Source of the DNA: an uncultured Acidobacteriota bacterium | GTDB taxonomy: Bacteria; Acidobacteriota; Vicinamibacteria; Vicinamibacterales; CAVVIG01 | Direction: 5' to 3' | DNA: 64,000 nucleotides | NCBI GenBank assembly: GCA_963729215.1 | Contig: CAVSND010000030.1 | Coordinates: forward strand, 74,239 to 138,238 | Part shown: positions 1-64,000 of the stretch, piece after piece | How positions within the stretch are numbered: position 1 is the first letter of the stretch | How the letters are laid out: the number at the start of each line of letters is the position of its first letter | Position numbers and translations under genes: made by a program | Notes under the pieces: model-generated | What the model was told of the DNA's origin: nothing | The model's database searches: none | The model's input: only the letters and a program-made list of their open reading frames with translations

Positions 1-1
1 G

Positions 2-577
2 GCCGGCTTCTGGCTCTGGTTCTCCTGCTGTCGGTCACTCGCCTCGCTGTCGGCGCAGCAGCCGGCAAGCGCGGTGCGAAAGCCGAAGACGGCGCCGGCG
101 GCCAGCCTGACTCCCACCGGTGTGCCGGCGCCGAACGCGGCCGATGCGGCAACCATCGCCGAGGTGCTGGCGTTCGAGAAGGACATGGAGGCGGCGGTCG
201 TGCGAGGAGACGTGAAGTTTCTGGAACGGGCACTCACCGCCGATTTCATCTTCACGCACGGCGACGGTTGGACGACGGGCGGGGCGCCGCTCAAAGTGGA
301 CACGAAAGCGAGCTGGCTGGCTTATGTCGCGAAGCAGCCTGCGCCCTACATCTACCGCGAGCTCGACCACGTGCAGGTTGAGCTCCACGGCAACGTGGCG
401 CTGACAATCGGGCGATACCTGTACCTGCCGCAGTCGAACCCACCGCAAACGGCGAAGGAACATCTCTACGTGTGGTTCGAACGCGTGTACGTCAAACAGA
501 ACGGCGAATGGAAACACGCTTCGCACAGGACGGTGAAGGGCCCGGTGCGGGAGGCGGACGAGCCGGCCGCGAACTAG
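2..577 (+). CDS. SnoaL-like / DUF4440 (NTF2-fold) protein, 5' end outside window
   Basis: The frame of ORF 74..577 stays open to the window edge. Upstream residues (AGFWLWFSCC..ASLSAQQ) look like a signal peptide. The body AEVLAFEKDMEAAVVRGDVKFLE..FIFTHGDG..WFERVYVKQNGEWK fits the DUF4440/SnoaL pattern. Confidence 0.6.
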   Translation, partial: AGFWLWFSCCRSLASLSAQQPASAVRKPKTAPAASLTPTGVPAPNAADAATIAEVLAFEKDMEAAVVRGDVKFLERALTADFIFTHGDGWTTGGAPLKVDTKASWLAYVAKQPAPYIYRELDHVQVELHGNVALTIGRYLYLPQSNPPQTAKEHLYVWFERVYVKQNGEWKHASHRTVKGPVREADEPAAN

Positions 578-605
578 CGACCAGCCGGCGCCAGACAGGT
601 GGCGG

Positions 606-1268
606 TTACTTCTCCGAAGGATTCTTCTTACCCTTCGACATCATCTCGATGGCTTTCGTCAGGCGTGCCGCACGGGTCTCGGTCCGCTTGGCTTCGATAA
701 TCCAGCCGACGTATTCGCGCCTGTGCGTAAACGAGAGGGTGTCGAACAGGGCGCGCGCCTTCGCGCTCCTGTCCAGCAGCTTCTGAAGGTCGGCGGGCGG
801 CGTGATGATGCGATTCTTCCGGTCGATGCAGACCGTGCCGTCGGCGTCGCGGATCAGTTCCTCCTGGCGTTGCTGGCGCGCCTGCGCCAGGCCCGGCCGC
901 TGCTTGAAGCACACCGCCGACCACACCTCGTCTACCGCGATTCTCGACACGGGCTGCCAGGCGGAGTCCGCAGACACCTCCCAGTCCCCACCCATGGCCG
1001 TGAGATCGGAGTCGATGCCGGAACCCTTCTTGGGATGCGAGATCCAGAGCGCGCCGTCAGCCTTCAACGCCTTCAGCGCTTTTGGCCATCGTTCCTTGAG
1101 CGCCTTCTTGCTGACGGCAAACAGCAGCACGAGATCGAGCGCACCCTTGAGCGACCCGACGCGGACGACGCCGGACGGCAGTTTCCCGATGGTCCGATCG
1201 AATCCCGGCGGCGCATTCACGACGGCCACCGACATCCCGGGCTTGACGTGGAGTTTCCTGGCCAGCAT
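606..1268 (-). CDS. DUF3052-like N-domain fused to YdeI/OmpD-associated C-domain protein
   Basis: 220-aa ORF. N-half is MLARKLHVKPGMSVAVVNAPPGF..DLVLLFA. C-half PADLQKLLDRSAKARALFDTLSFTHRREYVGWIIEAKRTETRAARL is typical of the YdeI family. Confidence 0.6.
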   Translation of the reverse strand: MLARKLHVKPGMSVAVVNAPPGFDRTIGKLPSGVVRVGSLKGALDLVLLFAVSKKALKERWPKALKALKADGALWISHPKKGSGIDSDLTAMGGDWEVSADSAWQPVSRIAVDEVWSAVCFKQRPGLAQARQQRQEELIRDADGTVCIDRKNRIITPPADLQKLLDRSAKARALFDTLSFTHRREYVGWIIEAKRTETRAARLTKAIEMMSKGKKNPSEK

Positions 1269-1286
1269 GGCTCTTGCCCTTGCGTG

Positions 1287-1838
1287 CTATCGATCGCGTT
1301 CGGCGTCGAGATGGCTCAAGGTGTACTGGCAGGGTCCGTATCCCTGCAACTCGGCGGCCTTGAGAACGGACGCCGCAGCGCGGGCCAGGGCGCTGTAAGC
1401 CGGCAGCCCGTCCGCGGCGTGCAGCTCTCTCGCGGCGTGGCTGAAGAGGGTCAGCGACGACACCAGTTTCAGCGCGTCCGTGGACGATCCCATCAGCGTG
1501 TTGATGGACGCGCCCCTCGACAGATGGTTCGCCACCTCGGTCGCGATCGCCAGCAGGCGTGAGCGAAGCGTGGGATGCCGCAGATACTCTTTGGCTTCCT
1601 CGAGGCCGTGAATGCCGTACGTGCGCGAGACGCTCGACGAACCAAGCCCCGCCAGCTGCGGACACACGTACCAAATCCAGTGGCCGGTCTTCGCCCCGGA
1701 CTGAATCTCCCGCAGCGCGGCGTCAAATCCCGAGGACGGCTGATCCTGCGCGTCCGTGAACCGCGCCAGCGCTGACGCGCCGGGACGGTCAGGGCGCTTT
1801 GCAGACAAAGTTCGCCGCGTCGTTGGTGCTGCCCGCAC
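1287..1838 (-). CDS. DUF1810 family protein
   Basis: Motifs LARFTDAQD..ALREIQSGAKTGHWIWYVCPQLAGLGSS..SRTYGI..EEAKEYLRHP. The ATG at 1838 overlaps the upstream gene by 50 nt, so the true start may be internal (about 1769). Confidence 0.65.
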   Translation of the reverse strand: MRAAPTTRRTLSAKRPDRPGASALARFTDAQDQPSSGFDAALREIQSGAKTGHWIWYVCPQLAGLGSSSVSRTYGIHGLEEAKEYLRHPTLRSRLLAIATEVANHLSRGASINTLMGSSTDALKLVSSLTLFSHAARELHAADGLPAYSALARAAASVLKAAELQGYGPCQYTLSHLDAERDR

Positions 1839-3307
1839 CCTTGTACTGGGCGACCGCGGGATACGGACAGAGCGGACGGACGATGTCCACGCGATTGTTC
1901 GTCACGTGATAGGCGGTCATCGTGTCCGGCGCGATGTTGCCCTCGCGCCAGCGTTCCATGATCGCCATGTAGTTGACCTGATTGGGTCCTGGACCACCGC
2001 CGCAGTGCTGCATGCCGGGCGCCATGAACAGCCGGACGAACTGATCCTGCTTGCCGCCCATCTTCCTGACCACGCTCTCGTAGTAGTTGATGCTGTTGCC
2101 CGGTGAAATGGCGGTGTCATCCCAGCCGTGGTACATCAGGAGCTTGCCGCCGTGGGCCTTGAACGCGGACAGATCCGGGTTGACGGCGTTGATGACGCTC
2201 CCGACCTTCTCATCCACGATCTTCAGGTCGCGGTCGAGGTCGAAGGTTTTCGCGTCCCAGTTCGCGTCGTTGTAGGCCACTTGAAACGATCCGACCGAGA
2301 CGCCGGGCGCGAGTTGGCCGGCGAGCACGCCCCAGCCGGTTTCACTGCCAGGCTCCTTGCCTGGAAATACCGCTTCCCCGCTCTTCGTCTTCGTCGTCGC
2401 GTAGGCTCGCTTCACCGATTCGAGCTGCGGCGCCGTCAGACAGCTGTCCGAGTCGGATTCCTTGCACAGGAGCGTTGACGGATCGAAGGAGCAGGCGCGC
2501 GGGTTGTTGATGAGGCCATCCTTCACGCCGTCTTTCGCGTCGCACGCGTCGATGGCGGCCTTGTTGAGCATCGCGAGCTTGGCGGCCGGCACGGCGGCGG
2601 CCGGATCCTTGAGCGCCGGCACGGCGACGCTGAGATCCCACGCGTGCAGATGCGTCTGGAAGTTGGCCGGCGCACCGGCCACGATCGCATCGAAATCCTC
2701 GGGGTATTTCTGCGCTTCCATCAGGCCCTGCCGTCCTCCCGTCGAGCAGCCGTTCCAGTACGACAGGCGCGGCGCCCGATCGTAGAACCTGGTGATCAGC
2801 GTCTTGCTGACGACGGTTGTCTCGTGCACGGCGCGGTACGCGAAGTCCACGACCTTTTCAGGATGGCCAATGGCGAACAGCGCGTTGCCGCCCTTGTGCC
2901 CGGTGTCGGTCGACGCCGTCGCATACCCTTCCTGCACGGCCGTCACCATCGCCGGAAAGCTGATGATGCCGGCCCAGCCGCCCCCGCCGACGAACTGAAA
3001 CTTGCCGTTCCAATTCTCCGGCAGCCACGCCTCCATCTCGATCTCCGAGTCGGACGACGGCCGCAGGATCGCGTTGACCCGGCAGTGCGCGGGCACGATC
3101 TGCGGCGGTGCTGCCGGTCCGCCCCGCCCGCCCTGGGCACGGACCACGTCCGGCCGGCGCGCCCGCGGGAGCCGGCGGCGTGAACGGGCCAGCCGCCACC
3201 ATTCCGGCCGCGACGATCGTCACGTTCGGCAGGGAGAGCGATTTCAGGCTTTCACACGTCGCCGGAGACGAAGCCAGGGTGGCGGAGAGCGCAAGTGCCA
3301 GAATCAT
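1789..3307 (-). pseudogene. tannase/feruloyl esterase family hydrolase, frame broken once near 3140-3165
   Basis: Signal peptide plus CESLKSLSLPNVTIVAAGMVAAGPFTPP lies in the frame of ORF 2858..3307. The rest (PAHCRVNAILRPSSDSEIEMEAWLPENWNGKFQFVGGGGWAG..NGCSTGGRQG) lies in ORF 1789..3147. The shift equals one extra nt. Confidence 0.75.
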
Positions 3308-3341
3308 CTTCAGCCCCCAATCCTAGTCATGAAATGCTTTT

Positions 3342-3413
3342 CACGAAGACACGAAGATCACGAAGTTACCTGGAACCGCCCCCGCAGACTTCGTGACTTC
3401 GTGATGTCACGTG
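3342..3413. repeat. palindrome built from CACGAAGA(T) tandem units (3 units, 21-nt loop, about 2.5 inverted units)
   Basis: CACGAAGA CACGAAGAT CACGAAGT ..loop.. ACTTCGTG ACTTCGTGATG TCACGTG. It sits between the Vgb-like stop (3417) and the tannase start (3307). The same unit occurs at 44669..44735. Confidence 0.8.
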
Positions 3414-3416
3414 CGA

Positions 3417-4463
3417 TCATTGAGTGAACCTGAGAAACGCGAGCTTGTTGCCGGCCGTAAACCAGAGCTTGTCGATCAATCGGTCCGCCGGACGACGATC
3501 GCTGCCTGCCGTCAGGCCCGTGGGACCTCCCGCCGGTGCCGGCAGGGGGAACTCGGTGATGACACCGTCCGGCGTGACACGGCCAAGCCTGCCGCCTTTC
3601 GTGTACCACACGTTGCGATCGGGGCCCACCGCGATATTGATCGGCGATCCGCCCTGGCTGGGAATCGGAAACTCGGTGATCTTGCCGTCAAGCGTGATGC
3701 GCGCCACGCGATTGCCGTCCACCACGCGGTCGTCCATGCGGCCGTTCAGTTCCACGAACCACATGTGGCCGTCGGCACCGGCGGTGATGTCACCCGGGCC
3801 GCTGTTGGGACGAGGCAGATCGAATTCCGTCACGTGCCCGTCAAGCGTCATGCGGCCGATCTTGCTCGCATGAAATTCCGAAAACCAGATATTGCCATCC
3901 GGTCCGGCTGCGAGCGCGCGCGGGCCGCTGTTGGGTGTCGGGATCGCAAACTCGGTAATCTCGCCGCGGGGCGTGACGCGGCCGATCTTGCCGGCGGCGA
4001 ACTCGCCAAACCAGACGTTGCCGTCGCGGCCCAGGGCCGTGGCGCGCGGCTGGCTGTCCGGTGTCGGAATGTCGAACTCCGTGATGACCCCGGCGGGCGT
4101 GATACGGCCCATCCGATTGCCAAGGTGCTCCGAGAACCAGAAGTTGCCGTCTGACCCGGCCGTAATGATTCGCGGCGCGCTCCCGGGATGCGGCAGCGGA
4201 TACTCGACAAGCCCCGATCCGTCCTGCGCCATGCGGCCGATCCGGTTGCCTGCGCTTTCGGTGAACCACAGCGTGCCGTCCGGCGCGATGGAAATCGTCG
4301 TGGGGCCGCTGCCCGGGTTCGGCAGCGAAAATTCCGTGAACGTCCCGGTCGCCGCCGGCGGATCAACCGCGACAGCCACGAGCTCCACCATGGAGACTAT
4401 CGTCAAGCAGAACAATGCGTTACGGACGATGGCGACGACTGGATCGGACGGGCTGACACGCAT
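3417..4463 (-). CDS. virginiamycin B lyase (Vgb)-like beta-propeller repeat protein with N-terminal anchor/signal
   Basis: Seven repeats of the form TEF.LP.P.SGP..I..G.DG..WF.E....IGR.T..G, characteristic of the Vgb/streptogramin lyase fold. Confidence 0.7.
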   Translation of the reverse strand: MRVSPSDPVVAIVRNALFCLTIVSMVELVAVAVDPPAATGTFTEFSLPNPGSGPTTISIAPDGTLWFTESAGNRIGRMAQDGSGLVEYPLPHPGSAPRIITAGSDGNFWFSEHLGNRMGRITPAGVITEFDIPTPDSQPRATALGRDGNVWFGEFAAGKIGRVTPRGEITEFAIPTPNSGPRALAAGPDGNIWFSEFHASKIGRMTLDGHVTEFDLPRPNSGPGDITAGADGHMWFVELNGRMDDRVVDGNRVARITLDGKITEFPIPSQGGSPINIAVGPDRNVWYTKGGRLGRVTPDGVITEFPLPAPAGGPTGLTAGSDRRPADRLIDKLWFTAGNKLAFLRFTQ

Positions 4464-4470
4464 TCAGACG

Positions 4471-4479
4471 TGCTAGAAT
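4471..4479 (+). promoter_or_regulatory. extended -10-like box TGCTAGAAT upstream of the DUF1592 gene
   Basis: TGnTAGAAT is followed 15 nt later by GTG 4495. This makes the TTG at 4480 an unlikely start. Confidence 0.35.
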
Positions 4480-7039
4480 TTGCCCAGCACGAGGGTGAAA
4501 GTCAAGCTGCGTCGGGTGTCGTCGTTCGCGGGCCTCACGTTGGCACTCTGGCTGGGCATCCTCTGGGTTGCCCTGTCGGCCGTGTCAGCGGTATCGGGTT
4601 CGAGTCCTGTACGCGCCGCTCGCGGCGTCCCGGCTCCCCAGGCACCGGTTCCCTCCCACGCGGCGGCTGCTCAGGATATTCCGGCGGACGCCGTCGCCCA
4701 GCGTGCGCTGCTCGACAAATACTGCGTCACCTGTCACAACCCCCGAACGAAATCGGGCGGCCTGGTTCTGGCCAAGGACGCGATTGACGTGGCGCAGCCC
4801 CCGGAACACGCTGAAGTCTGGGAAAAGGTCATCCGGAAGCTGCACGGACGGATGATGCCGCCCCAGGGCATGCCGCGCCCGGACGAGGCGACGCTCGACA
4901 CCTTCGCGACGTCGCTTGAACGGTCCATCGATCGCGTCGCGCTCACCAGGCCCAACCCTGGCCGCTCTCCGCTCCACCGGCTGAACCGTTCCGAATATGC
5001 CGCCGCCGTACGCGACGTGCTCGCGCTCGACGTGGACGCGACGGCGCTCCTGCCGGCCGATGACGAGGCAAACGGGTTCGACAACATCGCCGATGTCCTG
5101 AAGGTCTCGCCGTCGCTGCTCGAGCAATATCTGACCGCCGCGCGCAGGATCAGCGCGCTTGCCGTCGGCGATCCAGGGACGACGCTGGTCGGCACGGTCT
5201 ACCGCGTGCCGCCCGATCGCGCGCAGGAAGATCACATCGAGGGCCTGCCGCTCGGGACACGAGGCGGCATCCTTGTGCGGCACAACTTCCCGCTCGACGC
5301 CACCTACGAATTCAACGTGGTCCTCCTGCAGAACATCGTCGGCTACGTCCCCGGCCTCGAGTGGCCGCACGAGCTGGAGATCAGCATCGACGGCGCACGC
5401 GTCTTCCTGGCCCCCGTCGGCGGCGCCGAAGACAACAAGCTGTCGGACACGAACCTCGCGCAGACGAAGGAGACGCTCGATCGCCGGCTTCGAACGCGTG
5501 TGCCGGTAACCGCCGGGCCACATGCCGTGGGCGTCACGTTTCTCCGGCGGAACTCGGCAGAGTCCGACGAACCGCTGCAGCCGTTCACGCGCAATCTCGA
5601 TCTGCAGGACATGAACGGGTTCCCGACGATCAACTTCGTGCAGATCACCGGGCCCTTCGCCGCAACCGGACCCGGCGACACGCCGAGCCGCCGGAAGATT
5701 TTCGTCTGCCGACCGCCCGACGAACGCGCCGCGGCCGCGCGGACCGGTGGAGACGAGGGGTCCGCGTGCGCGAAGCAAATCCTCTCGACGCTCGCGCGCC
5801 GCGCGTACCGACGGCCTCCGACCGACGCCGAGATCGACAGCCTGCTGGCGTTCTACAACACGGGCCGCCGCCGCGGCTCGTTCGACACCGGAATCCAGGA
5901 ATCGCTGACGCTCCTCCTCGCCAGTCCGACGTTTCTTTTCCGCGCCGAGCCGGATCCTCCGCAGGTTGCCGCGGGCACCATCTATCCGGTCTCGGATTTC
6001 GAGCTGGCGTCGCGCCTGTCGTTCTTCTTGTGGAGCACGATTCCCGACGACGAGCTGTTGAGCGTCGCGGCGCAGGGCAAGCTTCGGGATCCGGGCACGC
6101 TGGAGAAGCAGGTGCGGCGCATGCTCGCCGACCCGCGGTCGAAGGCTCTCGTCGACAACTTCGCCGCGCAGTGGCTGTTCCTGCGGAATCTCCAGAGCTT
6201 TGTCCCCGACAGCGACGAATTTCCCAACTGGGACGACAACCTGCGCCAGGCGATGCGAACGGAAACGAGCCTGTTCTTCGAGAGCATCATGCGCGAGGAC
6301 CGGAACGTCCTCGATCTGCTGACGGCTGATTACACGTTCGTCAACGAGAGGCTGGCACGGCATTACGGCATTCCGAAGGTGTACGGCAGCCAGTTTCGCC
6401 GGGTGACGATCACGGATGAGAACCGGCGCGGGCTGCTCGGGCAGGGTTCGGTGCTCGCCGTGACGTCCTATCCGAATCGGACGTCGCCCGTCCTGCGCGG
6501 CAAGTACATCCTCGAAAATATCCTCGGCACGCCGCCGCCGTCGCCTCCCGCCAACGTGCCGCCGCTCAAGGAAACGGGCGAAGACGGCCAGGCGCTGTCC
6601 CTGAAGGCGCTCATGGAGCAGCACCGATCGAACCCGGCGTGCGCGACCTGCCATCGCGTCATGGATCCGCTGGGCTTCTCGCTCGAGAATTTCGATGCCA
6701 CGGGCAGGTGGCGCCTGAAGGAAGCCGCCGGCGTCGTCGATGCCTCGGGGCAGCTCGCCGACGGCTCGCCGGTGGATGGTCCGGCCGCGCTGCGCAAGGC
6801 CATCTTGAAGCACCCCGAGCAGTTCGTGCGCACGATGACCGAGAAGATGCTGACGTACGCGCTCGGCCGCGGCCTCGAGTACCACGATCTGCCGACGGTC
6901 AGGTCGATCGCGCGTGATGCCGCCTCGCAGAACAACCGCTTCTCGTCACTCGGTACTGGGCATCGTCCGGAGCACGCCATTTCAAATGAAGCTAAAGGCG
7001 CCAGATTCCGTCGTAGCGGCCGGATTCAGCCGGCCGTGA
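4480..7039 (+). pseudogene. PSD1-like heme-binding protein (PSCyt CxxCH + DUF1587/1592/1595/1588/1585), frame broken at about 6952
   Basis: Motifs DKYCVTCHNPRTKSGGLVL, RLSFFLWSTIPDDELL, NFAAQWLFLRNL, TSPVLRGKYILENILGTPPPSPPANVP, ACATCHRVMDPLGFSLENFD. After RFSSL one extra G shifts the frame. The corrected tail VLGIVRSTPFQMKLKAPDSVVAAGFSRP* stops at 7037-7039. The listed ORF to 7344 is wrong-frame read-through. The start is more likely GTG 4495. Confidence 0.85.
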
Positions 7040-7064
7040 ACGTCCGCCTGAAGGCGGACGCTAC
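7013..7064. repeat. REP-like double-hairpin element (reverse orientation copy)
   Basis: GTAGCGGCCGGATTCAGCCGGCCG-TGAAC-GTCCGCCTGAAGGCGGACGCTAC. It overlaps the last codons and stop of the DUF1592 gene. Confidence 0.85.
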
Positions 7065-7076
7065 GAGAGCATTCTT

Positions 7077-8405
7077 ATGTTCATCACCAAAAAACACATC
7101 GCGCGGCGGACGTTCCTGCGGGGCGCGGGCGCGACGCTGGCGCTGCCGCTCCTCGACGCGATGGTGCCGGCCCGCACGCTGCTCGCGAAGACCGCCGCCA
7201 ATCCCACGGCACGCCTGGGATTCGTGTATCTGCCGCACGGCGCCATCATGGACAAATGGACGCCGGCGACCGAGGGCAAGGGCTTCGAGTTCACCCCGAT
7301 CCTCAAGCCGCTCGAGCCGTTCCGCGAGTACGTGGACGTCGTGAGCGGCCTCGGGCACCGGGCGGCCGACACGTCGGCGGTCCACTCGCTGAGCCCGACG
7401 ACGTGGCTGAGCGGCGTCCGGCCGAAGCCGACGCAGGGCGTGGATGCGTTTGCCGGGATTACGGCCGATCAGATCGCCGCGCTGAAAATCGGGCAGGAGA
7501 CGCCGCTCCCGTCGATTGAAATCGCCACGGAAGATCAGTCGGGCCTCATCGGATCGTGCGACCGCGACTACGGGTGCATCTACATGAACACGTTGTCGTG
7601 GCGGACGCCGACCACGCCAATGCCGATGGAGATCAACCCGCGCAAGGTGTTCGAGCGGATGTTCGGCCAGGGCGGCAGCCCCGCGGAACGCCAGGCGCGG
7701 ACGGAAAGCGACCGCAGCATCCTCGATGCGGTGACGCAGCAGATCAAGGATCTGCAGCGCAGCCTCGGCCGCAAGGACACGGTCACGGTGAACGACTATC
7801 TCGAAAGCGTCCGCGAGATCGAGCGGCGCCTTCAGGTGGCCGGGCACGAACAGCAGACCAGCCTCGATCTGCCCCCGGCGCCCGTCGGCATCCCGTTCAA
7901 CTTCGAAGAGCACATCACGCTGATGTACGACCTCATGGCGCTCGCCTACCAGGCGAACATCACCCGCGTCTTCACGTATATGGTGGCGCGCGAGGAGAGC
8001 AACAAGACGTACCCGCAGGTGGACGTCCACGAAGGACACCACGCGACGTCGCACCACCAGAACAGGCCGGAAAAAATCGAGAAGCTGGTCAGGATCCAGA
8101 CGTACCACATCGGCTTGTTCGCGGAGTTCCTCAAGAAGCTCAACTCGATTCAGGACGGCGACGGCACGCTGCTCGATCATTCGCTGATCCTCTACGGCAG
8201 CAACATGAGCAACAGCAACGTGCACAACCACTTTCCGCTGCCCAACCTTGTCGTCGGCCGCGCCGCCGGCAACCATCAGGGAGGCAGGCACCTGAAGTAT
8301 CCGGACCACACCCCCATGACGAACCTCGTGTTGTCGATGCTGGACAAGGTCGGCGTACCGATGGATACGCTGGGCGACAGCACCGGACCGCTCGAAAACG
8401 CCTGA
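7077..8405 (+). CDS. DUF1552 domain protein with twin-arginine signal
   Basis: MFITKKHIARRTFLRGAGATLALPLLDAM is a Tat-type N-terminus. It is the usual downstream partner of DUF1592 proteins. The ORF is intact at 442 aa. Confidence 0.85.
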   Translation: MFITKKHIARRTFLRGAGATLALPLLDAMVPARTLLAKTAANPTARLGFVYLPHGAIMDKWTPATEGKGFEFTPILKPLEPFREYVDVVSGLGHRAADTSAVHSLSPTTWLSGVRPKPTQGVDAFAGITADQIAALKIGQETPLPSIEIATEDQSGLIGSCDRDYGCIYMNTLSWRTPTTPMPMEINPRKVFERMFGQGGSPAERQARTESDRSILDAVTQQIKDLQRSLGRKDTVTVNDYLESVREIERRLQVAGHEQQTSLDLPPAPVGIPFNFEEHITLMYDLMALAYQANITRVFTYMVAREESNKTYPQVDVHEGHHATSHHQNRPEKIEKLVRIQTYHIGLFAEFLKKLNSIQDGDGTLLDHSLILYGSNMSNSNVHNHFPLPNLVVGRAAGNHQGGRHLKYPDHTPMTNLVLSMLDKVGVPMDTLGDSTGPLENA

Positions 8406-8406
8406 C

Positions 8407-10008
8407 ATGCGCGCGAAGTGGCTGCTCCACGCGGGGTTCGCACTTGCATTGGCGGTGCGTAGCGTCTGCCTTCAGGCAGACGGACAGGACGTCCGGCTGA
8501 AGCCGGACGCTACGGGTGTTCGTCTGGTGGAGGCCGTAAAAGCTGGCGACAAGGCCGCCATCACGACGCTGCTGAAGCAGAAGTCCGGCATCAATACGCC
8601 CGAACCGGACGGCACGACCGCGCTGCACTGGGCTGTTCGCCAGGACGATCTGGAGCTGACCGATCGCCTGCTGCGCGCCGGCGCTGACGTCAAGGCGGCG
8701 AATCGGTACGGGATCACACCGCTCTATCTGGCCAGCCTCAACGGCAACGCCGCCGTCATCGACAAACTGATCAAAGCCGGCGCAGACGCGAACGCCGCCG
8801 TGACTGAAGGCGAGACGGCGCTGATGACCGCTGCCCGCTCCGGCCACGTCGAGGCCGCCAGGGCACTGATCGCGCACGGGGCCGTGGTCGATGCCCGCGA
8901 GCAGTGGCGCGGCCAGACGGCGCTCATGTGGGCCGCGGCCGAGGGCCACGCGGACATGATCAAGGAGCTCGCCGCCCGCGGCGCAGACGTCAACGCGCGG
9001 TCAACCACGCAGCAGTGGGAACGCCAGGTGACCGCCGAGCCTCGCGAAAAATGGCTGCCGCCGGGCGGACTCACGCCGATGCTCTTCGCGAGCCGACAGG
9101 GATGCGTCGAGTGCGTGCGGGTGCTCGCTTCACTCGGCGCCGACGTGAACGCCACCGACCAGGACGGCATCAGCCCGATGATCTCGGCGATCATCAACGG
9201 GCATTTCGATGTCGCGGGCGCACTGCTCGAAAAGAACGCCGACCCCAACATTGCTGATGCGACGGGCCGGACGCCGCTGTATTCGGCCGTGGACCTGAAC
9301 ACCGTGCCCGACTCGAACCGTCCGGCGCCCCACGTCGTCGACAACCAGATGAGCGCGATGGAGCTGATCGCGTCCCTTCTCGACCACGGCGCGAACCCAA
9401 ACGCGCGGCTGAAGAAACAACAGCCGTACCGGACGAAGGTCGACCGCGGCAGCGACAGCATGCTCGGCGCCGGGACGACCCCGTTCCTGCGGGCGGCCAG
9501 GGCCGGCGACGCGCCGGCCATGCGACTCCTGCTCAAACGGGGCGCGGATCCGAAGATCGCCACGGGCTCTGACGTCCCGGTTGACGTCAGCCAGCCCGCG
9601 CGGCGCGCGCCCGGGGGCATCAACGCCCTGATGGCGGCGGCCGGACTGGGCTCGAAGGAAGAGGATACGGTCGGCCGCAGGAAGACCGAACGTCAGTCGA
9701 TCGAAGCGATCCAGGTATGCCTCGAAGCCGGCGTAGACATCAACGCCGTGGACGGCCGGGGTCAGACCGCCTTGTACGGCGCGGCGCTGCAGGGTTACGA
9801 CGAGGTCGTGAAATTTCTCCTCGCGCACGGCGCGAAACTCGACATCAAGGATCAGCGCGGTTTCACCGCGCTTGACGCCGCCGAAGGAAAGGCCGGCGGG
9901 TTCGGCTTCGGCGGCGGCTCCGCCAATCCGCACCCGGCCACCGCGAAGATCCTCCGGGACTCGATGAGCCCGCCCGCAACTCCGACGTCAACTCAGCAGG
10001 TCCGATAG
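8407..10008 (+). CDS. ankyrin-repeat protein, probably secreted
   Basis: Many G.TALH.A...G...V..LL..GADVNA-type repeats. The N-terminus MRAKWLLHAGFALALAV is signal-like. The start lies 2 nt after the DUF1552 stop. A REP copy lies inside codons 18-36. Confidence 0.85.
   Translation: MRAKWLLHAGFALALAVRSVCLQADGQDVRLKPDATGVRLVEAVKAGDKAAITTLLKQKSGINTPEPDGTTALHWAVRQDDLELTDRLLRAGADVKAANRYGITPLYLASLNGNAAVIDKLIKAGADANAAVTEGETALMTAARSGHVEAARALIAHGAVVDAREQWRGQTALMWAAAEGHADMIKELAARGADVNARSTTQQWERQVTAEPREKWLPPGGLTPMLFASRQGCVECVRVLASLGADVNATDQDGISPMISAIINGHFDVAGALLEKNADPNIADATGRTPLYSAVDLNTVPDSNRPAPHVVDNQMSAMELIASLLDHGANPNARLKKQQPYRTKVDRGSDSMLGAGTTPFLRAARAGDAPAMRLLLKRGADPKIATGSDVPVDVSQPARRAPGGINALMAAAGLGSKEEDTVGRRKTERQSIEAIQVCLEAGVDINAVDGRGQTALYGAALQGYDEVVKFLLAHGAKLDIKDQRGFTALDAAEGKAGGFGFGGGSANPHPATAKILRDSMSPPATPTSTQQVR
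8459..8513. repeat. REP-like double-hairpin element with compensatory stem changes
   Basis: GTAGCGTCTGCCTTCAGGCAGACG-GACAGGAC-GTCCGGCTGAAGCCGGACGCTAC. Both stems differ from the consensus by paired substitutions. Confidence 0.85.
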
Positions 10009-10035
10009 CGCACGGCTCTTCTGGATTTTCCACAC

Positions 10036-11416
10036 GTGCCCCTGCGAGCTGGCCTGATCGTTTTTGTGGCGCTTGCAGGGCTCGCCCTGCCGCTTGCCGC
10101 GCCGGCGGCACCGACCGACGACCCTAACGCACGCATCCTCAGGGTGGAGCGCTGGCTCAAGGCAGTGCTCAGCCATCAGCCCGGCCAGAAGGACGATGCG
10201 GTCAGCGAGGTCGCGGCGTGGTCGAATGCCGATCTCCGCACGCTGGGCTTCGACGAGCGCGTCCTCGTCGAGCTGATGCGGAATCCCGCAGTCAAGCAGC
10301 TGAAAGCTGCGATCCCGACAGGCCGCGGGCGTCCGCTGGCTGACCTATACCTCCTGGCAGCTGCACAGGCTCCGCGTTCTGAGTTGCGCGGGCGGCGGCC
10401 TGGTCTCCTCACGCGACTGCCGGGATCTCAACGCCGGGGACGAAATCGATGCCCGCTTGAGCCGCCTCGCAAATCTGGCGGCGCAGTCGCGAGCCCTCGG
10501 CGACGACAACTACGTCGTCCGGCGCGGTGCGCTGCTTCACGGGGATGTCGCGATGTCCGCGGAAGCGCTGGGATGGGCCGGCGCCGACGCAGGAAGCGGC
10601 GGCCCGCTGCGGGTCGCCGTGGAAGACGGCCGGGAAACCAGCCTGAGGGTGGGCGCGCTCCACTGGGAGTTCGCCCGGGCGCTCTTCGATGCCGTGAAGC
10701 CCGGACCCGACGAGATGGTCCGCCGCTGGTATGTCGCCACCAGCAGCTGGATGCAGGGCCGCGAGCAGCACGATACGGAGCATCTCAAACGCGCGCGGCA
10801 ACTGTTCCCCGACGACGCCGAGATCCTCTTTTGGAGTGGCTGCCAGCAGGAGGTCTACGCGAGCCCGATGATTCAGGCGGTGGCGCGCTCGGCGGTCCTT
10901 CCCACCGGGTATCACGTCGATGTCCCGCCGCAAGGTCCGGCGCTCGCCGATGCCGAGACGTTTTTCCGGCGCGCGCTGAACGTCAACCCAGGATTGGTCG
11001 AGGGCCGCGTGCGTCTGGGGCATGTGCTGCTGGCCCAGGGCAAGGTTCAGGAGGCGGCGGACGAGTTGCGCGAGGCCGCCCCGGCGGCCGACGAGCCGCA
11101 GCTCCGATACTTCGCCGCGTTGTTTCTCGGCACGGCGGAAGAAGAGTTGGGCCATTTCGACGCCGCACGCGACCAGTACAAGCGAGCCGCCGCGCTTTAC
11201 CCGCGTGCCCAGGCCCCCTACCTGGCGCTGAGCGCGCTGATTTCGCGACGGGGCGATCGCGCGGGCGCACGGAATGAGGTGCAGCGTGTCTTCGAGCTCC
11301 CCGCTGCGCCGCCGCGGCGGGACGATCCGTGGTGGGATTACACGATCTTCCAGGCGCGCAACGTCGACGCGCTGTTCAAACGACTGCACGAGTTGTTCCC
11401 GGTGCCCGAGCCATGA
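10036..11416 (+). pseudogene. secreted TPR-containing protein, frame broken near 10327
   Basis: The signal peptide and N-part lie in ORF 10036.. (MPLRAGLIVFVALAGLALPLAAPAAP..VKQLKAAIPTGR). The rest lies in the frame of ORF 10457..11416, which is open back to 10304 (GVRWLTYTSWQLH...TPR-like LGHVLLAQGKVQEAADELREA). The junction is in a GGG run. Confidence 0.65.
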
Positions 11417-12291
11417 GGCTGCGACGAGGCCCTGTAATCCTCGTGGTCGCGACGTACCTGGCGGTATCGGTTGTCGTCGTGCGAACGCAGGACGTGACTT
11501 TCTCGAGCCGCATCGAGGCCGTGCGCGTCGACGTGCTGGTGACCGACAACGGCCAGCCCGTTCGCGGCCTGGGTCCGGCCGATTTCGAGATCAGGGATAA
11601 CGGGGTCGTGCAGCAAGTCGACCTGGTCAGCTTCGATCAGGTGCCGCTGAACGCCATCCTGGCGCTCGATATGAGCGACAGCGTCGCCGGCGAGCGCCTG
11701 GATCGATTGCGCGCCGCGGGCAACGCCGTTCTCACGGGCCTGAAGCCCGCCGATCAGTCGGCGCTCGTCACGTTCAGTCACGTCGTGCAGCTGGGCGCGA
11801 AGCTGACGCACGACGTCGGACTGGTGCGCGCGGCTCTCGTGCGGGCAGCCGGCACGGGCAATACGGCGCTGTTCGACGGCACGTACGCAGGAATCACGGT
11901 CGGCGGAACAGAGGCCGGGCGGGCACTGTTGATTGTGTTCAGCGACGGACTCGACACTTCGAGCTGGCTGACCGCCGACAAGGTGCTCGACGCGGCCCGG
12001 CGATCCGACGTGATCGTCTATGCGGTGTCAGTGCGATCGCCGACTAAACCCGATTTCCTGCGCGACCTGACGTCGCTGACATCCGGGCGGCTCTTCGAGG
12101 TCGAAAAGACCGAAAGCCTCGAGGCCGTCTTCGTGGGCATCCTCGAGGAGTTCCGCCACCGCTACCTGGTGAGCTACACGCCGCGTGGCGTCTCCCCGGA
12201 AGGCTGGCACAAGCTGGACGTTCGCGTGAAGCGAAAGGCGGTCGTCAGGGCGCGGCCGGGCTACCAGTCCGCGCCAGCCGCCGCGAAATGA
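11413..12291 (+). CDS. VWA domain protein (acidobacterial VWFA-related, TIGR03436-like)
   Basis: MRLRRGPVILVVATYL.. TFSSRIEAVRVDVLVTDNGQPVRGLGPADFEIRDNGV.Q.V..F...PL...LALDMSDS. ATG 11413 overlaps the upstream stop (ATGA). Confidence 0.8.
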   Translation: MRLRRGPVILVVATYLAVSVVVVRTQDVTFSSRIEAVRVDVLVTDNGQPVRGLGPADFEIRDNGVVQQVDLVSFDQVPLNAILALDMSDSVAGERLDRLRAAGNAVLTGLKPADQSALVTFSHVVQLGAKLTHDVGLVRAALVRAAGTGNTALFDGTYAGITVGGTEAGRALLIVFSDGLDTSSWLTADKVLDAARRSDVIVYAVSVRSPTKPDFLRDLTSLTSGRLFEVEKTESLEAVFVGILEEFRHRYLVSYTPRGVSPEGWHKLDVRVKRKAVVRARPGYQSAPAAAK

Positions 12292-12297
12292 CGCGCG

Positions 12298-12840
12298 TTA
12301 CTTGATCGTCATCGGCACGGTCGCGGCGTGCTGTTCCCACGCGAGCTTCAGTTCGACCTTGCCCGAGCCCTGGTCGGTCAGTGTGTAGTGCAGCGTCTCG
12401 ACGGGCGCCGGCGGCTTCGACATCGTCATCTTGACGCGGCCGAGGTCCTGCGAAGCCGCGTAGCTCAGGCCCCACTGCCCCGTCTGTTTGTTGATGATCA
12501 GCTGCCAGTTGTCGGGGTCTTTCACCCACACGTAAAGCGTGTAGGTGCCCTTCGGGACCGTGAGGCCGCCCACGTCGAGATCGGCGTCTGTGTGGAACGT
12601 GGTCGCCGAGTTCGCGCCCGCCCGCCACGCCGGGTACGTCGGATCCCTCGACAGGAGGCCGCCGTCGCCGAAGATCTTCCGGCCGCGCACCGACGGCGCG
12701 GAATAACGCACGCTCAGATTCTTCCCCGCCACCGTCACGGTGGCCGTGGCCGGAGGGCTCTGCGCCCAGACGGCAGTGGCGTTGACGACAAACAAGGCGG
12801 CACTGCACGTCAGGAGGAATTTCGACATAAGGGTCCTCAT
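12298..12840 (-). CDS. DUF2911 family protein (secreted)
   Basis: MRTLMSKFLLTCSAALFVVNATAVWA signal; GRKIFGDGGLL..DPTYPAWRAGANSATTFHTDADL..G..VPKGTYTLYV. The longer ORF to 12915 only adds translated REP sequence. Confidence 0.8.
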   Translation of the reverse strand: MRTLMSKFLLTCSAALFVVNATAVWAQSPPATATVTVAGKNLSVRYSAPSVRGRKIFGDGGLLSRDPTYPAWRAGANSATTFHTDADLDVGGLTVPKGTYTLYVWVKDPDNWQLIINKQTGQWGLSYAASQDLGRVKMTMSKPPAPVETLHYTLTDQGSGKVELKLAWEQHAATVPMTIK

Positions 12841-12850
12841 CGCACTGGGT

Positions 12851-12903
12851 GTAGCGTCCGCCTTCAGGCGGACGGCGAACGGCCGGCTGAAGCCGGCCGC
12901 TAC
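12851..12903. repeat. REP-like double-hairpin element (consensus-like copy)
   Basis: GTAGCGTCCGCCTTCAGGCGGACG-GCGAAC-GGCCGGCTGAAGCCGGCCGCTAC. Confidence 0.9.
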
Positions 12904-12921
12904 ATGGTTCGGCAAATCGTT

Positions 12922-14100
12922 CTAATACTCATCAGCGAGCGCAAAACGCGGGTCCGCGGCGAGGCACGGCGCCTCTGGCAGCCCGATTTCCTTTCGAACG
13001 ATATTGGTGCCGCGCACGATCGCGACCATCTTGTAGAACGCGATGCGCCGCGACATGCCTTCCCGCCCGAATCCGCAGTCGCTCGTCACGACCAGGCGCT
13101 CGACCGGGATGTACTGCAGCGCCTTGCGAATGACGGCCGCGACCTGATCGGGCGTCTCCACCTGGAGGTTCCGGTGATCGACGACGCCGATCGCGATTTT
13201 CTTCCCGGTGATCGTCCTGCCGATGGCCTCGAGATCCAGGCCGTCGTTGGCGCACGTCTCGAACGTCATCACGTCGACGTCGAGCTTGTCGAGCAGCGGC
13301 AGGGCGCTCGCATAAGACTGATTCGTCGCGTAGAGGCGCTGCTGCGCGGGATTGCCCCAGCACGTGTGACACCAGACCTCCGTGGTGTCGCGCAGGCCTT
13401 TCACGGTGCGGTTGAACGTGTCGACGAAGAACTCGGGGCCGAGCAGCGGCGCGCCGCCGCCGCGCTGGATTCCGGCAAGGTGAATGTTTGGCTCTTCCAT
13501 CTGGATGATGGCGCACCCCGCATTCGCCAGATCCCCCAGTTCGGCACGCATGGCATCGGCGAGCGCAAACAGCAGATCCTCCTGGCTCGCGTAGTGATCG
13601 TTGCCGATCGACGTGCCAATGAGGTCCGGCACGATCGTCCCGAACTTGACCGGCCTCGACGTGAGCCCCTGCGCCACCTTCCACAGATAGGTGTAGTGCA
13701 GCGAGCCGCGTTCGACCGGTCCGACGCAACGCGGCATCACGCGGCTTTCCATCACTTCGAAGATAATGTCCCCCTTGCGCGTGCCGCCGTAGCCCTTCCT
13801 GGTGCGGTGGTAATCGCCGCCGCCGAGGCCCTTGAACCGGCGCGCCGGGTACTGGAACCAGCTCATGCCGCCGACGTCGGAGTCGAAGCGCGCGTCGCCG
13901 TCAGTGACGATATCGAGGCCGGCTCGTTCCTGGTCGCGGATGAACGTGCCAACGGCGTCGGTGTACTGCTCGCGGAAACGTGCGTCGGCGATGGCGTCGC
14001 GGAATGAACGTTGACCGAGGTTCTCGACGTACCACGCGGGCCGCGGAAGCGAGCCGGTGATCGTCGTCGGCAGGGTCATCGAGTCGGTTGTCTTGGGCAT
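12922..14100 (-). CDS. cobalamin-independent methionine synthase (MetE C-terminal/UROD-like) family protein
   Basis: LPTTITGSLPRPAWY.., GLDIVTDGD.R.D, IQMEEP.., TSDCGFG.. are motifs of the MetE-like family. The ORF is intact at 392 aa. Confidence 0.7.
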   Translation of the reverse strand: MPKTTDSMTLPTTITGSLPRPAWYVENLGQRSFRDAIADARFREQYTDAVGTFIRDQERAGLDIVTDGDARFDSDVGGMSWFQYPARRFKGLGGGDYHRTRKGYGGTRKGDIIFEVMESRVMPRCVGPVERGSLHYTYLWKVAQGLTSRPVKFGTIVPDLIGTSIGNDHYASQEDLLFALADAMRAELGDLANAGCAIIQMEEPNIHLAGIQRGGGAPLLGPEFFVDTFNRTVKGLRDTTEVWCHTCWGNPAQQRLYATNQSYASALPLLDKLDVDVMTFETCANDGLDLEAIGRTITGKKIAIGVVDHRNLQVETPDQVAAVIRKALQYIPVERLVVTSDCGFGREGMSRRIAFYKMVAIVRGTNIVRKEIGLPEAPCLAADPRFALADEY

Positions 14101-14216
14101 CGGTCTTCGTATTCGCGTTGAGGGCCACGCACGTGGGATCTTTGACGCGTCCGGGCTGGCCGGGGGTTCTCGTTAAGGTCGGTGACAGTTTAACTCTGCA
14201 GGAGAATTTCAGACAT

Positions 14217-15098
14217 ATGGCGAATCTCGGCTACGTGGGTCTTGGCGCGATGGGCAGTCAGATGGCGGACCGCCTGATGGGAAAAGGCCACACGGTCACT
14301 GGCTACAATCGCACGAAATCGAAAGCGGACTGGCTGATCAAGAAAGGCATGGCGTTCGCTGAAACGCCGAAGGCCGTGTGTCAGGCCGCCGACTACGTGT
14401 TCGTGATGGTGACCAACTCGGCATCGCTCGAGGCGGTGGCGAACGGGCCCGACGGCCTCCTCGCCGGCCTCGCGCCGGGCAAGGTCATCATCGACATGAG
14501 CACGGTCAGCCCCGCCGTGAGCAAGGCGCTGGCGGCGAAGGTCCGGGAGAAGGGCGCCGATATGGTCGATGCGCCCGTGTCGGGCAGCATCGTGACTCTC
14601 CAGCAGGGCAAACTCTCGGTGATGGTCGGCGGCAGCAAATCCACCTTCGACAAGATCAAACCGATCCTGGACGACGTCGGCCCCAAGGTGACCCACGTCG
14701 GCGACAACGGCCTCGCGCTGGTGATGAAGATCGCGAGCAACCTGAGCCTCGCCGTCCAGATGCTCGCGTTTTCAGAAGGCGTGCTGCTCGCCGAAAAGAG
14801 CGGGATCTCGCGCGCGACCGCCGTCGACGTGCTGACGCACAGCGCGATCGCCTCGCCGATGGTCGTCTATCGTGGACCGTTCGTGCTGCAGATGCCGGAA
14901 GAAGCCTGGTTCAACGTGAACATGATGCAGAAGGACATGATGCTCGCATTGGACCTGGGCCGTCAGATGGACGTCCCGCTGCCGACAACCGCCGTGACCA
15001 ACGAATACCTGACGGCCGCCCGCGCGATGGGGCTGGTGGAAGAGGACTTCGCGACCATCTTCAAGGTCCTCGCGCACATGTCCGGCGTGAAGCCATAG
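14217..15098 (+). CDS. NAD(P)-dependent oxidoreductase, 3-hydroxyisobutyrate/6-phosphogluconate dehydrogenase-like
   Basis: MANLGYVGLGAMGSQMADRLMGKGHTVTGYNRT is a Rossmann motif, followed by DAPVSGS. AGGAG lies 12 nt upstream of ATG 14217. The longer ORF from 14088 is unlikely. Confidence 0.8.
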   Translation: MANLGYVGLGAMGSQMADRLMGKGHTVTGYNRTKSKADWLIKKGMAFAETPKAVCQAADYVFVMVTNSASLEAVANGPDGLLAGLAPGKVIIDMSTVSPAVSKALAAKVREKGADMVDAPVSGSIVTLQQGKLSVMVGGSKSTFDKIKPILDDVGPKVTHVGDNGLALVMKIASNLSLAVQMLAFSEGVLLAEKSGISRATAVDVLTHSAIASPMVVYRGPFVLQMPEEAWFNVNMMQKDMMLALDLGRQMDVPLPTTAVTNEYLTAARAMGLVEEDFATIFKVLAHMSGVKP

Positions 15099-15111
15099 CC
15101 CGCCGCGTCGG

Positions 15112-15137
15112 GGCGTCCGGCTGAAGCCGGCCGCTAC
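15112..15137. repeat. half REP-like element (single hairpin)
   Basis: GGCGTCCGGCTGAAGCCGGCCGCTAC. Its terminal CTAC supplies the TAG stop of the minus-strand gene ending at 15134. Confidence 0.7.
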
Positions 15138-16330
15138 GGGACGGCCGCCCGCGCGGTCTTGACGCGAGACGACTCCTGCTCGCTTTCGGTCCAGGCGAGC
15201 ACCACCTCGTCGCGGGCCAGCGCCATCCGCGGATATCGGGTTCCGGACTGATTCGCCACGACGACGGCCGGCGAGCGCGTGCCGTTCGCCTCGACGTGCC
15301 GGATGGAGAACTGCGGCGTCTGCCCGGCGGACTCCACCCAGCCGACGATTGCCGAGCCGTCTTTCTTCAGCGCCACGACCACGCGCCCGAGCGACTCCAC
15401 ATCGTCGGCGCGGACGGGCGCGCCGAAGGTCTTGCCGCCGTCGTGCGAGAACGCGAGATACGAGCGGTTGACGTCCTTCGGCGCCGTGAACCACGCGACG
15501 ACGACGTCGCGGCCGCGGGCCGCGACCGACGGTCCATTCACCGGGCAACCCTCGATCTTGAAATTGTCGCGATGCACGGGAATGGGCATCGTCCAGCGGC
15601 CCGCCGAGAGGCGCGTCACGTAGATGTCGCGAATCTCGCCGGGGCTGCGGTTCCTGAACGCCGCGATCGGGCCATCGGCGGTCAGCGCCACGCTGGTCGG
15701 ACAGCATTCGCAGACGCGCGAGTCGATGAGCGTGTCCGACAGCGGCTTGTGGCTCTTGTCGAAAATCGCCGCGCGCAGCTGCATGTCGCCTTCGTCACCA
15801 TGTGTGGCACGGCCGTCCAGCCAGACCAGTCCCGTTCCCCCATCCGGCATCGGAAATATCGACCCGAACCCGTGCTGCGAAATCGTCTTGTCGCGGTTTG
15901 GCGCCACAGGCGCCGACCAGCTCCTTCCGTCGGTTGACCATGCAATTCGCAGGTCGTAGGCCTCGGGATCGGGGCCGTTTTCCTCCATCCAGTGGGCGGC
16001 CAGCGTGCCATCGGGCAACGGCCGCACCGACGGGACGTCCGCCGAATTGACCATCAGGTGTTCGCTCGACACCACCACGCGCGAATCCGACCAGCCGCCG
16101 GCGGTCCGCTCCGCAAATTTCAGAGCGGCCTGCTTCCCCGACCGTTCGATCCAGCTCAGGATGGCGCGGTCGCCCTCAACGGTCAGTTGGGGCGCGGAGC
16201 TGTTGGCGCCGGCAGGAGAGGTCAGCGGCTCGATGGTCAGAGAGCGTCCGTCGGCGGCGTGTGGAACGCGCGCCATCAGGCAGAGCGACAAAGTGAGGGC
16301 GATTGGGACAAATACCCGCGCTTTCCACAT
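15134..16330 (-). CDS. sialidase/BNR-like beta-propeller protein (secreted)
   Basis: Signal MWKARVFVPIALTLSLCLMA. Repeated S.DGG.TW/S.DG..W-like blades (AWSTDGRSWS, FSHDGGKTFG). Confidence 0.6.
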   Translation of the reverse strand: MWKARVFVPIALTLSLCLMARVPHAADGRSLTIEPLTSPAGANSSAPQLTVEGDRAILSWIERSGKQAALKFAERTAGGWSDSRVVVSSEHLMVNSADVPSVRPLPDGTLAAHWMEENGPDPEAYDLRIAWSTDGRSWSAPVAPNRDKTISQHGFGSIFPMPDGGTGLVWLDGRATHGDEGDMQLRAAIFDKSHKPLSDTLIDSRVCECCPTSVALTADGPIAAFRNRSPGEIRDIYVTRLSAGRWTMPIPVHRDNFKIEGCPVNGPSVAARGRDVVVAWFTAPKDVNRSYLAFSHDGGKTFGAPVRADDVESLGRVVVALKKDGSAIVGWVESAGQTPQFSIRHVEANGTRSPAVVVANQSGTRYPRMALARDEVVLAWTESEQESSRVKTARAAVP

Positions 16331-16408
16331 GTTCTCTCTCCATGTCGTGAGGCCTTCGCCTTCGCTGAGCGGCTGAAGGTCCGCACTACTCTCGACATAC
16401 TACGATTC

Positions 16409-16843
16409 TTACGTACGGTCCAGATCGGGCAGCCAGTTCGTAATGGCCTTCTTGATTTGATCGGCCGTCAGATGCTCCCGATCGGCGCGTTCGACGAGCG
16501 TTCCGAGCTCGGCATCCGAAGCAAATCGCAGCGACACGATCTGCGGTTTCGTGAGGCGGGCCACGACGGCCTGCTGTGCCGGCGTCAGCAGCGACGCGCA
16601 TCGTACCCGCATCTCGAGCTTGATGATCCGGTCCTGCAGGGCGGTCGTGTACGTACGGCTGATGAGAAGCAGCGTGAGAATCGCGCCGGCGAGCCCGAAC
16701 AGGCCGACGCCCATTGTGAGGTGGCCGCCGATACCGGCGCCGCGGATGACGAAACCAACGATTCCGATGATGAGAAATGCAAACCCGATCCCGGTCATCC
16801 TCGGCTGATGCCGGTGGGTGGCGTACGTTTGAGTGGCCATCAA
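16409..16843 (-). CDS. small membrane protein (DUF6526-like)
   Basis: Two TM helices (GIGFAFLIIGIVGFVI, GVGLFGLAGAILTLLLI) followed by a soluble tail. The family assignment is from memory only. Confidence 0.5.
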   Translation of the reverse strand: MMATQTYATHRHQPRMTGIGFAFLIIGIVGFVIRGAGIGGHLTMGVGLFGLAGAILTLLLISRTYTTALQDRIIKLEMRVRCASLLTPAQQAVVARLTKPQIVSLRFASDAELGTLVERADREHLTADQIKKAITNWLPDLDRT

Positions 16844-16894
16844 TCGAGTATGCCATGGGGACGACGTCCGGGCCGTTCCGCGCTTATGGCCTTT

Positions 16895-17824
16895 TCACAC
16901 CGAACGGCGGAGCCGTGCCAGCAGGTCGTTCATATCGGCGGGAATCGGCGCCTCGAAGCGAAGCACCTCACCGGTGGCCGGGTGCTCGAACACCAGGCGA
17001 TGCGCATGAAGCGCCTGCCGCTCGAACTGAATCGGCCGCAGTTCGTCCGGGCCATAGACGTACCGCCGCTCGCCGACGAGCGTGTGCCCGCGCAGCCGGG
17101 CCTGAATCCTGATCTGGTTGCGCTTCCCTGTTTCAAGGCGGACTTCGACCAGCGACGAGATACGAAACCGCTCGAGCACCTTGTAGTGACTTACGGCGTC
17201 CATGCCCTTGGGATCCCGGGGATGCGTTTCCTTCTGAATCAGGACTCTCTCGTCCCACACGAGCCGGTCGCGCCACGTGCCGTCGGGTGGTTCGGGATGA
17301 CCGTACACGACGGCCCAGTACACGCGCTCGACCGTGTGGCGCTTGAACTGCAGCCTCAGGCGATTCTGCGCGGCCGGGTCCCTGGCGAACACGACGAGGC
17401 CGGACGTGTCGCGATCGATGCGGTGGACCACCAGCGGCCGGCGCTTGCCGTGCGGCCGCAGATACGCCATCACCTGGTCGAAGATTGACGGTGCGCCGCC
17501 TCGCCGTTCGAGGGGAACGGCCAGCAGGCCCGCAGGCTTGTCGAGCACGATCAGCGAGTCGTCTTCGAAGACGATGCGGAGGTCGCCGGCGCGCCGGGCG
17601 ACGCGGCCGCGCGCGCTGCCCGGGCGGTCGATCCAGACGCGCACATGGTCGCCGGCCGCAAGCCGCCGGGCCGCGGCATCCTTCGGCGCCTCCACCGTGT
17701 TGACGAACACCTTGCCGCGATCCAGGGCCACCGACGCGCGGCGGCGAGACCCCAGTCGTCCGGTCTCGGCAAGGAACTTGTCGAGCCGCAGGCCCTGCTC
17801 ATCGGTACTGACGATCCATTCCAT
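16895..17824 (-). CDS. RluA-family 23S rRNA pseudouridine synthase (S4 domain + catalytic domain)
   Basis: LRLDKFLA (S4 domain) and the HRIDRDTSGLVVFA catalytic motif. Confidence 0.85.
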   Translation of the reverse strand: MEWIVSTDEQGLRLDKFLAETGRLGSRRRASVALDRGKVFVNTVEAPKDAAARRLAAGDHVRVWIDRPGSARGRVARRAGDLRIVFEDDSLIVLDKPAGLLAVPLERRGGAPSIFDQVMAYLRPHGKRRPLVVHRIDRDTSGLVVFARDPAAQNRLRLQFKRHTVERVYWAVVYGHPEPPDGTWRDRLVWDERVLIQKETHPRDPKGMDAVSHYKVLERFRISSLVEVRLETGKRNQIRIQARLRGHTLVGERRYVYGPDELRPIQFERQALHAHRLVFEHPATGEVLRFEAPIPADMNDLLARLRRSV

Positions 17825-17825
17825 C

Positions 17826-17834
17826 TGTTAGAAT
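17826..17834 (+). promoter_or_regulatory. extended -10-like box TGTTAGAAT, 9 nt upstream of GTG 17844
   Basis: TGnTAGAAT lies directly before the start codon with no SD, which suggests a very short leader. Confidence 0.4.
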
Positions 17835-17843
17835 TCCGCGCGG

Positions 17844-18965
17844 GTGCTCATCCTCAAACGCGTCGCGGCGATCGTCGTGCTCGCCGTCGGCTTTCCCTAC
17901 GTGCTCTCGCCAGTTTACCGGTTTCCGCCACCACGCACGTTCAGCGGTCCCGCGCTCTGGAATCCGTACGCCCACCTGACCGGGTCGTGGCAGCGCGCGA
18001 ACCTGCACGCGCACGGGCACGCGTGGAGCGGCCTCACCAACGGCACACACACCGACGACGAGGTCGTGCAGGCGTACCGCGAGCGCGGCTACTCCGTCGC
18101 GGGCGTGTCGGACTACCAGTGGATCGCCGCCCAGCACGGCGTCCCGACGATGCCGCTATATGAGCATGGCTTCAACATCAGCAAGGAGCACCAGCTCGCC
18201 ATCGGCGCCGAGCGGGTCGAGTGGCTCGACTTCCTGTTGTGGACATGGATCAATCAGAAGCAGTTCATCCTGAACTGCGTGGCGGGGACGACGGCCCTCG
18301 TGGCCATCAACCATCCGGGCACCGCCTACAGCGAAGGCGATTTCCGCAAGTTGACGGGCTATCACCTGATGGAGGTCATCAACGGACCATTCGGGTTCGA
18401 GGACCTCTGGGACGCGGCGCTGTCGAGCGGCCATCCGGTGTGGGCCCTCGCCAACGACGACATCCACGATCTGACAAACGTCCGGCGCCTCGCCATCGCC
18501 TGGAACATGATCGACGCGCCGTCGGCCAGCGTGCCGGACGTCATCGCCGCGCTGCGCGCCGGCCGCGCGTATGCCGTCTCGCTCGTTGGTGAGAAGGCCG
18601 ATGCCGCCCTCGCCAGCGTCAAGGTACAGGATTCGAAGCTCACCGTGGCGTCCTCAGGCGTGCCGGCGACGTACGTCTTCATCGGGCAGAATGGTTCGGT
18701 GCGGCAGTCGTTCGATCAGGTCATGCAGGCGACCTACGAAATCGGCAAGGACGACACATACGTCCGAACGGTCATTCGGACTCCCAACATGGTGATGTAT
18801 CTGAACCCGGTTCTGCGGTACGACGGCGTCGCGCTGCCGGCGCCGCTGGCAGTCGTCAACGAGCCGCTCACATGGCTGTCCCGGGCGTTCGCCGGCGCGG
18901 TGTGCATCATCATTCCGCTGCTGTTGTGGCGCCGGGGCGCGGCGCGCGGATCGGAGCGGGCGTGA
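17844..18965 (+). CDS. membrane-anchored PHP-like metal-dependent phosphoesterase family protein
   Basis: N- and C-terminal TM segments. ANLHAHGHAWSG..., INHPG and NDDIHD are His/Asp clusters reminiscent of the PHP fold. Confidence 0.45.
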   Translation: MLILKRVAAIVVLAVGFPYVLSPVYRFPPPRTFSGPALWNPYAHLTGSWQRANLHAHGHAWSGLTNGTHTDDEVVQAYRERGYSVAGVSDYQWIAAQHGVPTMPLYEHGFNISKEHQLAIGAERVEWLDFLLWTWINQKQFILNCVAGTTALVAINHPGTAYSEGDFRKLTGYHLMEVINGPFGFEDLWDAALSSGHPVWALANDDIHDLTNVRRLAIAWNMIDAPSASVPDVIAALRAGRAYAVSLVGEKADAALASVKVQDSKLTVASSGVPATYVFIGQNGSVRQSFDQVMQATYEIGKDDTYVRTVIRTPNMVMYLNPVLRYDGVALPAPLAVVNEPLTWLSRAFAGAVCIIIPLLLWRRGAARGSERA

Positions 18966-21388
18966 AACACCGTGTCGCCATCGCGCGGCTGCTGGCCGCT
19001 GTATCACTCGTCCTGATCGTGCTCAGCGTGCCGTCCGCGGCACGCGCGCAGCAGGCGGCGGCCCCGGACGAGCACGCGCCGACCGGATCGAGTTTCTCCC
19101 TCATGATGCTCCGCGACCTGCCCTCGAGCAACAACCTGTTCTCGCTCCTCGAGGGCGTAGAACCCAACGTGATCACCGATCGCTTCTACGGCGGGGGGCT
19201 CAATACCGGGCAGAGGGCGCGCATCGGGGCATTCCTGAACTCCTGGACGCAGACGCAGTACCGCGTGGGAGACGTCAATATCACCGCGCCGGATGGCAGC
19301 GGATCGCCGTTCTTGTTCCCGGCGCTTCCGCTGTGGGAGCGCGTGGACGTCGCCGCGGGCGTCATGCCCATCGGCTTCGGCGCTCCCGGCCTCGGCGTGT
19401 CGTTCGAACCGATGCGACCGTCTGGCAGATGGACCGGCGCCGCGGAGGCGTCGTTCGCCGGATCCGGCCTGGTCGCGAGCCCCTCCGCGGGCGCGCCGGC
19501 GAACCCCATCGAGACGCTGACGAACTGGGGCCACGGAGGATTTCTCGTGAGCGGACCCGTCACACCCCGCCTGGGCCTGGTGACGGCGATCGAGTGGTCC
19601 CAGTCGGATCAAGTGGAGCGAGCCGGCGCGACACAAGCCAGCGGACGCGCATCTTCAGCGTTCGCCAACGTCGTGTTCGCGCCAAACGGCCGTGACGAGT
19701 TCCGCACCGTCGCCTGGTTTCAACATGCGCAGGCGCCGTTCGTGCCGGCGCTGACTGCCGCGCCGTCGACGGCCACCGACGAGCAGACGTTTACGCATCT
19801 CCAGTCCACGTGGCAGCGCGCGGACGCAGGACTGTTGTGGCGATTGTTTGGCGCGTACTCCCAGAGAACCAGCACCCGCACGCCGCTCAACTGGGCTGGC
19901 TCGACCCAACTGATCGAACGGCTCACGGATGGCCCGGTGCCGCTGCTCGCCGCGTCAGGCGACCGGAGCGACCATCGATGGTCCATCGGTATGCGGGCCT
20001 CTCCGGCGCCTCCGCCGATAGGCGGCGTCACCCAGGCCCTGCAGTTTGGCGCCGACCTGATGGGCGCAGGGTCTCGCGTGGGAGCCTTTTCGGGCTCCAT
20101 TGGCGAGCTGGTGGACGGTGCGCGCGCGCGCATGTGGACGTTCACGAGCCCGGGCATCGATGCGCAGCGCCACGAGACGGCCTTTTCGGCGTTTGTCGCC
20201 GATCGTATTCAGGCTGGCAGCAGCATTACGGCCGAAATCGGCCTCACCTACGACGGCGTCAGGGGGTCTGCCGAGTCCGCGGCACAGGGCATCAGCTGGG
20301 ACACCTTGCTGCCGAGCGCCTCGATCTGGTGGGCGGCCACCAAATCGGGACACACGTGGATATTCGGGTCCTACCGGAAGGCCGCCGATGTCCTCACGCT
20401 CGACACGCTGGCGGTCGGCGATCCCGCGGCGCCGACCGGCACCATGTCCGCCTGGACCTCGCAGGGCGTCGGCCCCATCGTCGCGCGTGTCGGGCCGGGC
20501 ACCGGAGGCAACCAGTCGTTCAGCGCGATTTCCCCTTCGCTGAACCGTCCCACGACGGACGAATTGACGGTTGGCGCGGAGTATCGGCCGGGTGCGGGCA
20601 TGCGGTTCCGGCTCGCGGGCGTCATCAAGCGCCAGCACAATCGGATCGATCTCGTGAACACGGGGGTGCCCGTGTCGAGCTATTCCCTGTCCACGGTCGT
20701 AGACGGACGGCCCTCCGCTGACGGGGGCGACACGCTTTTGCCGGTCTACAACCGGCTCCCGTCGAGCTTCGGCCGCGATCAATATTTGCTGTCGAACCCG
20801 GCGTCGGATGACGACACGTTCGAGGGCCTTGTCCTGAGCGGCGACATGTCGCGCGGCAAATGGTCCCTGCTGTTTGGCGCGACCGCGAGCCAGACCTCGG
20901 GGCTTGCCTCGAACCGCGGATTCCATGCCGACGAAAACGATCCCGGGATTGCGGGTGAAGTGTTCACCGATCCAAACGCAACCAACGACGCGCGGGGCCG
21001 TCTTTTTTTCGACCGGGCGTTCACCATCAAGATCGCAACCGTCCGTCGATTTACACACGACGTCACCGTCGGCCTGATCGCGCGCTATCAGGACGGCCAG
21101 CCGTTCTCCCGCGTGACGGTTGTGCCGGGCCTGAATCAGGGAACGGACTTCATACGGGCGTTCCCGGCTGGCGACGCGCGGTTCAGCTTCACGGGCACGC
21201 TCGACTTCCGAGTGCAGAAGGGATTTGGGGCTGGCCCGGCGCGAGTGGACGCCTTCCTCGACGTGTATAACCTCTTCGACCTGGGCTACGAGGTGGAAGA
21301 GCGGGTCGTAACCGGCAGCAGCTTCCGCACCATCACCGCGATCCAGCCGCCCATGGCGGCGCATATCGGCGTGCGCGTGACGTTTTAG
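18962..21388 (+). CDS. TonB-dependent receptor-like outer-membrane beta-barrel (no CarboxypepD_reg domain)
   Basis: GTG 18962 overlaps the upstream stop (GTGA). Signal VKHRVAIARLLAAVSLVLIVLSVPSAARA. Plug-like LRDLPSSNNLFSLLEGVEPNV. C-terminal ...HIGVRVTF ends in an aromatic residue, as in OMPs. Confidence 0.65.
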   Translation: MKHRVAIARLLAAVSLVLIVLSVPSAARAQQAAAPDEHAPTGSSFSLMMLRDLPSSNNLFSLLEGVEPNVITDRFYGGGLNTGQRARIGAFLNSWTQTQYRVGDVNITAPDGSGSPFLFPALPLWERVDVAAGVMPIGFGAPGLGVSFEPMRPSGRWTGAAEASFAGSGLVASPSAGAPANPIETLTNWGHGGFLVSGPVTPRLGLVTAIEWSQSDQVERAGATQASGRASSAFANVVFAPNGRDEFRTVAWFQHAQAPFVPALTAAPSTATDEQTFTHLQSTWQRADAGLLWRLFGAYSQRTSTRTPLNWAGSTQLIERLTDGPVPLLAASGDRSDHRWSIGMRASPAPPPIGGVTQALQFGADLMGAGSRVGAFSGSIGELVDGARARMWTFTSPGIDAQRHETAFSAFVADRIQAGSSITAEIGLTYDGVRGSAESAAQGISWDTLLPSASIWWAATKSGHTWIFGSYRKAADVLTLDTLAVGDPAAPTGTMSAWTSQGVGPIVARVGPGTGGNQSFSAISPSLNRPTTDELTVGAEYRPGAGMRFRLAGVIKRQHNRIDLVNTGVPVSSYSLSTVVDGRPSADGGDTLLPVYNRLPSSFGRDQYLLSNPASDDDTFEGLVLSGDMSRGKWSLLFGATASQTSGLASNRGFHADENDPGIAGEVFTDPNATNDARGRLFFDRAFTIKIATVRRFTHDVTVGLIARYQDGQPFSRVTVVPGLNQGTDFIRAFPAGDARFSFTGTLDFRVQKGFGAGPARVDAFLDVYNLFDLGYEVEERVVTGSSFRTITAIQPPMAAHIGVRVTF

Positions 21389-21406
21389 CGAGCGTGTTTG
21401 TCAGTC

Positions 21407-21459
21407 GTAGCGTCCGCCTTCAGGCGGACGTTCGCCGGCCGGCTGAAGCCGGCCGCTAC
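21407..21459. repeat. REP-like double-hairpin element
   Basis: GTAGCGTCCGCCTTCAGGCGGACG-TTCGCC-GGCCGGCTGAAGCCGGCCGCTAC, between convergent genes. Confidence 0.9.
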
Positions 21460-21517
21460 GGCTGTTCGCCGAGCAGGCCTTCAAGCCTGCACTCCACGTG
21501 ACTTACTCGGACAGGGT

Positions 21518-23449
21518 TTAGACGGCGAGCGCGCGCAGCCGCAGCTTGTTTTCGTACATCCGGACGTCGGCGGCGGCAAACAGGGCGTCGAGTGTGTCGC
21601 CGTCGGCCGGGTAGAGCGCGGCGCCCACGCTCGCCGAGACGGACAGCGGTTCACGACGGCCCACGTCGATGGACAACTCCTCGATGGCTCGTGCGAGCTC
21701 ATCGCTCTTGCGCTCGACAACATCCGCTCCGGCGCCTGTCAGCAGGACGACGAACTCGTCGCCACCGTGACGGCCGCAGACGTCGTGCGGCCGCAGGCTT
21801 CGACGCAGGCACTGCGCCACCGCCTTGAGGACGATGTCGCCGGCGCCGTGGCCGAGCCGATCGTTGATCACCTTGAAGTCGTTCATGTCGATCACGAGCA
21901 CGGCGAACGCGGTCCCGGCCCGCTGTGCCCGCGCCAGCTCGCGAGCGACGTGCGCTTCGACAAACCGGCGGTTCGGCAGGTCGGTCAGCGCGTCGGTGTG
22001 CGACTCGGCGGTGGCGCGTTCGAACAATTCGTAGAGCTCGCCCTGGGCCTCCGAGATGTTGTCGAACACCCGCCGGTCCAGCCGGTCGCCGTCGGCCGCC
22101 CTGGCTTCGATGGCCGGCAGGATCTCGACGAACTTCCTGACGAGCGTCGGATCGAGGCTCGTGCCGGCTTCGTGCTGAATGTGCGCCACGGCTTCGTGCA
22201 TCGACAGCGGCGGACGATACGGCCGTTCGCTGCGCAGCGCGTCGAACCGCTCGGCGATCGCGATAATCCGCGCGCCCAGCGGGATCAGGTCGCCGCCGAT
22301 CATGTCGGGATACCCCGTGCCATCCCATCGCTCATGGTGATGACGGATGAACGGCGCGACGGGATAGGGAAACGGCACGGCCGCAACAATGTCCGCGCCG
22401 ATCTCCGGATAGCGGCATACGCGCGCGAATTCCTCCGGGGTCAGCGGCCCGGACTTCGCCAGCAGGTGGTCGGGCACGCCGAGCTTGCCCACGTCGTGAA
22501 GCAGCGACGCAATGCGCACGCCTTCGATCAGATCGTCGCGCAGGCCGAGCGAGCGGCCGAGCTCGGTCGCGTAGTACTGCACGCGCCGCACGTGGCTCTT
22601 GGCGGTCGCATCCTTCGCCTCGATCGCAAGGGCGAGCGCTTCCACGGTGGCGAGGTGCATGTCCGACAGCTCTCTGACATGCCGGCGCTCGTCGTCCATC
22701 CGCCCGAGATAGACCTTGTACAGCCGGAACGTGAGAAACAGCGGCAGCAGCAGGGCGAGCGCGCCGTACCCCAGCGCCGGCACGGCCTTCACCGCGATCG
22801 TCGCGACGAACGCCCCGACGAAGTAGTTGGGCGCGCCCCAGAGATACTCCTGGTCCCAGACGCGCAGCAGCGACTGGCGGGTGGACAGCGCGACAACGGT
22901 CGCGACGAGCAGCGAGTTGCACAGGAAATACGCAAAGGCCGACGCCGCGATCGACGGGAGGACGCGGCTCGCGTCGCCGTTCGCGCCGCCGGTCCAGGCC
23001 AGCACCCTCGCGCCAAGCTCCATCGACAGGACAAGAGACGAGACGCTGAACAGCGTCCGGTACCAGGGGTTGCGCACCGTGACCTTGAACGTGCACTGCG
23101 CCCACCCGCCCGCCGCAGTCACCCAGGTTGCCGCGCCGGGCCCCAGGACGAGCAGCGTCCCGAAGTTCACCGCGTATCCGAGCGACAGCGTGGACACGGA
23201 CCGCCCGACGGGCAGCTTGAACTTGATCACGTTGGCGCCAATCGACAAGCCCAGCAGCGATCCCAGCAGCAGCGGCTGTTCGAGCGACCCGCGCCAGAAG
23301 GACGCCAGGAGGAGCGCCGCTCCGGCGGCGATGACGGCCGCGACGAAGGCGCGGGCGGCCGCGGGCTGACGTTGAAGCGTATCGATGGAGATCATGCCCG
23401 GCAGGGAGCGTGATACGCTCTGTAATTGTCTGGCCCGTGGCAGCAGCAC
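21518..23449 (-). CDS. multi-pass membrane protein with HD-GYP phosphodiesterase and GGDEF diguanylate cyclase domains
   Basis: About 250-aa polytopic N-domain. HD-GYP motifs LLHDVGKLGVPD, HHERWDGTGYP. GGDEF motifs DLPNRR.., RHGGDEFVVLL. The start is uncertain (GTG 23449 or ATG 23398). Confidence 0.85.
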   Translation of the reverse strand: MLLPRARQLQSVSRSLPGMISIDTLQRQPAAARAFVAAVIAAGAALLLASFWRGSLEQPLLLGSLLGLSIGANVIKFKLPVGRSVSTLSLGYAVNFGTLLVLGPGAATWVTAAGGWAQCTFKVTVRNPWYRTLFSVSSLVLSMELGARVLAWTGGANGDASRVLPSIAASAFAYFLCNSLLVATVVALSTRQSLLRVWDQEYLWGAPNYFVGAFVATIAVKAVPALGYGALALLLPLFLTFRLYKVYLGRMDDERRHVRELSDMHLATVEALALAIEAKDATAKSHVRRVQYYATELGRSLGLRDDLIEGVRIASLLHDVGKLGVPDHLLAKSGPLTPEEFARVCRYPEIGADIVAAVPFPYPVAPFIRHHHERWDGTGYPDMIGGDLIPLGARIIAIAERFDALRSERPYRPPLSMHEAVAHIQHEAGTSLDPTLVRKFVEILPAIEARAADGDRLDRRVFDNISEAQGELYELFERATAESHTDALTDLPNRRFVEAHVARELARAQRAGTAFAVLVIDMNDFKVINDRLGHGAGDIVLKAVAQCLRRSLRPHDVCGRHGGDEFVVLLTGAGADVVERKSDELARAIEELSIDVGRREPLSVSASVGAALYPADGDTLDALFAAADVRMYENKLRLRALAV

Positions 23450-23862
23450 ACCTTCTCATCCGCAGGCATTACGACTGCTTCAACGAGCGGCGCTTCGCCG
23501 ATGGAGCGGACCTCTTCTCCGAGGACTGCGTCCTCGAACACCCGCCGTTTGGCCAGAAGCGCGTTGGGCGTGAGGGCTATCTCGAACTGGTGAAGAACTG
23601 GGTGGACGCGTTTCCCGACGGCCGGCTGCAGATCGACCATGTGGAACAACGCGGCGACACCATCTGCGAAGTGGACCTCATCGGCACCGGCACCCACCAG
23701 GGCGATTTCGACATGGGCGGGTACGGCGTGCTGAAGGCCTCGGGCGTCAAGACGACGCTCAGGTTCCGCGAACTGCTCGAAATTCGTGGGGGCCAGATCA
23801 CGTACTCGAGCCTCACGTTCGACGTACATGACCTGCTGCGACAGCTCGCGGGAAGAGCCTGA
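23410..23862 (+). CDS. SnoaL-like ester cyclase (NTF2-fold) protein
   Basis: LLIRRHYDCFNERRFADGADLFSEDCV.EHP...........GY.E.VKNWVDAFPD. The start is uncertain (GTG 23410 or 23437). Confidence 0.6.
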   Translation: MIRSVIVWPVAAAHLLIRRHYDCFNERRFADGADLFSEDCVLEHPPFGQKRVGREGYLELVKNWVDAFPDGRLQIDHVEQRGDTICEVDLIGTGTHQGDFDMGGYGVLKASGVKTTLRFRELLEIRGGQITYSSLTFDVHDLLRQLAGRA

Positions 23863-24119
23863 TGGAAGATGTACCGACAACGCTGTGGACCCTCCACCGC
23901 GACGGCCGCGAGGCGGCCTGCCGCGCACGTCTCGCACCGTACGGCATCGAGATCGACCTGACGAGCGACGGCGATCCCGTCGTCACACGCGTATTCGCCA
24001 CGGGCGAGGAAGCGCTCGCCTGGGCGGACAAGAAGCGCGCGGACCGCGAAACGCAAGGATGGCGGCCCGCCGACGCCTCGCAGCGCGCCGAACCAGGCCA
24101 TCCTGAAGGCAAAACGTAA
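23862..24119 (+). CDS. small conserved-looking hypothetical protein (85 aa)
   Basis: Its ATG overlaps the upstream stop (TGATG), which implies translational coupling. Composition is non-shadow. I recognise no family. Confidence 0.45.
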   Translation: MEDVPTTLWTLHRDGREAACRARLAPYGIEIDLTSDGDPVVTRVFATGEEALAWADKKRADRETQGWRPADASQRAEPGHPEGKT

Positions 24120-24200
24120 AAAGCCGAGCGCAGGAACGGCCCGGAATACTCCGGTCGTCATTCCGCGTTCGACGTCCAGGCTGCGCCTTCGGCCAGCCTG

Positions 24201-24953
24201 CTAGTGCAGGATCATCTTGCCGCCGCCCCAGATGGCTTTGGCCCGCCAGTCCTCGTCCAGTACCGTCCAGAGCATCTGATCGAGGTATTCGCCGTCGCGC
24301 AGGAATGACTTGCGCAGGATGCCCTCCTGCACCGCCCCGATCTTGCGCAGCGCGCCGTTGCCGCGCCCGTTCTTCACCGCCGCGCGCGCTTCGAGCCGAT
24401 GCACGCCGACGGTCTCGAACGCGAATTCCATGACGAGCTTGGCGCCCTTCTCGAAAATTCCGCTGCCCCAGAACGGCGAGCCGAGCGCAAAGCCCCATTC
24501 GGCCGTGGCGAACCCAGGTTCCGTGGACCGCAGCTGGAAGATCCCGATGGCCGTGTCCGACTCGGCAAGCGTGACAGCAAAGCAGACATACGCGCCTGCG
24601 GCACGCTGGCGAGCCGCCCAGACGATGAACCGCTCGAATCCCTCGACCGTGCCGGGCGGCGGCGAGATGAATCGGGCGACTTCCTCAGTGGTCAGCAGCG
24701 CGAACAGGGAGGGTGCATCCGACGTGCGCATCTCGCGCAACGTGATGCTGGTGGCGCTCAGAACGGGCAGGGCGTCGCGCCAGTCCGTGGTGACGACCGA
24801 CGTGGCGGCCGGAGCCGTCACCGTCGTCCGCGGAGCGGTCACGTCTTGCGGCCGGAGGAGCGGCATCTTGTCCACTAGACGCCTCCCCACGTGATATCCG
24901 ACGCGTCTGTCGGGAGAACGACTGGTTGCCGCAAGCCGACGGTCATGTGCCAC
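24201..24953 (-). CDS. GNAT N-acetyltransferase (RimJ/RimL-like, Acetyltransf_3)
   Basis: ITLREMRTSDAPSLFALL.., EWGFALGSPFWGSGIFEKGAKLVMEFAFETVGVHRLEARAAVKNGRGNGALRKIGAVQEGILRKSF. The start is probably ATG 24866 (MPLLRP). Confidence 0.8.
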   Translation of the reverse strand: MAHDRRLAATSRSPDRRVGYHVGRRLVDKMPLLRPQDVTAPRTTVTAPAATSVVTTDWRDALPVLSATSITLREMRTSDAPSLFALLTTEEVARFISPPPGTVEGFERFIVWAARQRAAGAYVCFAVTLAESDTAIGIFQLRSTEPGFATAEWGFALGSPFWGSGIFEKGAKLVMEFAFETVGVHRLEARAAVKNGRGNGALRKIGAVQEGILRKSFLRDGEYLDQMLWTVLDEDWRAKAIWGGGKMILH

Positions 24954-25295
24954 ACCGCATTGTGCAAAGGCACGGCCACACGAGCGAATTGATGTTGTTG
25001 TGAGTTAAGTCGTTGGAAACAGCCTGTTTAGCGCAAAAGAGGCAGTTTCCCTAATTCAGTCGCGTCTGTCTTATAAAGAACCATGAAATTCTGGAACATT
25101 CGATGGTGATGAGAAGCTAAACATCTACAGCAATGACCTTTATATGGTTGTGTTCTTTCCTGAATGGCGACTGCCACTAAATGGAACACACTGTCATTTT
25201 TTGTCCTATGACAATCGCCGTCTGCCGCGGATTGCCAGTGCCGGAGACCGTCCGCGGCTCATGGTAGATAATGCGATGGACGCGATGCCTCCGCG

Positions 25296-26417
25296 ATGAA
25301 CAAACTGAGTACCGTCTTCCCGCTTGCGCTGTCCCTGAGTTCGATGATGCTGCAGCCGGCGTCGACGCCCTACCAGGAACGCGACTTCCTGACGCGCGTC
25401 CGGCGGCTCACCGTCGAGGGCAAGCGGGCTGGCGAAGGCTATTGGTCTCCCGATGGCAAGCGCCTCGTGTTTCAGAGCGAACGCGAGCCGGGCAATCCCT
25501 TCTATCAGATATACACGCTGGATCTCGAGACGGGCGACACGAAGCGGATCTCCCCCGGGCTCGGCAAGACCACCTGCGCATTCATCCGGCCGGGCGCCGA
25601 CGGCGACATCGAGTTTGCGTCGACGCATGCCGACCCGAAATCGAAGCAGCTGCAGGACGAGGAGAACGCGTTTCGCGCGTCGGGGAAGGAACGCCGCTAC
25701 TCGTGGGACTACGACCCCGAGATGGACATCTACGTCTACGGCGGACGCACGGGCAAGCTCACGCGCCTGACGACCGCCCGCGGGTACGACGCCGAGGGCA
25801 GCTATTCGCCCGACGGCCAGTGGATTGTCTTCACATCGATGCGCGACGCCTACAACCGGACGCTCAGCGACGCCGAGAAGAAGCAGCTCGAGACCGACCC
25901 CAGCTACTTCGCCGAGATTTACATCATGAAGGCCGACGGCTCCGGCCAGAAGCGCCTGACCAACGTCGCCGGGTACGATGGCGGGCCGTTTTTTACGCAC
26001 GACGGCTCACGCGTCGTCTGGCGGCGGTTCGACGTGACCGGCCTCATTGCCGACGTCTGGACGATGAAGCCCGACGGCAGCGATCAGCAGCAGATCACGG
26101 ATTTCGGCGCCATGAGCTGGGCGCCGTACGAACATCCGTCCGGCAAGTACTTCATCTTCGCGTCGAACAAGCTGGGGTTCGACAACTTCGAGCTGTTCAT
26201 GGTCGACGCGGCGGGCACGAAGGAGCCCGTGCGCGTCACCTACTCACCGGGATTCGACGGCCTGCCTGTGCCGTCGCCGGATGGGAAGCAGCTGGCGTGG
26301 ACGTCGTCTCGCGGCGGCGGATCCGCGGGCCAGCTCTTCCTGGGCCAGTGGAACCACGAGAAAGCACTCGAAGCGATCGCGCAGGCGCCGCTCAAGAAGG
26401 CTGCAAAGAAGCCATGA
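25296..26417 (+). CDS. TolB-like PD40/WD40 beta-propeller protein (secreted)
   Basis: Repeated YWSPDGKRLVF, SYSPDGQWIVFTS, FTHDGSRVVW, PSPDGKQLAWTS PD40 blades. Signal MNKLSTVFPLALSLSS. Confidence 0.8.
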   Translation: MNKLSTVFPLALSLSSMMLQPASTPYQERDFLTRVRRLTVEGKRAGEGYWSPDGKRLVFQSEREPGNPFYQIYTLDLETGDTKRISPGLGKTTCAFIRPGADGDIEFASTHADPKSKQLQDEENAFRASGKERRYSWDYDPEMDIYVYGGRTGKLTRLTTARGYDAEGSYSPDGQWIVFTSMRDAYNRTLSDAEKKQLETDPSYFAEIYIMKADGSGQKRLTNVAGYDGGPFFTHDGSRVVWRRFDVTGLIADVWTMKPDGSDQQQITDFGAMSWAPYEHPSGKYFIFASNKLGFDNFELFMVDAAGTKEPVRVTYSPGFDGLPVPSPDGKQLAWTSSRGGGSAGQLFLGQWNHEKALEAIAQAPLKKAAKKP

Positions 26418-28257
26418 GACACCGAGCCCTTCTACTGGCCGTGGCGCTGGTCGCCGCGGCGGTTGGCCATCCCACGGCCGACGCCTCGAAACTTCGCAGC
26501 TACGTACAGACGCTCGCCTCCGACCGGTTTGGCGGGCGCATGACCGGCACCGAAGGCGAGACACTCGCCCGCGAGTTCATCGTCGCCGAGCTGAAGCGCA
26601 TCGGCGCGAAGCCGCTGCCCGGCCGCGAGTGATTTCGAATTGCCGTTCGAGTTCACGGCCGGGTACCCGTGACGCCGGGTCGAGGGTCTCGACCAGCATC
26701 GAGTTTCCGCGGCCACGAGACGGCGTCGTGGGCGGCATCGTGGGAGGAACGGCACCGGGCGATGCTCGGGCGTTGTCCTTCTCGGACAACGGTGACGTTG
26801 ACGGCCCCGTGGTCTTCGCCGGCTACGGCATCGTTGTTCCGGACAACCAGGAGTTCGGCTACGACAGCTACACCGGCCTCGATGTGAAGGACAAGGTCGT
26901 GCTCGTCCTCCGCTACTTCCCGGAAGATGCCGACCAGAAGACCAAGGCGATCCTCGTCCCGGTACTCGGATCTTCGGTACAAGGCGATGGCGGCGCGGCA
27001 GCACGGAGCCAAGGCCATTCTCGTCGTCACCGGCCCGCATTCGCCCAATGCGGGCGAACTGGCGCCGATGACATTCGACACCGCGATTGCCGGGTCGGGC
27101 ATCCTGGCGCTCAGTATCACGGGGAAGATGGCGGAAGGTCTGTTCGCGGGCATGCCGGACAAGAATCTGGCGGACGCGCAGAAGTCGCTCGACTCCGGGA
27201 ACCCCCACGTCGTCCGGCTTTCCGCTCACGGGCGCGAAGGTCCGCGTTCACGCCGACGTCGTTCGTGAGACGCGGACAGGCCGCAACATCACCGGTTATC
27301 TGCCGGCAACCACGTCGCCGGCATCGGGCCCGAAGCCGTGGGTGGCGCTTGGCGCCCACTACGATCACCTGGGCAGCGGCGGCAACGGGCTGTCGCTGGC
27401 GTCGAAGGAAGACGCCGGACGCGTGCATGGCGGCGCGGACGACAACGCGTCCGGTACGGCCGCCGTGCTGGCCGTCGCGGACACGTTCGCGAAGGAACGC
27501 CGGCGGCGGAACCTCGTCTTCAGCTTCTGGTCCGGCGAGGAACTGGGTCTGCTCGGTTCGGCGGCTTTCACGTCGCATCCGCCGATTCCACTGGCCGACA
27601 TCGAGGCGTATCTCAACTTCGACATGGTCGGCCGCATGCAGGAGAACAGGCTCAACGTCCAGGCCAGCGGATCGAGCCCGGTGTGGGACAAGCTGATCGA
27701 ACAGGCGAACGTCAAGGCGGGATTCGATCTGCGGCTGCAGCCCGACCCCTATCAGCCGACCGACGTGCAGACGTTCAACATGGCGAGCATTCCGAGCCTG
27801 AACTTCTTCACTGGCTCGCACGTGGACTACCACAAGCCCAGCGACACGGCGGACAAGATCGACTACGAGGATTCTCGATCGCATCGTCGACTTTGCCGCG
27901 GCGATTCTCCGGCGCCTCGACGCGCTGACGGAAGCGCCAGCCTTTACGAAGGTCGAACCGCAGACGCAGGGCGGCGCGAGCCGCACGGGCGTCCGGATCT
28001 TCACGGGCACCATCCCGGACTACGCGTCGGATGCGAAAGGACTTCTGCTCGGCGGCGTGGTGGGCGGCGGCCCGGCCGAGCAGGCCGGCCTCCAGAAGGG
28101 CGACGTGATCGTCGAAATCGCCGGCCAGACGATCACGAACATCTACGACTACACCTACGCGCTCGAGGTGCTGAAAGTGGGCCAGTCCGCCAAGGTCGTC
28201 TACATGCGCAACGGCGAGCGGAAAGAAACGACGCTCACCCCTTCCGCTCGAAAGTAA
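26414..28257 (+). pseudogene. M28 family aminopeptidase with PA and C-terminal PDZ domains, 5 frame breaks
   Basis: Segments read in successive frames: MRHRALLLAVALV..DRFGGRMTGTEGE.. | SDFELPFEFTAG | TRDAGSRV..VVFAGYGIVVPD..DVKDKVVLVLRYFPE.. | SRYSDLRYKAMAARQHGAKAILVV.. | GFPLTGAKVRVHADV..GAHYDHLG..GADDNASGTAAVL..FWSGEELGLLGS..YLNFDMVG.. | LDRIVDFAAA..PAEQAGLQKGDVIVEIAGQ..TPSARK*. Breaks are at about 26628, 26660, 26956, 27215 and 27873. Confidence 0.8.
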
Positions 28258-28337
28258 CTCGAGTGCAGCGGCAGGGGCGTTAGAGCATATTTCAGACTCG
28301 CGTACCATCTCCGATCGTACCCACGCCGACGCGTCAC

Positions 28338-28775
28338 GTGGTGGTCGGTGGGCCCTGCGTCGGGCACGGTCGTCAGCCCGGAAAAACGACGCGGCGGCAT
28401 CATCGTGTAATGTCATGGCGCTCGGCCCAGGTTTGGGCTCTCGCGGTGGTGGCCGCCGCGTCGTTTTTCGCGTTCGAGACGGGCTGAGACCTATCGCCCG
28501 ACGCAGGGCCCGCCGACCACCGCCTGACGCACACGGGTGCGTGAGACTCCCACGGATTAGCCAGCCCCCGGATCAGGGACGAGGAGTCGCGGTCTCGCAT
28601 CGTGGCTGGGCCAATGATGGAAGGCGGCGTGACCGTCGTCAGACGATAAAACGCCGGGTTTTTCCACGCCGAGCTTCGTATTGGCCAAGCCGCGATGCGG
28701 GACCGCGACGGTGGTTCGACGACTCGCCGTAAAAACGCTATGTCCCCCGCGCTTCGCACTCCGGCGAGCGTCGTC
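28338..28775 (+). ncRNA. candidate structured RNA / palindromic element cluster (unclassified)
   Basis: H1: 28338-28365 pairs with 28496-28523 (28 bp, 2 G-U), 28374-80 with 28480-86, 28381-98 with 28452-69 (18 bp perfect), plus 9 more bp with 3 G-U. H2: 28597-28615 pairs with 28680-28698 and encloses two small hairpins. H3: about 28718-28775. I saw no known RNA-family motif. Confidence 0.3.
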
Positions 28776-28803
28776 GTCGTGAAGCGAAGGCGAGCAGACC
28801 TGC

Positions 28804-29302
28804 TCACTCGCGCAGTCTGTAGAACGTGATCATGTCGGTGCTCTTCGGCGGAGGAGCCCCGAGCTGGCGCAGCAGCGTTGTCACCTGGCCGCGGTGATAG
28901 CTTCCGTGATTGACCACGTGAGTGAGCATCTGAAAGAACGGTGACGCGCCCGTTGCGCCGCTGAGCAGCTTGTACTCGAACACGCGCGAGACGCCGGCCT
29001 CGCCAAGGCCTTCGACGAACCCGCGGACTTTCCCCTCGAGATCGACCCACGACCTGCGAATGGAATCAACATCGGGAAACGTGTCGTACGCGATCAGAGA
29101 CGAAGGGGATTCGCCAAGCCACCGCGTGTACCACACAAGGTCGGCGGCGTAGATGTGCGCCACGGTGTCGCGAACGGACTTGAAGCTGCTGTCCACCGAG
29201 ACGGGTGAACTGCTCCGGCGTCAGCGGCGTGACGGCTTCCAGGATGAGGTCGCGGGCCCAGTAGTGATAATCGAGCAGCGTGCGGAGATCCTTGAGGTCC
29301 AT
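28804..29302 (-). pseudogene. DinB-family (DinB_2/DUF664-like) protein, frame broken near 29200
   Basis: MDLKDLRTLLDYHYWARDLILEAVTPLTPEQFTR lies in one frame. VDSSFKSVRDTVAHIYAADLVWYTRW..HVVNHGSYHRGQVTTLLRQLG lies in the next (ORF 28804..29196). Confidence 0.75.
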
Positions 29303-29309
29303 GCCGCGG

Positions 29310-29315
29310 ATTATA
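29310..29315 (-). promoter_or_regulatory. perfect TATAAT box 7 nt upstream of DinB-like ATG 29302 (leaderless-type)
   Basis: Minus-strand sequence is ccgacTATAATccgcggcATG, with no SD. Confidence 0.45.
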
Positions 29316-29404
29316 GTCGGCAGCCGGGCGGCCCGTAGCTGATGATTCACGCTGATGATTGGTGATGCGAACTGCAGGTTTGGACGCTGACAAACGGCGG
29401 CGGC

Positions 29405-29430
29405 GGTGCCGGTCATCCCGACCGGCCACC
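29405..29430 (-). terminator. candidate hairpin terminator downstream of the HtrA-like gene
   Basis: Minus strand GGTGGCCGGTC-ggga-TGACCGGCACC, about 25 nt after stop 29454. It is followed only by a weak TTTGT tract. Confidence 0.3.
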
Positions 29431-29453
29431 GCCCACCGACCTCCGGCGGCCAG

Positions 29454-30974
29454 TTAAGCCGCCGGCTTCACCGTGAAGAACAGGCTGTGGCCCTCGCGCT
29501 CGACGAGCAGGAGCGCGGGACGGTCGGTCGTTTTGCGGACCGCCGCCCGAAGCTCGTCCACCGACTGCACCGGCTGCCGATTCACCTCGAGAATCACGTC
29601 GCCTTCCTGGAGTCCCGCGTCGGCGGCACGACTGTCAGGATTCACCGCGGTGATCACGAGCCCCTTCTGTCCGCGCTCGACGCCGATGCCCAGCGCTCCC
29701 TTGTCGGCGCTCGCCGGTTCGGCGCTGCGCGACGATCGCGCGCCGACTTCGGCTTCGTCCAGCTTGACCGAAATCGTTTTCTCGGCGCCATCGCGGACAA
29801 CCCCGACGGTGGCGTTCGATCCCGGCTGGGTCTCGGCCACATGGTTGCGGAGGCTGTTGAAGTCGGTCACGGCCTGGCCGTTGAACGACTCGATGACGTC
29901 ACCGCGCTTCAACCCTGCGCGGTCGGCCGCACTGTCGGGCGTGACCTTGCTGATGATGGCGCCGCCCACGTGTTTGAGGCCCATGCTGGCCGCGAGATCC
30001 GACGTCACCGGCTGCACTTCCACGCCCAGCTGCGAGCGGCGGACGCGGCCGTCCTTACGCAGGTCGTCCATGACGCGGCGCGCCATGTTCGACGGAATCG
30101 CGAATCCGATGCCGATGTTCGCGTCTACGGGCGACAGCATTTCGGCATTGATGCCGATGACCTCGCCCTTCGTGTTCACCAGCGCACCGCCCGAGTTGCC
30201 GTGATTGATCGGCGCATCGGTCTGCAGGAAATCCTGGTAGGTGCGGCCGCCGTCACCGTCGCCCGAACCGGTCGATCGGCCCTTGGCGCTGACAATCCCC
30301 ATCGTCACGGTCTGCCCCACGCCAAGGGGGTTGCCGATCGCGAGCACGAGATCGCCGACCTGTGCGTTGTCGGAATTCCCCAGCTGCGCGGTCTGGAGAC
30401 CCGTGGTGTTGACCTTGATAAGAGCCAGGTCGCTCGGCTTGTCGGTGCCGATGACCTTGGCTTCGAGGGTACGTCCGTCGGCGAGGTCGATGTGGATCGC
30501 ATCGGCACCGTCGACGACGTGGTTGTTGGTCAGGATGTAGCCGTCGCTCGTGACGACCACTCCGGAACCGAGGCCGCGCTGACGATAGCTGCGCGGAACG
30601 GCCCGCTGCCTTCGGCCGCGCGGGTTGTCGTCGCCGTCATCGCCGAAGAAGCGGCGGAAGAAGTCGTCGCCCTCGAACTGCGTCGGCGAGACCTTGGCCT
30701 TGCCTTCCACGCGGATGGTGACGACGGCGGGGGCGACAGCCTTGACCACGTCGGCGTACGAATCGCGTCCGCCGGGGATGCGCGACTGCGCGCTGGCTGA
30801 CTGCTGGCTGCCGGCGGCCGCGGACTGCTGACCGGCGACCGCCGAATGAACGCCGCTGACGACTGTTTGCGGGTTGGCCGAAGCTGCCAGGCTGTGCCAG
30901 GCCGCGCCGCTGATAAGGGCGGTGGCAGCCAGGACGGCGAGCCCCGTCCGGATGCTGAAATGTCGGATCTTCAT
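29454..30974 (-). CDS. Do/DegP/HtrA family periplasmic serine endopeptidase with two PDZ domains
   Basis: Signal peptide; TNNHVV, DLALIKV and GNSGGALVN catalytic triad motifs; two PDZ-like regions (GLKRGDVIESFNGQ, GLQEGDVILEVNRQ). Confidence 0.9.
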   Translation of the reverse strand: MKIRHFSIRTGLAVLAATALISGAAWHSLAASANPQTVVSGVHSAVAGQQSAAAGSQQSASAQSRIPGGRDSYADVVKAVAPAVVTIRVEGKAKVSPTQFEGDDFFRRFFGDDGDDNPRGRRQRAVPRSYRQRGLGSGVVVTSDGYILTNNHVVDGADAIHIDLADGRTLEAKVIGTDKPSDLALIKVNTTGLQTAQLGNSDNAQVGDLVLAIGNPLGVGQTVTMGIVSAKGRSTGSGDGDGGRTYQDFLQTDAPINHGNSGGALVNTKGEVIGINAEMLSPVDANIGIGFAIPSNMARRVMDDLRKDGRVRRSQLGVEVQPVTSDLAASMGLKHVGGAIISKVTPDSAADRAGLKRGDVIESFNGQAVTDFNSLRNHVAETQPGSNATVGVVRDGAEKTISVKLDEAEVGARSSRSAEPASADKGALGIGVERGQKGLVITAVNPDSRAADAGLQEGDVILEVNRQPVQSVDELRAAVRKTTDRPALLLVEREGHSLFFTVKPAA

Positions 30975-31070
30975 GGTGTCTGGGTCCTTTCCTTTCAGGA
31001 AATGCGCTTCTGAACCATTAGACGGCGCACCGCCTGTCAGGGACGTGGCTGGGACATTACAAAGAGGAAA

Positions 31071-31135
31071 GGTTCGAGAGGTTCGAGAGGTTCGAGGGGT
31101 TCGAGAGGTTCTAGGGGTTCGAGAGGTTCAGGTGG
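31071..31135. repeat. solitary tandem array of 7 GGTTCGAGA-type units
   Basis: GGTTCGAGA GGTTCGAGA GGTTCGAGGG GTTCGAGAG GTTCTAGGG GTTCGAGAG GTTCAGGTGG. It encodes the last residues (HLNLSNP*) and the stop of the histidine kinase. The unit is the same as at 63166-63752. Confidence 0.85.
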
Positions 31136-32445
31136 ACCGTGAATGTTGAGCCATGGCCGGGCTGGCTGCTGACGCTGACGGTGCCGTGGTGAGCCTCGAC
31201 GATGGCTTTCACGAGGCTGAGGCCGAGGCCGAGGCCGCGTTCGGCACGGCTCCGGTCACCGCGGAACAGGCGATCCCAGATCCGGGGCTGTTCATCGGCG
31301 GGAATGCCGAGACCGGTGTCGCTCACGCGCAGGACGGCGCGGTCGCCGTCCCGGCCGGCGGCGATTTCGACACGCCCGCCCGCGGAGGTGTACTCGATCG
31401 CGTTGTCCAGAAGGTTGGCGGCGACCTGCTCGAGACGCGTGCGATCGACGTTCACGCGCACGTCATCGGCGACGCTCGCGGCGAGCGCCACGCCTTTCGC
31501 GTCGGCGGTGTCGCGATAGAGGTCCGTCGCCCGCGCGACGATGTCCGCCAGCGCGACCGGCTCGCGCTTGAGCGGCATCGTGCCGCTTTCGGCCTCGGTG
31601 ATATCCATCAACGTCGTGAGGATGACGAGCACGCGATCGGCTTCCTCTACGCAGTCGGCCAGCGCTTCGCGGTAGCGGTCGAGGTCGGGCGGGGCGGCCA
31701 GCGCCAGCTCCGCCGATGCGCGGAGGCGGGTCATGGGCGTGCGCAAGTCGTGCGACACGTTGTCGAGCGCGCCGCGCATGCCGTCAACGAGCCCTTCGAT
31801 CTTGTCCAGCATCGCGTTGAAGAGTCCGGACAACTCGTCGATCGCGTCGCGGCGCTCGGCGAGCGGCACGCGGGCGTCGGTCTGGCCCGTCGTGATGATC
31901 CGCTTGACGGCGTCGATGAGCTGGCGGATGGGTTTGAGCGCCGTTTGCGTCGCGAGCGCGCCTCCCGTCAGCGCCACGAGCAGGATCGACAGCGTGACGA
32001 GACCGAGGGCGGCTCGGAACCTGGCGAGCAGGTCATCGCGCGCTTCGGTGCTCTTCCCTACCTGTACGAGCGTGCCGTCGGCCAGCCGTATCGATCCGGT
32101 TTCGAGGGACGCCAGATCCCATCCCTGCGGCTGACTCAGGACAACAGCTTCGGCGCCGCGATCCACCACGCGCACGAACAGCCGTTCGGGAGCGGTTTGC
32201 TGCTCCGCCTGCACCGTCGCGGCGAGGGCGTCGAGTCCGCCGCGATCGTACGCGGTCGCGTAGAGGCCGAGCTTGCTGTCGATCAGCTGGCGATCGCGCT
32301 GAGCGAGGGAGGCCGACGCGAGAAGATACGTCAGCGTCACGATCGCCATCGACCCGGCAACGAACAACGACGCGTACCACACGCCGATGCGCAGCCCGTA
32401 CACGAGCGGACGCGCGTCGCGCTCAGGCCCTGAGGACATATCCAA
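31111..32445 (-). CDS. two-component sensor histidine kinase (2 TM, HAMP, HisKA, HATPase_c)
   Basis: SHDLRTPMTRL H-box, LLDNAIEYT N-box, DTGLGIP, GLGLGLSLV G-boxes. Confidence 0.85.
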   Translation of the reverse strand: MDMSSGPERDARPLVYGLRIGVWYASLFVAGSMAIVTLTYLLASASLAQRDRQLIDSKLGLYATAYDRGGLDALAATVQAEQQTAPERLFVRVVDRGAEAVVLSQPQGWDLASLETGSIRLADGTLVQVGKSTEARDDLLARFRAALGLVTLSILLVALTGGALATQTALKPIRQLIDAVKRIITTGQTDARVPLAERRDAIDELSGLFNAMLDKIEGLVDGMRGALDNVSHDLRTPMTRLRASAELALAAPPDLDRYREALADCVEEADRVLVILTTLMDITEAESGTMPLKREPVALADIVARATDLYRDTADAKGVALAASVADDVRVNVDRTRLEQVAANLLDNAIEYTSAGGRVEIAAGRDGDRAVLRVSDTGLGIPADEQPRIWDRLFRGDRSRAERGLGLGLSLVKAIVEAHHGTVSVSSQPGHGSTFTVHLNLSNP

Positions 32446-33095
32446 CCCCGCGGACGGTGTGAATGAGCTTGGTCTCGAACGGCCGATCGACCTTGTCCCG
32501 CAAGCGGCTGACGAGCACGTCCACGATATTGGTTTGCGGGTCGAAGTTGTACTCCCACACGTGCGACAGGATCATCGTCTTCGAGACGACTTTGCCGGTA
32601 TTGCGCATCAGGTATTCGAGCAGCGCGAACTCGCGCGGGCGCAGATCGACCTGGGTTCCCCCGCGCGACACCCGGCGCGACAGCAGGTCGAGCACGAGAT
32701 CTTCGACCGTGAGCGTCGTGGGTTCCGGCGTGCGGGATGCGCGGCGGACCAGCGCCTGCACGCGCGCCAGCAGTTCCGCGAACGCGAATGGCTTGGTCAG
32801 GTAGTCGTCGCCGCCCGCCTGCAGGCCGCGTACGCGATCGTCCACCGTTTGCCGTGCGCTCAGAATCAACACGGGCGTCATCACGCCTTTCCGCCTCAAC
32901 TCCTCGATGACCGACAGCCCGTCGCGCCTGGGCAGCATGACATCCACGACCGCGACGTCGTAGGCCTGATCGAGCGCCGCCGCCAGCCCCTCGGCGCCGT
33001 CGGACACACGATCGACCGCAAACCCGGCCTCGCGCAGCCCACGCGCCACGAACTCCGCGATCGTGTCGTCGTCTTCGATGAGCAGCGACGTGCAC
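32423..33095 (-). CDS. OmpR-family response regulator (start region frame-ambiguous)
   Basis: LLIEDDDTIAEFVARGL..VDVMLPRRDG..LILSAR..GGDDYLTKPF plus a winged-helix C-domain (LVSRLRDKVD..IHTVRGVGYVL). AGGAGG-11 nt-GTG 33095 is 1 nt out of frame with the body, so one extra nt at about 33088 is implied. Confidence 0.8.
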
Positions 33096-33110
33096 GTTCG
33101 TCGAGTCCTC

Positions 33111-34209
<1,099 letters not shown>

Positions 34210-34216
34210 GTCCAGT

Positions 34217-34222
34217 ATTCTC
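34217..34222 (-). promoter_or_regulatory. -10-like GAGAAT 7 nt upstream of ATG 34209 (leaderless-type)
   Basis: Minus-strand sequence is gggcGAGAATactggacATG, with no SD. Confidence 0.4.
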
Positions 34223-34392
34223 GCCCAAGAGCACGATTCTCAGCCGAGCGCGGAGCGTGCTACGCTCAGACGCTGACCTCTGCGCGGCCTGGCCTTCGGC
34301 CGCGTACGACCACCACCAGCGTGCGCGTCGCCTGCGCCACGCACCGCGTCACCCGGTGTCACCGTCATGACGCATGTCGAGGAGGATAGTCC

Positions 34393-35805
34393 GTGAGAGC
34401 CGTGCTCTTGTCTCTTGTACTGTTGTTGGCGTCCGCCCTTGGTTCGTCTCCTGCCGCCGCCCAGGAGCCGCCGGCCCGGCAGCCGGGCCTCACCACGTCG
34501 CCGTTCATGGGCGGAGTGCCGAGCGGGACGGCGACAACGGAACCAATCGCCGTCTCGATTCTCGACGCGATCAACCGCGCGCTCGAGCACAACCTCGGCG
34601 CCCTGCTCGCCGAAAACAGCGTCGGGCGGGCGGACGGTGCGCGCATCCGGGCGCTGAGCGCCCTGCTCCCGAACGTGAACGGGCATCTCGCGGAGTCGCG
34701 GCAGGTCGTCAACCTCGCGGCGTACGGTTTTCCTCTCCCGGCGGGCATTCCCGCGATTGTCGGACCGTTCAACGTGTTCGATTTGCGGGCGTCCGTCACG
34801 CAGTCGATTTTCGACCTGCGCGCCATCAACGACCGCCGCACCGAAGAGCACAACCTTGCGGCGGCGCAGTTTTCTTCCAAGGGCGCGCGTGATCTGGTTG
34901 TGCTGGCGTCGGCCAACGCCTACCTGCAGACGCTGGCGGCATCGGCGCGCGCGGACACGGCCCGCGCCGAAGGCGAAACGGCGCAGGCGCTGTACAACCA
35001 GGCCATCAACCTGCGGCAGAACGGCATCGTCGCCGGCATCGATGTCCTGCGCGCGGAGCTCCAGGCAAGCACGCAGCGGCAGCGCTTCACGGCCGCGCGG
35101 AACGAGTTCGAAAAAGCGAAGCTCCAGCTCGCTCGAATCATGGGACTTCCGATCGGTCAGCCGTTTACGCTGGTCAGTCAGCTGCCGACGGTCCCCAACC
35201 CCGATCTCTCGCTCGAGGCCGCGCTGGAGCGCGCCTATAAAGATCGACCGGACTACCAGGCCGCACTCGAGCGCGTGAAGGCGGCCGAAACGGCGCGCGC
35301 TGCCGCCTCCGGCGACTCGATGCCATCGGTCCGGCTCAACGCGGACTATGGCGCGCTCGGCCTGACGCCTGCGGATGCGCATGCCACGTATACGATCACG
35401 GGGCTGGTGAGCGTCCCGATCTTTCAGGGAGGCCGCGCGAAGGGCCGCGTCCTCGAAGCAGACGCCGACCTCCGCAACCGCCGCGCGGAAGCGGACGACA
35501 TGCGCGCCGGCATCTATTACGAAGTAAGGACGGCGTTCCTCGATCTCCAGGCCACGAGCGAGCAACTGGAGGTGGCGACACGCGCCAAGGAGATCGCCGC
35601 GGTCACCCTCACGCAGGCCCGGGATCGGTTTGCGGCAGGCGTGGCAGACAATATAGAAGTTGTCCAGGCGCAGGAAGCGGTCAGCCTTGCCAACGAGCGA
35701 TACATCACCGCGCTCTACCTGAACAGCGTTGGCAAGGCCGTGCTCGCGCGCGACCTCGGCAGCGCCGAACAGGCCGTTCGACAATACCTCGGAGGCTCCC
35801 GCTGA
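34393..35805 (+). CDS. TolC-family outer membrane efflux protein
   Basis: Signal MRAVLLSLVLLLASALG. Two OEP repeats. It is the first gene of a TolC-HlyD-MFS operon with overlapping stop/start codons. Confidence 0.85.
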   Translation: MRAVLLSLVLLLASALGSSPAAAQEPPARQPGLTTSPFMGGVPSGTATTEPIAVSILDAINRALEHNLGALLAENSVGRADGARIRALSALLPNVNGHLAESRQVVNLAAYGFPLPAGIPAIVGPFNVFDLRASVTQSIFDLRAINDRRTEEHNLAAAQFSSKGARDLVVLASANAYLQTLAASARADTARAEGETAQALYNQAINLRQNGIVAGIDVLRAELQASTQRQRFTAARNEFEKAKLQLARIMGLPIGQPFTLVSQLPTVPNPDLSLEAALERAYKDRPDYQAALERVKAAETARAAASGDSMPSVRLNADYGALGLTPADAHATYTITGLVSVPIFQGGRAKGRVLEADADLRNRRAEADDMRAGIYYEVRTAFLDLQATSEQLEVATRAKEIAAVTLTQARDRFAAGVADNIEVVQAQEAVSLANERYITALYLNSVGKAVLARDLGSAEQAVRQYLGGSR

Positions 35806-37034
35806 TGGCCGATCAAGCTGGTGGATGGACCGGACAAAAACGATATCAGGCGCTCATCGCCCTCGTCATCGTGATCGCCGTGGCGACCGGCGTGTGGCTC
35901 TACGCGACCGCCGGACGCGAGACGACCGACGATGCCCAGGTGGATGCACACGTGGCGCAGATTTCGGCGCGGGTGAGCGGTACGGTCCTGCGCGTGCTCG
36001 TGAAGGACAACCAGCCCGCTGAGGCCAACGCGACGCTGGTCGAGATCGACCCGCGCGACTACCAGATCGCGGTCGACAAGGCGAAGGCGGAATTGCTGGA
36101 TGCCGAGGCCGCCGCACAGGCCGCCCAGAGCAACGTGCCGATTACGTCAACGGCGGCCGCCGGGAACGTCACGAGCGCGCAAAACTCGATCGACCAGGCG
36201 GAGGCGGGCATCAACGAGGCCGAGAAGGGTATCGAAGCCGCCCGTGCGCGGCTCGCGGCCGCATCGTCCAGGGTGCGCGAGGTCGAGGCCAACTCGACCC
36301 GGGCCACCCGCGACGTCGAGCGGCTCAAGGGACTGCTGGCCAAGGACGAAGTGTCGCAGCAGCAATACGACGCGGCCGTGGCCGCCGCCGAGGGACAGCG
36401 CGCGGCCGTGGAAACCGCCAAGAGTCAGGTCCTCGAGGCAGAGACCGGTATTCGCACCGCCGAAAGCCGTCTCGTGCAGGCCAAGTCTGCCGTAAAGACG
36501 GCGCAGGCCGGGCTGCGATCGGCGCAAACAGGACCCGAACAGGTGGCGGCGATCCGCGCGCGGGCCGCAGCCGCCGAGGCGCACGCGCAGCAGGCGCGCG
36601 CCGTGCTGGCGCAGGCTGAGTTGAACCTCCAGCACACCGCCGTCAAGGCTCCCGTCGCGGGGATCATCAGCCGGAAGAGCGTCGAGGTCGGCCAGAACGT
36701 GCAGGTGGGACAGCCGCTCATGGCCATCATCCCGCTCGACGAAGTGTGGGTGACGGCGAACTTCAAGGAGACGCAGCTGCAGCACATGCGGCCGGGCCAG
36801 AAGGCGACGCTCAAGGTGGACGCCATCGGCGGGCGCGAGTTCACCGGGCATGTCGACAGCATGGCGGCGGCCACGGGCGCCAGGTTCAGCCTGCTGCCTC
36901 CCGAAAACGCCACCGGCAACTTCGTCAAAGTGGTCCAGCGCGTGCCTGTGAAGATCGTGCTCGAGCCCGGTCAGGATCCCGATCACCTGCTGCGGCCCGG
37001 GCTGTCTGTGGAACCGACGGTCTATACCAAGTGA
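35805..37034 (+). CDS. HlyD/EmrA-family membrane fusion protein
   Basis: N-terminal TM, long Ala/Gln coiled coil, C-terminal FTGHVDSMAAATGARFSLLPPENATGNFVKVVQRVPVKI. Its ATG overlaps the TolC stop. Confidence 0.85.
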   Translation: MADQAGGWTGQKRYQALIALVIVIAVATGVWLYATAGRETTDDAQVDAHVAQISARVSGTVLRVLVKDNQPAEANATLVEIDPRDYQIAVDKAKAELLDAEAAAQAAQSNVPITSTAAAGNVTSAQNSIDQAEAGINEAEKGIEAARARLAAASSRVREVEANSTRATRDVERLKGLLAKDEVSQQQYDAAVAAAEGQRAAVETAKSQVLEAETGIRTAESRLVQAKSAVKTAQAGLRSAQTGPEQVAAIRARAAAAEAHAQQARAVLAQAELNLQHTAVKAPVAGIISRKSVEVGQNVQVGQPLMAIIPLDEVWVTANFKETQLQHMRPGQKATLKVDAIGGREFTGHVDSMAAATGARFSLLPPENATGNFVKVVQRVPVKIVLEPGQDPDHLLRPGLSVEPTVYTK

Positions 37035-38623
37035 TGGCAGGAGGGGCGGGACTGGCCAGGACGACACACGATATGACCGAGCAGCGACAGATCAACCCGT
37101 GGCTCATCGCCGTGTCGGTGATGCTCGCCACGTTCATGGAAGTGCTCGACACCACCGTGGTCAACGTGTCGCTGCCGCACATCGCGGGCAGCCTGTCCGT
37201 GACCATCGACGAAGCGACGTGGGCGCTGACGTCCTACCTGGTCGCCAACGCCATCATCCTGCCGATGACAGGGTGGCTCGCGAGCGTCTTTGGACGGAAG
37301 AATCTGCTGATGATCTCGGTGGTCGGGTTTACTGCCGCTTCGTTCTTGTGCGGCCTGGCGCCCACGCTTGGCTCGCTCATCTTCTTCCGTATCGTGCAGG
37401 GCGCGACGGGCGGCGCGCTCCAGCCGCTGTCGCAGGCGGTGCTGCTCGAATCATTTTCGCCGCAGGACCGCGGCAAGGCGATGGGCTTCTGGGGCCTGGG
37501 TGTCGTGGTCGCGCCCATTCTCGGCCCCGTGCTCGGCGGCTGGCTGACCGACAGCTACAGCTGGCGCTGGGTGTTCTACATCAACATCCCGGTGGGCATC
37601 GCGTCGCTCGTGATGACGAAGATGTTCATCTTCGATCCGCCGTATTTGAGCCGCGAGAGGCGCAGCATCGACTACTGGGGCATCGGCATGCTGGCCGTCG
37701 GTATCGGCACGCTGCAGTTCGTGCTCGACAAGGGGCAGGAAGCCGACTGGTTTTCGTCGCATCTGATCACGACGCTCGCCGTGATCAGCGCCGTCACATT
37801 GACGGCCCTCGTCTGGCACCTGCTGCGGACCGACGATCCGGTGGTCGATCTCCGCGTGTTCAAGGCGCGCAGCTACGCCGTGGGTGTGTTCCTGATGACG
37901 GTGGTCGGGTTCGTGCTCTACGGCAGCCTGGTCCTGCTGCCGATCATGCTGCAGACGCTGCTCGGCTATCCGTCGCTCCAGGCGGGCATCGCCATGGCGC
38001 CCCGCGGCATCGGATCGTTTTTCTTCATGCCGCTGACGGGCATGATGACCGGCCGGTTCGACGCGCGAAAACTCCTGACGATAGGACTGGTCGTCGGCGG
38101 AGGAACGCTGCTGTGGCTCTCGTACCTGAACCTGCAGGCTGGATACTGGGACATCTTCTGGCCGCAGCTCGTGCAGGGCGCAGGGCTCTCGCTGCTCTTC
38201 GTGCCGTTGACGACGGTCTCCATGGATCCGATTCCACGCGAGAAAATGGGCAACGCGACCAGCCTGTTCAACCTGATGCGCAACATCGGCGGCAGCATCG
38301 GCATCGCGACGACCGGCACGATGATCGCGCGCAACCAGCAGCGCGTGACGGCCACCCTCGGCGCGCACGTCAGCGCCTACGATCCCGCGTCGCAGAACAT
38401 GTTCCTGCAGCTGCGGGCGGGGTTCATGGCGGCCGGGTCGGACGCCGTGACCGCGACCGAACGCGCCTACGCGGCGCTCTTCGGCATGCTGCAGCGCCAG
38501 GCCGCGATGGTGTCGTTCGTCGGACTGTTCCAGACCCTCGGCATCGTCTTCCTGCTGTTGATTCCGCTCGTCCTGCTCATGAAGCGGCCGGGCGGGGGCG
38601 CTCCGGCTGTCGGCGCGCACTGA
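37034..38623 (+). CDS. MFS transporter, DHA2/EmrB family (14 TM)
   Basis: INPWLIAVSVMLATFMEVLDTTVVNVSLPHIAGSL..TSYLVANAI..P..GWL. The start is ATG 37034 (TGATG overlap) or ATG 37073. Confidence 0.85.
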   Translation: MAGGAGLARTTHDMTEQRQINPWLIAVSVMLATFMEVLDTTVVNVSLPHIAGSLSVTIDEATWALTSYLVANAIILPMTGWLASVFGRKNLLMISVVGFTAASFLCGLAPTLGSLIFFRIVQGATGGALQPLSQAVLLESFSPQDRGKAMGFWGLGVVVAPILGPVLGGWLTDSYSWRWVFYINIPVGIASLVMTKMFIFDPPYLSRERRSIDYWGIGMLAVGIGTLQFVLDKGQEADWFSSHLITTLAVISAVTLTALVWHLLRTDDPVVDLRVFKARSYAVGVFLMTVVGFVLYGSLVLLPIMLQTLLGYPSLQAGIAMAPRGIGSFFFMPLTGMMTGRFDARKLLTIGLVVGGGTLLWLSYLNLQAGYWDIFWPQLVQGAGLSLLFVPLTTVSMDPIPREKMGNATSLFNLMRNIGGSIGIATTGTMIARNQQRVTATLGAHVSAYDPASQNMFLQLRAGFMAAGSDAVTATERAYAALFGMLQRQAAMVSFVGLFQTLGIVFLLLIPLVLLMKRPGGGAPAVGAH

Positions 38624-38723
38624 TCGCGCCACCTGCGTCACGGCGATGCACAGGCCTTCAGTTTTTCGAGCGGCGTCCGCCACGAAAGGCGTCGCCAAAG
38701 CCCTGCCGTATCGCGTTCGCGAC

Positions 38724-38732
38724 TGTTAAACT
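38724..38732 (+). promoter_or_regulatory. extended -10-like TGTTAAACT, 6 nt upstream of GTG 38739 (leaderless-type)
   Basis: gacTGTTAAACTgtttcgGTG, with no SD. Confidence 0.4.
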
Positions 38733-38738
38733 GTTTCG

Positions 38739-39905
38739 GTGAGGCGCTTACAGGGGCTCGCGGCGGCGCTGATCGCAGCTCAGCTGTTATGGGTGGCGGT
38801 CCGCGCACAATCCGAGGCGCCGCGCCCGCCCGAGGCATCGCCTCAGCTCGAGACGCCGCGCCAGCCCGAGGCGCCGCGCCAGCCCGATGCGCCGCGTCCC
38901 TCGTTCGCCGAGTTTCTCGCCGGCGTTCGCGCAGAAGCCCTGATGCGCGGGATTCGCGCGGAGGTCCTCGACGAGGCGCTCGCCCACATCGCCGAGCCGA
39001 GCGCCGTGATCCTGGAACGCGACCGTACGCAGGCCGAAGCCGTCCAGCCGCTCGAGCAGTACCTCGATCAGCATGTGACAAAGAAGACGGTGGCGACCGG
39101 CCGCGAGATGCTCGCTCGCCACCACGATCTGCTGGAGCAGATCGGCACCCGCTACGGCGTCGCCCCGTCGGTCATCGTCGGCATCTGGGGCTTCGAATCG
39201 AATTACGGGCGGTTCAACGGCGTTCGCCCGACGATTACCGCGCTCGCCACGCTCGCCTGGGATCCCCGACGATCCGCGCTGTTTCGGGCGGAACTGTTCG
39301 ACGCACTCGCCATTGTCAACCGCGGCGACATCGAACTGGCCAGGCTGAACGGATCGTGGGCCGGCGCGATGGGCCAGGTCCAGTTCATGCCGTCGAGCTA
39401 CCTGAAGTTCGCCGAGGACTTCGACGGCGATGGACGGCGTGATATCTGGACGACGCCCGCGGACATCTTCGCGTCGATCGCGAACTACATGAAGGGCCAC
39501 GGATGGGTCGACGGCGACACCTGGGGCCGCGAGGTCAGCGTGTCCGCGGATGTGCGGCGGCGGATTTCGGGCGAAGTCGAACAGCGCAACGGTACCTGCC
39601 GCGCGACGCGTGACATGACCACGGTCCTTCCCGTCGCGACGTGGCAGGCGCTCGGCGTCCGCACCGCCGCGGGCGGCTCGCTCGCCCCCGGGGCCCCCGA
39701 TGCCGCGCTGGTGACCGGCCCGACGCGCGCCTTCCTGGTCACCCACAACTACGACGCGCTCCTTGAATACAACTGCTCGCATGCCTATGCCATCGGCGTG
39801 AGCCTGCTGTCCGATCGGATCGCCGGCGCCGATGCGGCGCCGCGGACGGCGAAAGCCAAGGCCGCACAGTCTGCTAAACATAAGCCGAAAAAGGGACAGG
39901 CATGA
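38739..39905 (+). CDS. lytic murein transglycosylase (MltB/SLT_2 family) with N-terminal E-A-P-R-Q-P repeat linker
   Basis: YGVAPSVIVGIWGFESNYGRF, GSWAGAMGQVQFMPSSY..A.DFDGDGRRDIW. Five 18-nt tandem units lie at 38814-38903. Confidence 0.85.
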   Translation: MRRLQGLAAALIAAQLLWVAVRAQSEAPRPPEASPQLETPRQPEAPRQPDAPRPSFAEFLAGVRAEALMRGIRAEVLDEALAHIAEPSAVILERDRTQAEAVQPLEQYLDQHVTKKTVATGREMLARHHDLLEQIGTRYGVAPSVIVGIWGFESNYGRFNGVRPTITALATLAWDPRRSALFRAELFDALAIVNRGDIELARLNGSWAGAMGQVQFMPSSYLKFAEDFDGDGRRDIWTTPADIFASIANYMKGHGWVDGDTWGREVSVSADVRRRISGEVEQRNGTCRATRDMTTVLPVATWQALGVRTAAGGSLAPGAPDAALVTGPTRAFLVTHNYDALLEYNCSHAYAIGVSLLSDRIAGADAAPRTAKAKAAQSAKHKPKKGQA

Positions 39906-40375
39906 CAGCCCTCGCCGCCGACGATCGAGGCGTCATCGCCGCGTGCCCGTCGTGCGGACAGAAGAACCGGCTCGCTTACGATCGCCTGAGCGACACCGTC
40001 CGGTGCGGAAAGTGCAAGGGAGAGCTTCCCGCCGCGTCGGCGCCCGTCGAGGTCGCGCACGCGGCCGACTTCGACCAGCTCGTCGCGTCGGCGTCGATTC
40101 CGGTCGTGGTGGACTTCTGGGCGCCGTGGTGCGGACCGTGCCGCATGGTGGCGCCCGAAATCGAAAAGGTCGCTGCCCGCCAGGCCGGCCGTCTCCTCGT
40201 CGTCAAGGTGAACACCGACGCCGTCGAGACGCTGGGCGAACGCCTCGGCATCCGGTCCATACCGACGATGGCCGTTTACAGCGGCGGGCGCGAGATCGCG
40301 CGTACGACTGGCGCGCGCCCGGCCGCCGACATCGAAGCGTTCGTGACGGGAGCCCTGAGCGCTCCGCGCGGCTGA
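39902..40375 (+). CDS. trxC: thioredoxin 2-type thioredoxin with N-terminal zinc-finger
   Basis: CPSCGQKNRL..VRCGKCKGEL zinc finger plus the WAPWCGPC active site. ATGA overlap with the upstream gene. Confidence 0.85.
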   Translation: MTALAADDRGVIAACPSCGQKNRLAYDRLSDTVRCGKCKGELPAASAPVEVAHAADFDQLVASASIPVVVDFWAPWCGPCRMVAPEIEKVAARQAGRLLVVKVNTDAVETLGERLGIRSIPTMAVYSGGREIARTTGARPAADIEAFVTGALSAPRG

Positions 40376-40378
40376 CGC

Positions 40379-40924
40379 GTGGTTCGCGCCGGGCGAATCG
40401 TCCTGCTGCTGCTCCTGCTTCGCTGGACGGGCCTCTTTCTCCTGTGGCCGATGCGCGAAGACGTAATCGGCGCGTCATTCCTCCATCTCATCAACCTGCC
40501 CTTTCATGAAGCCGGCCACATCCTGTTCTCGCCGTTCGGCGAGTTCATGACCACGCTCGGCGGCAGCCTCGCGCAGGTGCTGGTGCCGATCGTCTGCGCC
40601 GGCGCGTTCCTGACCACGAGCTGGAATCCTTTCGGGGCCGCGGTCATGGGATGGTGGGCCGGCGAGAACCTGCTGGACGTGGCCATCTACATCAACGATG
40701 CGCGGGCACTTCAGCTGACGCTCATTGGCGGCCAGACGGGCGCCGAGGTCGAGGGCCACGACTGGGAGCACATCCTGCTCATGACCAACTCGCTGCATCT
40801 CGATCACCGCATCGCGAACATCGCGCAGTTTCTCGGCGCATGCGTGATGATCGCGTGCCTGGTGTGGGGTCTGGTTGTCACGCTGAAGGCGAAGGAAGAA
40901 ACATGGTCCGGCGGAACACGCTGA
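40379..40924 (+). CDS. polytopic membrane protein with HEAGH motif (peptidase M50B-like, putative)
   Basis: LINLPFHEAGHILF is an HExxH motif in a TM context, with 4-5 TM segments. The family assignment is from memory. Confidence 0.45.
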   Translation: MVRAGRIVLLLLLLRWTGLFLLWPMREDVIGASFLHLINLPFHEAGHILFSPFGEFMTTLGGSLAQVLVPIVCAGAFLTTSWNPFGAAVMGWWAGENLLDVAIYINDARALQLTLIGGQTGAEVEGHDWEHILLMTNSLHLDHRIANIAQFLGACVMIACLVWGLVVTLKAKEETWSGGTR

Positions 40925-42529
40925 TTCTCGCAACCGTCGCGGCGCTGATCGCGCTGGCGTCCGCGCCGATGGTGTCGCCGGCCGCGCAGGCGCCGCAGCG
41001 CAGGCTATTCGAGCTCGAGGAAGCCACCATCGCCGATTTGCAGCACCGGATGGAAACCGGGCAGAACACGTCGCGGTCGCTCGTCGAGCAGTACCCTGAC
41101 GAAGATCGGCATGGTCGACGTGGATGGCTCCCAGCTCCGAAGCATCCTCGAGCTCAACCCCGACGCGCTCGCAATCGCCGACGAGCGCGACGCCGAGCGG
41201 CGCGGCGGGCGCGTGCGCGGCCCGCTGCACGGCGTCCCGATCCTGCTCAAAGACAACATCGCGACTGCGGATCGCATGATGACCACCGCCGGATCGCGCG
41301 CCCTGGCGGGCCCGCCGGCACCGGCCGACGCCTTCATCGTCGAGCGCCTCAGAGCCGCGGGGGCGGTCATCCTCGGCAAGACCAACTTGAGCGAGTGGGC
41401 GAATTTCCGATCGACACATTCGTCGAGCGGGTGGAGCGGGCGCGGGGGCCAGACGCGCAACCCGTACGCGCTCGATCGGAACCCGTCGGGATCGAGTTCC
41501 GGATCGGGCGCGGCCGTTGCCGCCAGCCTGGCTGCGGCGGCCATCGGGACCGAGACGGACGGATCGATCGTCTCGCCCTCGAGCAACGCCGCGCTCGTCG
41601 GCATCAAGCCAACGCTGGGGCTCGTGAGCCGGACGGGGATTGTCCCCATCGCGCACAGCCAGGATACCGCGGGGCCCATGGCGCGGACCGTCACCGATGC
41701 CGCGCTGCTGCTGGGCGTGCTCGCGGGAGTGGATCCACAGGATCGCGCAACCAGGGACGCCGCTCGCAGAGGACAGCGCGACTACACGCCGTATCTCAAT
41801 CGCGACGGACTGCGCGGCGCGCGAATCGGTGTCGTCCGGAACCGCCTCTTCGGCTACAGCCCGGCCGCCGATCGTCTGGCCGACGCCGCTATCGCCGACA
41901 TGAAACGCCAGGGCGCCGTCATCGTCGATCCGGCGAATATTCCGACGCTGGGCAAGTTCGACGAGAGCGAGTTCGACGTGCTGCTGTACGAGTTCAAGGC
42001 CGATCTGAACGCGTACCTCGCGTCGCGAGGACCGGCGGCGCCCGTCCACTCGCTGGCAGACGTCATCGCATTCAACAACGGTCACCAGGCCGAGGAGCTG
42101 CAGTACTTCGGTCAGGAAATCCTGACGATGGCCGAGAAGAAGGGGCCGCTCACTGAACAGAAGTACAAGACCGAACTGGCGCGCAACCACCTGCTCGCGC
42201 GCCAGCGCGGGATCGACGCGGTGATGACGAAATACAAGTTGGACGCGCTGGTCGCGCCCACGGGCGGGCCCGCCTGGTTGATCGATCTCGTCAACGGCGA
42301 CGGTGGCACGGCCAGCGCACCCGGACCGTCAACCGTTGCGGCGGTCGCCGGCTACCCGCACATTACCGTGCCGATGGGATACGTGGGCGGTCTGCCGGTC
42401 GGCGTGTCCTTCTTCGGTCGAGCGTGGAGCGAGCCCACGCTCATTCGTCTCGCGTACGCCTACGAGCAGGCCACGAAACACCGGCGTCCGCCGATGTTGG
42501 CTCCGACGGCCGTTCTGACGCGGCCGTAA
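40903..42529 (+). pseudogene. amidase (amidase-signature family), secreted, frame broken at CCC 41094-41096
   Basis: MVRRNTLILATVAALIALASAP..SLVEQY lies in the frame of ORF 40651... LTKIGMVDVDG..GPLHGVPILLKDNI..NPSGSSSGSGAAVAASLAAAAIGTETDGSI lies in ORF 41111..42529. Confidence 0.85.
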
Positions 42530-42548
42530 TTCCCTCGAGCGTGCCTTC

Positions 42549-42594
42549 GTAGCGTCCGCCTTCAGGCGGACGTCCGGCTGAAGCCGGACGCTAC
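42549..42594. repeat. REP-like double-hairpin element (no spacer)
   Basis: GTAGCGTCCGCCTTCAGGCGGAC-GTCCGGCTGAAGCCGGACGCTAC, between convergent genes. Confidence 0.9.
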
Positions 42595-42608
42595 TCGCGC
42601 GCGCCCTA

Positions 42609-43364
42609 CTACGCCCCCAGCGCGCTCTGCCAGACCGCCCGCCCGACGAAAAACGGGCCGAGCCGTTCGAGATAGAGCGACGTCTGCTGCGTCTTCCTCA
42701 TCGTCTGGACGATTGAAGACAGCGGATAGAGGTCCTTCCCGACGAGGCCGACGATGAAGTCGTTGTCGCTCTTGTCGAGGCCGTGGCAGGCGAGGCGGAC
42801 GTCGTGGGCGTAATCCCCCGCACCGTAAGACATGCCGATGGCGCCGTGCTCGGCCAGGATGACGCGCTGCTCGTCGGGCGGCAGCGCCGCGAACCGGCCG
42901 CTCCGGCGAAGCGGATACCAGACCGCCCATTTCCACTGCGGGTTGAGCACCGTGCGCCGCGGCCGGTGCAGGAGCACGTCGGTCAGGTCGGGCTCGTAGC
43001 CGAGCGAATAGCTCCGGCCCAGCATCGTGTACTCGGGCTTCTGCGCAAGAGACGCGAACGGCTGACGGTTGAGCATCGGCCGGACCGAGTCGAGGAAGAA
43101 GTCCGGATCGTCGCTGAAGGTCAGGAGGCCGATGCCGCGCGGGTCGTTGACATCCGCATAGATGACGCCCGACACGCCCGCGGCATCGAGCGCGTCGCCG
43201 ATCAGCCGCATGTCCTGTGTACAACCGCCGAACGCCAGAAACTGCATGAAGAGCCGCCGGTCGAGGCGCTGGGGCTGACCGTCCTTCATGCCGCCCTTCT
43301 CCGCGAGGTCGGGTGGTTCAGGACCGCGTCGGACGGCGGCCGGGTCGGAGGTCGGGTGAGCCAT
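42609..43364 (-). CDS. chlorite dismutase family (Cld/HemQ-like) protein
   Basis: WAVWYPLRRSGRFAALPPDEQRVILAEHGAIGMSYG..DVRLACHGLDKSDNDFIVGL. The start is probably ATG 43364 (MAHPTSDP). The longer ORF to 43532 is unlikely. Confidence 0.7.
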   Translation of the reverse strand: MAHPTSDPAAVRRGPEPPDLAEKGGMKDGQPQRLDRRLFMQFLAFGGCTQDMRLIGDALDAAGVSGVIYADVNDPRGIGLLTFSDDPDFFLDSVRPMLNRQPFASLAQKPEYTMLGRSYSLGYEPDLTDVLLHRPRRTVLNPQWKWAVWYPLRRSGRFAALPPDEQRVILAEHGAIGMSYGAGDYAHDVRLACHGLDKSDNDFIVGLVGKDLYPLSSIVQTMRKTQQTSLYLERLGPFFVGRAVWQSALGA

Positions 43365-43525
43365 GCCGCCCAGTATAATCCGCGCACCGATCCTGATCCG
43401 CCGTCGGCCGCGGACGCGCCCGGCCCGATGATCTACAAAATGATGTAATGCCGACCTTTCCGGGCCTAGCGAAACCCGGGGCTTTCCGATAGGATCCTGA
43501 CCTCGGAGGCTGGAGACGCACAACG

Positions 43526-43900
43526 ATGCCATTCATCATTACCGACCCCTGCATTGAAACAAAGGACACGGCCTGCGTGGACGTGTGCCCGGTCGACTGT
43601 ATTCATCCGCGCAAGGACGAACCCGAATTCGCGCAGGTGACGATGCTCTACATCCACCCGGATGAGTGCATCGACTGCGGCGCATGCGTGCCGGCGTGCC
43701 CGGTGGCGGCGATTTACGAGAGCATCGACGCGACGCCGGCGCACCAGAAGGATCTGATCGAGGCCAACGCGATCTACCGGAACGCCGAACCCGACACGAT
43801 CGCGCGAGCCGAAGAGATCGTCAAGAAACACGTCGCGGACCACGCGGACATCATGGCCGTGCCGGCGGCGGAGCGGCAGGCCGCGCACGCGCGATTCTGA
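43526..43900 (+). CDS. ferredoxin (FdxA-like, [3Fe-4S][4Fe-4S] type)
   Basis: MPFIITDPCIETKDTACVDVCPVDCIH...HPDECIDCGACVPACPVAAI. GGAG lies upstream of the ATG. Confidence 0.85.
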   Translation: MPFIITDPCIETKDTACVDVCPVDCIHPRKDEPEFAQVTMLYIHPDECIDCGACVPACPVAAIYESIDATPAHQKDLIEANAIYRNAEPDTIARAEEIVKKHVADHADIMAVPAAERQAAHARF

Positions 43901-44643
43901 AAATCGCCACCTGGAACGTCAACGGCATCCGGGCGCGTCACGCGCAGGTTCAGGAATGGATCGCGCGGGACCGTCCGGACGTCGTCTGCCTCCAGGAAAT
44001 CAAAGCCACACCCGATCAAATCCCCGAGCTGCTGCTCGATCTCGACGGCTACTGGTGTTACTGGCACGGCGCCAAGGGCTATTCGGGCGTCGGCCTTCAC
44101 GTCAGCCGATCGCTGGCGTCCGAGCGTCCCACCTGTTCCCATCCTGAATTCAATTTCGAAAACCGGATCGCGGCCGTCGAGGTCGGCGAGATCACGGTCG
44201 CGTCCATTTACGTGCCGAACGGCGGGAAGGACTTCCCCGCCAAGATGCGATTCCTCGAGGCGCTCGACGACTACGCGGCTTCGTTCACGGCCAGCGGCCG
44301 GCAGCTGGTGCTCTGCGGGGATCTCAACGTCGCGCGCAGCGAGCAGGACGTGCACCCCAAGGAGCGCAAGCCGAAGGCGATCGGACAGCTGCCGGAAGAG
44401 CGCGCGCTCATCGAGCGCATACTCGGCCGCGGGCTGGTGGACCTCGGACGGGCTCTCGATCCCGCCAACGACGGGATGTTCAGCTGGTGGGCGCCCTGGC
44501 GCAACATGAGGCAGCGCAACATCGGCTGGCGGCTCGACTATGTGCTGGCGACCCACGCGCTTGCATCGCGCGCGCAGAGCTGTCCCGTGCAGGCGGACGT
44601 CGGGACGAGCGACCACGCGCCGGTCATGGCGACGTTCACCTAG
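43897..44643 (+). CDS. xth: exodeoxyribonuclease III
   Basis: LKIATWNVNGIRAR...VVCLQEIK..., GDLNVA, SDHAPV. No canonical start lies near the N-terminus (CTG 43897 / ATT 43894), and the gene overlaps the ferredoxin stop. Confidence 0.85.
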   Translation: MKIATWNVNGIRARHAQVQEWIARDRPDVVCLQEIKATPDQIPELLLDLDGYWCYWHGAKGYSGVGLHVSRSLASERPTCSHPEFNFENRIAAVEVGEITVASIYVPNGGKDFPAKMRFLEALDDYAASFTASGRQLVLCGDLNVARSEQDVHPKERKPKAIGQLPEERALIERILGRGLVDLGRALDPANDGMFSWWAPWRNMRQRNIGWRLDYVLATHALASRAQSCPVQADVGTSDHAPVMATFT

Positions 44644-44668
44644 AGTCCTGCGCAGCTAGAACAATGAA

Positions 44669-44735
44669 CCACGAAGATCACGAAGGTCACGAAGAAGGCT
44701 TAACCTGTAGAGAGAACTTCGTGATCTTCGTGATT
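44669..44735. repeat. palindrome built from CACGAAGAT tandem units (16-bp perfect stem)
   Basis: CACGAAGATCACGAAG (44670-85) pairs with CTTCGTGATCTTCGTG (44717-32). It is followed by the tandem CTGCTCTCGA/CTGCTCTCGC (44742-61). It lies between xth and pepT. Confidence 0.85.
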
Positions 44736-44770
44736 CGAGGATCTGCTCTCGACTGCTCTCGCAACCTGTC

Positions 44771-46016
44771 ATGAGTGACGTCCTCGAGCGGTTTCTGCGC
44801 TACGTGCGGTTCGACACGCGGTCGGACGAGAGCTCGACGACCGTCCCCAGCACCGCCTCCCAGCTGACCTTTCAGCGCCAGCTGGTCGAGGAGTTGAAGG
44901 GGCTCGGGCTCGCTGATGCCGCCCTCGATAACGCACGGTTACGTGATGGCCACCATCCCGGCCACGACGGCCAAGACCGGCGTGCCCGCCATCGGATTCA
45001 TCGCACACGTCGATACGTCACCCGAAATGAGCGGCTCGAACGTCGTGCCCCTCGTGCACGCCCGGTACGACGGCGGGGACATCCGCCTGCCGGACGATCC
45101 GGCGGCCGTCCTGCGGCTGGCCGACAATCCCGCGCTGCGCGCACAGATCGGCCACGACATCGTCACGGCGTCCGGCAACACGCTCCTTGGCGCGGACGAC
45201 AAGGCCGGCGTCGCCGAAATCGTCACGGCCGCCGAGTATCTGATGGCACATCCCGAGATCCCGCACGGGGTCGTCCGGATCGCCTTCACGCCGGACGAAG
45301 AGATCGGACGCGGCGCCACGCACTTCGACGTGCCGAGATTTGGATGCCGGTGTGCCTACACGCTCGATGGCGGCACCCGCGGCGAGGTCGAGAGCGAGAG
45401 CTTCTCGGCCGACGCGATGACACTCACGTTCGACGGCTTCAACACGCACCCCGGCTATGCGAAGGGCCGCATGGTGAACGCGATAAAGGTCGCCGCGGAC
45501 TTCATCCATCACCTGCCCTCCGACCGGCTGTCGCCTGAAATGACAGAGGGGTACGAGGGTTTCGTGCATCCGTACGTCCAGCAGTCAGGCGTCGATCGCA
45601 CCACCGTCCGGCTGATCGTGCGCGACTTCCGCACCGAGGGCCTCAAGGAGAAGGAAGCCCTCGTCGAACGCCTGGCCCGTGAGGCGGCCGCGCGCCATGC
45701 CGGCGCCCGCGTTGAAATCGTCCATCGAGGAACAGGTACCCGGAACATGAAGGCTGTCCTCGACCAGCACCCGGAAGTCGTGGAATACGCGTACGAGGCC
45801 GTCCGCCGCGCGGGTGTCGACGTCCGGGCCACGCCCATCAGGGGCGGCACGGACGGATCGAAGCTGTCGTTCATGGGCCTCCCCACGCCGAATCTGTTCG
45901 CCGGCGAGCACAACTTTCATTCGCGGCTCGAGTGGGTCTCGCGGCAGGACATGGAGAAAGCCGTCGACGTCATCGTCTGGCTCTGCCGCGTCTGGGAGGA
46001 GCGTTCCCCCGTCTAA
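44771..46016 (+). pseudogene. pepT: peptidase T (tripeptide aminopeptidase, M20B), frame broken near 44932
   Basis: MSDVLERFLRYVRFDTRSDESSTTVPSTASQLTFQRQLVEELKGLGLADAALD lies in the first frame. HGYVMATIPATT..IGFIAHVDTSPE..GADDKAGVAEI..FTPDEEIG lies in ORF 44916..46016. Confidence 0.85.
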
Positions 46017-46090
46017 ACGTCTGGCAGGTGCCGCCGGGACACGTTTCAACGAAAAGCGCCCAATCTGGGGTATTCTGTTTCCGTAAGATC

Positions 46091-46837
46091 ATGTCCGATC
46101 ACGAGTTCGAATCAGACCCGCCGCCACAGACCGTCGAGCCGGCTGGCGAAACCAGCTCAGTGGCGCCCGGCGAGCCGGTTCAGGGTGACATCTGGGGCGA
46201 CGCACCGCCCCAACAGACCGAGCTGTCGTCGCCGCCCCGCCTGGATGAGTGGGGTCTGACGGCGCCGCCGGTACTTCCCGATCCGTCAGGTCCGCTTCCC
46301 CCCGCGTCACCGTCCGCGTGGACGCGTGCGGGCCAGGAAATCGTGGCCGGCCTGAAAACGCTCGTGTCCGCCGCCGTCTACGCGACGCTCATCGTGACCT
46401 TCGGCTTTCAGGTCGCACGCGTCGACGGCCTCAGCATGGCACCCACGCTCGAGGATCACGATCGGTTGATCGTGAACAAGCTCGTCTACGAGTTGGGCGA
46501 GCCTCGTCCCGGCGACATCGTCATGCTGTACTACCCGCTCAACCCGGAGAAGATGTTCGTCAAGCGGGTCATCGCCAAGGAAGGCGATTCCGTGCGGATT
46601 GTGGACGGCCACGTCTACGTCAACGACATCCCCCTGCACGACGACTACGTGCCGGAGGACTTCCGCAGCCACGACGACTGGGGCCCGCAGATCGTGCAGC
46701 AGGGCTACTACTTCGTCATGGGCGACCACCGCAACAACAGCTCCGACAGCCGCCACTGGGGTCCCGTGCCGAAGAAGTACATCGTCGGCAAGGTGAAGGT
46801 CAGGTGGTGGCCCCTTCAGGACGCCAAGATCTTCTAG
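46091..46837 (+). CDS. lepB: signal peptidase I
   Basis: GLSMAPTL (Ser box), KRVIAKEGD, GDHRNNSSDSRHWGPVP. The start is ATG 46091. Confidence 0.9.
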   Translation: MSDHEFESDPPPQTVEPAGETSSVAPGEPVQGDIWGDAPPQQTELSSPPRLDEWGLTAPPVLPDPSGPLPPASPSAWTRAGQEIVAGLKTLVSAAVYATLIVTFGFQVARVDGLSMAPTLEDHDRLIVNKLVYELGEPRPGDIVMLYYPLNPEKMFVKRVIAKEGDSVRIVDGHVYVNDIPLHDDYVPEDFRSHDDWGPQIVQQGYYFVMGDHRNNSSDSRHWGPVPKKYIVGKVKVRWWPLQDAKIF

Positions 46838-46838
46838 C

Positions 46839-48809
<1,971 letters not shown>

Positions 48810-48814
48810 CTACG

Positions 48815-48820
48815 ATTCTA
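48815..48820 (-). promoter_or_regulatory. -10-like TAGAAT 11 nt upstream of purA ATG
   Basis: Minus-strand sequence is gaagTAGAATcgtagcccgatATG, with no SD. Confidence 0.35.
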
Positions 48821-48829
48821 CTTCGTAAC

Positions 48830-48864
48830 TGCCGATCTCGTGCCATCTCGTGCCGATCTCGTGG
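48830..48864. repeat. tandem array TGCCGATCTCG x3
   Basis: TGCCGATCTCG TGCCATCTCG TGCCGATCTCG TGG, in the purA upstream region. Confidence 0.8.
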
Positions 48865-48935
48865 ATGAAACGGCTCGAGAAATGTTCAGCGCGCACACGC
48901 CGCGCGAGTCAAGAAAAAAAAGTTTTCATTTTCAA

Positions 48936-48964
48936 TTGACAACGTGCGCGCCGCTTCTTAAGGT
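48936..48964 (+). promoter_or_regulatory. sigma70-type promoter TTGACA-17 nt-TAAGGT preceded by an A/T tract
   Basis: A perfect -35 lies at 48936-41, followed by a 17-nt spacer. The -10 has the conserved T1, A2 and T6. ATG 48977 is 12 nt downstream. The upstream aagaaaaaaaagttttcattttc resembles an UP element. Confidence 0.45.
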
Positions 48965-48976
48965 CTATTCTTTCGC

Positions 48977-50188
48977 ATGTTGACGCCGCGCACCAACCTC
49001 ACACGCCGCATCCTGGGCGCGCTCGACGCGTCGCCGTCGCGCATTCCCGTGCTCGTCGGCGGATGCGGCAGCGGACGCACCACGCTGCTCCAGCAGCTGC
49101 GCGAACGGCTCGGCCGCACGTCCGCGCTCTACCTCGACGTCGAGCGCACGGCGACGACGCCCGAGCGTTTCCTGAAGGCCATTGTCGGCTCGTCGCCGTT
49201 TCCGGTCAGCGAGCCGGCGCCGGCGGGGGCCCGGGCCGCCTTCGATGCCACGCTCGCCTTTCTCTGCCGGCCGCGTACCGGCAGCGGCGAGCCCGTGACG
49301 ATGCTTCTCGACGAGTTCCTCGAGATGCGGACGTTCGAGAGCTTCCCGGGGCTTCGCCGCGTGCTCCACGACCTCATCGACGGCCTGACGACCAGCGGGA
49401 ACCGCTTCGTCCTGACCAGCCGCTACAACGCCCGCACGCTCCGCCTGCTGCGCGACCGGTCATCGCGGTTCGAGGTCATCCACATGCCGGCCCTGCACGG
49501 CAGAGGACACGCTCGACATGCTCGGCCTCGCCGGCGAGCCGTCGCCGAGGGACGCCGGGAGCGGGCAGGAGCGGCACGGCGCCGGGCGACCGCGACAACT
49601 ACGACGACAACTACCTCGCGCGGACCGTTCAGGCGCTCGCCGACGGCCGGCCGGCGTACGTCAAGGCGCTCGCCGACGAGCTCGCGCTCATGCGGGAACA
49701 CGGCGGCAGCCCGGCGGTCATCGACCCGCTTGCGGCTCTGGCGGCGCTGATGGGATCCGAGGGCCGGCTCGTCGAAGCACTGCAGCTTCTGCTACGAGCT
49801 TCGCCTGCACCGGGCGCGAGGCTACGGCGCGCTCAAGGCGATCCTCGAGATTCTGGGTGAGGAAGAAGGGCTGACGCTGACGGAAATCTCGCTGCGGCTG
49901 CAGCGGACGCCCGGCTCCACGAAGGACTACCTGTCCTGGCTCGAAGACGTGGACCTGGTCACCGCGAGGCAGAAGCGCTACAGCTTCACCGATCCGCTGT
50001 TGCGCGTGTGGGTGCGCCTGCATTGCCGCGTCACGGCGCCGACCGAAGACGATCTCGCGCGCGAAGTGCACCGCTACGCCCTGCCCCGCCTGCCGCAGCC
50101 GCCCGAGCCCCGCGAGCAGCCCGCCGAAGCCGCGTACGCGATGGCGTCGGCCGGCGGGTCGGGATCCGGCATCATCGAAATCGACTGA
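48977..50188 (+). pseudogene. Arch_ATPase/DUF234-like ATP-binding protein, 3 frame breaks, Walker A Lys replaced by Arg
   Basis: Frame order: ..VLVGGCGSGRTTLLQQL..LLDEFLE..RFEVIHMPAL | TAEDTLDMLG.. | ..YLARTVQALADGRPAYVKALADEL..GRLV | KHCSFCYELRLHRARGYGALKAILEILGEEEGLTLTEIS..YSFTDPLLRVWVRL. Breaks are at 49496, 49540-49600 and 49774. Confidence 0.65.
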
Positions 50189-50190
50189 CC

Positions 50191-50232
50191 CGTTCCTCGT
50201 TTTCCGTTTTCCGTTCTACGTTCTACGTTCTA
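50191..50232. repeat. six tandem heptamers CGTTYYM
   Basis: CGTTCCT CGTTTTC CGTTTTC CGTTCTA CGTTCTA CGTTCTA, between convergent stops. It encodes the ..RT* end of the minus-strand gene. Confidence 0.85.
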
Positions 50233-51227
50233 GTTCCCAGGACTGGCAGCTTGATCAGCTTCGCCGGATTGTCCTTGAACATCATGTTCAACTCTTTCTC
50301 GGTGAAGCCGGCGCCGCGCAGCGCCTTGGCCGCCAGCGCCAGGGCGTCGGGATGGTTGTTGCCGGGCAAGCCGCTGTCGCTCGAGACAAAGGTCATTGCG
50401 GGTCCCACCTTGCGAATCGCGTCGAAGGCGCGGGCCTGGCCTGCCCCCTCGCGCGAGACCGTTCCCGCGGTGACCTCGATGTAGGCGCCCAGCCTGGTCG
50501 CCTCCTGCATCTGCTCGACGGTCATCGCCCCGCCAAGGCCGAGCAGCGGGTGCGTGACGATCATGCGCTGGACACCCCGCTTCTTGGCTTCGCGCATGAT
50601 CAGGAACGCCTCGTCCGGCGTCACGTGGCCGGTCGCAAGCGTCAGATCGTTCTGAGCGATGACCGAGAGCACTTCGAGCACCTCGGGGAGGAGCTGTCCG
50701 TTGCGCGACACGGCGACGAACGGGCGGTTCTCCTTGCCGGCCTTCACTTCCGGCTCGGAGTCGTGCGTCGGCATCCAGACGATGCGTCCCAGATGGCCGA
50801 CGACGTCGGCCATGTACCGGACCGCCTGCGGATTCATTCCGCCGACCGGGGTGTCGAGCGACACGCCGCCGAACACTTCGAACCCCGGCGTCGCGTACTT
50901 GCGCGCGAGGTACGCGAGTCCGGCCGTCTCGGTCCAGTGATTCTTCAGGAGCACGCCACGCATGCCGCGCTCCTGTGCCAGCTTCGCGACCTCGAAGCCG
51001 TCCCACGAGCGCGGATAGCTGTCCGGATCGCAGTGGGCGTGCAGGTCGATGGCGCCGATCAGTGCGGGGTCGGTCAGATGCTTGTCGACGGAGGGCGGAT
51101 ATTTTCGGTTCTTATACGACTCCCAGGCCGTCTGCGCACGAAGCGTGACGCCAGCCGTCCGCAACCCGACGGCAACAGCCATCACCGATCCGAGCACCAC
51201 CATGAACCGCTTCTGTCCTGCCGTCAT
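50223..51227 (-). CDS. amidohydrolase-fold metal-dependent hydrolase-like protein (secreted; DUF6282-like)
   Basis: Signal/TM MVVLGSVMAVAVGL. IDLHAHCDPD... and VTHP.. are His clusters of TIM-barrel hydrolases. The family name is from memory only. Confidence 0.5.
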   Translation of the reverse strand: MTAGQKRFMVVLGSVMAVAVGLRTAGVTLRAQTAWESYKNRKYPPSVDKHLTDPALIGAIDLHAHCDPDSYPRSWDGFEVAKLAQERGMRGVLLKNHWTETAGLAYLARKYATPGFEVFGGVSLDTPVGGMNPQAVRYMADVVGHLGRIVWMPTHDSEPEVKAGKENRPFVAVSRNGQLLPEVLEVLSVIAQNDLTLATGHVTPDEAFLIMREAKKRGVQRMIVTHPLLGLGGAMTVEQMQEATRLGAYIEVTAGTVSREGAGQARAFDAIRKVGPAMTFVSSDSGLPGNNHPDALALAAKALRGAGFTEKELNMMFKDNPAKLIKLPVLGTRT

Positions 51228-51240
51228 CGATCACCTCGTT

Positions 51241-51390
51241 CCGTGGAGAACGCCGGACCCGTGGAGAACGCAGAGGAGGGTCATAACGCAGAGATCGCAG
51301 AGATCGCCGAGAAGAGTACTTTGGAAAGTCAGTCTTTCTCTGCGATCTCCGCGATCTCTGCGTTTGAGAATGTCTCCGCGTTCTCAAAAG
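51241..51390. repeat. about 150-nt imperfect palindrome built from GCAGAGATC and GGAGAACGC units
   Basis: Inner arms GCAGAGATCGCAGAGATCGCCGAGAAGAG (51288-316) and TCTTTCTCTGCGATCTCCGCGATCTCTGC (51333-61) match at about 25/29. The centre is ACTTTGGAAAGT. Outer arms are TGGAGAACGCCGGAC and GTCTCCGCGTTCTCA. Confidence 0.85.
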
Positions 51391-54300
51391 TCGAATTGCC
51401 CACCGATCTTGAAATACCGCGCCGGCGCAATCCTCGTCGGCGTCAGCCAGGCGCCGCCCGGCACGAACGAATTGTTGAAGGTGATCACTGTATCCGAGTT
51501 CGAGAGGTTGTAGACGTCGGCCGAAATAATCGCCCGCCTCGTCGTCCCGAACCTCAAGACCTTACTCAGGCGAAGATCGAAGTTATTGCGCACGGGCCCA
51601 AATACTGTGCCCGGCTGGATCAGGTTCACCGTGGCATTGGCGCCCCCCGAGAGAGGGCGGCCGAGCGGCTGCGGGCCTGCCGCGATGACCGCATTCGACG
51701 CGACATAGTTGGCGGCAATCTCCGGTCCCGGATTGCTTTGCCACGTCACGCTCGTCTGGATGTCCACCTTGGGGACCAGATACGAGGCGAGCCCGGTCAC
51801 CGACGTGCGGTACGGTTCGACGACACGGCAATAGGGGTTCGTCACGGACGTTAAGAGTCCGCCTGCCGGCACGATGGCCGTGCTTGGCGTGGCCTCCGGC
51901 ATCAGCGCCCGCACCGCGCAGGCGTCCGTCAGCCGACGCCCGGTGCTCGTGCCCCCTTGCACGATAATGCCGTTCTGCAGGCGCGCGTTGACGCTGACAT
52001 CCACTCCCTGCCAGTTCATGGTCTCCTCGCCGACCACGGACCCGAGTTCATGGAGGTTGCTGACCTGACCGACTTTGTTCGGGTTCAGATCATAGAGGCC
52101 GCTGACAACCTGCCCCCCGCCCCCGGGTAACCGCGGATCGAGCGGGGCCCGGACGCTGAACGGCGTGTAGTCGGAGATGAGTGTCGATGTGTTGTCGACA
52201 ATGGACAAGTTGCCCCACGAGTTCCGGTTGTAGCCGACGGTCAACGCCACACGGGGCATGAGCTCCTGCTGCACCGACACCCCCGTCGACCAGACGTAGG
52301 GGCGGTTTCCCCAACCGGTCACCATGTTGGGATCGTAGTTGGTGTTGAAGACCTCGGTCCCGAAGGATTGATTGGCCATGGGCCCGCAATCGCGCTGCGC
52401 CGTGGGGATCGCGAGATTGCAGCCCGGGCTGTTCGTAAAGTTGAAGTTCGTCGGGTTCAGCCACGGCCGTGTCGTCATCGTGGGAATGCGGAAGATCGGG
52501 TTCATGTCCAGCCCGAACAACGAACTGAGACCTTCCACATATTTCCCGGTGTTGAATTTGACAGCCGTCTTGCCGTTCCCGAACAGATCGTAGGCCACGC
52601 CCACTCGGGGCGTGATGTCCTTCCAGGCGATCCCCTGCGTGGACCCCGTGGGAAACGACACTTGCTTCGGCATGAGGATGTAGTCCTGACCACCAATCGG
52701 GTCGGACGTGTAGTTTGTAATGCCGTTGTCCCACCGCAGGCCGCCCTGCAGCGTCAGTCTGTTTCGGGTCCACTGATCCTGCGCGTACAGGTTGATGGGG
52801 ATGACGTGGCGGCCCGTCCGAAGCCAGCCGGGATACGCGAGGTTCTCCGTGATTTGATTCGGCACGCCGTTGTTCGTCCGCACCTGGATGACGGTGCTGT
52901 CGTAGTAGTAGTTCTTCGTGGGCGTGCTGAACCCGCCCTGGTAGCCGAACTTCATATTGTGCGCGCCGCTGACGTAAGAGAGGGACGCTCGCCATTCCTG
53001 CGTCCCGATCTGGCTGGCGCTGAATCCGCCGTTCGCGAGCCCGGGGTGCCGGGAGATCAGGCCCGGGATCGAACAGTTGCAGCTCGGGATGTTGCCCGTT
53101 TGTTCGAGCTGCTGAATCATCAGCGGATTGTTGACGCCGCCGATGCCGCCGGTGCGCGGTCCACCCCCACCGCTCTGGGTGTACGTGCCCTCGTAGGTGC
53201 CGATCCCCGCCTCCGCCAGCAGCCTGGCGTTGATCGGGAACGTCCAGGTGGCCTGCTGGATGCGGGACGGTTTGAAGAGGGTCAAGCCCGTGCCGTCGGG
53301 CGTCTGCGTCGGCGTGCCGCCGCCCTCGGCGCCAATGTAGTTGTACTGTTCCTGCCAGTACAACGTCAGCTTGTTGCGTCGCGTCGCCTGCCACGTCAGA
53401 CGCCCGATGATGTGCTGGTCGAATGAGTCCGTAAACGCCGGCTGCGACAGGTCGAAATCCACCACCCACAGGTTCGGATTGTTGGCGTTCTTGTTGACCC
53501 ACATACCGGGGACCGTGCTGTTCGACCCGACCTGGCGGTAGGTCACGTAGAACCAGAGCTTGTCCCGTTTGATGGGGCCGCCACCCATGGCATCCCAGTC
53601 GTACAGGCTCTTCAGCTTCGACGGCGCCCGCAGGCCCTGGTCCTTGAGCGACTGCGTGTAGTTGTCGCCCTGCATCCCGCCTGTCGCGCCGTTGACGAAG
53701 GCGGATCCTCTGAACGTGTTGCCGCCGTCCTTCGGGGTGATGTTAAGGATCACCCCGGCGCCCTCCGCTTCACCGAGCCCGCCGGACACGTTGATCACCA
53801 CTTCCGACGCGCCGGCCGTGTTCAGGAGCTGACCGCCGGCAATGGCCTGGCCCGTGAAATCCGTGTTCAATCCATCGGTCTTCGTTCGTGAACCATAGGT
53901 GTTCCCGCCGTGGATGGTCCCTGCGAGTCCCCCGATGCCGCCCGCGATGCCACCGGAGTCGCCACCACCCACAGCGACGCCGGCCTGCGACACGTTCAGT
54001 CCGGGAATCAAGGACTGGATCCCGGAGGCATTCCGCGAGCTGGGGATGGCGGCGATCACGTCGCTGCTCACCGTCTGCTGCACGAGCACGCTCTGGACGT
54101 CCACGACCGGTGACTGACTCGTGACGGTGACCGATTCCGTCAGCGCACCAATGCTCAGATCGGCATTCACCGTGGCCACAAACCGGCCCGTGAGCTCGAT
54201 GCCATCGCGCTTCATGGTCTTGAAGCCCGCCATCGAGACCGTCACCGAGTAAGTGCCCGGCCGGAGGTCGACGACGCGGTATTGCCCCGTTCCATCAGTG

Positions 54301-54494
54301 GTGACCGAACGCACCTTCTCAATGAGGACGTCGCTCGCCACTTCCACGGTCACGCCGGGTAACACGGCACCGGACGCGTCCTTGACGAGGCCGGTAATGG
54401 CGGCCTGCGCGAGGGCAGCCGCCGGGAAGAGTAACAACACCGACAGTGCCGCTACCGACCGCCTGACAAAGCGGACCACTCCTGCTCGCTGCAT
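51384..54494 (-). CDS. TonB-dependent receptor with N-terminal CarboxypepD_reg domain (Oar-like)
   Basis: Signal; ITGLVKDASGAVLPGVTVEV..GQYRVVDLRPGTYSVTVSMAGFKT; C-terminal ..YFKIGGQFDF. The ORF is intact at 1036 aa. Confidence 0.9.
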   Translation of the reverse strand: MQRAGVVRFVRRSVAALSVLLLFPAAALAQAAITGLVKDASGAVLPGVTVEVASDVLIEKVRSVTTDGTGQYRVVDLRPGTYSVTVSMAGFKTMKRDGIELTGRFVATVNADLSIGALTESVTVTSQSPVVDVQSVLVQQTVSSDVIAAIPSSRNASGIQSLIPGLNVSQAGVAVGGGDSGGIAGGIGGLAGTIHGGNTYGSRTKTDGLNTDFTGQAIAGGQLLNTAGASEVVINVSGGLGEAEGAGVILNITPKDGGNTFRGSAFVNGATGGMQGDNYTQSLKDQGLRAPSKLKSLYDWDAMGGGPIKRDKLWFYVTYRQVGSNSTVPGMWVNKNANNPNLWVVDFDLSQPAFTDSFDQHIIGRLTWQATRRNKLTLYWQEQYNYIGAEGGGTPTQTPDGTGLTLFKPSRIQQATWTFPINARLLAEAGIGTYEGTYTQSGGGGPRTGGIGGVNNPLMIQQLEQTGNIPSCNCSIPGLISRHPGLANGGFSASQIGTQEWRASLSYVSGAHNMKFGYQGGFSTPTKNYYYDSTVIQVRTNNGVPNQITENLAYPGWLRTGRHVIPINLYAQDQWTRNRLTLQGGLRWDNGITNYTSDPIGGQDYILMPKQVSFPTGSTQGIAWKDITPRVGVAYDLFGNGKTAVKFNTGKYVEGLSSLFGLDMNPIFRIPTMTTRPWLNPTNFNFTNSPGCNLAIPTAQRDCGPMANQSFGTEVFNTNYDPNMVTGWGNRPYVWSTGVSVQQELMPRVALTVGYNRNSWGNLSIVDNTSTLISDYTPFSVRAPLDPRLPGGGGQVVSGLYDLNPNKVGQVSNLHELGSVVGEETMNWQGVDVSVNARLQNGIIVQGGTSTGRRLTDACAVRALMPEATPSTAIVPAGGLLTSVTNPYCRVVEPYRTSVTGLASYLVPKVDIQTSVTWQSNPGPEIAANYVASNAVIAAGPQPLGRPLSGGANATVNLIQPGTVFGPVRNNFDLRLSKVLRFGTTRRAIISADVYNLSNSDTVITFNNSFVPGGAWLTPTRIAPARYFKIGGQFDF

Positions 54495-54587
54495 CTCGCC
54501 CTCCTCTGCTACGTAAAGATGCGGTAAGCCTAGCGACTTGATGTTCGTCCCGCTCTACCTAAATGGAGGTATGAACACGCGCGCCGA

Positions 54588-54616
54588 TTGACTTGCGTGG
54601 GGCGCGGCGTCAGAAT
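54588..54616 (+). promoter_or_regulatory. sigma70-type promoter TTGACT-17 nt-CAGAAT, 9 nt upstream of ATG 54626
   Basis: Hexamers and spacing were read directly. There is no SD before the ATG. Confidence 0.5.
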
Positions 54617-54625
54617 CGCCGCCCG

Positions 54626-57553
54626 ATGCCGCGCGTATATCGCCTGGCGCTCGTCGTCCTGCTGGCGTTTCCTGCAGGCGCCTACTCGCACCCGTTCACG
54701 CCATCACGTCACGAGCCGCTCGGCGACTACACGGTCGCGACGTGGGGCGAACGCGACGGTGTGCCTCCCGGACGCATCCGCACGATCAGGCAGGACGGCG
54801 ACGGCTACCTGTGGCTGGCCACGGACGCCGGACTCATGCGCTTCGACGGCGCCAGGTTCGACGAGTGGCGCGGAACCGGCAGCAGCCGGCTGCCGTCCGG
54901 CGCAGCGACCGCGCTGCTGATCGCCCGCGATCGGAGCCTCTGGGTGGGCGTCACCGGCCCGTCGGCGATCGCCCGGGTCCGCAACGGCGCCTTCACGTTG
55001 TTCGGTCCGGGGGAAGGGCTCACCGGACGTTACGTGCTGTCGTTGACCGAGGATCGGGCCGGGACGATCTGGGCCGCGACGTTTCAGGGACTCTTTCAGT
55101 TTCGCGGCGATCGCTGGCGCGCGGTCGGGGCCGCCGAAGGACTGGCCGAAGGGCCGGTGCTCGGCACATACGAAGATCGCGAAGGACAGCTGTGGGTGGC
55201 GACGCAGTCGGCCGTGTTCAGGAAGGCTTCCGGCAGCGACCACTTCGATCAGATCGACGTGATCGGGATTTCCAGCAACCTCTGGCAGAGTTTCAGCGAA
55301 GACGCCGCGGGCAGGGTCTGGATGACCGATTTCACCGAGGGCTACCGCCTCCCGGGGCATCGTCCGCCAGGCGTCGAGAAATCTCCGCGTCACGGCTTCG
55401 GCGTCCAGCTCCTGCACGATCGACGGGGAGACTTGTGGGTCGCGACGCAGGGACAGGGCCTGTGGCGCGTCCGCGCCGACGCGACGTCGGATGGCTTCCA
55501 GGCCGCCACGATTGCCGACGGACTCCTGAGCGATTCGGTGCAGGCCCTGTTCGAGGACCGCGAGGGCAACCTCTGGATGAGCACGCGCGACGGTCTCCAG
55601 CGGCTGTCACCGAGGCGCGTCAGGCCGATCAGGAACATGCCGATCGGCACGACCGTCGCCGTGACGCCGGACGGCAGCACCTGGGTGGGCACGGCTGGCG
55701 GGCTCACGCAGTTCTCGGCGGCGGGCCGGCGCGACTACGGTCCGGCGGACGGGCTGCCCGGATCGGTGGTGATGGCCCTGCAGGCCGGCGAAGGCGACGA
55801 CCTGTGGGTCTCGACCGAGCGCGGGGTTTCGCATTTCGCCCGGGGGCGGTTCTCACCGGTCCTGATTCCGCCAGGCGACGGGAGTCACCGCGTCACGGGC
55901 ATGGTCGTCGCCGGCGGTACGTTGTGGCTGCGTGACTTCCACAGCCGTCTGTCGCAGTGGAGCGCAGGGCACACGACGGTGCCGGACGCAGTCCCCGACA
56001 TGTTCCTGAAGGGCGTCACGACACTGCTCGCCGATCGCGCCGGGAGCGTCTGGATCGCTGCCGGAGGACAGATAGGCGTGGTGCCGTCGAACGGCCGCTT
56101 CCGCTCCTACAACCTTTCGATCGGCAGCATCGCCTGCATCTTCGAGGATGCGGGCGGCACGCTCTGGGTCGGCGGCGACGACGGTCTCAGCCTGCTGTCC
56201 GGCGACCGCTTCATTCCTGTCACGCACGGTGACGGATTCCCGGCCAACGTCCGGACCATCGTCGAAGACGACCTGGGATTCCTGTGGGTCGGCGTCGCCT
56301 CGGGCATCCTCCGCCTCGATCGACGCGAGCTGGTCGAGGCGAGCACGAATCCAGGCCATCCGCTGCGTTACCGGTTGTTCAACGCGGCTGACGGCGTCGC
56401 AGGCGCGCCGATGGGCGAAGGACGGCACTCCTCGGTGCGCGCGAGCACGGGCAAGCTGTGGTTCCTGACCACCAGCGGCGTCACGGTGGTGGACCCTCAC
56501 AATCTCGGCGAGTCGCGGCCGATGCCGCCGGTCCGGATTGAGACCGTCACCGCCGACTCGCGAACGCTGGACGCCACTCCCGGCCTCCAGCTCGTTCCCC
56601 GGACGTCGCACGTACAGATCGCGTTCAGCGTCCTGACGCTGACCGATCCGGCCAGGGTTCGTTTCCGGTATCGCCTCGACGACTACGATCGCGACTGGGT
56701 GGACGCCGCGGCCGCGCGGCAGGCCTCGTACACCAACCTGCCCCCCGGACACTACCGGTTCCGCGTCCTGGCGAACGGCGGCGACGGCGTCTGGCGCGAC
56801 CCGGGCGCCGTCTGGGACTTCGGCGTCGAGCCGATTTTCTATCAGACGAAGTGGTTTCAGGCGCTGTGTTTGTGCGCGGTCTGCCTGATGGTGTACGCAT
56901 CGTGGCGGGTGCACGTCCGCCAGGTCCGCCGCCAATTCGCACTGGTACTCGCCGAGCGGATCCGCATGAGCCGCGCCATCCATGACACGCTGCTGCAGGG
57001 GCTGGCGGCGCTCGCGCTGCAGGTCGATGACTTGTCGCACACGGTGGCGACGTCGCCGCAGTCGGCACGCGACCGCATGCTGCGCATCCGGCGGCAGGTC
57101 GAGGACTCGATTCGCGAAGCACGGCACTCGATCTGGGACTTGCGCTCGCCCATGCTGGTGTCCCGCGATCTACCCAGGGCGCTTCGCGAGGCCGGCGAAC
57201 GCGTTATCGCGGGCCGGCCGGTGGAACTCGACGTCAAGGTCTCAGGCTCGGCCCGGACATCGGCACCGCTGGTGGACGAACAGCTTCTGCTCATCGGCCA
57301 GGAGGCGCTCAGCAATGCCGTCCGTCACGGCGGCGCCACCATCGTGACGGTCGAACTCGATTACCGCGATGACGAGACGCGGCTTCGCGTGAGGGACGAC
57401 GGGTGCGGCTTCGATCCAGACGAAGCGAGCCGGCGGCAGGATCGCTACGGGCTCGTGAGCATGCGCGAGCGCGCGGAACAGGTGCGCGGCCACGTCGTCA
57501 TTTCCTCCGTGCCCGGCAAAGGCACGGACGTCCAGGCCATTGTTCCCGCATAA
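54626..57553 (+). CDS. sensor histidine kinase with periplasmic two-component-regulator propeller repeats, Y_Y_Y domain, HisKA_3 and HATPase_c
   Basis: Many G.LW.GT..GL..F repeats; FRYRLDDYDRDW..YTNLPPGHYRF; TM; IHDTLLQGL H-box; EALSNAVRHG; RDDGCGF. Confidence 0.85.
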   Translation: MPRVYRLALVVLLAFPAGAYSHPFTPSRHEPLGDYTVATWGERDGVPPGRIRTIRQDGDGYLWLATDAGLMRFDGARFDEWRGTGSSRLPSGAATALLIARDRSLWVGVTGPSAIARVRNGAFTLFGPGEGLTGRYVLSLTEDRAGTIWAATFQGLFQFRGDRWRAVGAAEGLAEGPVLGTYEDREGQLWVATQSAVFRKASGSDHFDQIDVIGISSNLWQSFSEDAAGRVWMTDFTEGYRLPGHRPPGVEKSPRHGFGVQLLHDRRGDLWVATQGQGLWRVRADATSDGFQAATIADGLLSDSVQALFEDREGNLWMSTRDGLQRLSPRRVRPIRNMPIGTTVAVTPDGSTWVGTAGGLTQFSAAGRRDYGPADGLPGSVVMALQAGEGDDLWVSTERGVSHFARGRFSPVLIPPGDGSHRVTGMVVAGGTLWLRDFHSRLSQWSAGHTTVPDAVPDMFLKGVTTLLADRAGSVWIAAGGQIGVVPSNGRFRSYNLSIGSIACIFEDAGGTLWVGGDDGLSLLSGDRFIPVTHGDGFPANVRTIVEDDLGFLWVGVASGILRLDRRELVEASTNPGHPLRYRLFNAADGVAGAPMGEGRHSSVRASTGKLWFLTTSGVTVVDPHNLGESRPMPPVRIETVTADSRTLDATPGLQLVPRTSHVQIAFSVLTLTDPARVRFRYRLDDYDRDWVDAAAARQASYTNLPPGHYRFRVLANGGDGVWRDPGAVWDFGVEPIFYQTKWFQALCLCAVCLMVYASWRVHVRQVRRQFALVLAERIRMSRAIHDTLLQGLAALALQVDDLSHTVATSPQSARDRMLRIRRQVEDSIREARHSIWDLRSPMLVSRDLPRALREAGERVIAGRPVELDVKVSGSARTSAPLVDEQLLLIGQEALSNAVRHGGATIVTVELDYRDDETRLRVRDDGCGFDPDEASRRQDRYGLVSMRERAEQVRGHVVISSVPGKGTDVQAIVPA

Positions 57554-58184
57554 CCACGGCGAACGGCGCATTCGCGTGCTCTGCGTCGACGATCACCGTG
57601 TGATGCTGGACGGCCTCTCCCTGCTCATTGGCAGACAGCCGGACATGGAGGTGGTGGCCTCGGCCACGAGCGGCGAGGAGGCGGTGGAGCTGTTCGCGCG
57701 ACACGAACCCGACGTGACGTTGATGGACCTGCAACTGCCGACGATGAGCGGTCTGGAGGCCATCCAGACCATCTGCCGCGACCGTGAGGGCGCTCGCATC
57801 GTCGTGCTGACGATGTATCAGGGAGACGAGGACATCTACCGCGCGCTCGAAGCGGGGGCCGCGGCGTACGTCCTGAAGGACGCGCTCTCGGACGATCTGG
57901 TGTGCGTCATCCGGGATGTCCACACGGGCAAGCGTCCAATACCCTCGGACATCGCCGCGACGCTCGCCACGCGCCGGGAACACGCGGCGCTGACGCCGAG
58001 GGAAGTCGAGGTCGTGCGGCACGTCGCCGAGGGCCTTCGCAACAAGGAGATCGCGTTCGCGCTGGGCATCACCGAGCAGACGGCCAAGGTCCACGTGAAG
58101 AACATCCTGGCCAAGTTGAACGTGAACGACCGCACCGCCATCATCCCCATCGCGCTCAGGCGAGGCATCATTCACATACGGTGA
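57540..58184 (+). CDS. NarL/LuxR-family response regulator
   Basis: IRVLCVDDHRVMLDGL..DVTLMDLQLP..; C-terminal LTPREVEVVRHVAEGLRNKEIAFALGITEQTAKVHVKNILAKL. The start is uncertain (TTG 57540 / GTG 57576). Confidence 0.85.
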   Translation: MFPHNHGERRIRVLCVDDHRVMLDGLSLLIGRQPDMEVVASATSGEEAVELFARHEPDVTLMDLQLPTMSGLEAIQTICRDREGARIVVLTMYQGDEDIYRALEAGAAAYVLKDALSDDLVCVIRDVHTGKRPIPSDIAATLATRREHAALTPREVEVVRHVAEGLRNKEIAFALGITEQTAKVHVKNILAKLNVNDRTAIIPIALRRGIIHIR

Positions 58185-58237
58185 GCTCGTGGCTCGTGCT
58201 CGAGCTCGTGGCTCGTCGTGGCTAGTGGTCGGTGGTC
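58183..58237. repeat. tandem CTCGTGG/CTCGTG-type short repeats between convergent stops
   Basis: GAGCTCGTGGCTCGTGCTC GAGCTCGTGGCTCGTCGTGGCTAGTGGTCGGTGGTC. It encodes the ..TTDH* end of rnc. Confidence 0.75.
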
Positions 58238-59178
58238 AGGCGGCTGAGCGCGAGGCGGGCGGCTTCCTGCTCCGCCTCCTTCTTGCTCGGCCCGGTCGCG
58301 CGCGCCAGCGGCTCCCCCGCCACCAGGACTTCCACGTCGAACAATTTCTGATGATCCGGCCCCGCCGCGCCGACCACCCGATACTCGGGCAGCGGACGGT
58401 TGCGCCCCTGTACGAGCTCCTGCAACGTCGACTTGTAGTCCTGCGCCGAGACGCCGTCGCGGCGCAGGTCGTCGATGAAGCCGCCCAGCTCGCGCACGAT
58501 GAACGCCCTGGACTGCTCGATGCCGCCGTCCAGGTACATCGCGGCGATCAACGCCTCGCACCCGTCGGCCAGCAGGGCCTGCTTCCGCCGGCCGCCGGTC
58601 TTCTCTTCGCCGCGTCCGAGCAGCAGGTGGTCGCCAAGCCCCAGCCGCTCGGCCACGCGCGCCAGCGTCGCCGTGGACACCAGCATGGCCTTCATCTTCG
58701 ATTTCTCGCCCTCATCGCAGTCGGGAAACTCACGGAACAACAGGTCGGCCACGATGAACCCGAGGACGGCGTCGCCCAGGAACTCCAGGGACTCGTTGTC
58801 CACGACGCCGCCGCTCACGTCTTCGTTCGCGCGGGACGTGTGCGTCATCGCGTGCTCGAGCAGTCCGCGGTCGCGGAATCGGTAAGCGATGGCGGTCTGC
58901 AGCGTCTCGAACTCGTCGCGCAGGCGCACGAGCTGCCCGCTGGACAGCTCGGTACGGTGGCCATCGATGATGCGGCGGGCCTCGTCCGCGTCCTCCTCCC
59001 GCACCGAGATGCGCACCTCGCCGAGACCGTTGACGGTCAGCGGAAAGATGTTGTGCGGCACATCGGACGTGATGACCGACGGCACGCCGTTCGCCTCGAG
59101 CAGCCCCCGGACGATGCTGGCTTCCACGTCCGACTGCGTCCGGAAGATGACGATGAGATCAGGCACGAGTGCGATCAA
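58222..59178 (-). CDS. rnc: ribonuclease III with about 85-aa N-terminal DUF2007-like domain
   Basis: RNase III signature ESLEFLGDAVLGFIVADLLF; dsRBD ..DYKSTLQELVQ..LPEY...GPDHQKLF.VEV..; the N-terminus LIVIFRTQSDVEASIVRGLLEANGVPSV....EVRISVREEDADEARRII resembles DUF2007. Confidence 0.85.
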   Translation of the reverse strand: MIALVPDLIVIFRTQSDVEASIVRGLLEANGVPSVITSDVPHNIFPLTVNGLGEVRISVREEDADEARRIIDGHRTELSSGQLVRLRDEFETLQTAIAYRFRDRGLLEHAMTHTSRANEDVSGGVVDNESLEFLGDAVLGFIVADLLFREFPDCDEGEKSKMKAMLVSTATLARVAERLGLGDHLLLGRGEEKTGGRRKQALLADGCEALIAAMYLDGGIEQSRAFIVRELGGFIDDLRRDGVSAQDYKSTLQELVQGRNRPLPEYRVVGAAGPDHQKLFDVEVLVAGEPLARATGPSKKEAEQEAARLALSRLTTDH

Positions 59179-61303
59179 CCCTCAGGAAAATCATCGTCAT
59201 GTCATCGTGCTGGGGCGCGGCGCCCGCGAACGCCGCGATCTCGCGGAGGACGCGTTCGCGCAGCTCCTCGGACGGCAGATCGGCGTGCTCCTCGAGGATG
59301 CGGCCCAGCCGCTCGTCGCCGAAGCAGTCGTCAGCCTCGTTCATCGCCTCGCTGATGCCGTCGGTGTACAGCACGAACAGGTCGCCGTCGTGAAGCGGAA
59401 TCGTCTGCTCCTCGAGAAGCCGCTCGAACAGGTCCCCTTTGTCCATCTGCAACCCGAGCACCAGACCGTCCGGCGTCAGGATGCGGACGTGCCGGTGGCC
59501 CGGCACGTCGTCTCCAGGCAGATACATCAGCGGGGTGTGGCCGGCGCGTGCATAGGTCATCGTCCGATCCCGGAGGTCGATGATCGCATAAGTCATCGTG
59601 ATGAAGCTGCGCGAGTCGAGATTGCTGGCCATGATGCGATCCGCGGCGACGAGCAACGCACGGGGCGAGGTATGGATCTGGCTGAGCGACAGCATCAACC
59701 CCTTCAACTCGGCCATGTAGAGCGCCGCGGACGTCCCCTTGCCCGATACGTCGGCAATCAGCACGCCCAGCCGGTGCCCGTCGAGCGGAAAGAGGTCGTA
59801 GTAGTCGCCGCCGACTTCGCGCGCCGGCACGCAGAGCGCGGTGACGGAAAGGCCGGGCATGTGGAGTGCGCCCTGCGGCAGCAGCGACATCTGGATTTCG
59901 CGGGCGATGCGAAGTTCTTCTTCGAGCCGCTTCTTCTCTGCCGCCTCGCGCAGGAGGTCCTCGATGCTCGCGGTCATCGAATTGAACGATTGCGCCAGCT
60001 CGCCGAGCTGATCCTGCGCCGTCACGGCAATCTTGTGGGTGAAGTCGCCGCGACGCACACGCTCGGTGCCGGTGAACAGCTCGTGGACCGAGCCGGTGAT
60101 CGACTTCGCCAGCGCGAGACCGGTCCCGAGCGCCATCACCTCGATCAGGATGAACAACCCGCCGATGACGAAGAGGATGAGCAGCAGCGCCTGGCTCGAG
60201 CTGCGGCTGACCAGGCCCTGCGCCGACGAAATCCGCTCATACAATTCACCGACGCTGAGCTGGGTCGAGAGAATCAGCGTGCCCGACTCGCCCGAGTCCC
60301 AGTCCCGGTACTCGAGCAGGCTCGGCAGGTTGCTGAAGATTCCGCCGCCCACCTGTGCCGGAGTCGAAAGTCCGGCGGCGCCGGCGTTCCGGCCCTCGAT
60401 GGGCTTCACGGCGTGGCTCACCGACCCGCCGCTGATCGACACCGTGGCGCCTTTCATCTCGACGCCGGTGTCACGCCGCAGCTGGCGCGTAATCGTGTCC
60501 TGCACAGGCAGGTCGACCACAACGGCGAAGCTCGCCCGGCGGGTGTCGGGAAACGCCACGGACCGGACGAGGATGTCCGCTCGAGGAGAAGACGAGTTGT
60601 CGTGATCGGAGGAATAGGCCTCGACGCCGCTGGTCCCGGCGCAGTCGATCCACGCCGGAATCGACGTCGGCGGCTTCACGTGGGCCCATGACCCGGCCGT
60701 CACGGCCTGAACCGGCGCCGTCTCCGGCGCGGCCGCACCGCCGCCACAGAGGCGAACGGTGGGCACGACGGCCAGCGACACGCCGGCGAATTCGCCGCTG
60801 GAGTTGGCCCTCCGGCGTTCGATGATGCCGGCGATGTTGCGGCCTTCGTTGCGCTGGATCTCGAGCGCCGTGCTCTGGGCCAGGAAGCGCGCCTGATCCG
60901 CGATCCCCCTCAGATGGCTCTGCACGAGGTACGAGCTGAAATTGTAGAAAAGCAGAAAACCGCAGAGCAGGAAGAACACCGCGATCAGCGCCGCCGGAAA
61001 CACACCGACGAACACATACGAGAGCATCAGCTTCCGGCGTACCCGCCAGAGCAGGTGCCGCTTTCCCAGCGCCAGGAGCTTGACGACCACGTAGACCGCG
61101 CCGACCGCGAGCGCGAGGCCGGCGGCCGTGTCGATGACGGCGAGGAACGGCGGGACGGCGCCGAGCGCGAGGCCCGTCGCGTACACGGCCAGCCGCAGCA
61201 CGATCCCGATGACGATCGCCCGGCCCGGCAGCGTGCCGAACAGCGCGTGTCGCATGCCGTCCAAGCGGCCGGTACCTGAAGGAAGCGATCGAAGGGCGGG
61301 CAT
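59159..61303 (-). CDS. membrane sensor PP2C phosphatase (HAMP + SpoIIE/RsbU-like)
   Basis: N-terminal TM region, HAMP (LAKSITGSVHELFTGTERVRRGDF), SpoIIE domain (GGDYYD...ADVSGKG..LYTDGISEA). Its 3' end overlaps the rnc start by 20 nt. Confidence 0.8.
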   Translation of the reverse strand: MPALRSLPSGTGRLDGMRHALFGTLPGRAIVIGIVLRLAVYATGLALGAVPPFLAVIDTAAGLALAVGAVYVVVKLLALGKRHLLWRVRRKLMLSYVFVGVFPAALIAVFFLLCGFLLFYNFSSYLVQSHLRGIADQARFLAQSTALEIQRNEGRNIAGIIERRRANSSGEFAGVSLAVVPTVRLCGGGAAAPETAPVQAVTAGSWAHVKPPTSIPAWIDCAGTSGVEAYSSDHDNSSSPRADILVRSVAFPDTRRASFAVVVDLPVQDTITRQLRRDTGVEMKGATVSISGGSVSHAVKPIEGRNAGAAGLSTPAQVGGGIFSNLPSLLEYRDWDSGESGTLILSTQLSVGELYERISSAQGLVSRSSSQALLLILFVIGGLFILIEVMALGTGLALAKSITGSVHELFTGTERVRRGDFTHKIAVTAQDQLGELAQSFNSMTASIEDLLREAAEKKRLEEELRIAREIQMSLLPQGALHMPGLSVTALCVPAREVGGDYYDLFPLDGHRLGVLIADVSGKGTSAALYMAELKGLMLSLSQIHTSPRALLVAADRIMASNLDSRSFITMTYAIIDLRDRTMTYARAGHTPLMYLPGDDVPGHRHVRILTPDGLVLGLQMDKGDLFERLLEEQTIPLHDGDLFVLYTDGISEAMNEADDCFGDERLGRILEEHADLPSEELRERVLREIAAFAGAAPQHDDMTMIFLRVDRTRA

Positions 61304-61329
61304 GGACGTGGACTTCGCGTTATTAAAGC

Positions 61330-62505
61330 ATGTATCGTAAGTGGATCGTGAAGCTCACCGCGCACGCGCGATTCAGCACGCTGTGTCTGCATGCAGGCCA
61401 GGAACCGGATCCTTCCACCGGAGCGATCATCACGCCGATCTACCAGACGTCCACCTACGTGCAGGAGGCGCTGGGGAAACACAAAGGCTACGAGTACGCG
61501 CGCACCCAGAATCCCACGCGCGCCGCGCTCGAACGGAATCTCGCGGCGATCGAAGGCGGCAAGGCGGGCTTTGCCTTCGCGTCGGGCATGGCCGCCATCG
61601 GCGCCGTCGCGACGATGCTCAAGGCCGGCGACCATGTGATCGTGTCCGACAACACCTACGGCGGCACGTTCAGGTTCTTCGACAAGGTGCTGTCCCGCTA
61701 CCAGCTGTCCTTCTCGTACGTGGATACCTCGCAGCTGGATGCCGTCGAGCGCGCCTTTACCCCCGCGACGCGCATGCTGTTCGTCGAGACGCCGACGAAT
61801 CCGGTCATGCAGATCACCGATCTGCGAGCGGCGGCCGACCTGGCGCATCGGCACGACGCGCGCCTCGTCGTGGACAACACGTTCGCGAGCCCGTGCCTCC
61901 AGCGGCCGATCGAATTCGGGGCGGATCTGGTCGTCCACAGCACGACGAAATACCTGAACGGACACAGCGACAGCGTCGGCGGCGTGGCCATCGCCGTGCG
62001 TGACGAGGACATCGAGTGGCTGGGGTTCGTGCAGAACGCGGAAGGCGCGATCCTCGGCCCCTTCGACGCGTGGCTGGTGCTGCGCGGCACGAAGACGCTG
62101 CCGATTCGGATGGCCCGGCACAACGAGAACGGGCTCGCCCTCGCCCGTTTTCTCGAACCGCATCCCAAGGTCAGTCACGTGTACTATCCGGGCCTGCCGT
62201 CTCACCCGCAGCACGAACTGGCCGCGCGCCAGATGCGCGGTTTCGGCGGGATGCTGTCGTTCGACCTCGGGTCGCTCGAAGGGGCCCGGCGCCTGCTGAA
62301 CGGCGTCAGGCTGCTCGCGCTGGCGGAAAGCCTTGGCGGCGTCGAGTCACTCATCTCGCACCCCGCGACCATGACGCACGCGTCGGTGCCGGCCGATCGG
62401 CGCTCGGCCCTCGGCATCACGGACGGCCTGGTGCGGATCTCGGCGGGCATCGAGGACATCGAGGATCTGAAGGAAGACTTGTCGCAGGCCCTCGCCCGCG
62501 TCTGA
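61330..62505 (+). CDS. Cys/Met-metabolism PLP-dependent enzyme (cystathionine gamma-synthase/beta-lyase family)
   Basis: FSTLCLHAGQEPDPSTGAIITPIYQTSTY; HSTTKYLNGHSD (PLP lysine). The start is ATG 61330 or GTG 61348. Confidence 0.85.
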   Translation: MYRKWIVKLTAHARFSTLCLHAGQEPDPSTGAIITPIYQTSTYVQEALGKHKGYEYARTQNPTRAALERNLAAIEGGKAGFAFASGMAAIGAVATMLKAGDHVIVSDNTYGGTFRFFDKVLSRYQLSFSYVDTSQLDAVERAFTPATRMLFVETPTNPVMQITDLRAAADLAHRHDARLVVDNTFASPCLQRPIEFGADLVVHSTTKYLNGHSDSVGGVAIAVRDEDIEWLGFVQNAEGAILGPFDAWLVLRGTKTLPIRMARHNENGLALARFLEPHPKVSHVYYPGLPSHPQHELAARQMRGFGGMLSFDLGSLEGARRLLNGVRLLALAESLGGVESLISHPATMTHASVPADRRSALGITDGLVRISAGIEDIEDLKEDLSQALARV

Positions 62506-62523
62506 ACCGCTGAACCCTGACCC

Positions 62524-63165
62524 TTGAATCTTCTCGACTTCATTCTCCACAGCGATAAGAAGCTCCTCGAACTCGTCTCCACGTATGGGTCGTGGGTGTA
62601 CGGGATCCTGTTTGCGATCGTCTTCGCTGAAACAGGCTTCGTCGTGACGCCATTCCTGCCGGGCGATTCGCTGCTGTTCGCGACGGGCGCGCTCTGCGCG
62701 CAGGGGAGGCTCAGCACACCCGTGGCGATCGGGTTGCTGATCCTGGCCGCGTTCACGGGCAACGCCGTCAACTACACGATCGGGCGCCTCATCGGGCCGC
62801 GGGTCTTCAAGGCGACGGATCGATCGGGATTCTCCCACCGGCTGATGAACCAGGAACATCTGCAGCGGGCACACGCGTTCTTCGAGGAGTACGGCGGCAA
62901 GGCGATCATCCTGGGACGGTTCGTGCCGATCGTGCGGACGTTCGTGCCGTTCGTGGCCGGCGCGGCGTCGATGCGGTCTCACACGTTCGCGCTGGTCAAC
63001 CTGATCGGCGCGGCCGCCTGGGTCGGCCTCTGCGTCGGGGCGGGCCTGCTGTTCGGCAACATCCCCATCGTCAAGCAGAATTTCTCCCTCGTCACGATCG
63101 GCATCGTCGCCGTCTCCCTGCTGCCGATGGCGATCGAGATCATCAAGAGGCGGCGGCGACGGTAA
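62524..63165 (+). CDS. DedA-family (SNARE-associated) membrane protein
   Basis: FAETGFVVTPFLPGDSLLF..GRF.PIVRTF.PF.AG. Confidence 0.85.
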   Translation: MNLLDFILHSDKKLLELVSTYGSWVYGILFAIVFAETGFVVTPFLPGDSLLFATGALCAQGRLSTPVAIGLLILAAFTGNAVNYTIGRLIGPRVFKATDRSGFSHRLMNQEHLQRAHAFFEEYGGKAIILGRFVPIVRTFVPFVAGAASMRSHTFALVNLIGAAAWVGLCVGAGLLFGNIPIVKQNFSLVTIGIVAVSLLPMAIEIIKRRRRR

Positions 63166-63230
63166 TTCGAGGGTTCGAGAGGTTCGAGGGGTTCGAGAGG
63201 TTCGAGAGGTTCAAGAGGTTCCGGAGATTC
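63166..63230. repeat. left inverted arm of GGTTCGAGA tandem units
   Basis: TTCGAGG GTTCGAGAG GTTCGAGGG GTTCGAGAG GTTCGAGAG GTTCAAGAG GTTCCGGAG ATTC. It starts 1 nt after the dedA stop. Confidence 0.9.
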
Positions 63231-63252
63231 GTCGGAGCGGCGGGCATGCTTT

Positions 63253-63684
63253 GTGCTCCCACGAACCTCCGTGGCTGGCGTGTCGCGCTACGAAGACCTT
63301 GTCGCATGGCACCTTGCGCACGAATTGCAGCGGGAGGTGTTTGCACTGACTGCAACAGGGCCGGCGTCGAGGGATTTCAGATTTCGCGATCAGATTCGCG
63401 ACTCGTCGTCATCCGTCACACGCAACATCGCGGAGGGGTTTGGCCGGTACCGGCCGGGCGAGTTCGCCAGGTTTCTCGACATCGCCAGAGGGTCGCTGAC
63501 CGAAACCCACAACAGCCTGCGCGACGGTCACGACCGTGGTTACTTCACAGCGTTCGACACCGACCGGATGCAACTTCTCGCGGGACGAGCGGCGAAGGCC
63601 ATCACCGGTCTGATCCGCTACCTGCGGACCTGCGCGCGTAAAAATACCGCCGCTCCGTCTCCGCGAATACCGCGAACCTCTTGA
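63253..63684 (+). CDS. four-helix-bundle protein (23S rRNA intervening-sequence protein / S23p family, TIGR02436-like)
   Basis: SRYEDLVAWHLAHELQREVFALT...FRFRDQIRDSSSSVTRNIAEGFGRYRPGEFARFLDIARGSLTETHNSL. The true start is probably GTG 63271 or 63280. The stop TGA lies inside the right arm. Confidence 0.8.
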   Translation: MLPRTSVAGVSRYEDLVAWHLAHELQREVFALTATGPASRDFRFRDQIRDSSSSVTRNIAEGFGRYRPGEFARFLDIARGSLTETHNSLRDGHDRGYFTAFDTDRMQLLAGRAAKAITGLIRYLRTCARKNTAAPSPRIPRTS

Positions 63685-63752
63685 GCCCTGAACCTCTCGA
63701 ACCTCTCGAACCCCTCGAACCTCTCGAACCCCTCGAACCCTCGAACCTCTAG
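63674..63752. repeat. right inverted arm (GAACCTCTC/GAACCCCTC units), reverse complement of 63166-63230
   Basis: GAACCTCTTGAGCCCTGAACCTCTCGAACCTCTCGAACCCCTCGAACCTCTCGAACCCCTCGAACCCTCGAACCTCTAG. It contains the stop codons of the 4HB gene and of cutA. Confidence 0.9.
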
Positions 63753-64000
63753 GTCCCCGTTTCCCGTCGCACCCAATCGAGATACGCGTCGCTCCCGCCT
63801 TCGATCGGCACGATGACGAACTCGGGCAGTTCGTAAGAGTGGAGGGATTTGATCCGCGCCTCGAGGGCGGGCACGCGGTCACGCGTGGTCTTGATGATGA
63901 GCTGTCGTTCGGCTTCGCGCTCGAGCTCGCCCTTCCAGCGATAGATCGACGTCATCGGTCCGTGGATATTCACACAGGCCGCGAGGCGTTCCTCGACCAG
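63749..64000 (-). CDS. cutA: divalent-cation tolerance protein CutA, 5' end outside window
   Basis: ..VNIHGPMTSIYRWKGELEREAERQLIIKTT...YELPEFVIVPIEGGS..YL.WV. The frame is open to the window edge. Confidence 0.8.
   Translation of the reverse strand: MVEERLAACVNIHGPMTSIYRWKGELEREAERQLIIKTTRDRVPALEARIKSLHSYELPEFVIVPIEGGSDAYLDWVRRETGT

Follow-up and report, generated by a model that had tools for sequence, protein, structure and literature searches.

A CACGAAG heptamer-array hairpin in the xth-pepT spacer of an uncultured Acidobacteriota bacterium belongs to a cross-phylum family of mostly intergenic elements

Intervening sequences (IVSs) of 23S rRNA that carry an open reading frame (ORF) are found in Coxiella burnetii, Leptospira and others, and encode the S23p or four-helix-bundle protein (PF05635). 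The REP/REPIN sequences are single imperfect palindromes headed by the tetranucleotide GTAG or GTGG, often located between co-directional or convergent genes, with known effects on mRNA stability and with families that are specific to a species; the RAYT protein of this system is a transposase of the HUH/Y1 type. The terminal inverted repeats of the 23S IVS of C. burnetii form a 28-bp stem, three tandem heptamers (GACAGAT), variable in copy number between strains, precede the ATG of S23p, an arm of the IVS holds a purine-rich Shine-Dalgarno-like sequence, and RNase III cuts the element at mid-stem in vitro (PMC4990558). Direct repeats of another heptamer, TAACTGA, have been described in marine Beggiatoaceae and cyanobacteria as intergenic sequences of suspected horizontal spread, for which a post-transcriptional role was proposed (PMC4679880). 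Here we describe a hairpin made of tandem CACGAAG heptamers, its relatives in other genomes, and its relation to these systems.

The window analysed in this study, a stretch of 64,000 nucleotides with a G+C content of about 66%, encodes a PepT of which the homologs point to Vicinamibacterales, Acidobacteriota; the Rfam scan of the window gave no rRNA and no match at the gathering threshold. The hairpin, herein referred to as copy 2, is located in the 127-nt spacer between two genes of the plus strand, xth (exodeoxyribonuclease III; 43897 to 44643; TIGR00633, 3e-65), of which the stop codon lies 26 nt 5' of the hairpin, and pepT (peptidase T; 44771 to 46016; NF003976, 9e-141), of which the ATG lies 38 nt past the last exact unit, and these profile matches support the co-directional gene order proposed from the sequence beforehand. 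The reading frame of pepT shifts near 44920-44940, the gene downstream of copy 1 (see below) is likewise split by a frameshift, and both look like indel errors of the assembly.

Copy 2 is made of three direct CACGAAG units and two inverted CTTCGTG units, with a loop of 22 nt between them. The left arm (44670 to 44694, plus strand) carries the direct units at 44670, 44679 and 44688, with a period of 9 bp and with GAAC just 5' of it; the loop, AAGGCTTAACCTGTAGAGAGAA (44695 to 44716), differs among the orthologous copies; and the right arm (44717 to 44739) carries exact CTTCGTG units at 44717 and 44726, followed by a third unit (44733-44739) that is exact in orthologs of the 3+3 build and degenerate (ATTCGAG) in the window. 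The sequence-only reading had described CACGAAGATCACGAAG at 44670-44685 and CTTCGTGATCTTCGTG at 44717-44732 as a perfect 16-bp stem around a 31-nt loop, and this description is exact, the second sequence being the reverse complement of the first, with the third left unit at 44688-44694 overlooked. In an alternative register, the stem extends over 17 bp around a loop of 22 nt, and this loop holds no ORF, in agreement with the ORF-less nature claimed for the palindrome. The predicted folding energy of the core is -33.8 kcal/mol (z = -6.0). The octamer TCACGAAG occurs 8 times in the window against 2.5 expected, a number reached in 1 of 100 shuffled sequences, and all 8 are confined to copy 1 and copy 2; the two-unit pattern gave 8 matches against 0.75 expected, with no shuffle giving that many. 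A pair of 10-bp direct repeats, CTGCTCTCGA and CTGCTCTCGC, had also been noticed downstream, and is indeed present, at 44743 to 44762 on the plus strand and 8 nt before the pepT ATG at 44771, instead of at 44742-61 and 10 nt before the ATG. The window has no other occurrence of this pair, and the relatives lack it in the corresponding spacer; it is therefore probably incidental and outside the element.

The window contains a second CACGAAG element, copy 1 (3342 to 3403), with three CACGAAG units at 3342, 3350 and 3359, a 23-nt loop, and two CTTCGTG units at 3389 and 3397. The assignment of copy 2 to the same unit family as positions 3342-3413 thus stands, both copies being made of CACGAAG and CTTCGTG units in the 3+2 build. 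At the termini copy 1 shows T...A only, while copy 2 has GAAC at the left and a degenerate outer unit at the right. Copy 1 is flanked on one side by the stop of a Vgb-like gene (3417 to 4463, minus strand) and on the other by the ATG, at 3307, of the following gene, which is likewise on the minus strand, and no relatives of the Vgb-like neighbour above 79% identity were found. Elements of the same build but with other units were also detected. An ORF-less hairpin at 51287 to 51362, between two minus-strand genes, is composed of three CGCAGAG(AT) units, a 26-nt loop and three CTCTGCG units (-53 to -55 kcal/mol, z of -8 to -10), and its CGCAGAG unit was also found 3' of a GxxExxY gene in Gemmatirosa (L211); each of the three ORF-less hairpins of the window lies between co-directional genes. 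At 63166 to 63750, on the plus strand, a cassette for a four-helix-bundle protein of the 23S_rRNA_IVP type (TIGR02436, 1.6e-23; PF05635, 2e-25) is composed of a left array of six to seven GGTTCGAGR units (63166-63230), an ORF (63271-63684), and an inverted array of seven to nine CTCGAACCY units (63673-63750) that includes the stop codon of the ORF, with more than 55 bp of pairing between the two arms around the ORF (z = -11.5). A solo array of seven GGTTCGAGR units, the unit of this cassette, was found at 31070 to 31132 on the plus strand, with no inverted partner nearby, and further solo arrays are located at 48830, 50190 and 58185.

For the detection of related hairpins, species-representative genomes (one genome per species) were scanned with the pattern CACGAAG-N10-40-CTTCGTG-N1-2-CTTCGTG, and at least 120 loci were obtained, against about 20 expected by chance according to our own estimate. 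The matches listed come from about 12 phyla, and among them are Acidobacteriota, Desulfobacterota, Chloroflexota, Verrucomicrobiota, Planctomycetota, Nitrospirota, Alpha- and Gammaproteobacteria, Bacteroidota, Bacillota (Pelosinus), Binatia, Schekmanbacteria and Hydrogenedentota, with Thiohalophilus thiocyanatoxydans DSM 16326, Desulfobacter vibrioformis DSM 8776 and Herpetosiphon sp. NSE202 as cultured carriers among the matches listed. In addition, 53 stretches were found in the viral contigs of IMG/VR. The sequence-only reading had counted an absence of the motif elsewhere in the genome among the findings that would speak against it; the CACGAAG motif is in fact widespread. The common frame is (T)YAC, two to four CACGAAG units each followed by N1-3, a loop, two to four CTTCGTG units each followed by N1-3, and GTR, and the commonest terminal frame is TCAC...GTGA. 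Beyond what the search pattern demanded, the matches share extra units, spacers of 1-3 nt, complementary spacers, and the (T)YAC...GTR ends. When the family is defined by at least two CACGAAG units with an 8-9-nt period on one arm, at least two inverted CTTCGTG units on the other and a loop between, it includes both window copies (3+2 exact units) and 57 strict hairpins of other genomes, which are nearly all of 2+2, 3+3, 3+2 or 2+3 units with a median loop of 23 nt. The arms are kept complementary to each other: in these 57 hairpins, the spacers between the units of one arm are the exact complement of those in the other in 43% of cases, compared with 9% for permuted arm pairs (maximum 21%). 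Variant units, seen in related elements, change on both arms together, as in CATGAAG/CTTCATG, CACAGAG/CTCTGTG and CGCAGAG/CTCTGCG.

The family copies are mostly intergenic: long open frames contain 33% of them, compared with 84% of random positions. No shared neighbour gene was identified, the largest cluster being 10 of the at least 120 loci and made of common gene families, and direct repeats of at least 5 bp, as expected for a target-site duplication, flank 6.4% of 94 copies compared with 8.6% in permuted flanks. The hairpins of 17 related loci gave no match to Rfam at the gathering threshold, the single match being a tRNA elsewhere in L037, and at permissive E-values the window and the related loci matched only miRNA and snoRNA models by chance. 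A literature search by sequence, with two-unit strings, returned one irrelevant primer match only, and a search by name, covering the protein families, IVS and heptamer repeats, gave no description of the arms except in the Coxiella IVS paper. Taken together, the hairpin between xth and pepT is a member of a cross-phylum family and not a local oddity.

The xth-pepT spacer was compared among nine lineages, the window and eight relatives with PepT 83-97% identical. The CACGAAG hairpin is kept in six of them, with 3+2 units in the window and 3+3 units in L205 (PepT 95% identical), L207 (93%), L209 (91%), L278 (85%) and L279 (83%), of which L278 had seemed empty from the gene calls and yet is occupied. 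The right arm has been lost in two lineages that keep both genes, L201-204 (96%), which retains the left arm only, and L277 (88%), which retains two left units only; the hairpin must therefore be dispensable. In L280 (83%) the spacer carries a hairpin made of other units (four to five TGCAGRAT and five ATCCTGCR; -61 kcal/mol), so that a hairpin of this build, whatever the unit, is present in seven of the nine, and another element of this class can take the place of the xth-pepT hairpin. None of the eight related lineages proved to be empty at the site, each of them carrying a hairpin or a remnant. Within the six CACGAAG-hairpin lineages, the heptamers are almost unchanged, while the inter-unit spacers, loop and outer flanks have diverged so far that they can no longer be aligned. 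The element is therefore old at this site and inherited across a clade of Vicinamibacterales-like Acidobacteriota, and its heptamers are either constrained or homogenised by conversion.

In other genomes the same arms can lie far apart and enclose genes. At locus L042, the arms surround a 123-codon ORF for a GxxExxY protein (TIGR04256, 7e-45; PF13366, 1.7e-43); at L115, a left arm precedes a gene for a four-helix-bundle protein (TIGR02436, 2e-29); and, with other units, a four-helix-bundle gene at L068 lies between arrays of the ATTACGA type. A metagenome search with the L042 protein gave 80 loci with 68-89% identity, of which 69 with complete flanks were analysed for arms. Heptamer arms adjoin the GxxExxY ORF in 60 of the 69 loci, on both sides in 46, and no arms were detected by the strict test in the other 9. 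Forty loci have two or more exact CACGAAG units immediately 5' of the ATG together with two or more CTTCGTG units immediately 3' of the stop codon; 14 of the 69 carry CACGAAG arms on one side, the other side being degenerate or swapped for a nested hairpin; and variant arms flank both sides in the case of CATGAAG/CTTCATG (5/69) and CACAGAG/CTCTGTG (1/69). The arms of the GxxExxY cassettes pair over a median of 33 positions, and, as read from the sequences, the purine-rich arm provides a Shine-Dalgarno-like sequence of the GAAGGA or GAAGAG type at a distance of 8-10 nt from the ATG that follows.

The GxxExxY genes seem to be functional, with an intact ORF in 76 of 80 loci and an essentially invariant PD-(D/E)XK signature, E...D...ELK. 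The C-terminus of the protein goes with the type of arm, GIKRFVL with CACGAAG and GLKSFVL with CATGAAG. The genes look like promoterless insertions into spacers, in most cases run in the same direction as the adjacent genes, and are present in multiple copies, each with its own arms. Examples are the radA-GxxExxY-FAD protein order of Bacteroides finegoldii with CACAGAG arms, fabD-GxxExxY-fabG of Sphingomonas parapaucimobilis with CGCGAAG in a left arm only, a GxxExxY gene followed by an empty hairpin in Gemmatirosa kalamazoonensis with CGCAGAG, and a GxxExxY gene with CACGAAG arms upstream of a GntR-family regulator gene and hutU in Lacimicrobium alkaliphilum (CP013650.1), where the cassette is located at about 89.1-89.6 kb. 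Proteins 84-85% identical to the query, which comes from a Desulfobacteraceae bin, are present in Gammaproteobacteria, Desantisbacteria and Bipolaricaulota, indicating horizontal transfer. For GxxExxY, all 8000 scored candidates gave an E-value of 1e-10 or lower, sequence and profile searches of the PDB with GxxExxY gave no matches, and the AlphaFold2 model from a shallow alignment reached a pLDDT of 47, too low for the model to be used. With PADLOC, only a marginal similarity to Cas4 was obtained (E = 0.005), which reflects no more than the common PD-(D/E)XK fold.

As to the origin of the empty copies, one population is informative. In the dcd-GxxExxY-yfhO population, which carries protein P0302, named in one source as from a Desantisbacteria bacterium, some contigs (L125) contain, just upstream of the complete cassette, an additional mini-cassette of 172 bp, composed of the arms and an ORF cut to 27 codons by an in-frame internal deletion, while other contigs of the same population (as in L127) are without it, which shows that cassettes duplicate and decay into short forms. 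We also considered the loops of empty hairpins as relics of GxxExxY ORF ends, and this was rejected: the mean score gave a z of about 2, with 3 of 207 loops above the 99th percentile against 2.1 expected, and the loop of copy 2 holds no significant remnant of a GxxExxY ORF end. The descent of short hairpins from cassettes is therefore documented once only, by the mini-cassette, and empty hairpins may be decayed cassettes or pre-existing hairpins that ORFs enter. Since the same arms bracket small promoterless genes in an IVS-like build, the window copy would be an empty form derived from a mobile or selfish element.

The reading that we favour, with moderate confidence, is that copy 2 is an ORF-less, IVS-like, selfish-element-derived hairpin of heptamer arrays, and that it is probably a substrate of RNase III, cleavage being proposed by analogy. 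Three functions had been offered from the sequence alone: a U-tract-less terminator, an RNase III site and an mRNA-stabilising hairpin. An intrinsic terminator was rejected, because the stem is followed by ATTCGAGG and not by a U-tract, and no terminator-like site was found within 44300-45000; among the family copies, a run of at least four T follows a given arm in 12%, and 79% have none on either side. The hairpin under study is not an intrinsic terminator. The RNase III site is the sole one of the three with outside support, from the analogous stem of the Coxiella IVS (PMC4990558). Transcription would read through from xth into pepT, the arms would pair in the transcript into an interrupted duplex of about 17-25 bp, and RNase III may cut this duplex as it does the heptamer-bearing Coxiella stem, so that the cistrons of xth and pepT would be split, or protected at their ends, with no termination of transcription. 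The exact stem of 16-17 bp is at the short end for RNase III. Since RNase III has little sequence specificity, it leaves the conservation of CACGAAG across phyla unexplained, and a heptamer so strictly conserved implies a further partner with specificity for the sequence, which would read the heptamer and for which the obvious candidate is the nuclease-fold protein GxxExxY. In ORF-bearing cassettes, mismatched positions of the two arms are nearly balanced between G:T (53) and A:C (48), with no sense-strand bias for G-U; this balance does not demonstrate selection on the pairing of RNA, and the pairing could equally act in DNA. Template-switch correction of quasi-palindromes could also produce complementary changes in the two arms, without selection.

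In a rival reading at the level of DNA, the heptamer arrays would be the recognition sites of a trans-encoded nuclease in a system comparable to REP/REPIN, in which GxxExxY in a RAYT-like role would act on single- or double-stranded DNA in the form of the hairpin or cruciform, and would spread or maintain the copies, the window copy being a non-autonomous member without function in RNA. We hold this to be possible but rather unlikely. Inverted copies of a repeat flank a gene, and the repeat is also scattered gene-free, as is known for RAYT and REP; the heptamer sequence itself, beyond its pairing, is conserved across phyla as well as at the orthologous site, and the conserved catalytic motif of GxxExxY, its horizontal transfer, the lack of sense-strand G-U bias, and the presence or absence of the mini-cassette within one population all agree with such a system. 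The correspondence of the GxxExxY C-terminus with the arm type points in the same direction, but may be due to shared descent only, and the nuclease role is putative, no solved structure of the GxxExxY family having been found. Moreover, the arms are not tied to one protein, because the same arms carry the non-nuclease four-helix-bundle ORF at L115 and other four-helix-bundle cassettes use other units; we counted the lack of any GxxExxY gene in the 64-kb window against a one-protein answer as well. Whereas RAYT is single-copy, GxxExxY occurs in multiple copies that have arms of their own, no target-site duplication was detected, and the lack of an empty xth-pepT site among the nine lineages gives no sign of recent movement there.

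The retention of a hairpin in seven of the nine lineages, six with CACGAAG and L280 with another unit, suggests that the hairpin as such is favoured, and would fit a host regulatory hairpin evolved for the xth-pepT operon as an intercistronic stabiliser of mRNA, an attenuator or a device of translational coupling, its resemblance to elements elsewhere being secondary. The same units, however, occur in unrelated contexts, from about 12 phyla among the matches listed and with no common neighbour gene, the arms bracket mobile-looking small ORFs, and two lineages dropped one arm and retained the genes, and this origin is accordingly improbable in our estimation. Short, conserved and regularly spaced heptamers in both orientations are also what an operator would show, that is, an array of direct and inverted transcription-factor sites on double-stranded DNA, but a period of 8-9 bp does not keep in phase with the turns of the DNA helix, the spacers co-vary between the arms as expected for pairing, arms flank the ORFs at either end, including 3' of stop codons, neither a regulator nor any other gene is consistently nearby, and the xth-pepT spacer lacks a promoter-like site, all of which makes an operator hardly credible.

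The literature searched gave no description of heptamer arrays that bracket GxxExxY genes, of a CACGAAG hairpin common to many phyla, or of the link of both to the IVS architecture; the sequence-only reading, borne out in part, had missed the cross-phylum family, the bracketing of GxxExxY genes, and the window elements made of other units. On a more speculative level, we tentatively propose, as one joint claim, that the heptamer-array hairpins may be the chassis of an unrecognised class of selfish mini-cassettes distributed across phyla, with the arms as vehicle or landing pad, the GxxExxY and Avd-like four-helix-bundle genes as cargo, the 23S IVS as the special case that landed in an rRNA helix, and GxxExxY as the heptamer-specific enzyme that spreads or maintains the full and empty copies in the manner of RAYT and REPIN on a different nuclease fold. 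GxxExxY (TIGR04256/PF13366) and the four-helix-bundle '23S rRNA IVS protein' (TIGR02436/PF05635) are both very large and uncharacterised families, and if the bracketing is routine and empty arrays of the same units are scattered over a dozen phyla, both would gain a concrete and testable candidate substrate. On the same condition, the origin and spread of rRNA intervening sequences, debated since about 1990, would turn into a question about a general intergenic element, and many 'orphan' intergenic hairpins of environmental genomes would be explained. Heptamer arrays may be mis-annotated as mini-CRISPR arrays, terminators or sRNAs.

Among the known systems, the attC sites of integrons resemble the CACGAAG elements as imperfect palindromes beside promoterless small ORFs, attC being recognised as folded DNA, but the CACGAAG arms are symmetric about the ORF, most copies are without the R''/R' core (RYYYAAC/GTTRRRY), no integrase is present, and the copies are scattered singly among housekeeping genes. 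With MITEs they share terminal inverted repeats, an intergenic position without transposase and, in the one case of L125, an internally deleted derivative, and they differ by the lack of target-site duplication, by arms made of tandem sub-repeats, and in that no IS encoding a DDE transposase was seen as their parent. The TAACTGA repeats (PMC4679880) are likewise tandem intergenic heptamers, and solo arrays are also present in the window, but the TAACTGA repeats are contiguous and direct, with almost no inverted partner and with no reported bracketing of small ORFs. As in REP/REPIN, the CACGAAG elements are short multi-copy intergenic palindromes, with a gene flanked by inverted copies; they have, however, no GTAG/GTGG head, the flanks being TCAC or GAAC at one end and GTGA or GTAA at the other, the arms are tandem arrays, the associated protein is of the PD-(D/E)XK type and not HUH/Y1, its gene is multi-copy, and the unit is common to many phyla.

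In its build the element agrees with the 23S IVS. Copy 2 is located in an mRNA spacer between xth and pepT and not in helix 9, 25 or 45 of 23S rRNA, it is without an ORF, its unit is CACGAAG, and the usual cargo of CACGAAG arms is the GxxExxY nuclease-fold gene instead of the four-helix-bundle gene; being outside rRNA and ORF-less, copy 2 is therefore not a strict member of the 23S IVS class. The likeness nevertheless extends over several levels: the terminal-repeat stem of the IVS, of 25-30 bp around a small promoterless ORF, has its counterpart in the ORF-bearing cassettes, the four-helix-bundle cassette of the window at 63166-63750 has the build of an IVS, and copy 2 itself combines, as does the Coxiella element, stem-forming inverted repeats with tandem heptamers.

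In the orthologous xth-pepT spacer of a relative (L280, positions 1878-2000; PepT 83% identity), the place of the CACGAAG units of the hairpin at 44670-44739 is taken by 8-nt TGCAGRAT / ATCCTGCR units, which form a hairpin of -61 kcal/mol. Since the unit differs at an orthologous spacer, either another member of the family was swapped in or all the units changed in concert.

Further arrays of short units occur within the window itself. A third empty hairpin, built as the CACGAAG element and flanked by two minus-strand genes, lies at 51287-51362 with CGCAGAG(AT) units (3+3; -53 to -55 kcal/mol), and its palindrome reaches approximately 51263-51387 when weaker outer units are counted; the CGCAGAG unit also makes a hairpin 3' of a GxxExxY gene in Gemmatirosa (L211). 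Four solo tandem arrays, with unit lengths of 7-11 nt, are sited at gene boundaries: GGTTCGAGR x7 at 31070-31132, GCCGATCTCGT x3 at 48830-48863, CGTTTTC/CGTTCTA x6 at 50190-50236 and GCTCGTG x5 at 58185-58216. None of the four has an inverted partner nearby, and they may be half-elements left after the loss of one arm (compare the xth-pepT spacers of two relatives, L201 and L277).

Variation was also found among the copies in other genomes and metagenomes. Directly 5' of a full cassette in the dcd-yfhO spacer (positions ~1288-1460), a 172-bp mini-cassette consists of the arms plus a GxxExxY ORF shortened in frame to 27 codons, and is polymorphic within the population, being present in L125, L270, L272 and L275 vs absent from L127, L266 and L269. 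Long-loop copies were detected at L085 (3131-3308), L112 (1800-2300 and 4070-4165, with several arms arranged in tandem) and L011 (2135-2306), and their 120-180-nt interiors hold no recognisable ORF. In L085 this interior forms a G+C-rich palindrome of its own, a sign that one element may have inserted into the loop of another.

One gene beside each CACGAAG copy is split: pepT (44771-46016) is read in two frames with a break near 44920-44940, and downstream of copy 1 a tannase-like gene (1789-3307, minus strand) falls into 2858..3307 and 1789..3147. Because PepT is intact in relatives (412-416 aa), these splits are probably indel errors of the assembly and not the mark of pseudogenes.

CACGAAG hairpins occur in 53 stretches of IMG/VR contigs that are viral or prophage-like by database label (L213-L265), a possible route for their spread between phyla. 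Among the metagenomic GxxExxY loci (L121-L200), the C-terminus of the protein matches the arm unit, ...GIKRFVL accompanying CACGAAG and ...GLKSFVL accompanying CATGAAG; this match, seen in sequence, could reflect a protein-DNA contact or simply shared ancestry.

An arm-like repeat with a 9-bp period (GTTCGTGCC) at 62914-62955 was rejected as a heptamer-array element, as it sits inside a coding region and translates as VPIVRTFVPFVAG, which resembles a DedA-family motif.

The window also carries a complete cassette of another cargo at 63166-63750, in which a four-helix-bundle / 23S_rRNA_IVP gene (63271-63684) is enclosed by inverted arrays of 6-9 GGTTCGAGR units, with arm-to-arm pairing of >55 bp (z = -11.5). 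Its build is the same as that of the intervening sequences of rRNA, but its site differs: it is flanked by a DedA-like gene on one side and, judging by sequence only, by an apparently convergent gene on the other.

Follow-up and report, generated by a model that had tools for sequence, protein, structure and literature searches.

The spacer between a TonB-dependent receptor gene and a DUF6282 gene in an uncultured Acidobacteriota bacterium is filled by a long palindrome, which raises the question of whether this structure serves the two genes that flank it or belongs to a family of elements found elsewhere. We analysed the locus within a 64-kb stretch of DNA, hereafter called the window. The receptor gene (CarboxypepD_reg plus outer-membrane beta-barrel) lies at 51384-54494 on the minus strand, upstream of the hairpin, and the DUF6282 gene lies downstream of it at 50223-51227, also on the minus strand. 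An exact look-up of the DUF6282 protein returned no identical sequence on record. A first-pass annotation had described a nested palindrome of about 150 nt at 51241-51390, and the sequence agrees with that description. The element also takes up the whole of the spacer as had been reported, with the receptor TGA inside its outer arm and the next gene starting at 51227. Immediately 3' of the element (51225-51237, minus strand) are a Shine-Dalgarno-like GAGGTGA and the ATG of the DUF6282 gene.

A consensus scan of 51000-51700 returned no terminator-like or promoter sites. The DUF6282 start lies 14-45 nt past the stem, which is too close for a promoter of its own, so this gene is probably read through the hairpin. 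The hairpin is thus probably contained within a receptor-DUF6282 transcription unit. The RNase III gene rnc (Ribonuclease_3 plus dsrm) is also encoded in the window, at 58222-59178 on the minus strand, about 7 kb from the hairpin.

Read in the mRNA sense (minus strand throughout), the element begins with an outer 5' arm, GAGAACGCGGAGAC (51372-51385), which overlaps the receptor TGA (complement of 51384-51386). It is followed by a 5' bulge (51365-51371), which together with two flanking bases forms a diverged 9-nt unit, TTCTCAAAC, that keeps the register. The inner 5' arm, AACGCAGAGATCGCGGAGATCGCAGAGAA (51336-51364), comprises three GCRGAGATC units and leads into an A/T-rich apical loop of 22 nt (51314-51335) that contains a small ACTTT/AAAGT inverted repeat. 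This loop is the site at which related elements hold a gene. The descending side consists of the inner 3' arm, TTCTCGGCGATCTCTGCGATCTCTGCGTT (51285-51313), a 3' bulge of 9 nt that represents one diverged unit (51276-51284), and the outer 3' arm, CTCTGCGTTCTC (51264-51275). At the far end, the outer 3' unit occurs as an 18-nt tandem duplication (two copies of GCGTTCTCCACGG, 51241-51263), which is specific to the window and absent from the three related contigs L001-L003 described below.

Each inner arm spans 29 nt (51285-51313 and 51336-51364); the two are 93% complementary and separated by 22 nt. Their presence had been recognised at first reading, with a match of about 25/29 between 51288-316 and 51333-61; the arms stand, while their boundaries move by about 3 nt and the complementarity is revised slightly upwards. 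In the outer arms, GAGAACGCAGAG at 51264-51275 pairs with CTCCGCGTTCTC at 51374-51385 over 12 nt (92%). A second outer-arm copy on the left side was likewise recovered as an exact duplicate, since CCGTGGAGAACGC at 51241-51253 repeats 51259-51271 at a spacing of 18 nt. The centre, ACTTTGGAAAGT, had been called palindromic, and it does hold an inverted repeat of 5+5 nt around GG, although it is not a perfect palindrome.

The proposal that the arms are built from two different tandem units did not survive, because both are variants of a single nonamer in one 9-nt register, with the consensus GCRGAGAYC. The 5' half can be written in this register as GAGAAC|GCGGAGACA|TTCTCAAAC|GCAGAGATC|GCGGAGATC|GCAGAGAA. 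At lag 9 the self-match of the element reaches 0.48-0.51, whereas the remaining lags between 3 and 13 give 0.13-0.34. No further copy of the exact unit occurs within the 64-kb window.

The element is predicted to form a long and very stable nested stem, composed of the 29-nt inner arms and a 12-bp outer stem, as the initial reading had anticipated. For 51228-51400 read in the mRNA sense (minus strand), the folding energy is -86.9 kcal/mol; 200 dinucleotide-shuffled versions gave -52.3 +/- 4 (z = -8.65), and none of them was as stable. The plus strand of the same interval reaches -82.0 kcal/mol (z = -6.2). Sense and antisense energies are also about equal across the orthologues and the sister hairpins, among which the better-folding strand flips. 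With such an inconsistent strand preference, folding energy is unable to identify a functional RNA strand.

A search of a genome collection with the DUF6282 protein positioned the window among uncultured Acidobacteriota similar to Vicinamibacterales and identified three collinear Acidobacteriota MAG contigs, L001, L002, and L003, whose DUF6282 proteins are 92%, 90%, and 86% identical to that of the window. The hairpin is present at the orthologous spacer in all three, with the outer 3' arm missing from L003. Between the window and these relatives, the inner arms are identical at 159/174 positions (91%), the third codon positions of DUF6282 at 781/1002 (78%), and the loop and bulges at 47/96 (49%; 38-55% in individual comparisons, with a poorly conserved 5' bulge region). 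The arms are thus better conserved than both third positions (Fisher p = 1.4e-5) and loop and bulges (p = 1.6e-14), indicating that something keeps them alike. Covariation support is absent among the four orthologues, in which none of 48 pairs shows a compensatory change. Given this result and the flipping of the better-folding strand, the constraint on the arms cannot be assigned to RNA pairing on one strand. L003 has also undergone a deletion equivalent to window positions 51559-58104, which removes most of the receptor gene and a two-component system, and it has nonetheless retained the hairpin. The more distant receptor homologues L022 and L028 have no hairpin after the stop codon, which suggests that its occurrence at this position is limited to a close clade.

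The same hairpin occurs far beyond this spacer. We scanned metagenomes with GCRGAGATCRCRGAGATC as the query, and similar hairpins were found at unrelated loci, in at least about 18 contigs among the matches listed. A search for the units elsewhere, as proposed at first reading, was thus positive for metagenome contigs, and the 64-kb window contains no more copies of the exact unit. Neither of the two outcomes named beforehand as speaking against the element was obtained, since it folds better than every shuffled control and is present at the orthologous spacer as well as at other loci. The copies from soil metagenomes repeat the nested architecture amid unrelated genes. Four of them (L050, L127, L131, and L143) carry the complete composite, namely GAGAACRCNGAGAC, a bulge of 7-13 nt, AACGCAGAGATCGCRGAGATC and its continuation, a short loop, and the mirror image. 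The outer arm GAGAACRCNGAGAC was found in L050, L127, L131, L102, L171, and L174, and L100 has only the inner arms in common with the element. The neighbours of these copies (an ECF sigma factor, a serine hydrolase, a 2Fe-2S protein, and others) are unlike those of the element under study, and the hairpin of L106 lies in the spacer between divergently transcribed genes.

Based on these copies, we defined a family architecture consisting of GAGAACRCNGAGAC, a bulge of 7-13 nt, AACGCAGAGATCGCRGAGATCRCRGAG, a loop or cargo, and the mirror image. Alignments of the 5' and 3' halves cover 13 elements, and, judged from its sequence, the element is a member that fits this architecture throughout. Members of the family usually abut gene ends. 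Contigs with G+C contents of 44-69% hold a looser class of hairpins, whose ends read ACC...GGT(GAA). The long loops of L085, L130, and L156 display no convincing homology to one another.

Some relatives carry a gene between their arms. In L102, the same outer and inner arms as in the element enclose a loop of 485 nt directly after the stop codon of a fumarase gene. Its inner 5' arm is identical to that of the element (29/29), its inner 3' arm differs by 2 mismatches, and its loop contains an ORF of 136 aa that matches TIGR04256 (GxxExxY, E = 2.5e-42). The site recurs in L171-173. The element of L174 adjoins the same FdhE-like gene with the ORF reversed relative to it, and in L175 and L176 a GxxExxY gene lies in the aroC-def spacer; the arms are the same in all of these contigs. 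Near-identical arms enclose a GxxExxY gene (PD-(D/E)XK-like) at two genomic sites. On the 52%-GC contig L148, a GxxExxY gene is placed between GCAGAGAAC/GCAGAGATC arrays, and these arms are related to those of the element.

We located further GxxExxY carriers, cultured organisms among them, through a survey of a plasmid database. In Bacteroides finegoldii, the order is radA, TTCACCACAGAGGACGCAGAGGACACGGAG, GxxExxY, and CTCTGTGACCTCTGTGTCCTCTGTGGTGAA, forming inverted arms of the ACAGAG type. In Bernardetia, the gene lies between inverted arms of ACAGAGA units, and in Gemmatirosa kalamazoonensis it is flanked by two complete GCAGAGGAC hairpins. The Sphingomonas gene has no arms, the genes of Prevotella, Fusobacteria, and Persicobacter are flanked by direct repeats, not inverted arrays, and the inverted repeat that flanks the Treponema gene is no better than those of shuffled controls. 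As judged by these distant genes with direct repeats or without arms, the link between arms and cargo is real but lineage-specific.

The window also contains a parallel cassette built from another nonamer. At 63166-63750 (plus strand), inverted GGTTCGAGR arrays (63166-63230 and 63673-63750) surround an ORF at 63253-63684 that encodes a 23S_rRNA_IVP / four-helix-bundle protein (PF05635, E = 3e-25; TIGR02436, E = 2.6e-23; PDB 2GSC, E = 1.4e-10). This cassette takes up the space between two convergent genes, with their stop codons close on either side. Its homologues in L164, L167, L168/169, and L170 have inverted tandem-unit arrays on both sides, and those in L165/166 retain the 3' array alone. 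When both types of cargo are pooled, arms are present in at least one representative of each of the 8 independent sites (8/8).

Two gene-less sister hairpins were also detected in the window. The first is made of CACGAAGAT nonamers between two plus-strand genes (44666-44736, plus strand) and is conserved in L001; the second is made of TCACGAAGA units between two minus-strand genes (3341-3404, minus strand). An HMM scan of the window and of L001-L043 revealed no further IVP or GxxExxY genes, and viral contigs scanned with a single IVP and a single GxxExxY protein yielded no relatives. Neither cargo protein is a known transposase. The GxxExxY protein has no solved homologue, and its comparison with PADLOC gave only a weak match to Cas4 (E = 0.005); the IVP protein had no match there. 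The family itself is large, with more than 4000 GxxExxY relatives retrieved in one search.

Based on these findings, we consider it fairly probable that the element between the receptor and DUF6282 genes belongs to a dispersed family of hairpin cassettes, as a copy that lacks the gene. This reading builds on what was observed directly: the structure itself, which is conserved in the orthologous spacer, copies of it scattered over unrelated contexts, and relatives that carry a gene. A member of the family consists of an array of units of about 9 nt and its inverse array, and these two halves pair into a long, interrupted stem. In full-length relatives with near-identical arms the loop holds a GxxExxY gene of about 130 aa, and in the parallel family with other nonamers, a gene for a 23S-rRNA-IVS-protein (Avd-like). 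The element studied here may have kept the arms and lost the gene, or never had it, and would then stand to the full cassette as a MITE stands to its parent element. Descent could have run in either direction, through loss of the gene from a full cassette or through insertion of a gene into a pre-existing hairpin. The family probably represents selfish, IVS-like hairpin cassettes, and the present copy may owe its persistence mostly to being a selfish or neutral piece of DNA. Its arms could be kept alike by selection on pairing, or by homogenisation between arms or copies.

The element might still affect the transcript in which it resides. A read-through receptor-DUF6282 mRNA would hold the 29 + 12-bp stem in double-stranded form. 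RNase III could cut this stem, which, by analogy with IVSs, would uncouple the cistrons and leave the receptor mRNA with a protective stem at its 3' end. Such cleavage, in line with the dsRNA substrate proposed at first reading, is plausible because the stem is long enough, rnc is present in the window, and an IVS analogue exists. We treat it as a side effect and not as the reason for which the element exists.

The opposite emphasis deserves most attention among the alternatives. REP stems act as 3' stabilisers in operons of E. coli, and the hairpin could similarly be a dedicated intercistronic RNA element that controls how much receptor is made relative to DUF6282, acting either as an RNase III processing site or by stabilising the 3' end, with its spread being secondary. 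The co-oriented genes, the stop codon within the stem, the Shine-Dalgarno sequence directly after it, the very stable fold, and the nearby rnc all agree with such a role, and RNase III cuts IVS stems of comparable length (PMC4990558). That the arms evolve more slowly than third codon positions is equally compatible with selection on an RNA function here. Against this, neither strand is consistently favoured in folding, compensatory pairs are lacking, and L003 keeps its hairpin after losing most of the receptor gene. Copies also lie in unrelated operons and in the divergent spacer of L106. At another orthologous spacer, moreover, nonamer hairpins and GTAG-tagged REPs replace each other: a CACAGAGCA hairpin in L001-L003 corresponds to a REP doublet of the window (42549-42594). 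The strand symmetry, the 0/48 compensatory pairs, and the unrelated contexts point away from a dedicated RNA function, which we regard as unlikely.

A purely local origin is less probable still. In this scenario, replication slippage would have produced a nonamer array and a template switch its inverse copy, resulting in an immobile palindrome unrelated by descent to those at other loci. Solo tandem arrays do occur at gene ends (window 31065-31132 and 50190-50237; L003 9488-9628), the units of the hairpins vary between loci in length (7, 8, or 9 nt) and sequence, and strand-symmetric pairing is what a DNA-level process is expected to produce. Independent origins would not, however, reproduce the whole composite of outer arm, 7-13-nt bulge, inner arm, and mirror image that is common to unrelated loci and to gene-carrying copies, nor does this scenario sit well with a 5' arm that is the same as that of L102 at 29/29 positions.

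The strong, G+C-rich stem straight after a stop codon might also suggest a factor-independent terminator or attenuator between the receptor and DUF6282 genes. This is very improbable, since no U tract follows the stem in this or any sister element (the sequence that follows here is CACGGAACGAGGTGATCGATG), the consensus scan returned no terminator-like site, the DUF6282 start beyond the stem leaves no space for a promoter, and the stems are far longer than typical. The proposal of a REP/BIME element mobilised by a RAYT tyrosine transposase is scarcely credible: it would account for an intergenic palindrome downstream of a coding region in a window where a genuine GTAG-tagged REP family coexists, but it is at odds with the missing GTAG or CGTC tag, with stems of 29 + 12 bp against 5-13 bp (PMC3733652), with arms made of tandem arrays, and with associated genes that are GxxExxY and IVP rather than RAYT. 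A CRISPR-like interpretation of the element was rejected on defining features.

How does a family of gene-less and gene-carrying hairpin cassettes relate to systems that have already been described? We place the element with palindromic repeats of known kinds, those resembling IVSs and those resembling MITEs or REPs, and do not regard it as wholly new. Its closest counterparts are the intervening sequences of 23S rRNA in Leptospira and Coxiella. Their terminal complementary sequences form a long stem, and the element reaches the length of about 20-30 bp that is characteristic of them; the stem of the Coxiella IVS measures 28 bp and is excised by RNase III (PMC4990558). As here, the loop is either empty or holds a small ORF of the PF05635 family (S23p/IVP), and the IVS resides inside a host transcript and is regarded as selfish. 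The IVP gene of the window, at 63253-63684, has this architecture. The element differs in its location, since IVSs occupy helix 25 or 45 whereas it lies between protein-coding genes, and no rRNA genes are present in the 64-kb window. It also differs in that the stems of its family are tandem arrays of 7-10-nt units, and in that the cargo of its own relatives is GxxExxY, not IVP.

REP and BIME sequences are dispersed intergenic palindromes, most of which follow closely on a coding region; they are transcribed as parts of operons, and a role in mRNA stabilisation has been proposed for them (PMC3733652, PMC2817692). A REP has an unpaired GTAG or CGTC tag at one end, a 5-13-bp stem, and a unit of 20-40 bp (PMC3733652). 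The element begins with GAGAACGC and ends with GCGTTCTC, with no such tag. It measures about 150 nt, its 29 + 12-bp stems are 3-5 times longer than those of REPs and built from tandem units, and the genes found inside its relatives are GxxExxY and IVP, in place of RAYT. As a short, gene-less palindrome dispersed in intergenic DNA, it resembles a MITE, and it shares its arms with the longer, GxxExxY-carrying elements L102, L171, L174, and L175. Its ends are tandem-unit arrays, unlike the unique terminal inverted repeats of MITEs, and its gene-carrying relatives encode no recognised transposase. By eye, no target-site duplication was evident at the ends of the element or of L102, L171, and L174, and no empty site defined those ends.

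The short tandemly repeated heptamers of cyanobacteria (STRRs) form intergenic arrays whose 7-nt units vary from locus to locus and are described mainly as direct. The TAACTGA repeats of Beggiatoaceae are reported to comprise 169 direct sets and one indirect set, and a post-transcriptional regulatory role has been proposed for them (PMC4679880). Both resemble the present family as short-unit intergenic arrays that vary by locus; they differ in that they are not known as paired inverse arrays that enclose a gene. Rfam returned no matches for the whole window at the gathering threshold, only sub-threshold matches to miRNA-precursor hairpins for the element at E <= 10, and no match for the long-loop relatives. 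In the literature covered, which excludes most subscription journals, we found no description of tandem-unit hairpins enclosing GxxExxY or IVP genes. The papers that deal with these protein families treat the genes as isolated ORFs, reporting IVP genes that lie between cas genes (PMC3936711), the homology of IVP to Avd (PMC10053308), and PDDEXK_3 as a family of unknown function (PMC3424549).

The element itself is an ordinary copy of a repeat, and its interest lies in the family that it reveals. We tentatively propose that inverted arrays of short tandem units constitute an undescribed, cross-phylum class of IVS-like cassettes, which would be found at gene ends in operons, carry GxxExxY or IVP cargo, and give rise to gene-less derivatives; at present we lean against rather than towards a class of this breadth. 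If it exists, ORF-bearing IVSs of 23S rRNA would be a special case of it that landed in rRNA, the GxxExxY protein would be a candidate structure-specific nuclease for its spread, and the stems would allow RNase III to cut the insert out of host transcripts.

These findings have implications for two protein families. GxxExxY and 23S-rRNA-IVS proteins form very large families of unknown function, annotated as isolated small genes. In several lineages, both lie inside a recognisable hairpin, of which gene-less copies are common at gene ends. The hairpin thereby places these families in a genomic context and connects them, in a way that can be tested, with the rRNA inserts that RNase III excises. 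For annotation, the family explains many long stems in the spacers of Acidobacteriota, and many spurious ORFs encoded by the repeats. At the locus itself, it advises caution in regarding the stem as a bespoke regulator of a TonB-dependent receptor operon.

Additional observations concern other repeats of the window and the cargo-carrying cassettes. The GTAG-tagged REP family is represented at 7011-7066 and 8458-8514, as well as by the doublet at 42549-42594. Across the independent sites of both cargo types, the cargo gene is co-oriented with the upstream gene at 7/8 (one-sided binomial p = 0.035). A conserved sigma-54-like GG-N10-GC motif lies upstream of the IVP copies.

Inverted arrays of the nonamer GGTTCGAGR surround a 23S_rRNA_IVP gene (Avd-like four-helix-bundle) at 63166-63750 of the window. 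This cassette occupies precisely the space between a VTT/DedA gene and a CutA-like gene convergent with it, from one stop codon to the other. At the same position, L003, a collinear contig from a related Acidobacteriota genome, displays two unrelated genes instead. A solo array of approximately seven GGTTCGAGR nonamers, which has no inverse partner nearby, was found in a divergent spacer at 31065-31132; its unit also makes up the arms of the IVP cassette, at a distance of 32 kb.

For the genes carried in the loops (cargo genes), we aligned the region preceding the IVP ORF of the window (63222-63300) with those of five contigs encoding homologues (L164, L165, L167, L168, and L170). All six IVP cargo genes displayed a conserved sigma-54-like GG-N10-GC motif (TGGCRY-N5-KTGCT), 20-40 nt 5′ of the start codon. 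Where the IVP cargos have this motif, cargo genes of the GxxExxY type (PD-(D/E)XK-like) have CTGACACG-N4-TTGCA. These motifs suggest that the cargo genes are transcribed from a promoter of their own, which is possibly RpoN-dependent.

In two of the contigs encoding GxxExxY cassettes, L174 (9805-10480) and L171 (9865-10500), the cassette lies beside a shared FdhE-like gene, at its 3′ end, yet the cargo ORF has opposite orientations relative to that gene. This difference is consistent with either an inversion between the arms or an independent insertion. In place of inverted arrays, more distant GxxExxY genes (from Prevotella, Fusobacteria, and Persicobacter; plasmid-database records L182, L183, and L184) have direct repeats of 40-60 nt on both sides; therefore, the geometry of the flanking repeats varies by lineage. 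In the aroC-def spacer of L176, a second, partial GxxExxY ORF (4593-4856) directly follows the first, and it is missing from the otherwise identical L175.

The repeats found at gene ends have a fast turnover in the lineage of the window. Members of a GTAG-tagged REP family (GTAGCGTCCGCCTTCAGGCGGAC) occur as head-to-head doublets at 7011-7066, 8458-8514, and 42549-42594. At the last of these sites, the 42.5-kb spacer, the collinear contigs L001 (18990-19080), L002 (18925-19015), and L003 (19050-19145) carry a hairpin of CACAGAGCA nonamers instead of the REP doublet; therefore, different palindromic elements swap at one gene end. A GAGCCACGAGCTC tandem stretch, itself palindromic (58185-58216), comes after the RNase III gene (58222-59178), which encodes an N-terminal DUF2007 domain; in L003, this position (9488-9628) is occupied by approximately 130 nt of CTGACTG/CCGACTG heptamers. 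L003 also lacks 6.5 kb of the window (51559-58104, at L003 9628-9709), comprising most of the TonB-dependent receptor gene, a Reg_prop/Y_Y_Y histidine kinase, and the neighbour of this kinase. A 3′ remnant of the receptor is left, fused to another ORF, and the hairpin 170 nt downstream is intact.

Some members of the hairpin family displayed loops of 140-220 nt (L156 1053-1270, L085 167-358, L130 6845-7110, and L029 13768-14002). Because these loops hold further nested hairpins of other unit types, such as ACGGAG units within GCAGAG arms, they suggest repeated nesting of elements inside loops. The window also contains nested long inverted repeats within about 400 nt of apparently non-coding sequence (28331-28709). 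Here, 35-nt arms separated by 130 nt enclose perfect arms of 18 nt, and 30-nt arms with a 64-nt spacing follow; Rfam had no match.

Two gene-less hairpins of CACGAAGAT-type units lie between co-oriented genes (3341-3404 and 44666-44736), the second of which is kept at the orthologous spacer of L001 (16421-16500). Finally, an array of tandem heptamers (CGTTTTC, CGTTCTA) at 50190-50237 runs across the DUF6282 stop codon.

Follow-up and report, generated by a model that had tools for sequence, protein, structure and literature searches.

The 64-kb stretch of DNA analysed here (the window) contains a four-helix-bundle (4HB) gene bracketed by long inverted arrays of a 9-nt unit, and the resulting element of ~590 bp fills the convergent junction between dedA and cutA. 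The reading that best accounts for it, to which we assign a probability of roughly 60%, is a cassette of the intervening-sequence (IVS) type that would have inserted into a spacer-less dedA/cutA junction in a Vicinamibacteria-like ancestor and been vertically inherited since, as one member of a cross-phylum class whose rRNA-borne copies would be the 23S IVSs.

The unit GGTTCGAGR is repeated in tandem, in opposite orientations, in two arms (63166-63231 and 63673-63752) with one 4HB gene between them, and the pattern GGTTCGAGRGGTTCGAG matches 22 times in the window against an expectation of 0.59. Both arrays have a period of 9 (6.3 copies on the left, 9.0 on the right), in line with the 9-10-nt units proposed in an earlier sequence-only reading. 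The complementarity estimated there at 85-90% reaches 92% across 59 nt (63166-63224 versus 63687-63745), including a perfect 43-nt core (63171-63213 and 63689-63731). Folding of 63150-63770, the check recommended in that reading, paired the arms with each other at -328.8 kcal/mol (z = -12) and extended the stem inwards into non-repeat sequence, where 63226-63245 pairs with 63648-63670. Either arm folded alone was not significant (z = -0.5 and -1.9), ruling out each arm as an independent structure. The left arm starts at 63166, directly after the dedA TAA (63163-63165). At the other end, the right arm supplies two stop codons, as had been read from the sequence: the TGA of the enclosed ORF (63682-63684) lies within the first, degenerate unit, and the cutA TAG (CTA at 63749-63751) lies inside the last. 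The initial observation was thus correct in every detail that could be checked. Just upstream of the cassette the window encodes a Cys/Met-metabolism enzyme and then dedA; the 2.7 kb downstream in the orthologous locus L081 holds cutA, DivIC, glyoxalase and DLH genes. Coordinates of all features are collected in Table 1.

Table 1 Cassette components, flanking genes and ORF-less repeats in the window
Feature	Position	Strand	Description
dedA, left flank	62524-63165	+	NF008102 DedA (E 1.5e-70), PF09335; TAA at 63163-63165, followed by the left arm
Left arm	63166-63231	+	~6.3 9-nt units GGTTCGAGR, inward-reading strand G-rich; folds onto the right arm
Inner stem, left side, non-repeat	63226-63245	+	Pairs with 63648-63670; conserved in orthologue L081
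4HB gene (PF05635/TIGR02436)	63280-63684	+	Likely start the conserved GTG at 63280; longest ORF from 63253; TGA in the first right-arm unit
Inner stem, right side, non-repeat	63648-63672	+	Codes for the C-terminal tail of the protein; from the fold and arm alignment
Right arm	63673-63752	+	~9 units CGAACCYCT, complement of the left-arm units; holds the ORF TGA and the cutA stop
cutA, right flank, convergent, cut by the window end	63749-64000	-	PF03091 (E 3.9e-32); full gene in L081
ORF-less hairpin	3341-3407		CACGAAGA(T) units, loop ~22 nt; 10 nt beyond the stop of minus-strand gene 3417-4463
Solitary GGTTCGAGR array	31070-31129	+	6.7 copies; overlaps the stop of minus-strand gene 31111-32571; no inverted partner within 700 nt
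ORF-less hairpin	44666-44736		CACGAAGAT units; 23-nt arms (91%), 25-nt loop; ~23 nt 3' of a plus-strand gene stop
Solitary heptamer array CGTTTTC/CGTTCTA	50190-50236		Fills a convergent junction; supplies the TAG of minus-strand gene 50223-51230
ORF-less hairpin	51256-51381		CGCAGAGAT units; 29-nt arms (93%) in the core (51285-51364), with an additional outer stem; close behind the stop of minus-strand gene 51384-54554

The enclosed ORF matches PF05635 (E 3e-25; 88.9 bits against a cut-off of 33.8) and TIGR02436 (E 3e-23; 82.3 bits against a cut-off of 24), and its product matches PDB 2GSC with E 1e-10 as a single sequence and 1e-29 as a profile. The loop therefore holds one ORF of the four-helix-bundle/S23p family, as first proposed, with one amendment: the conserved GTG at 63280 is a likelier start than 63253 and gives a protein of 134 aa. 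GxxRxxxSxxxNxxE is a conserved motif of PF05635/TIGR02436 proteins (PMC3936711); here it reads QIRDSSSSVTRNIAEGFG, with S45, E52 and G53 invariant and R40 and N49 nearly so. Two structures of PF05635 proteins, 2GSC and 2RLD, comprise five chains each and are homopentamers. The gene shows dN/dS values of 0.12-0.21 with dS up to 0.75, and the protein is under purifying selection. No second 4HB copy is present in the window.

Comparison of the dedA-cutA spacer in relatives, another check that had been suggested, revealed both filled and empty sites and indicates that the cassette is an insertion at this junction. The junction is filled in three independent metagenome assemblies (L081, L082 and L083, with 97%, 85% and 81% protein identity, respectively), and these orthologues carry arms, so that the gene did not turn up there in an arm-less form. 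In ten further relatives (L098, L088, L117, L111, L107, L129, L109, L162, L157 and L143) dedA and cutA are separated by no more than 4 nt or have overlapping stops; the nearest empty sites come from relatives with only ~80% DedA identity. A 199-nt spacer (L086) and spacers of 300-700 nt (L090, L094, L127 and L134) contain other ORFs and no 4HB remnant detectable by tblastn or the family HMM. The locus shows no sign of recent transposition: no transposase was found with the cassette, and its boundaries (GGTAA/TTCGAG... and ...GAACCT/CTAGG, slashes marking the junctions) display no clear direct repeat indicative of a target-site duplication, in a comparison with empty sites that are only ~80% identical.

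The interior of the cassette also appears in both orientations. In L082 the interior (63188-63738) aligns on the plus strand but its flanks align on the minus strand, the breakpoints falling within the arms, and both orientations were likewise seen at a second cassette junction, beside wzy. These alignments indicate that the interior is inverted by recombination between the arms, and homologous recombination between arms of 60-80 nt would account for the L082 inversion. A site-specific invertible DNA switch was rejected, as neither the window nor L081-L083 contains a recombinase gene. The upstream arm is down to ~2.5 units in L082 and L083, and a long perfect stem is thus not essential. Because the insertion predates divergence of the orthologues (dS up to 0.75) and the arms of the window still retain their 92% complementarity and perfect core, the arms must have been homogenised or held under selection; their complementarity is actively maintained, far above the expectation of neutral decay. 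Arm mismatches showed no excess of sense-strand changes compatible with G-U pairing (86 versus 88); nothing therefore points specifically to selection on a sense RNA hairpin, and maintenance at the DNA level is as compatible with the data as maintenance at the RNA level.

The same build recurs well beyond this locus. Using a score above the 99th percentile of 2600 shifted controls as the threshold, we detected flanking inverted arms of 7-9-nt tandem units at 56 of 73 evaluable homologue loci (57 of all 80) from many phyla; 17 evaluable loci fell below the threshold, one of which (L027) had arms in a later unbiased scan. The sequence-only reading had staked the cassette proposal on whether paralogues carry such arrays, and paralogues with 71-78% identity at the wzy/purH junction do, with arms of GGTTCTAGA units. 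The inward-reading strand has more G than C at 53 of the 57 arm-bearing loci. In an unbiased search of 938 kb for inverted repeats, a 4HB ORF lay inside 47 of the 50 pairs whose loops measured 251-800 nt. Arm unit type tracks protein phylogeny across different loci, and arm 6-mer similarity follows protein identity (Spearman 0.37, permutation p 0.0005). Together, these comparisons indicate that the arms travel with the 4HB gene and that the cassettes form a cross-phylum class. Heptamer-type tandem repeats and inverted pairs proved plentiful in Acidobacteriota, Bacteroidota, Planctomycetota, Chloroflexota and others. Several homologue contigs terminate at the cassette. A literature search, with most subscription journals beyond its reach, returned no earlier account of 4HB cassettes outside rRNA that have tandem-unit arms, and this hairpin-bracketed class appears to be undescribed.

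We next consider readings that assign the repeats a different role. The strongest of these, a possible though not a probable one, is a repeat family with a cognate protein, similar to REPIN-RAYT, in which the 4HB pentamer putatively binds, maintains or spreads the arrays and hairpins and its own gene serves as an autoregulated master copy; this overlaps the IVS-type cassette reading and is not exclusive of it. ORF-less hairpins or arrays sharing the unit of the cassette arms lie in the same locus in L005 (8027-8182), L006 (693-864) and L027 (2840-3002 and 5658-5855), and in the window at 31070, where the solitary identical-unit array noted near 31071 is real. Arm 9-mers recur elsewhere in their own locus at 2.6 per kb, compared with 0.55 per kb across loci. 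A cognate protein would also fit the homopentameric structures, and the 4HB gene, like RAYT genes, is vertically inherited and under purifying selection. Against this reading, no PF05635 protein has documented binding or catalysis, neither nuclease nor recombinase activity is known for the fold, and the ORF-less hairpins of the window carry other units than the cassette. The sequence-only reading had placed such hairpins, built like the cassette arms, at 3342, 44669 and 51241: they are real, composed of tandem units and stable (z = -4 to -10), but their units (such as CACGAAGAT and CGCAGAGAT) differ from those of the cassette. Its list did not include the array at 50190-50236.

In Xanthomonadales, the gene of the XCC0516 type (PDB 2GSC) lies between accB and accC, with (GGGAATC)x4 on one side and (CCCATTC)x4 on the other, and the same build is found in finished Xanthomonas chromosomes. 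X. campestris contains 186 GGGAATC arrays, mostly of four units and 70 of them in convergent pairs; that XCC0516 is itself bracketed by GGGAATC favours the repeat-plus-cognate-protein reading. The left arm of the XCC0516 cassette corresponds to GGGAATC array #15 of Rehm et al. 2015 (PMC4692102), in which G-rich heptamer SSR arrays, including GGGAATC of Xanthomonas and GGGGAYT of Nostoc, are described as G-quadruplex-forming. Conservation of the Xanthomonadales cassette inside the accBC operon, arm sequence included, extends to the order level, a pattern that suits a fixed functional element better than a selfish insert and weighs against the IVS-type cassette reading. We tentatively raise a cross-phylum protein-repeat partnership, in which every 4HB pentamer would be specific for one 7-9-nt unit, that of its own arms, in RNA or in single-stranded DNA, and would maintain, spread or regulate through 3'-end arrays and hairpins, including Xanthomonas GGGAATC and cyanobacterial STRR; the gene between the arms would serve as the master copy, and 23S IVSs would be master copies in rRNA helices. 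Genes of the GxxExxY (PD-(D/E)XK) type with CRCNNATT-type units, a link examined at four loci, may represent a parallel flavour.

Alternatively, the arms could be a pre-existing host 3'-end hairpin or terminator-like repeat into which the 4HB gene landed or by whose loop it was captured. The window does contain ORF-less tandem-unit hairpins 10-25 nt past stop codons, rRNA IVSs occupy hairpin loops of 23S helices (PMC4990558), and the dedA/cutA junction itself carries ORF-less arrays or hairpins in six relatives (L085, L164, L145, L140, L122 and L087). However, the units at those junctions are unlike those of the cassette, and a host repeat fits poorly with arm unit type following protein phylogeny from locus to locus, with the near-exclusive association of long-loop inverted repeats with 4HB ORFs (47 of 50) and with the lack of a U-tract behind any of the stems, so that we consider this origin unlikely. 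A promoter scan of 62900-64000 gave no promoter-like site, and a terminator scan of the same interval gave a single weak internal site (63228-63244) at chance level, with no T-run after the arms. An intrinsic (Rho-independent) terminator, defined by a short GC-rich stem with a U-tract behind it, was rejected on these grounds.

A remnant or component of a diversity-generating retroelement (DGR), with the 4HB gene as its Avd, is highly improbable. Avd is homologous to PF05635 proteins and shares their pentameric four-helix-bundle fold (PMC10053308); the relationship proposed from the sequence therefore stands on the literature, whereas the sequence profile of the cassette's 4HB clade falls short of the Avd structures. 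PADLOC and PHROGs gave no match for the protein, the genes around the cassette in the window and L081 have metabolic or membrane functions, and the arms are the only repeat pair detected; we reject the DGR reading because there is no reverse transcriptase and no template/variable repeat (TR/VR) pair. Chance resemblance or an assembly artefact deserves almost no weight, even though tandem repeats are prone to mis-assembly and some homologue contigs stop at the cassette, given the fold z of -12, the 22 unit matches against 0.59 expected, the three independent metagenome assemblies and the recurrence of the build in dozens of independent genomes, finished chromosomes of Xanthomonas among them.

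The IVS-type cassette reading suggests a course of events. As no recognisable promoter or terminator is present, the cassette is presumably transcribed by read-through, from dedA on one strand and from cutA on the other. The transcript would fold into a duplex of ~75 bp around the ORF, which RNase III, by analogy with the rRNA-borne members, may cut; cleavage would free the 4HB mRNA and end or insulate both convergent transcripts. Arm length would change by slippage, and conversion between the arms, or template switching, could keep them alike. ORF-less arrays and hairpins of like build at gene 3' ends would then be derivatives of, or partners to, such cassettes, and the pentameric, Avd-like nucleic-acid-binding fold most likely acts on the cassette repeats, its putative role.

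ORF-bearing 23S rRNA IVSs have been known since the early 1990s, and Xanthomonas and cyanobacteria are rich in heptamer-type tandem repeats and inverted pairs. A 2024 paper still calls the origin and the protein of 23S IVSs uncharacterised, and PF05635/TIGR02436 is a very large family with solved structures and no assigned function. If the cassette is a real unit, it would join three puzzles: the ORFs of 23S IVSs, the function of PF05635/TIGR02436 and the heptamer-type repeats. ORF-bearing 23S IVSs would be those members of the class that ended up in rRNA, one instance of a broader type of insertion for which transcribed sites are acceptable, the essential accBC operon among them, and the repeat around each 4HB gene would become a candidate ligand of its protein that can be put to the test. 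X. campestris XCC0516 offers a tractable model, with a crystal structure, a published repeat catalogue and genetics. The arms also affect annotation, as they break assemblies and give neighbouring genes their stop or start codons.

Several known systems resemble the cassette in part. In REPIN-RAYT systems, a gene for an HUH Y1 transposase is flanked by inverted REP sequences and accompanied by dispersed REP doublets, and RAYT genes are vertically inherited and under purifying selection. The cassette is similar in having a vertically inherited gene between inverted repeat copies and may also resemble them in ORF-less hairpins near gene 3' ends, of which same-unit examples lie near the cassettes of L005, L006 and L027, but it encodes a four-helix bundle, and each arm is a tandem array where those systems have one palindromic REP; REPIN-RAYT proper was rejected because the flanked gene is PF05635 and not an HUH Y1 (RAYT) transposase. 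Foldback elements of eukaryotes have long inverted arms of short tandem repeats, vary in length from copy to copy and may hold an ORF in the loop, a structural analogy only, from another domain of life and with no shared proteins. Correia/NEMIS-type MITEs, like the cassette, are small inverted-repeat elements inserted between genes; they share transcripts with adjacent genes, in which RNase III cuts their hairpins. They are conserved over their whole length and have target-site duplications, whereas cassette copies share unit type only and show no duplication. To our knowledge, DGR avd genes have not been described with tandem arms on either side, and the cassette shares with DGRs the homologous pentameric fold, without their reverse transcriptase or TR/VR pair.

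Other comparable repeats are the heptamer arrays of Xanthomonas and Nostoc and the cyanobacterial STRR, which like the cassette are intergenic and built of tandem units; the arrays have ~7 nt per unit and lie ~28 nt after the upstream ORF. The arrays of Rehm et al. often form convergent inverted pairs with the G-rich strand inward, as in the cassette, but they were described without a link to an enclosed four-helix-bundle gene or to IVSs, and the window cassette differs in its 9-nt units and in GG rather than GGG runs. A further counterpart is the 23S rRNA IVS. ORF-containing IVSs are cited for Leptospira, Brucella and Xanthomonas in addition to Coxiella (PMC4990558), whose IVS has a 28-bp terminal stem and tandem heptamers 5' of the ORF (GACAGAT, three to four copies, strain-variable in number) and is cleaved by RNase III in vitro (PMC4990558). 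Whereas RNase III excision is demonstrated for the 23S IVS, we infer it for the cassette, which lies between the stops of convergent dedA and cutA rather than in rRNA (an Rfam gathering search of the whole window gave zero matches, rRNA included) and whose arms are longer, at 65-80 nt, and almost wholly tandem. Both place a PF05635 protein in the loop of a long stem formed by terminal inverted repeats, at a size of ~430-590 nt, and the Coxiella build matches that of the window. The proposal that the stem-plus-ORF topology of the 23S IVS occurs here as a self-contained cassette at an ordinary intergenic site therefore holds.

The inverted tandem arms that enclose a single four-helix-bundle (4HB) gene between dedA and the convergent cutA are a genuine feature of the window, and every descriptive claim that the sequence-only reading had made of this cassette was borne out. 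The arms are 59 nt long and 92% complementary with a perfect core of 43 nt, and Tandem Repeats Finder resolved both into arrays of period 9 (6.3 copies on the left and 9.0 on the right), the unit pattern having 22 matches in the window against 0.59 expected. The left arm begins directly after the dedA TAA, and units of the right arm contain both the TGA of the 4HB ORF and the TAG of cutA. The loop holds one ORF, matching PF05635, TIGR02436 and PDB 2GSC; its start codon is probably the GTG at 63280, which is kept in three orthologues. The RNA fold of 63150–63770 (−328.8 kcal/mol, z = −12) paired the arms end to end and extended the stem inward by about 20 nt of non-repeat sequence, and neither arm folded alone gave significant structure. 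As far as sequence goes, the interpretation of the cassette as the stem-plus-ORF build of rRNA intervening sequences (IVSs), placed outside rRNA, is supported. Features of the window and of relatives' contigs are collected in the table.

Arrays, hairpins and arm-enclosed genes in the window and on contigs of relatives
Feature	Source	Position	Description
Cassette arm pair	window	63166–63224 / 63687–63745	encloses 4HB gene
Solitary array	window	31070	cassette's own unit
Heptamer array	window	50190–50236	fills another convergent junction, supplies a stop codon
Nested long hairpin	window	28331–28530	35-nt arms, 91% complementary, 130 nt between; not periodic; no Rfam match
Inner pair of nested hairpin	window	28381–28398 / 28452–28469	perfect 18-nt arms
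18-nt tandem repeat	window	38812–38896	4.7 copies of CCGAGGCGCCGCGCCAGC; apparently within plus-strand coding gene 38730–39905
REP-like doublets	window	42549–42594; 7012–7065 with 8458–8514	GTCCGCC-TGAAG-GCGGAC family
GxxExxY gene with arms	L052	5371–5938	
GxxExxY gene with arms	L039	2238–2702	
GxxExxY gene with arms	L063	5304–5980	
GxxExxY gene with arms	L058	1749–2249	
GIY-YIG-like ORF with arms	L074	6650–7339	~117 aa; 93-nt non-periodic inverted arms, 500-nt loop
ORF-less tandem array/hairpin class	L085	dedA–cutA junction	unit GGTCCANNN
ORF-less palindrome	L164	dedA–cutA junction	154 nt, GAATCCC-type units
ORF-less array	L145	dedA–cutA junction	TGGCTGA x7
CGATTCC array	Dyella L175	4064–4093	beside groES, as the published table gives for X. 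campestris

We followed close homologues of the window 4HB protein to their contigs and scanned metagenome contigs with a DedA query, which returned 80 relatives; both filled and empty dedA–cutA spacers were present. Two contigs (L081, 97% identity; L083, 81%) share the order dedA, 4HB, convergent cutA and the arm unit type of the window. A third (L082, 85%) has the window's flanks with the interior inverted: in blastn its flanks align on the minus strand and 63188–63738 on the plus, with both breakpoints within the arms, the expected product of recombination between 60–80-nt inverted repeats. Because the cassette is symmetric, the G-rich arm still lies upstream of the gene once the interior is inverted. 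The nearest paralogues of the window gene (71–78% identity, GGTTCTAGA units) occupy another convergent junction, wzy/purH. Paralogous cassettes lie beside wzy and purH in both orientations (L084 versus the contig of P0013, plus L165 and L166), so that inversion between arms is not peculiar to the dedA/cutA site.

Many of the 80 DedA relatives have dedA and cutA abutting or overlapping (spacer −35 to +4 nt), no 4HB gene was detectable in the 80, and the cassette does not extend beyond the clade whose DedA identity is 91% or more. Other junctions contain arrays or hairpins of units other than the cassette's, GC-rich REP-like hairpins or unrelated small ORFs. The simplest reading of these sequences is that the junction was empty ancestrally and has taken repeated small insertions, the cassette being one of them and inherited since. 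The REP-like hairpins (GTCCGCC-TGAAG-GCGGAC / CCGGC-TGAAG-CCGG) lie in the spacers of L104, L112, L139, L141 and L144. Two further spacers (L103, L146) carry another small minus-strand ORF (MSERHGIRGDG..., 67–111 aa; no NCBIfam match), preceded but not followed by tandem units of the GGTTC/GGTCC type. Repeats also enter the neighbouring genes: GGTCCAGGGTCCAGGGTCCA units are absorbed into the 3' coding end of dedA in L109, and in L157 cutA ends in ATCAGCC repeats that code for its C-terminus.

Among orthologous cassettes the 4HB gene has a dN/dS of 0.12–0.21 at dS 0.36–0.75, indicating that the protein is functional. As the insertion is older than the divergence of the orthologues, neutral, independent arms should now differ at many sites; with 92% complementarity and 43 perfect pairs despite that age, they are kept alike by slippage and inter-arm conversion, or by selection. 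Arm length turns over fast: the upstream arm is about 6 units long in L081, as in the window, and about 2.5 in L082 and L083. G–U-compatible arm mismatches showed no excess in the sense over the antisense transcript (86 versus 88), a balance by which sequence cannot place the constraint on RNA or on DNA. Five loci (L033, L036, L044, L065 and L071) hold 4HB genes broken by a frameshift or stop with arms still flanking, decaying copies beside conserved ones.

The build is general. A scan of genome contigs gave 80 loci with 4HB homologues (30–72% identity) in Acidobacteriota, Bacteroidota, Planctomycetota, Cyanobacteria, Chloroflexota, Gemmatimonadota, Verrucomicrobiota and other phyla. At each locus the two flanks were aligned, the downstream one reverse-complemented, and the score was judged against the 99th percentile of 2600 control placements, made with equal geometry at other points of those loci. 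Arms exceeded this threshold at 57 of 80 loci, and at 56 of the 73 with enough flank on both sides. Almost all consist of tandem units 7, 8 or 9 nt long (for example GGTTCNN, GGTGCNN, GGTCCNN, GTTGTTC and CAGTCGA), and G exceeds C on the inward-reading strand in 53 of the 57. An unbiased inverted-repeat scan of 938 kb showed the converse, 47 of 50 pairs with 251–800-nt loops enclosing a 4HB ORF. Of the other three, one encloses a GxxExxY (TIGR04256) gene between periodic arms and one the L074 ORF, the third being of neither kind. The L074 ORF is GIY-YIG-like by its sequence and scores weakly, below threshold, against a model of group I intron endonucleases; here too a small gene lies within a hairpin cassette. 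The literature searched, with incomplete coverage, offered no description of the 4HB class as such; it is a widespread cassette class, apparently undescribed.

Sequence comparisons further indicate that the arms travel with the gene. Homologues at 69–74% identity have GGTCCACGG arm units; in a set of 26 Acidobacteriota cassettes, the closer two proteins are in identity, the more similar their arms are in 6-mer content (Spearman 0.37, permutation p 0.0005), a trend confounded by host relatedness. Outside the cassette, arm 9-mers are about fivefold commoner in their own locus than in other loci, and several loci contain ORF-less hairpins sharing the cassette's unit. In the window, the solitary array with the unit of the dedA–cutA cassette was confirmed. 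The three ORF-less hairpins taken to be of the cassette's build are real, each 10–25 nt past a stop codon, but consist of other units, CACGAAGAT and CGCAGAGAT. These resemble the units (GGATTACACGGATT, CACAAATTACACAAATT, ACGAATTACGCGAATT), different in type from those of 4HB arms, of the tandem 8-nt inverted arms around GxxExxY (PD-(D/E)XK-like) genes, so that, judging from four loci, the hairpins may be of GxxExxY rather than 4HB type. Arrays often provide the stop codon of a neighbour, in the window that of cutA and of two more genes, which end at 31111 and 50223, and in L165 and L166 that of purH.

A scan found no promoter-like or terminator-like signal at the cassette, and both neighbours run into the arms, suggesting transcription by read-through from the flanking genes. 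The transcript would form a duplex of about 75 bp, the kind of substrate that RNase III cuts in rRNA-borne members; we infer that a cut there would release the 4HB mRNA and leave the convergent transcripts of dedA and cutA insulated, which would explain how cassettes are tolerated in rRNA, cas operons and accBC. For the protein, the most attractive hypothesis is binding to its own repeats, given its pentameric Avd-like fold, the typical 4–9 units per arm and the co-occurrence of ORF-less arrays of the same unit; the system would then work like REPIN-RAYT. PF05635 genes inside cas operons (PMC3936711) and the relation of the domain to Avd (PMC10053308) have been noted, and the domain was called functionally uncharacterised in 2024 (PMC11270868).

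The Coxiella IVS has the same build as the window cassette, but in rRNA: a 28-bp terminal stem, within which RNase III cuts, and, upstream of the S23p ORF, a tandem run of GACAGAT heptamers, three or four depending on the strain (PMC4990558). In X. campestris, Rehm et al. (2015) described 186 GGGAATC heptamer arrays, on average 28 nt past the upstream ORF, with 70 of the 186 in convergent inverted pairs, and examined them as G-quadruplex formers (PMC4692102). We traced XCC0516 (PDB 2GSC), the family's structural prototype, to the accB–accC interval, where Xanthomonas, Pseudoxanthomonas and Dyella (L168–L176) carry 4HB genes of its type. The left arm, (GGGAATC)x4, follows the accB stop and holds the GTG start of the gene, and the right arm, (CCCATTC)x4, ends exactly at the accC ATG. 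The left array is repeat #15 of the published table, listed as overlapping the XCC0516 start and tied neither to that gene nor to its partner array (PMC4692102). Arm sequence is conserved at order level in Xanthomonadales, which argues that these elements are more than merely selfish. IVS elements and heptamer arrays were each known already.
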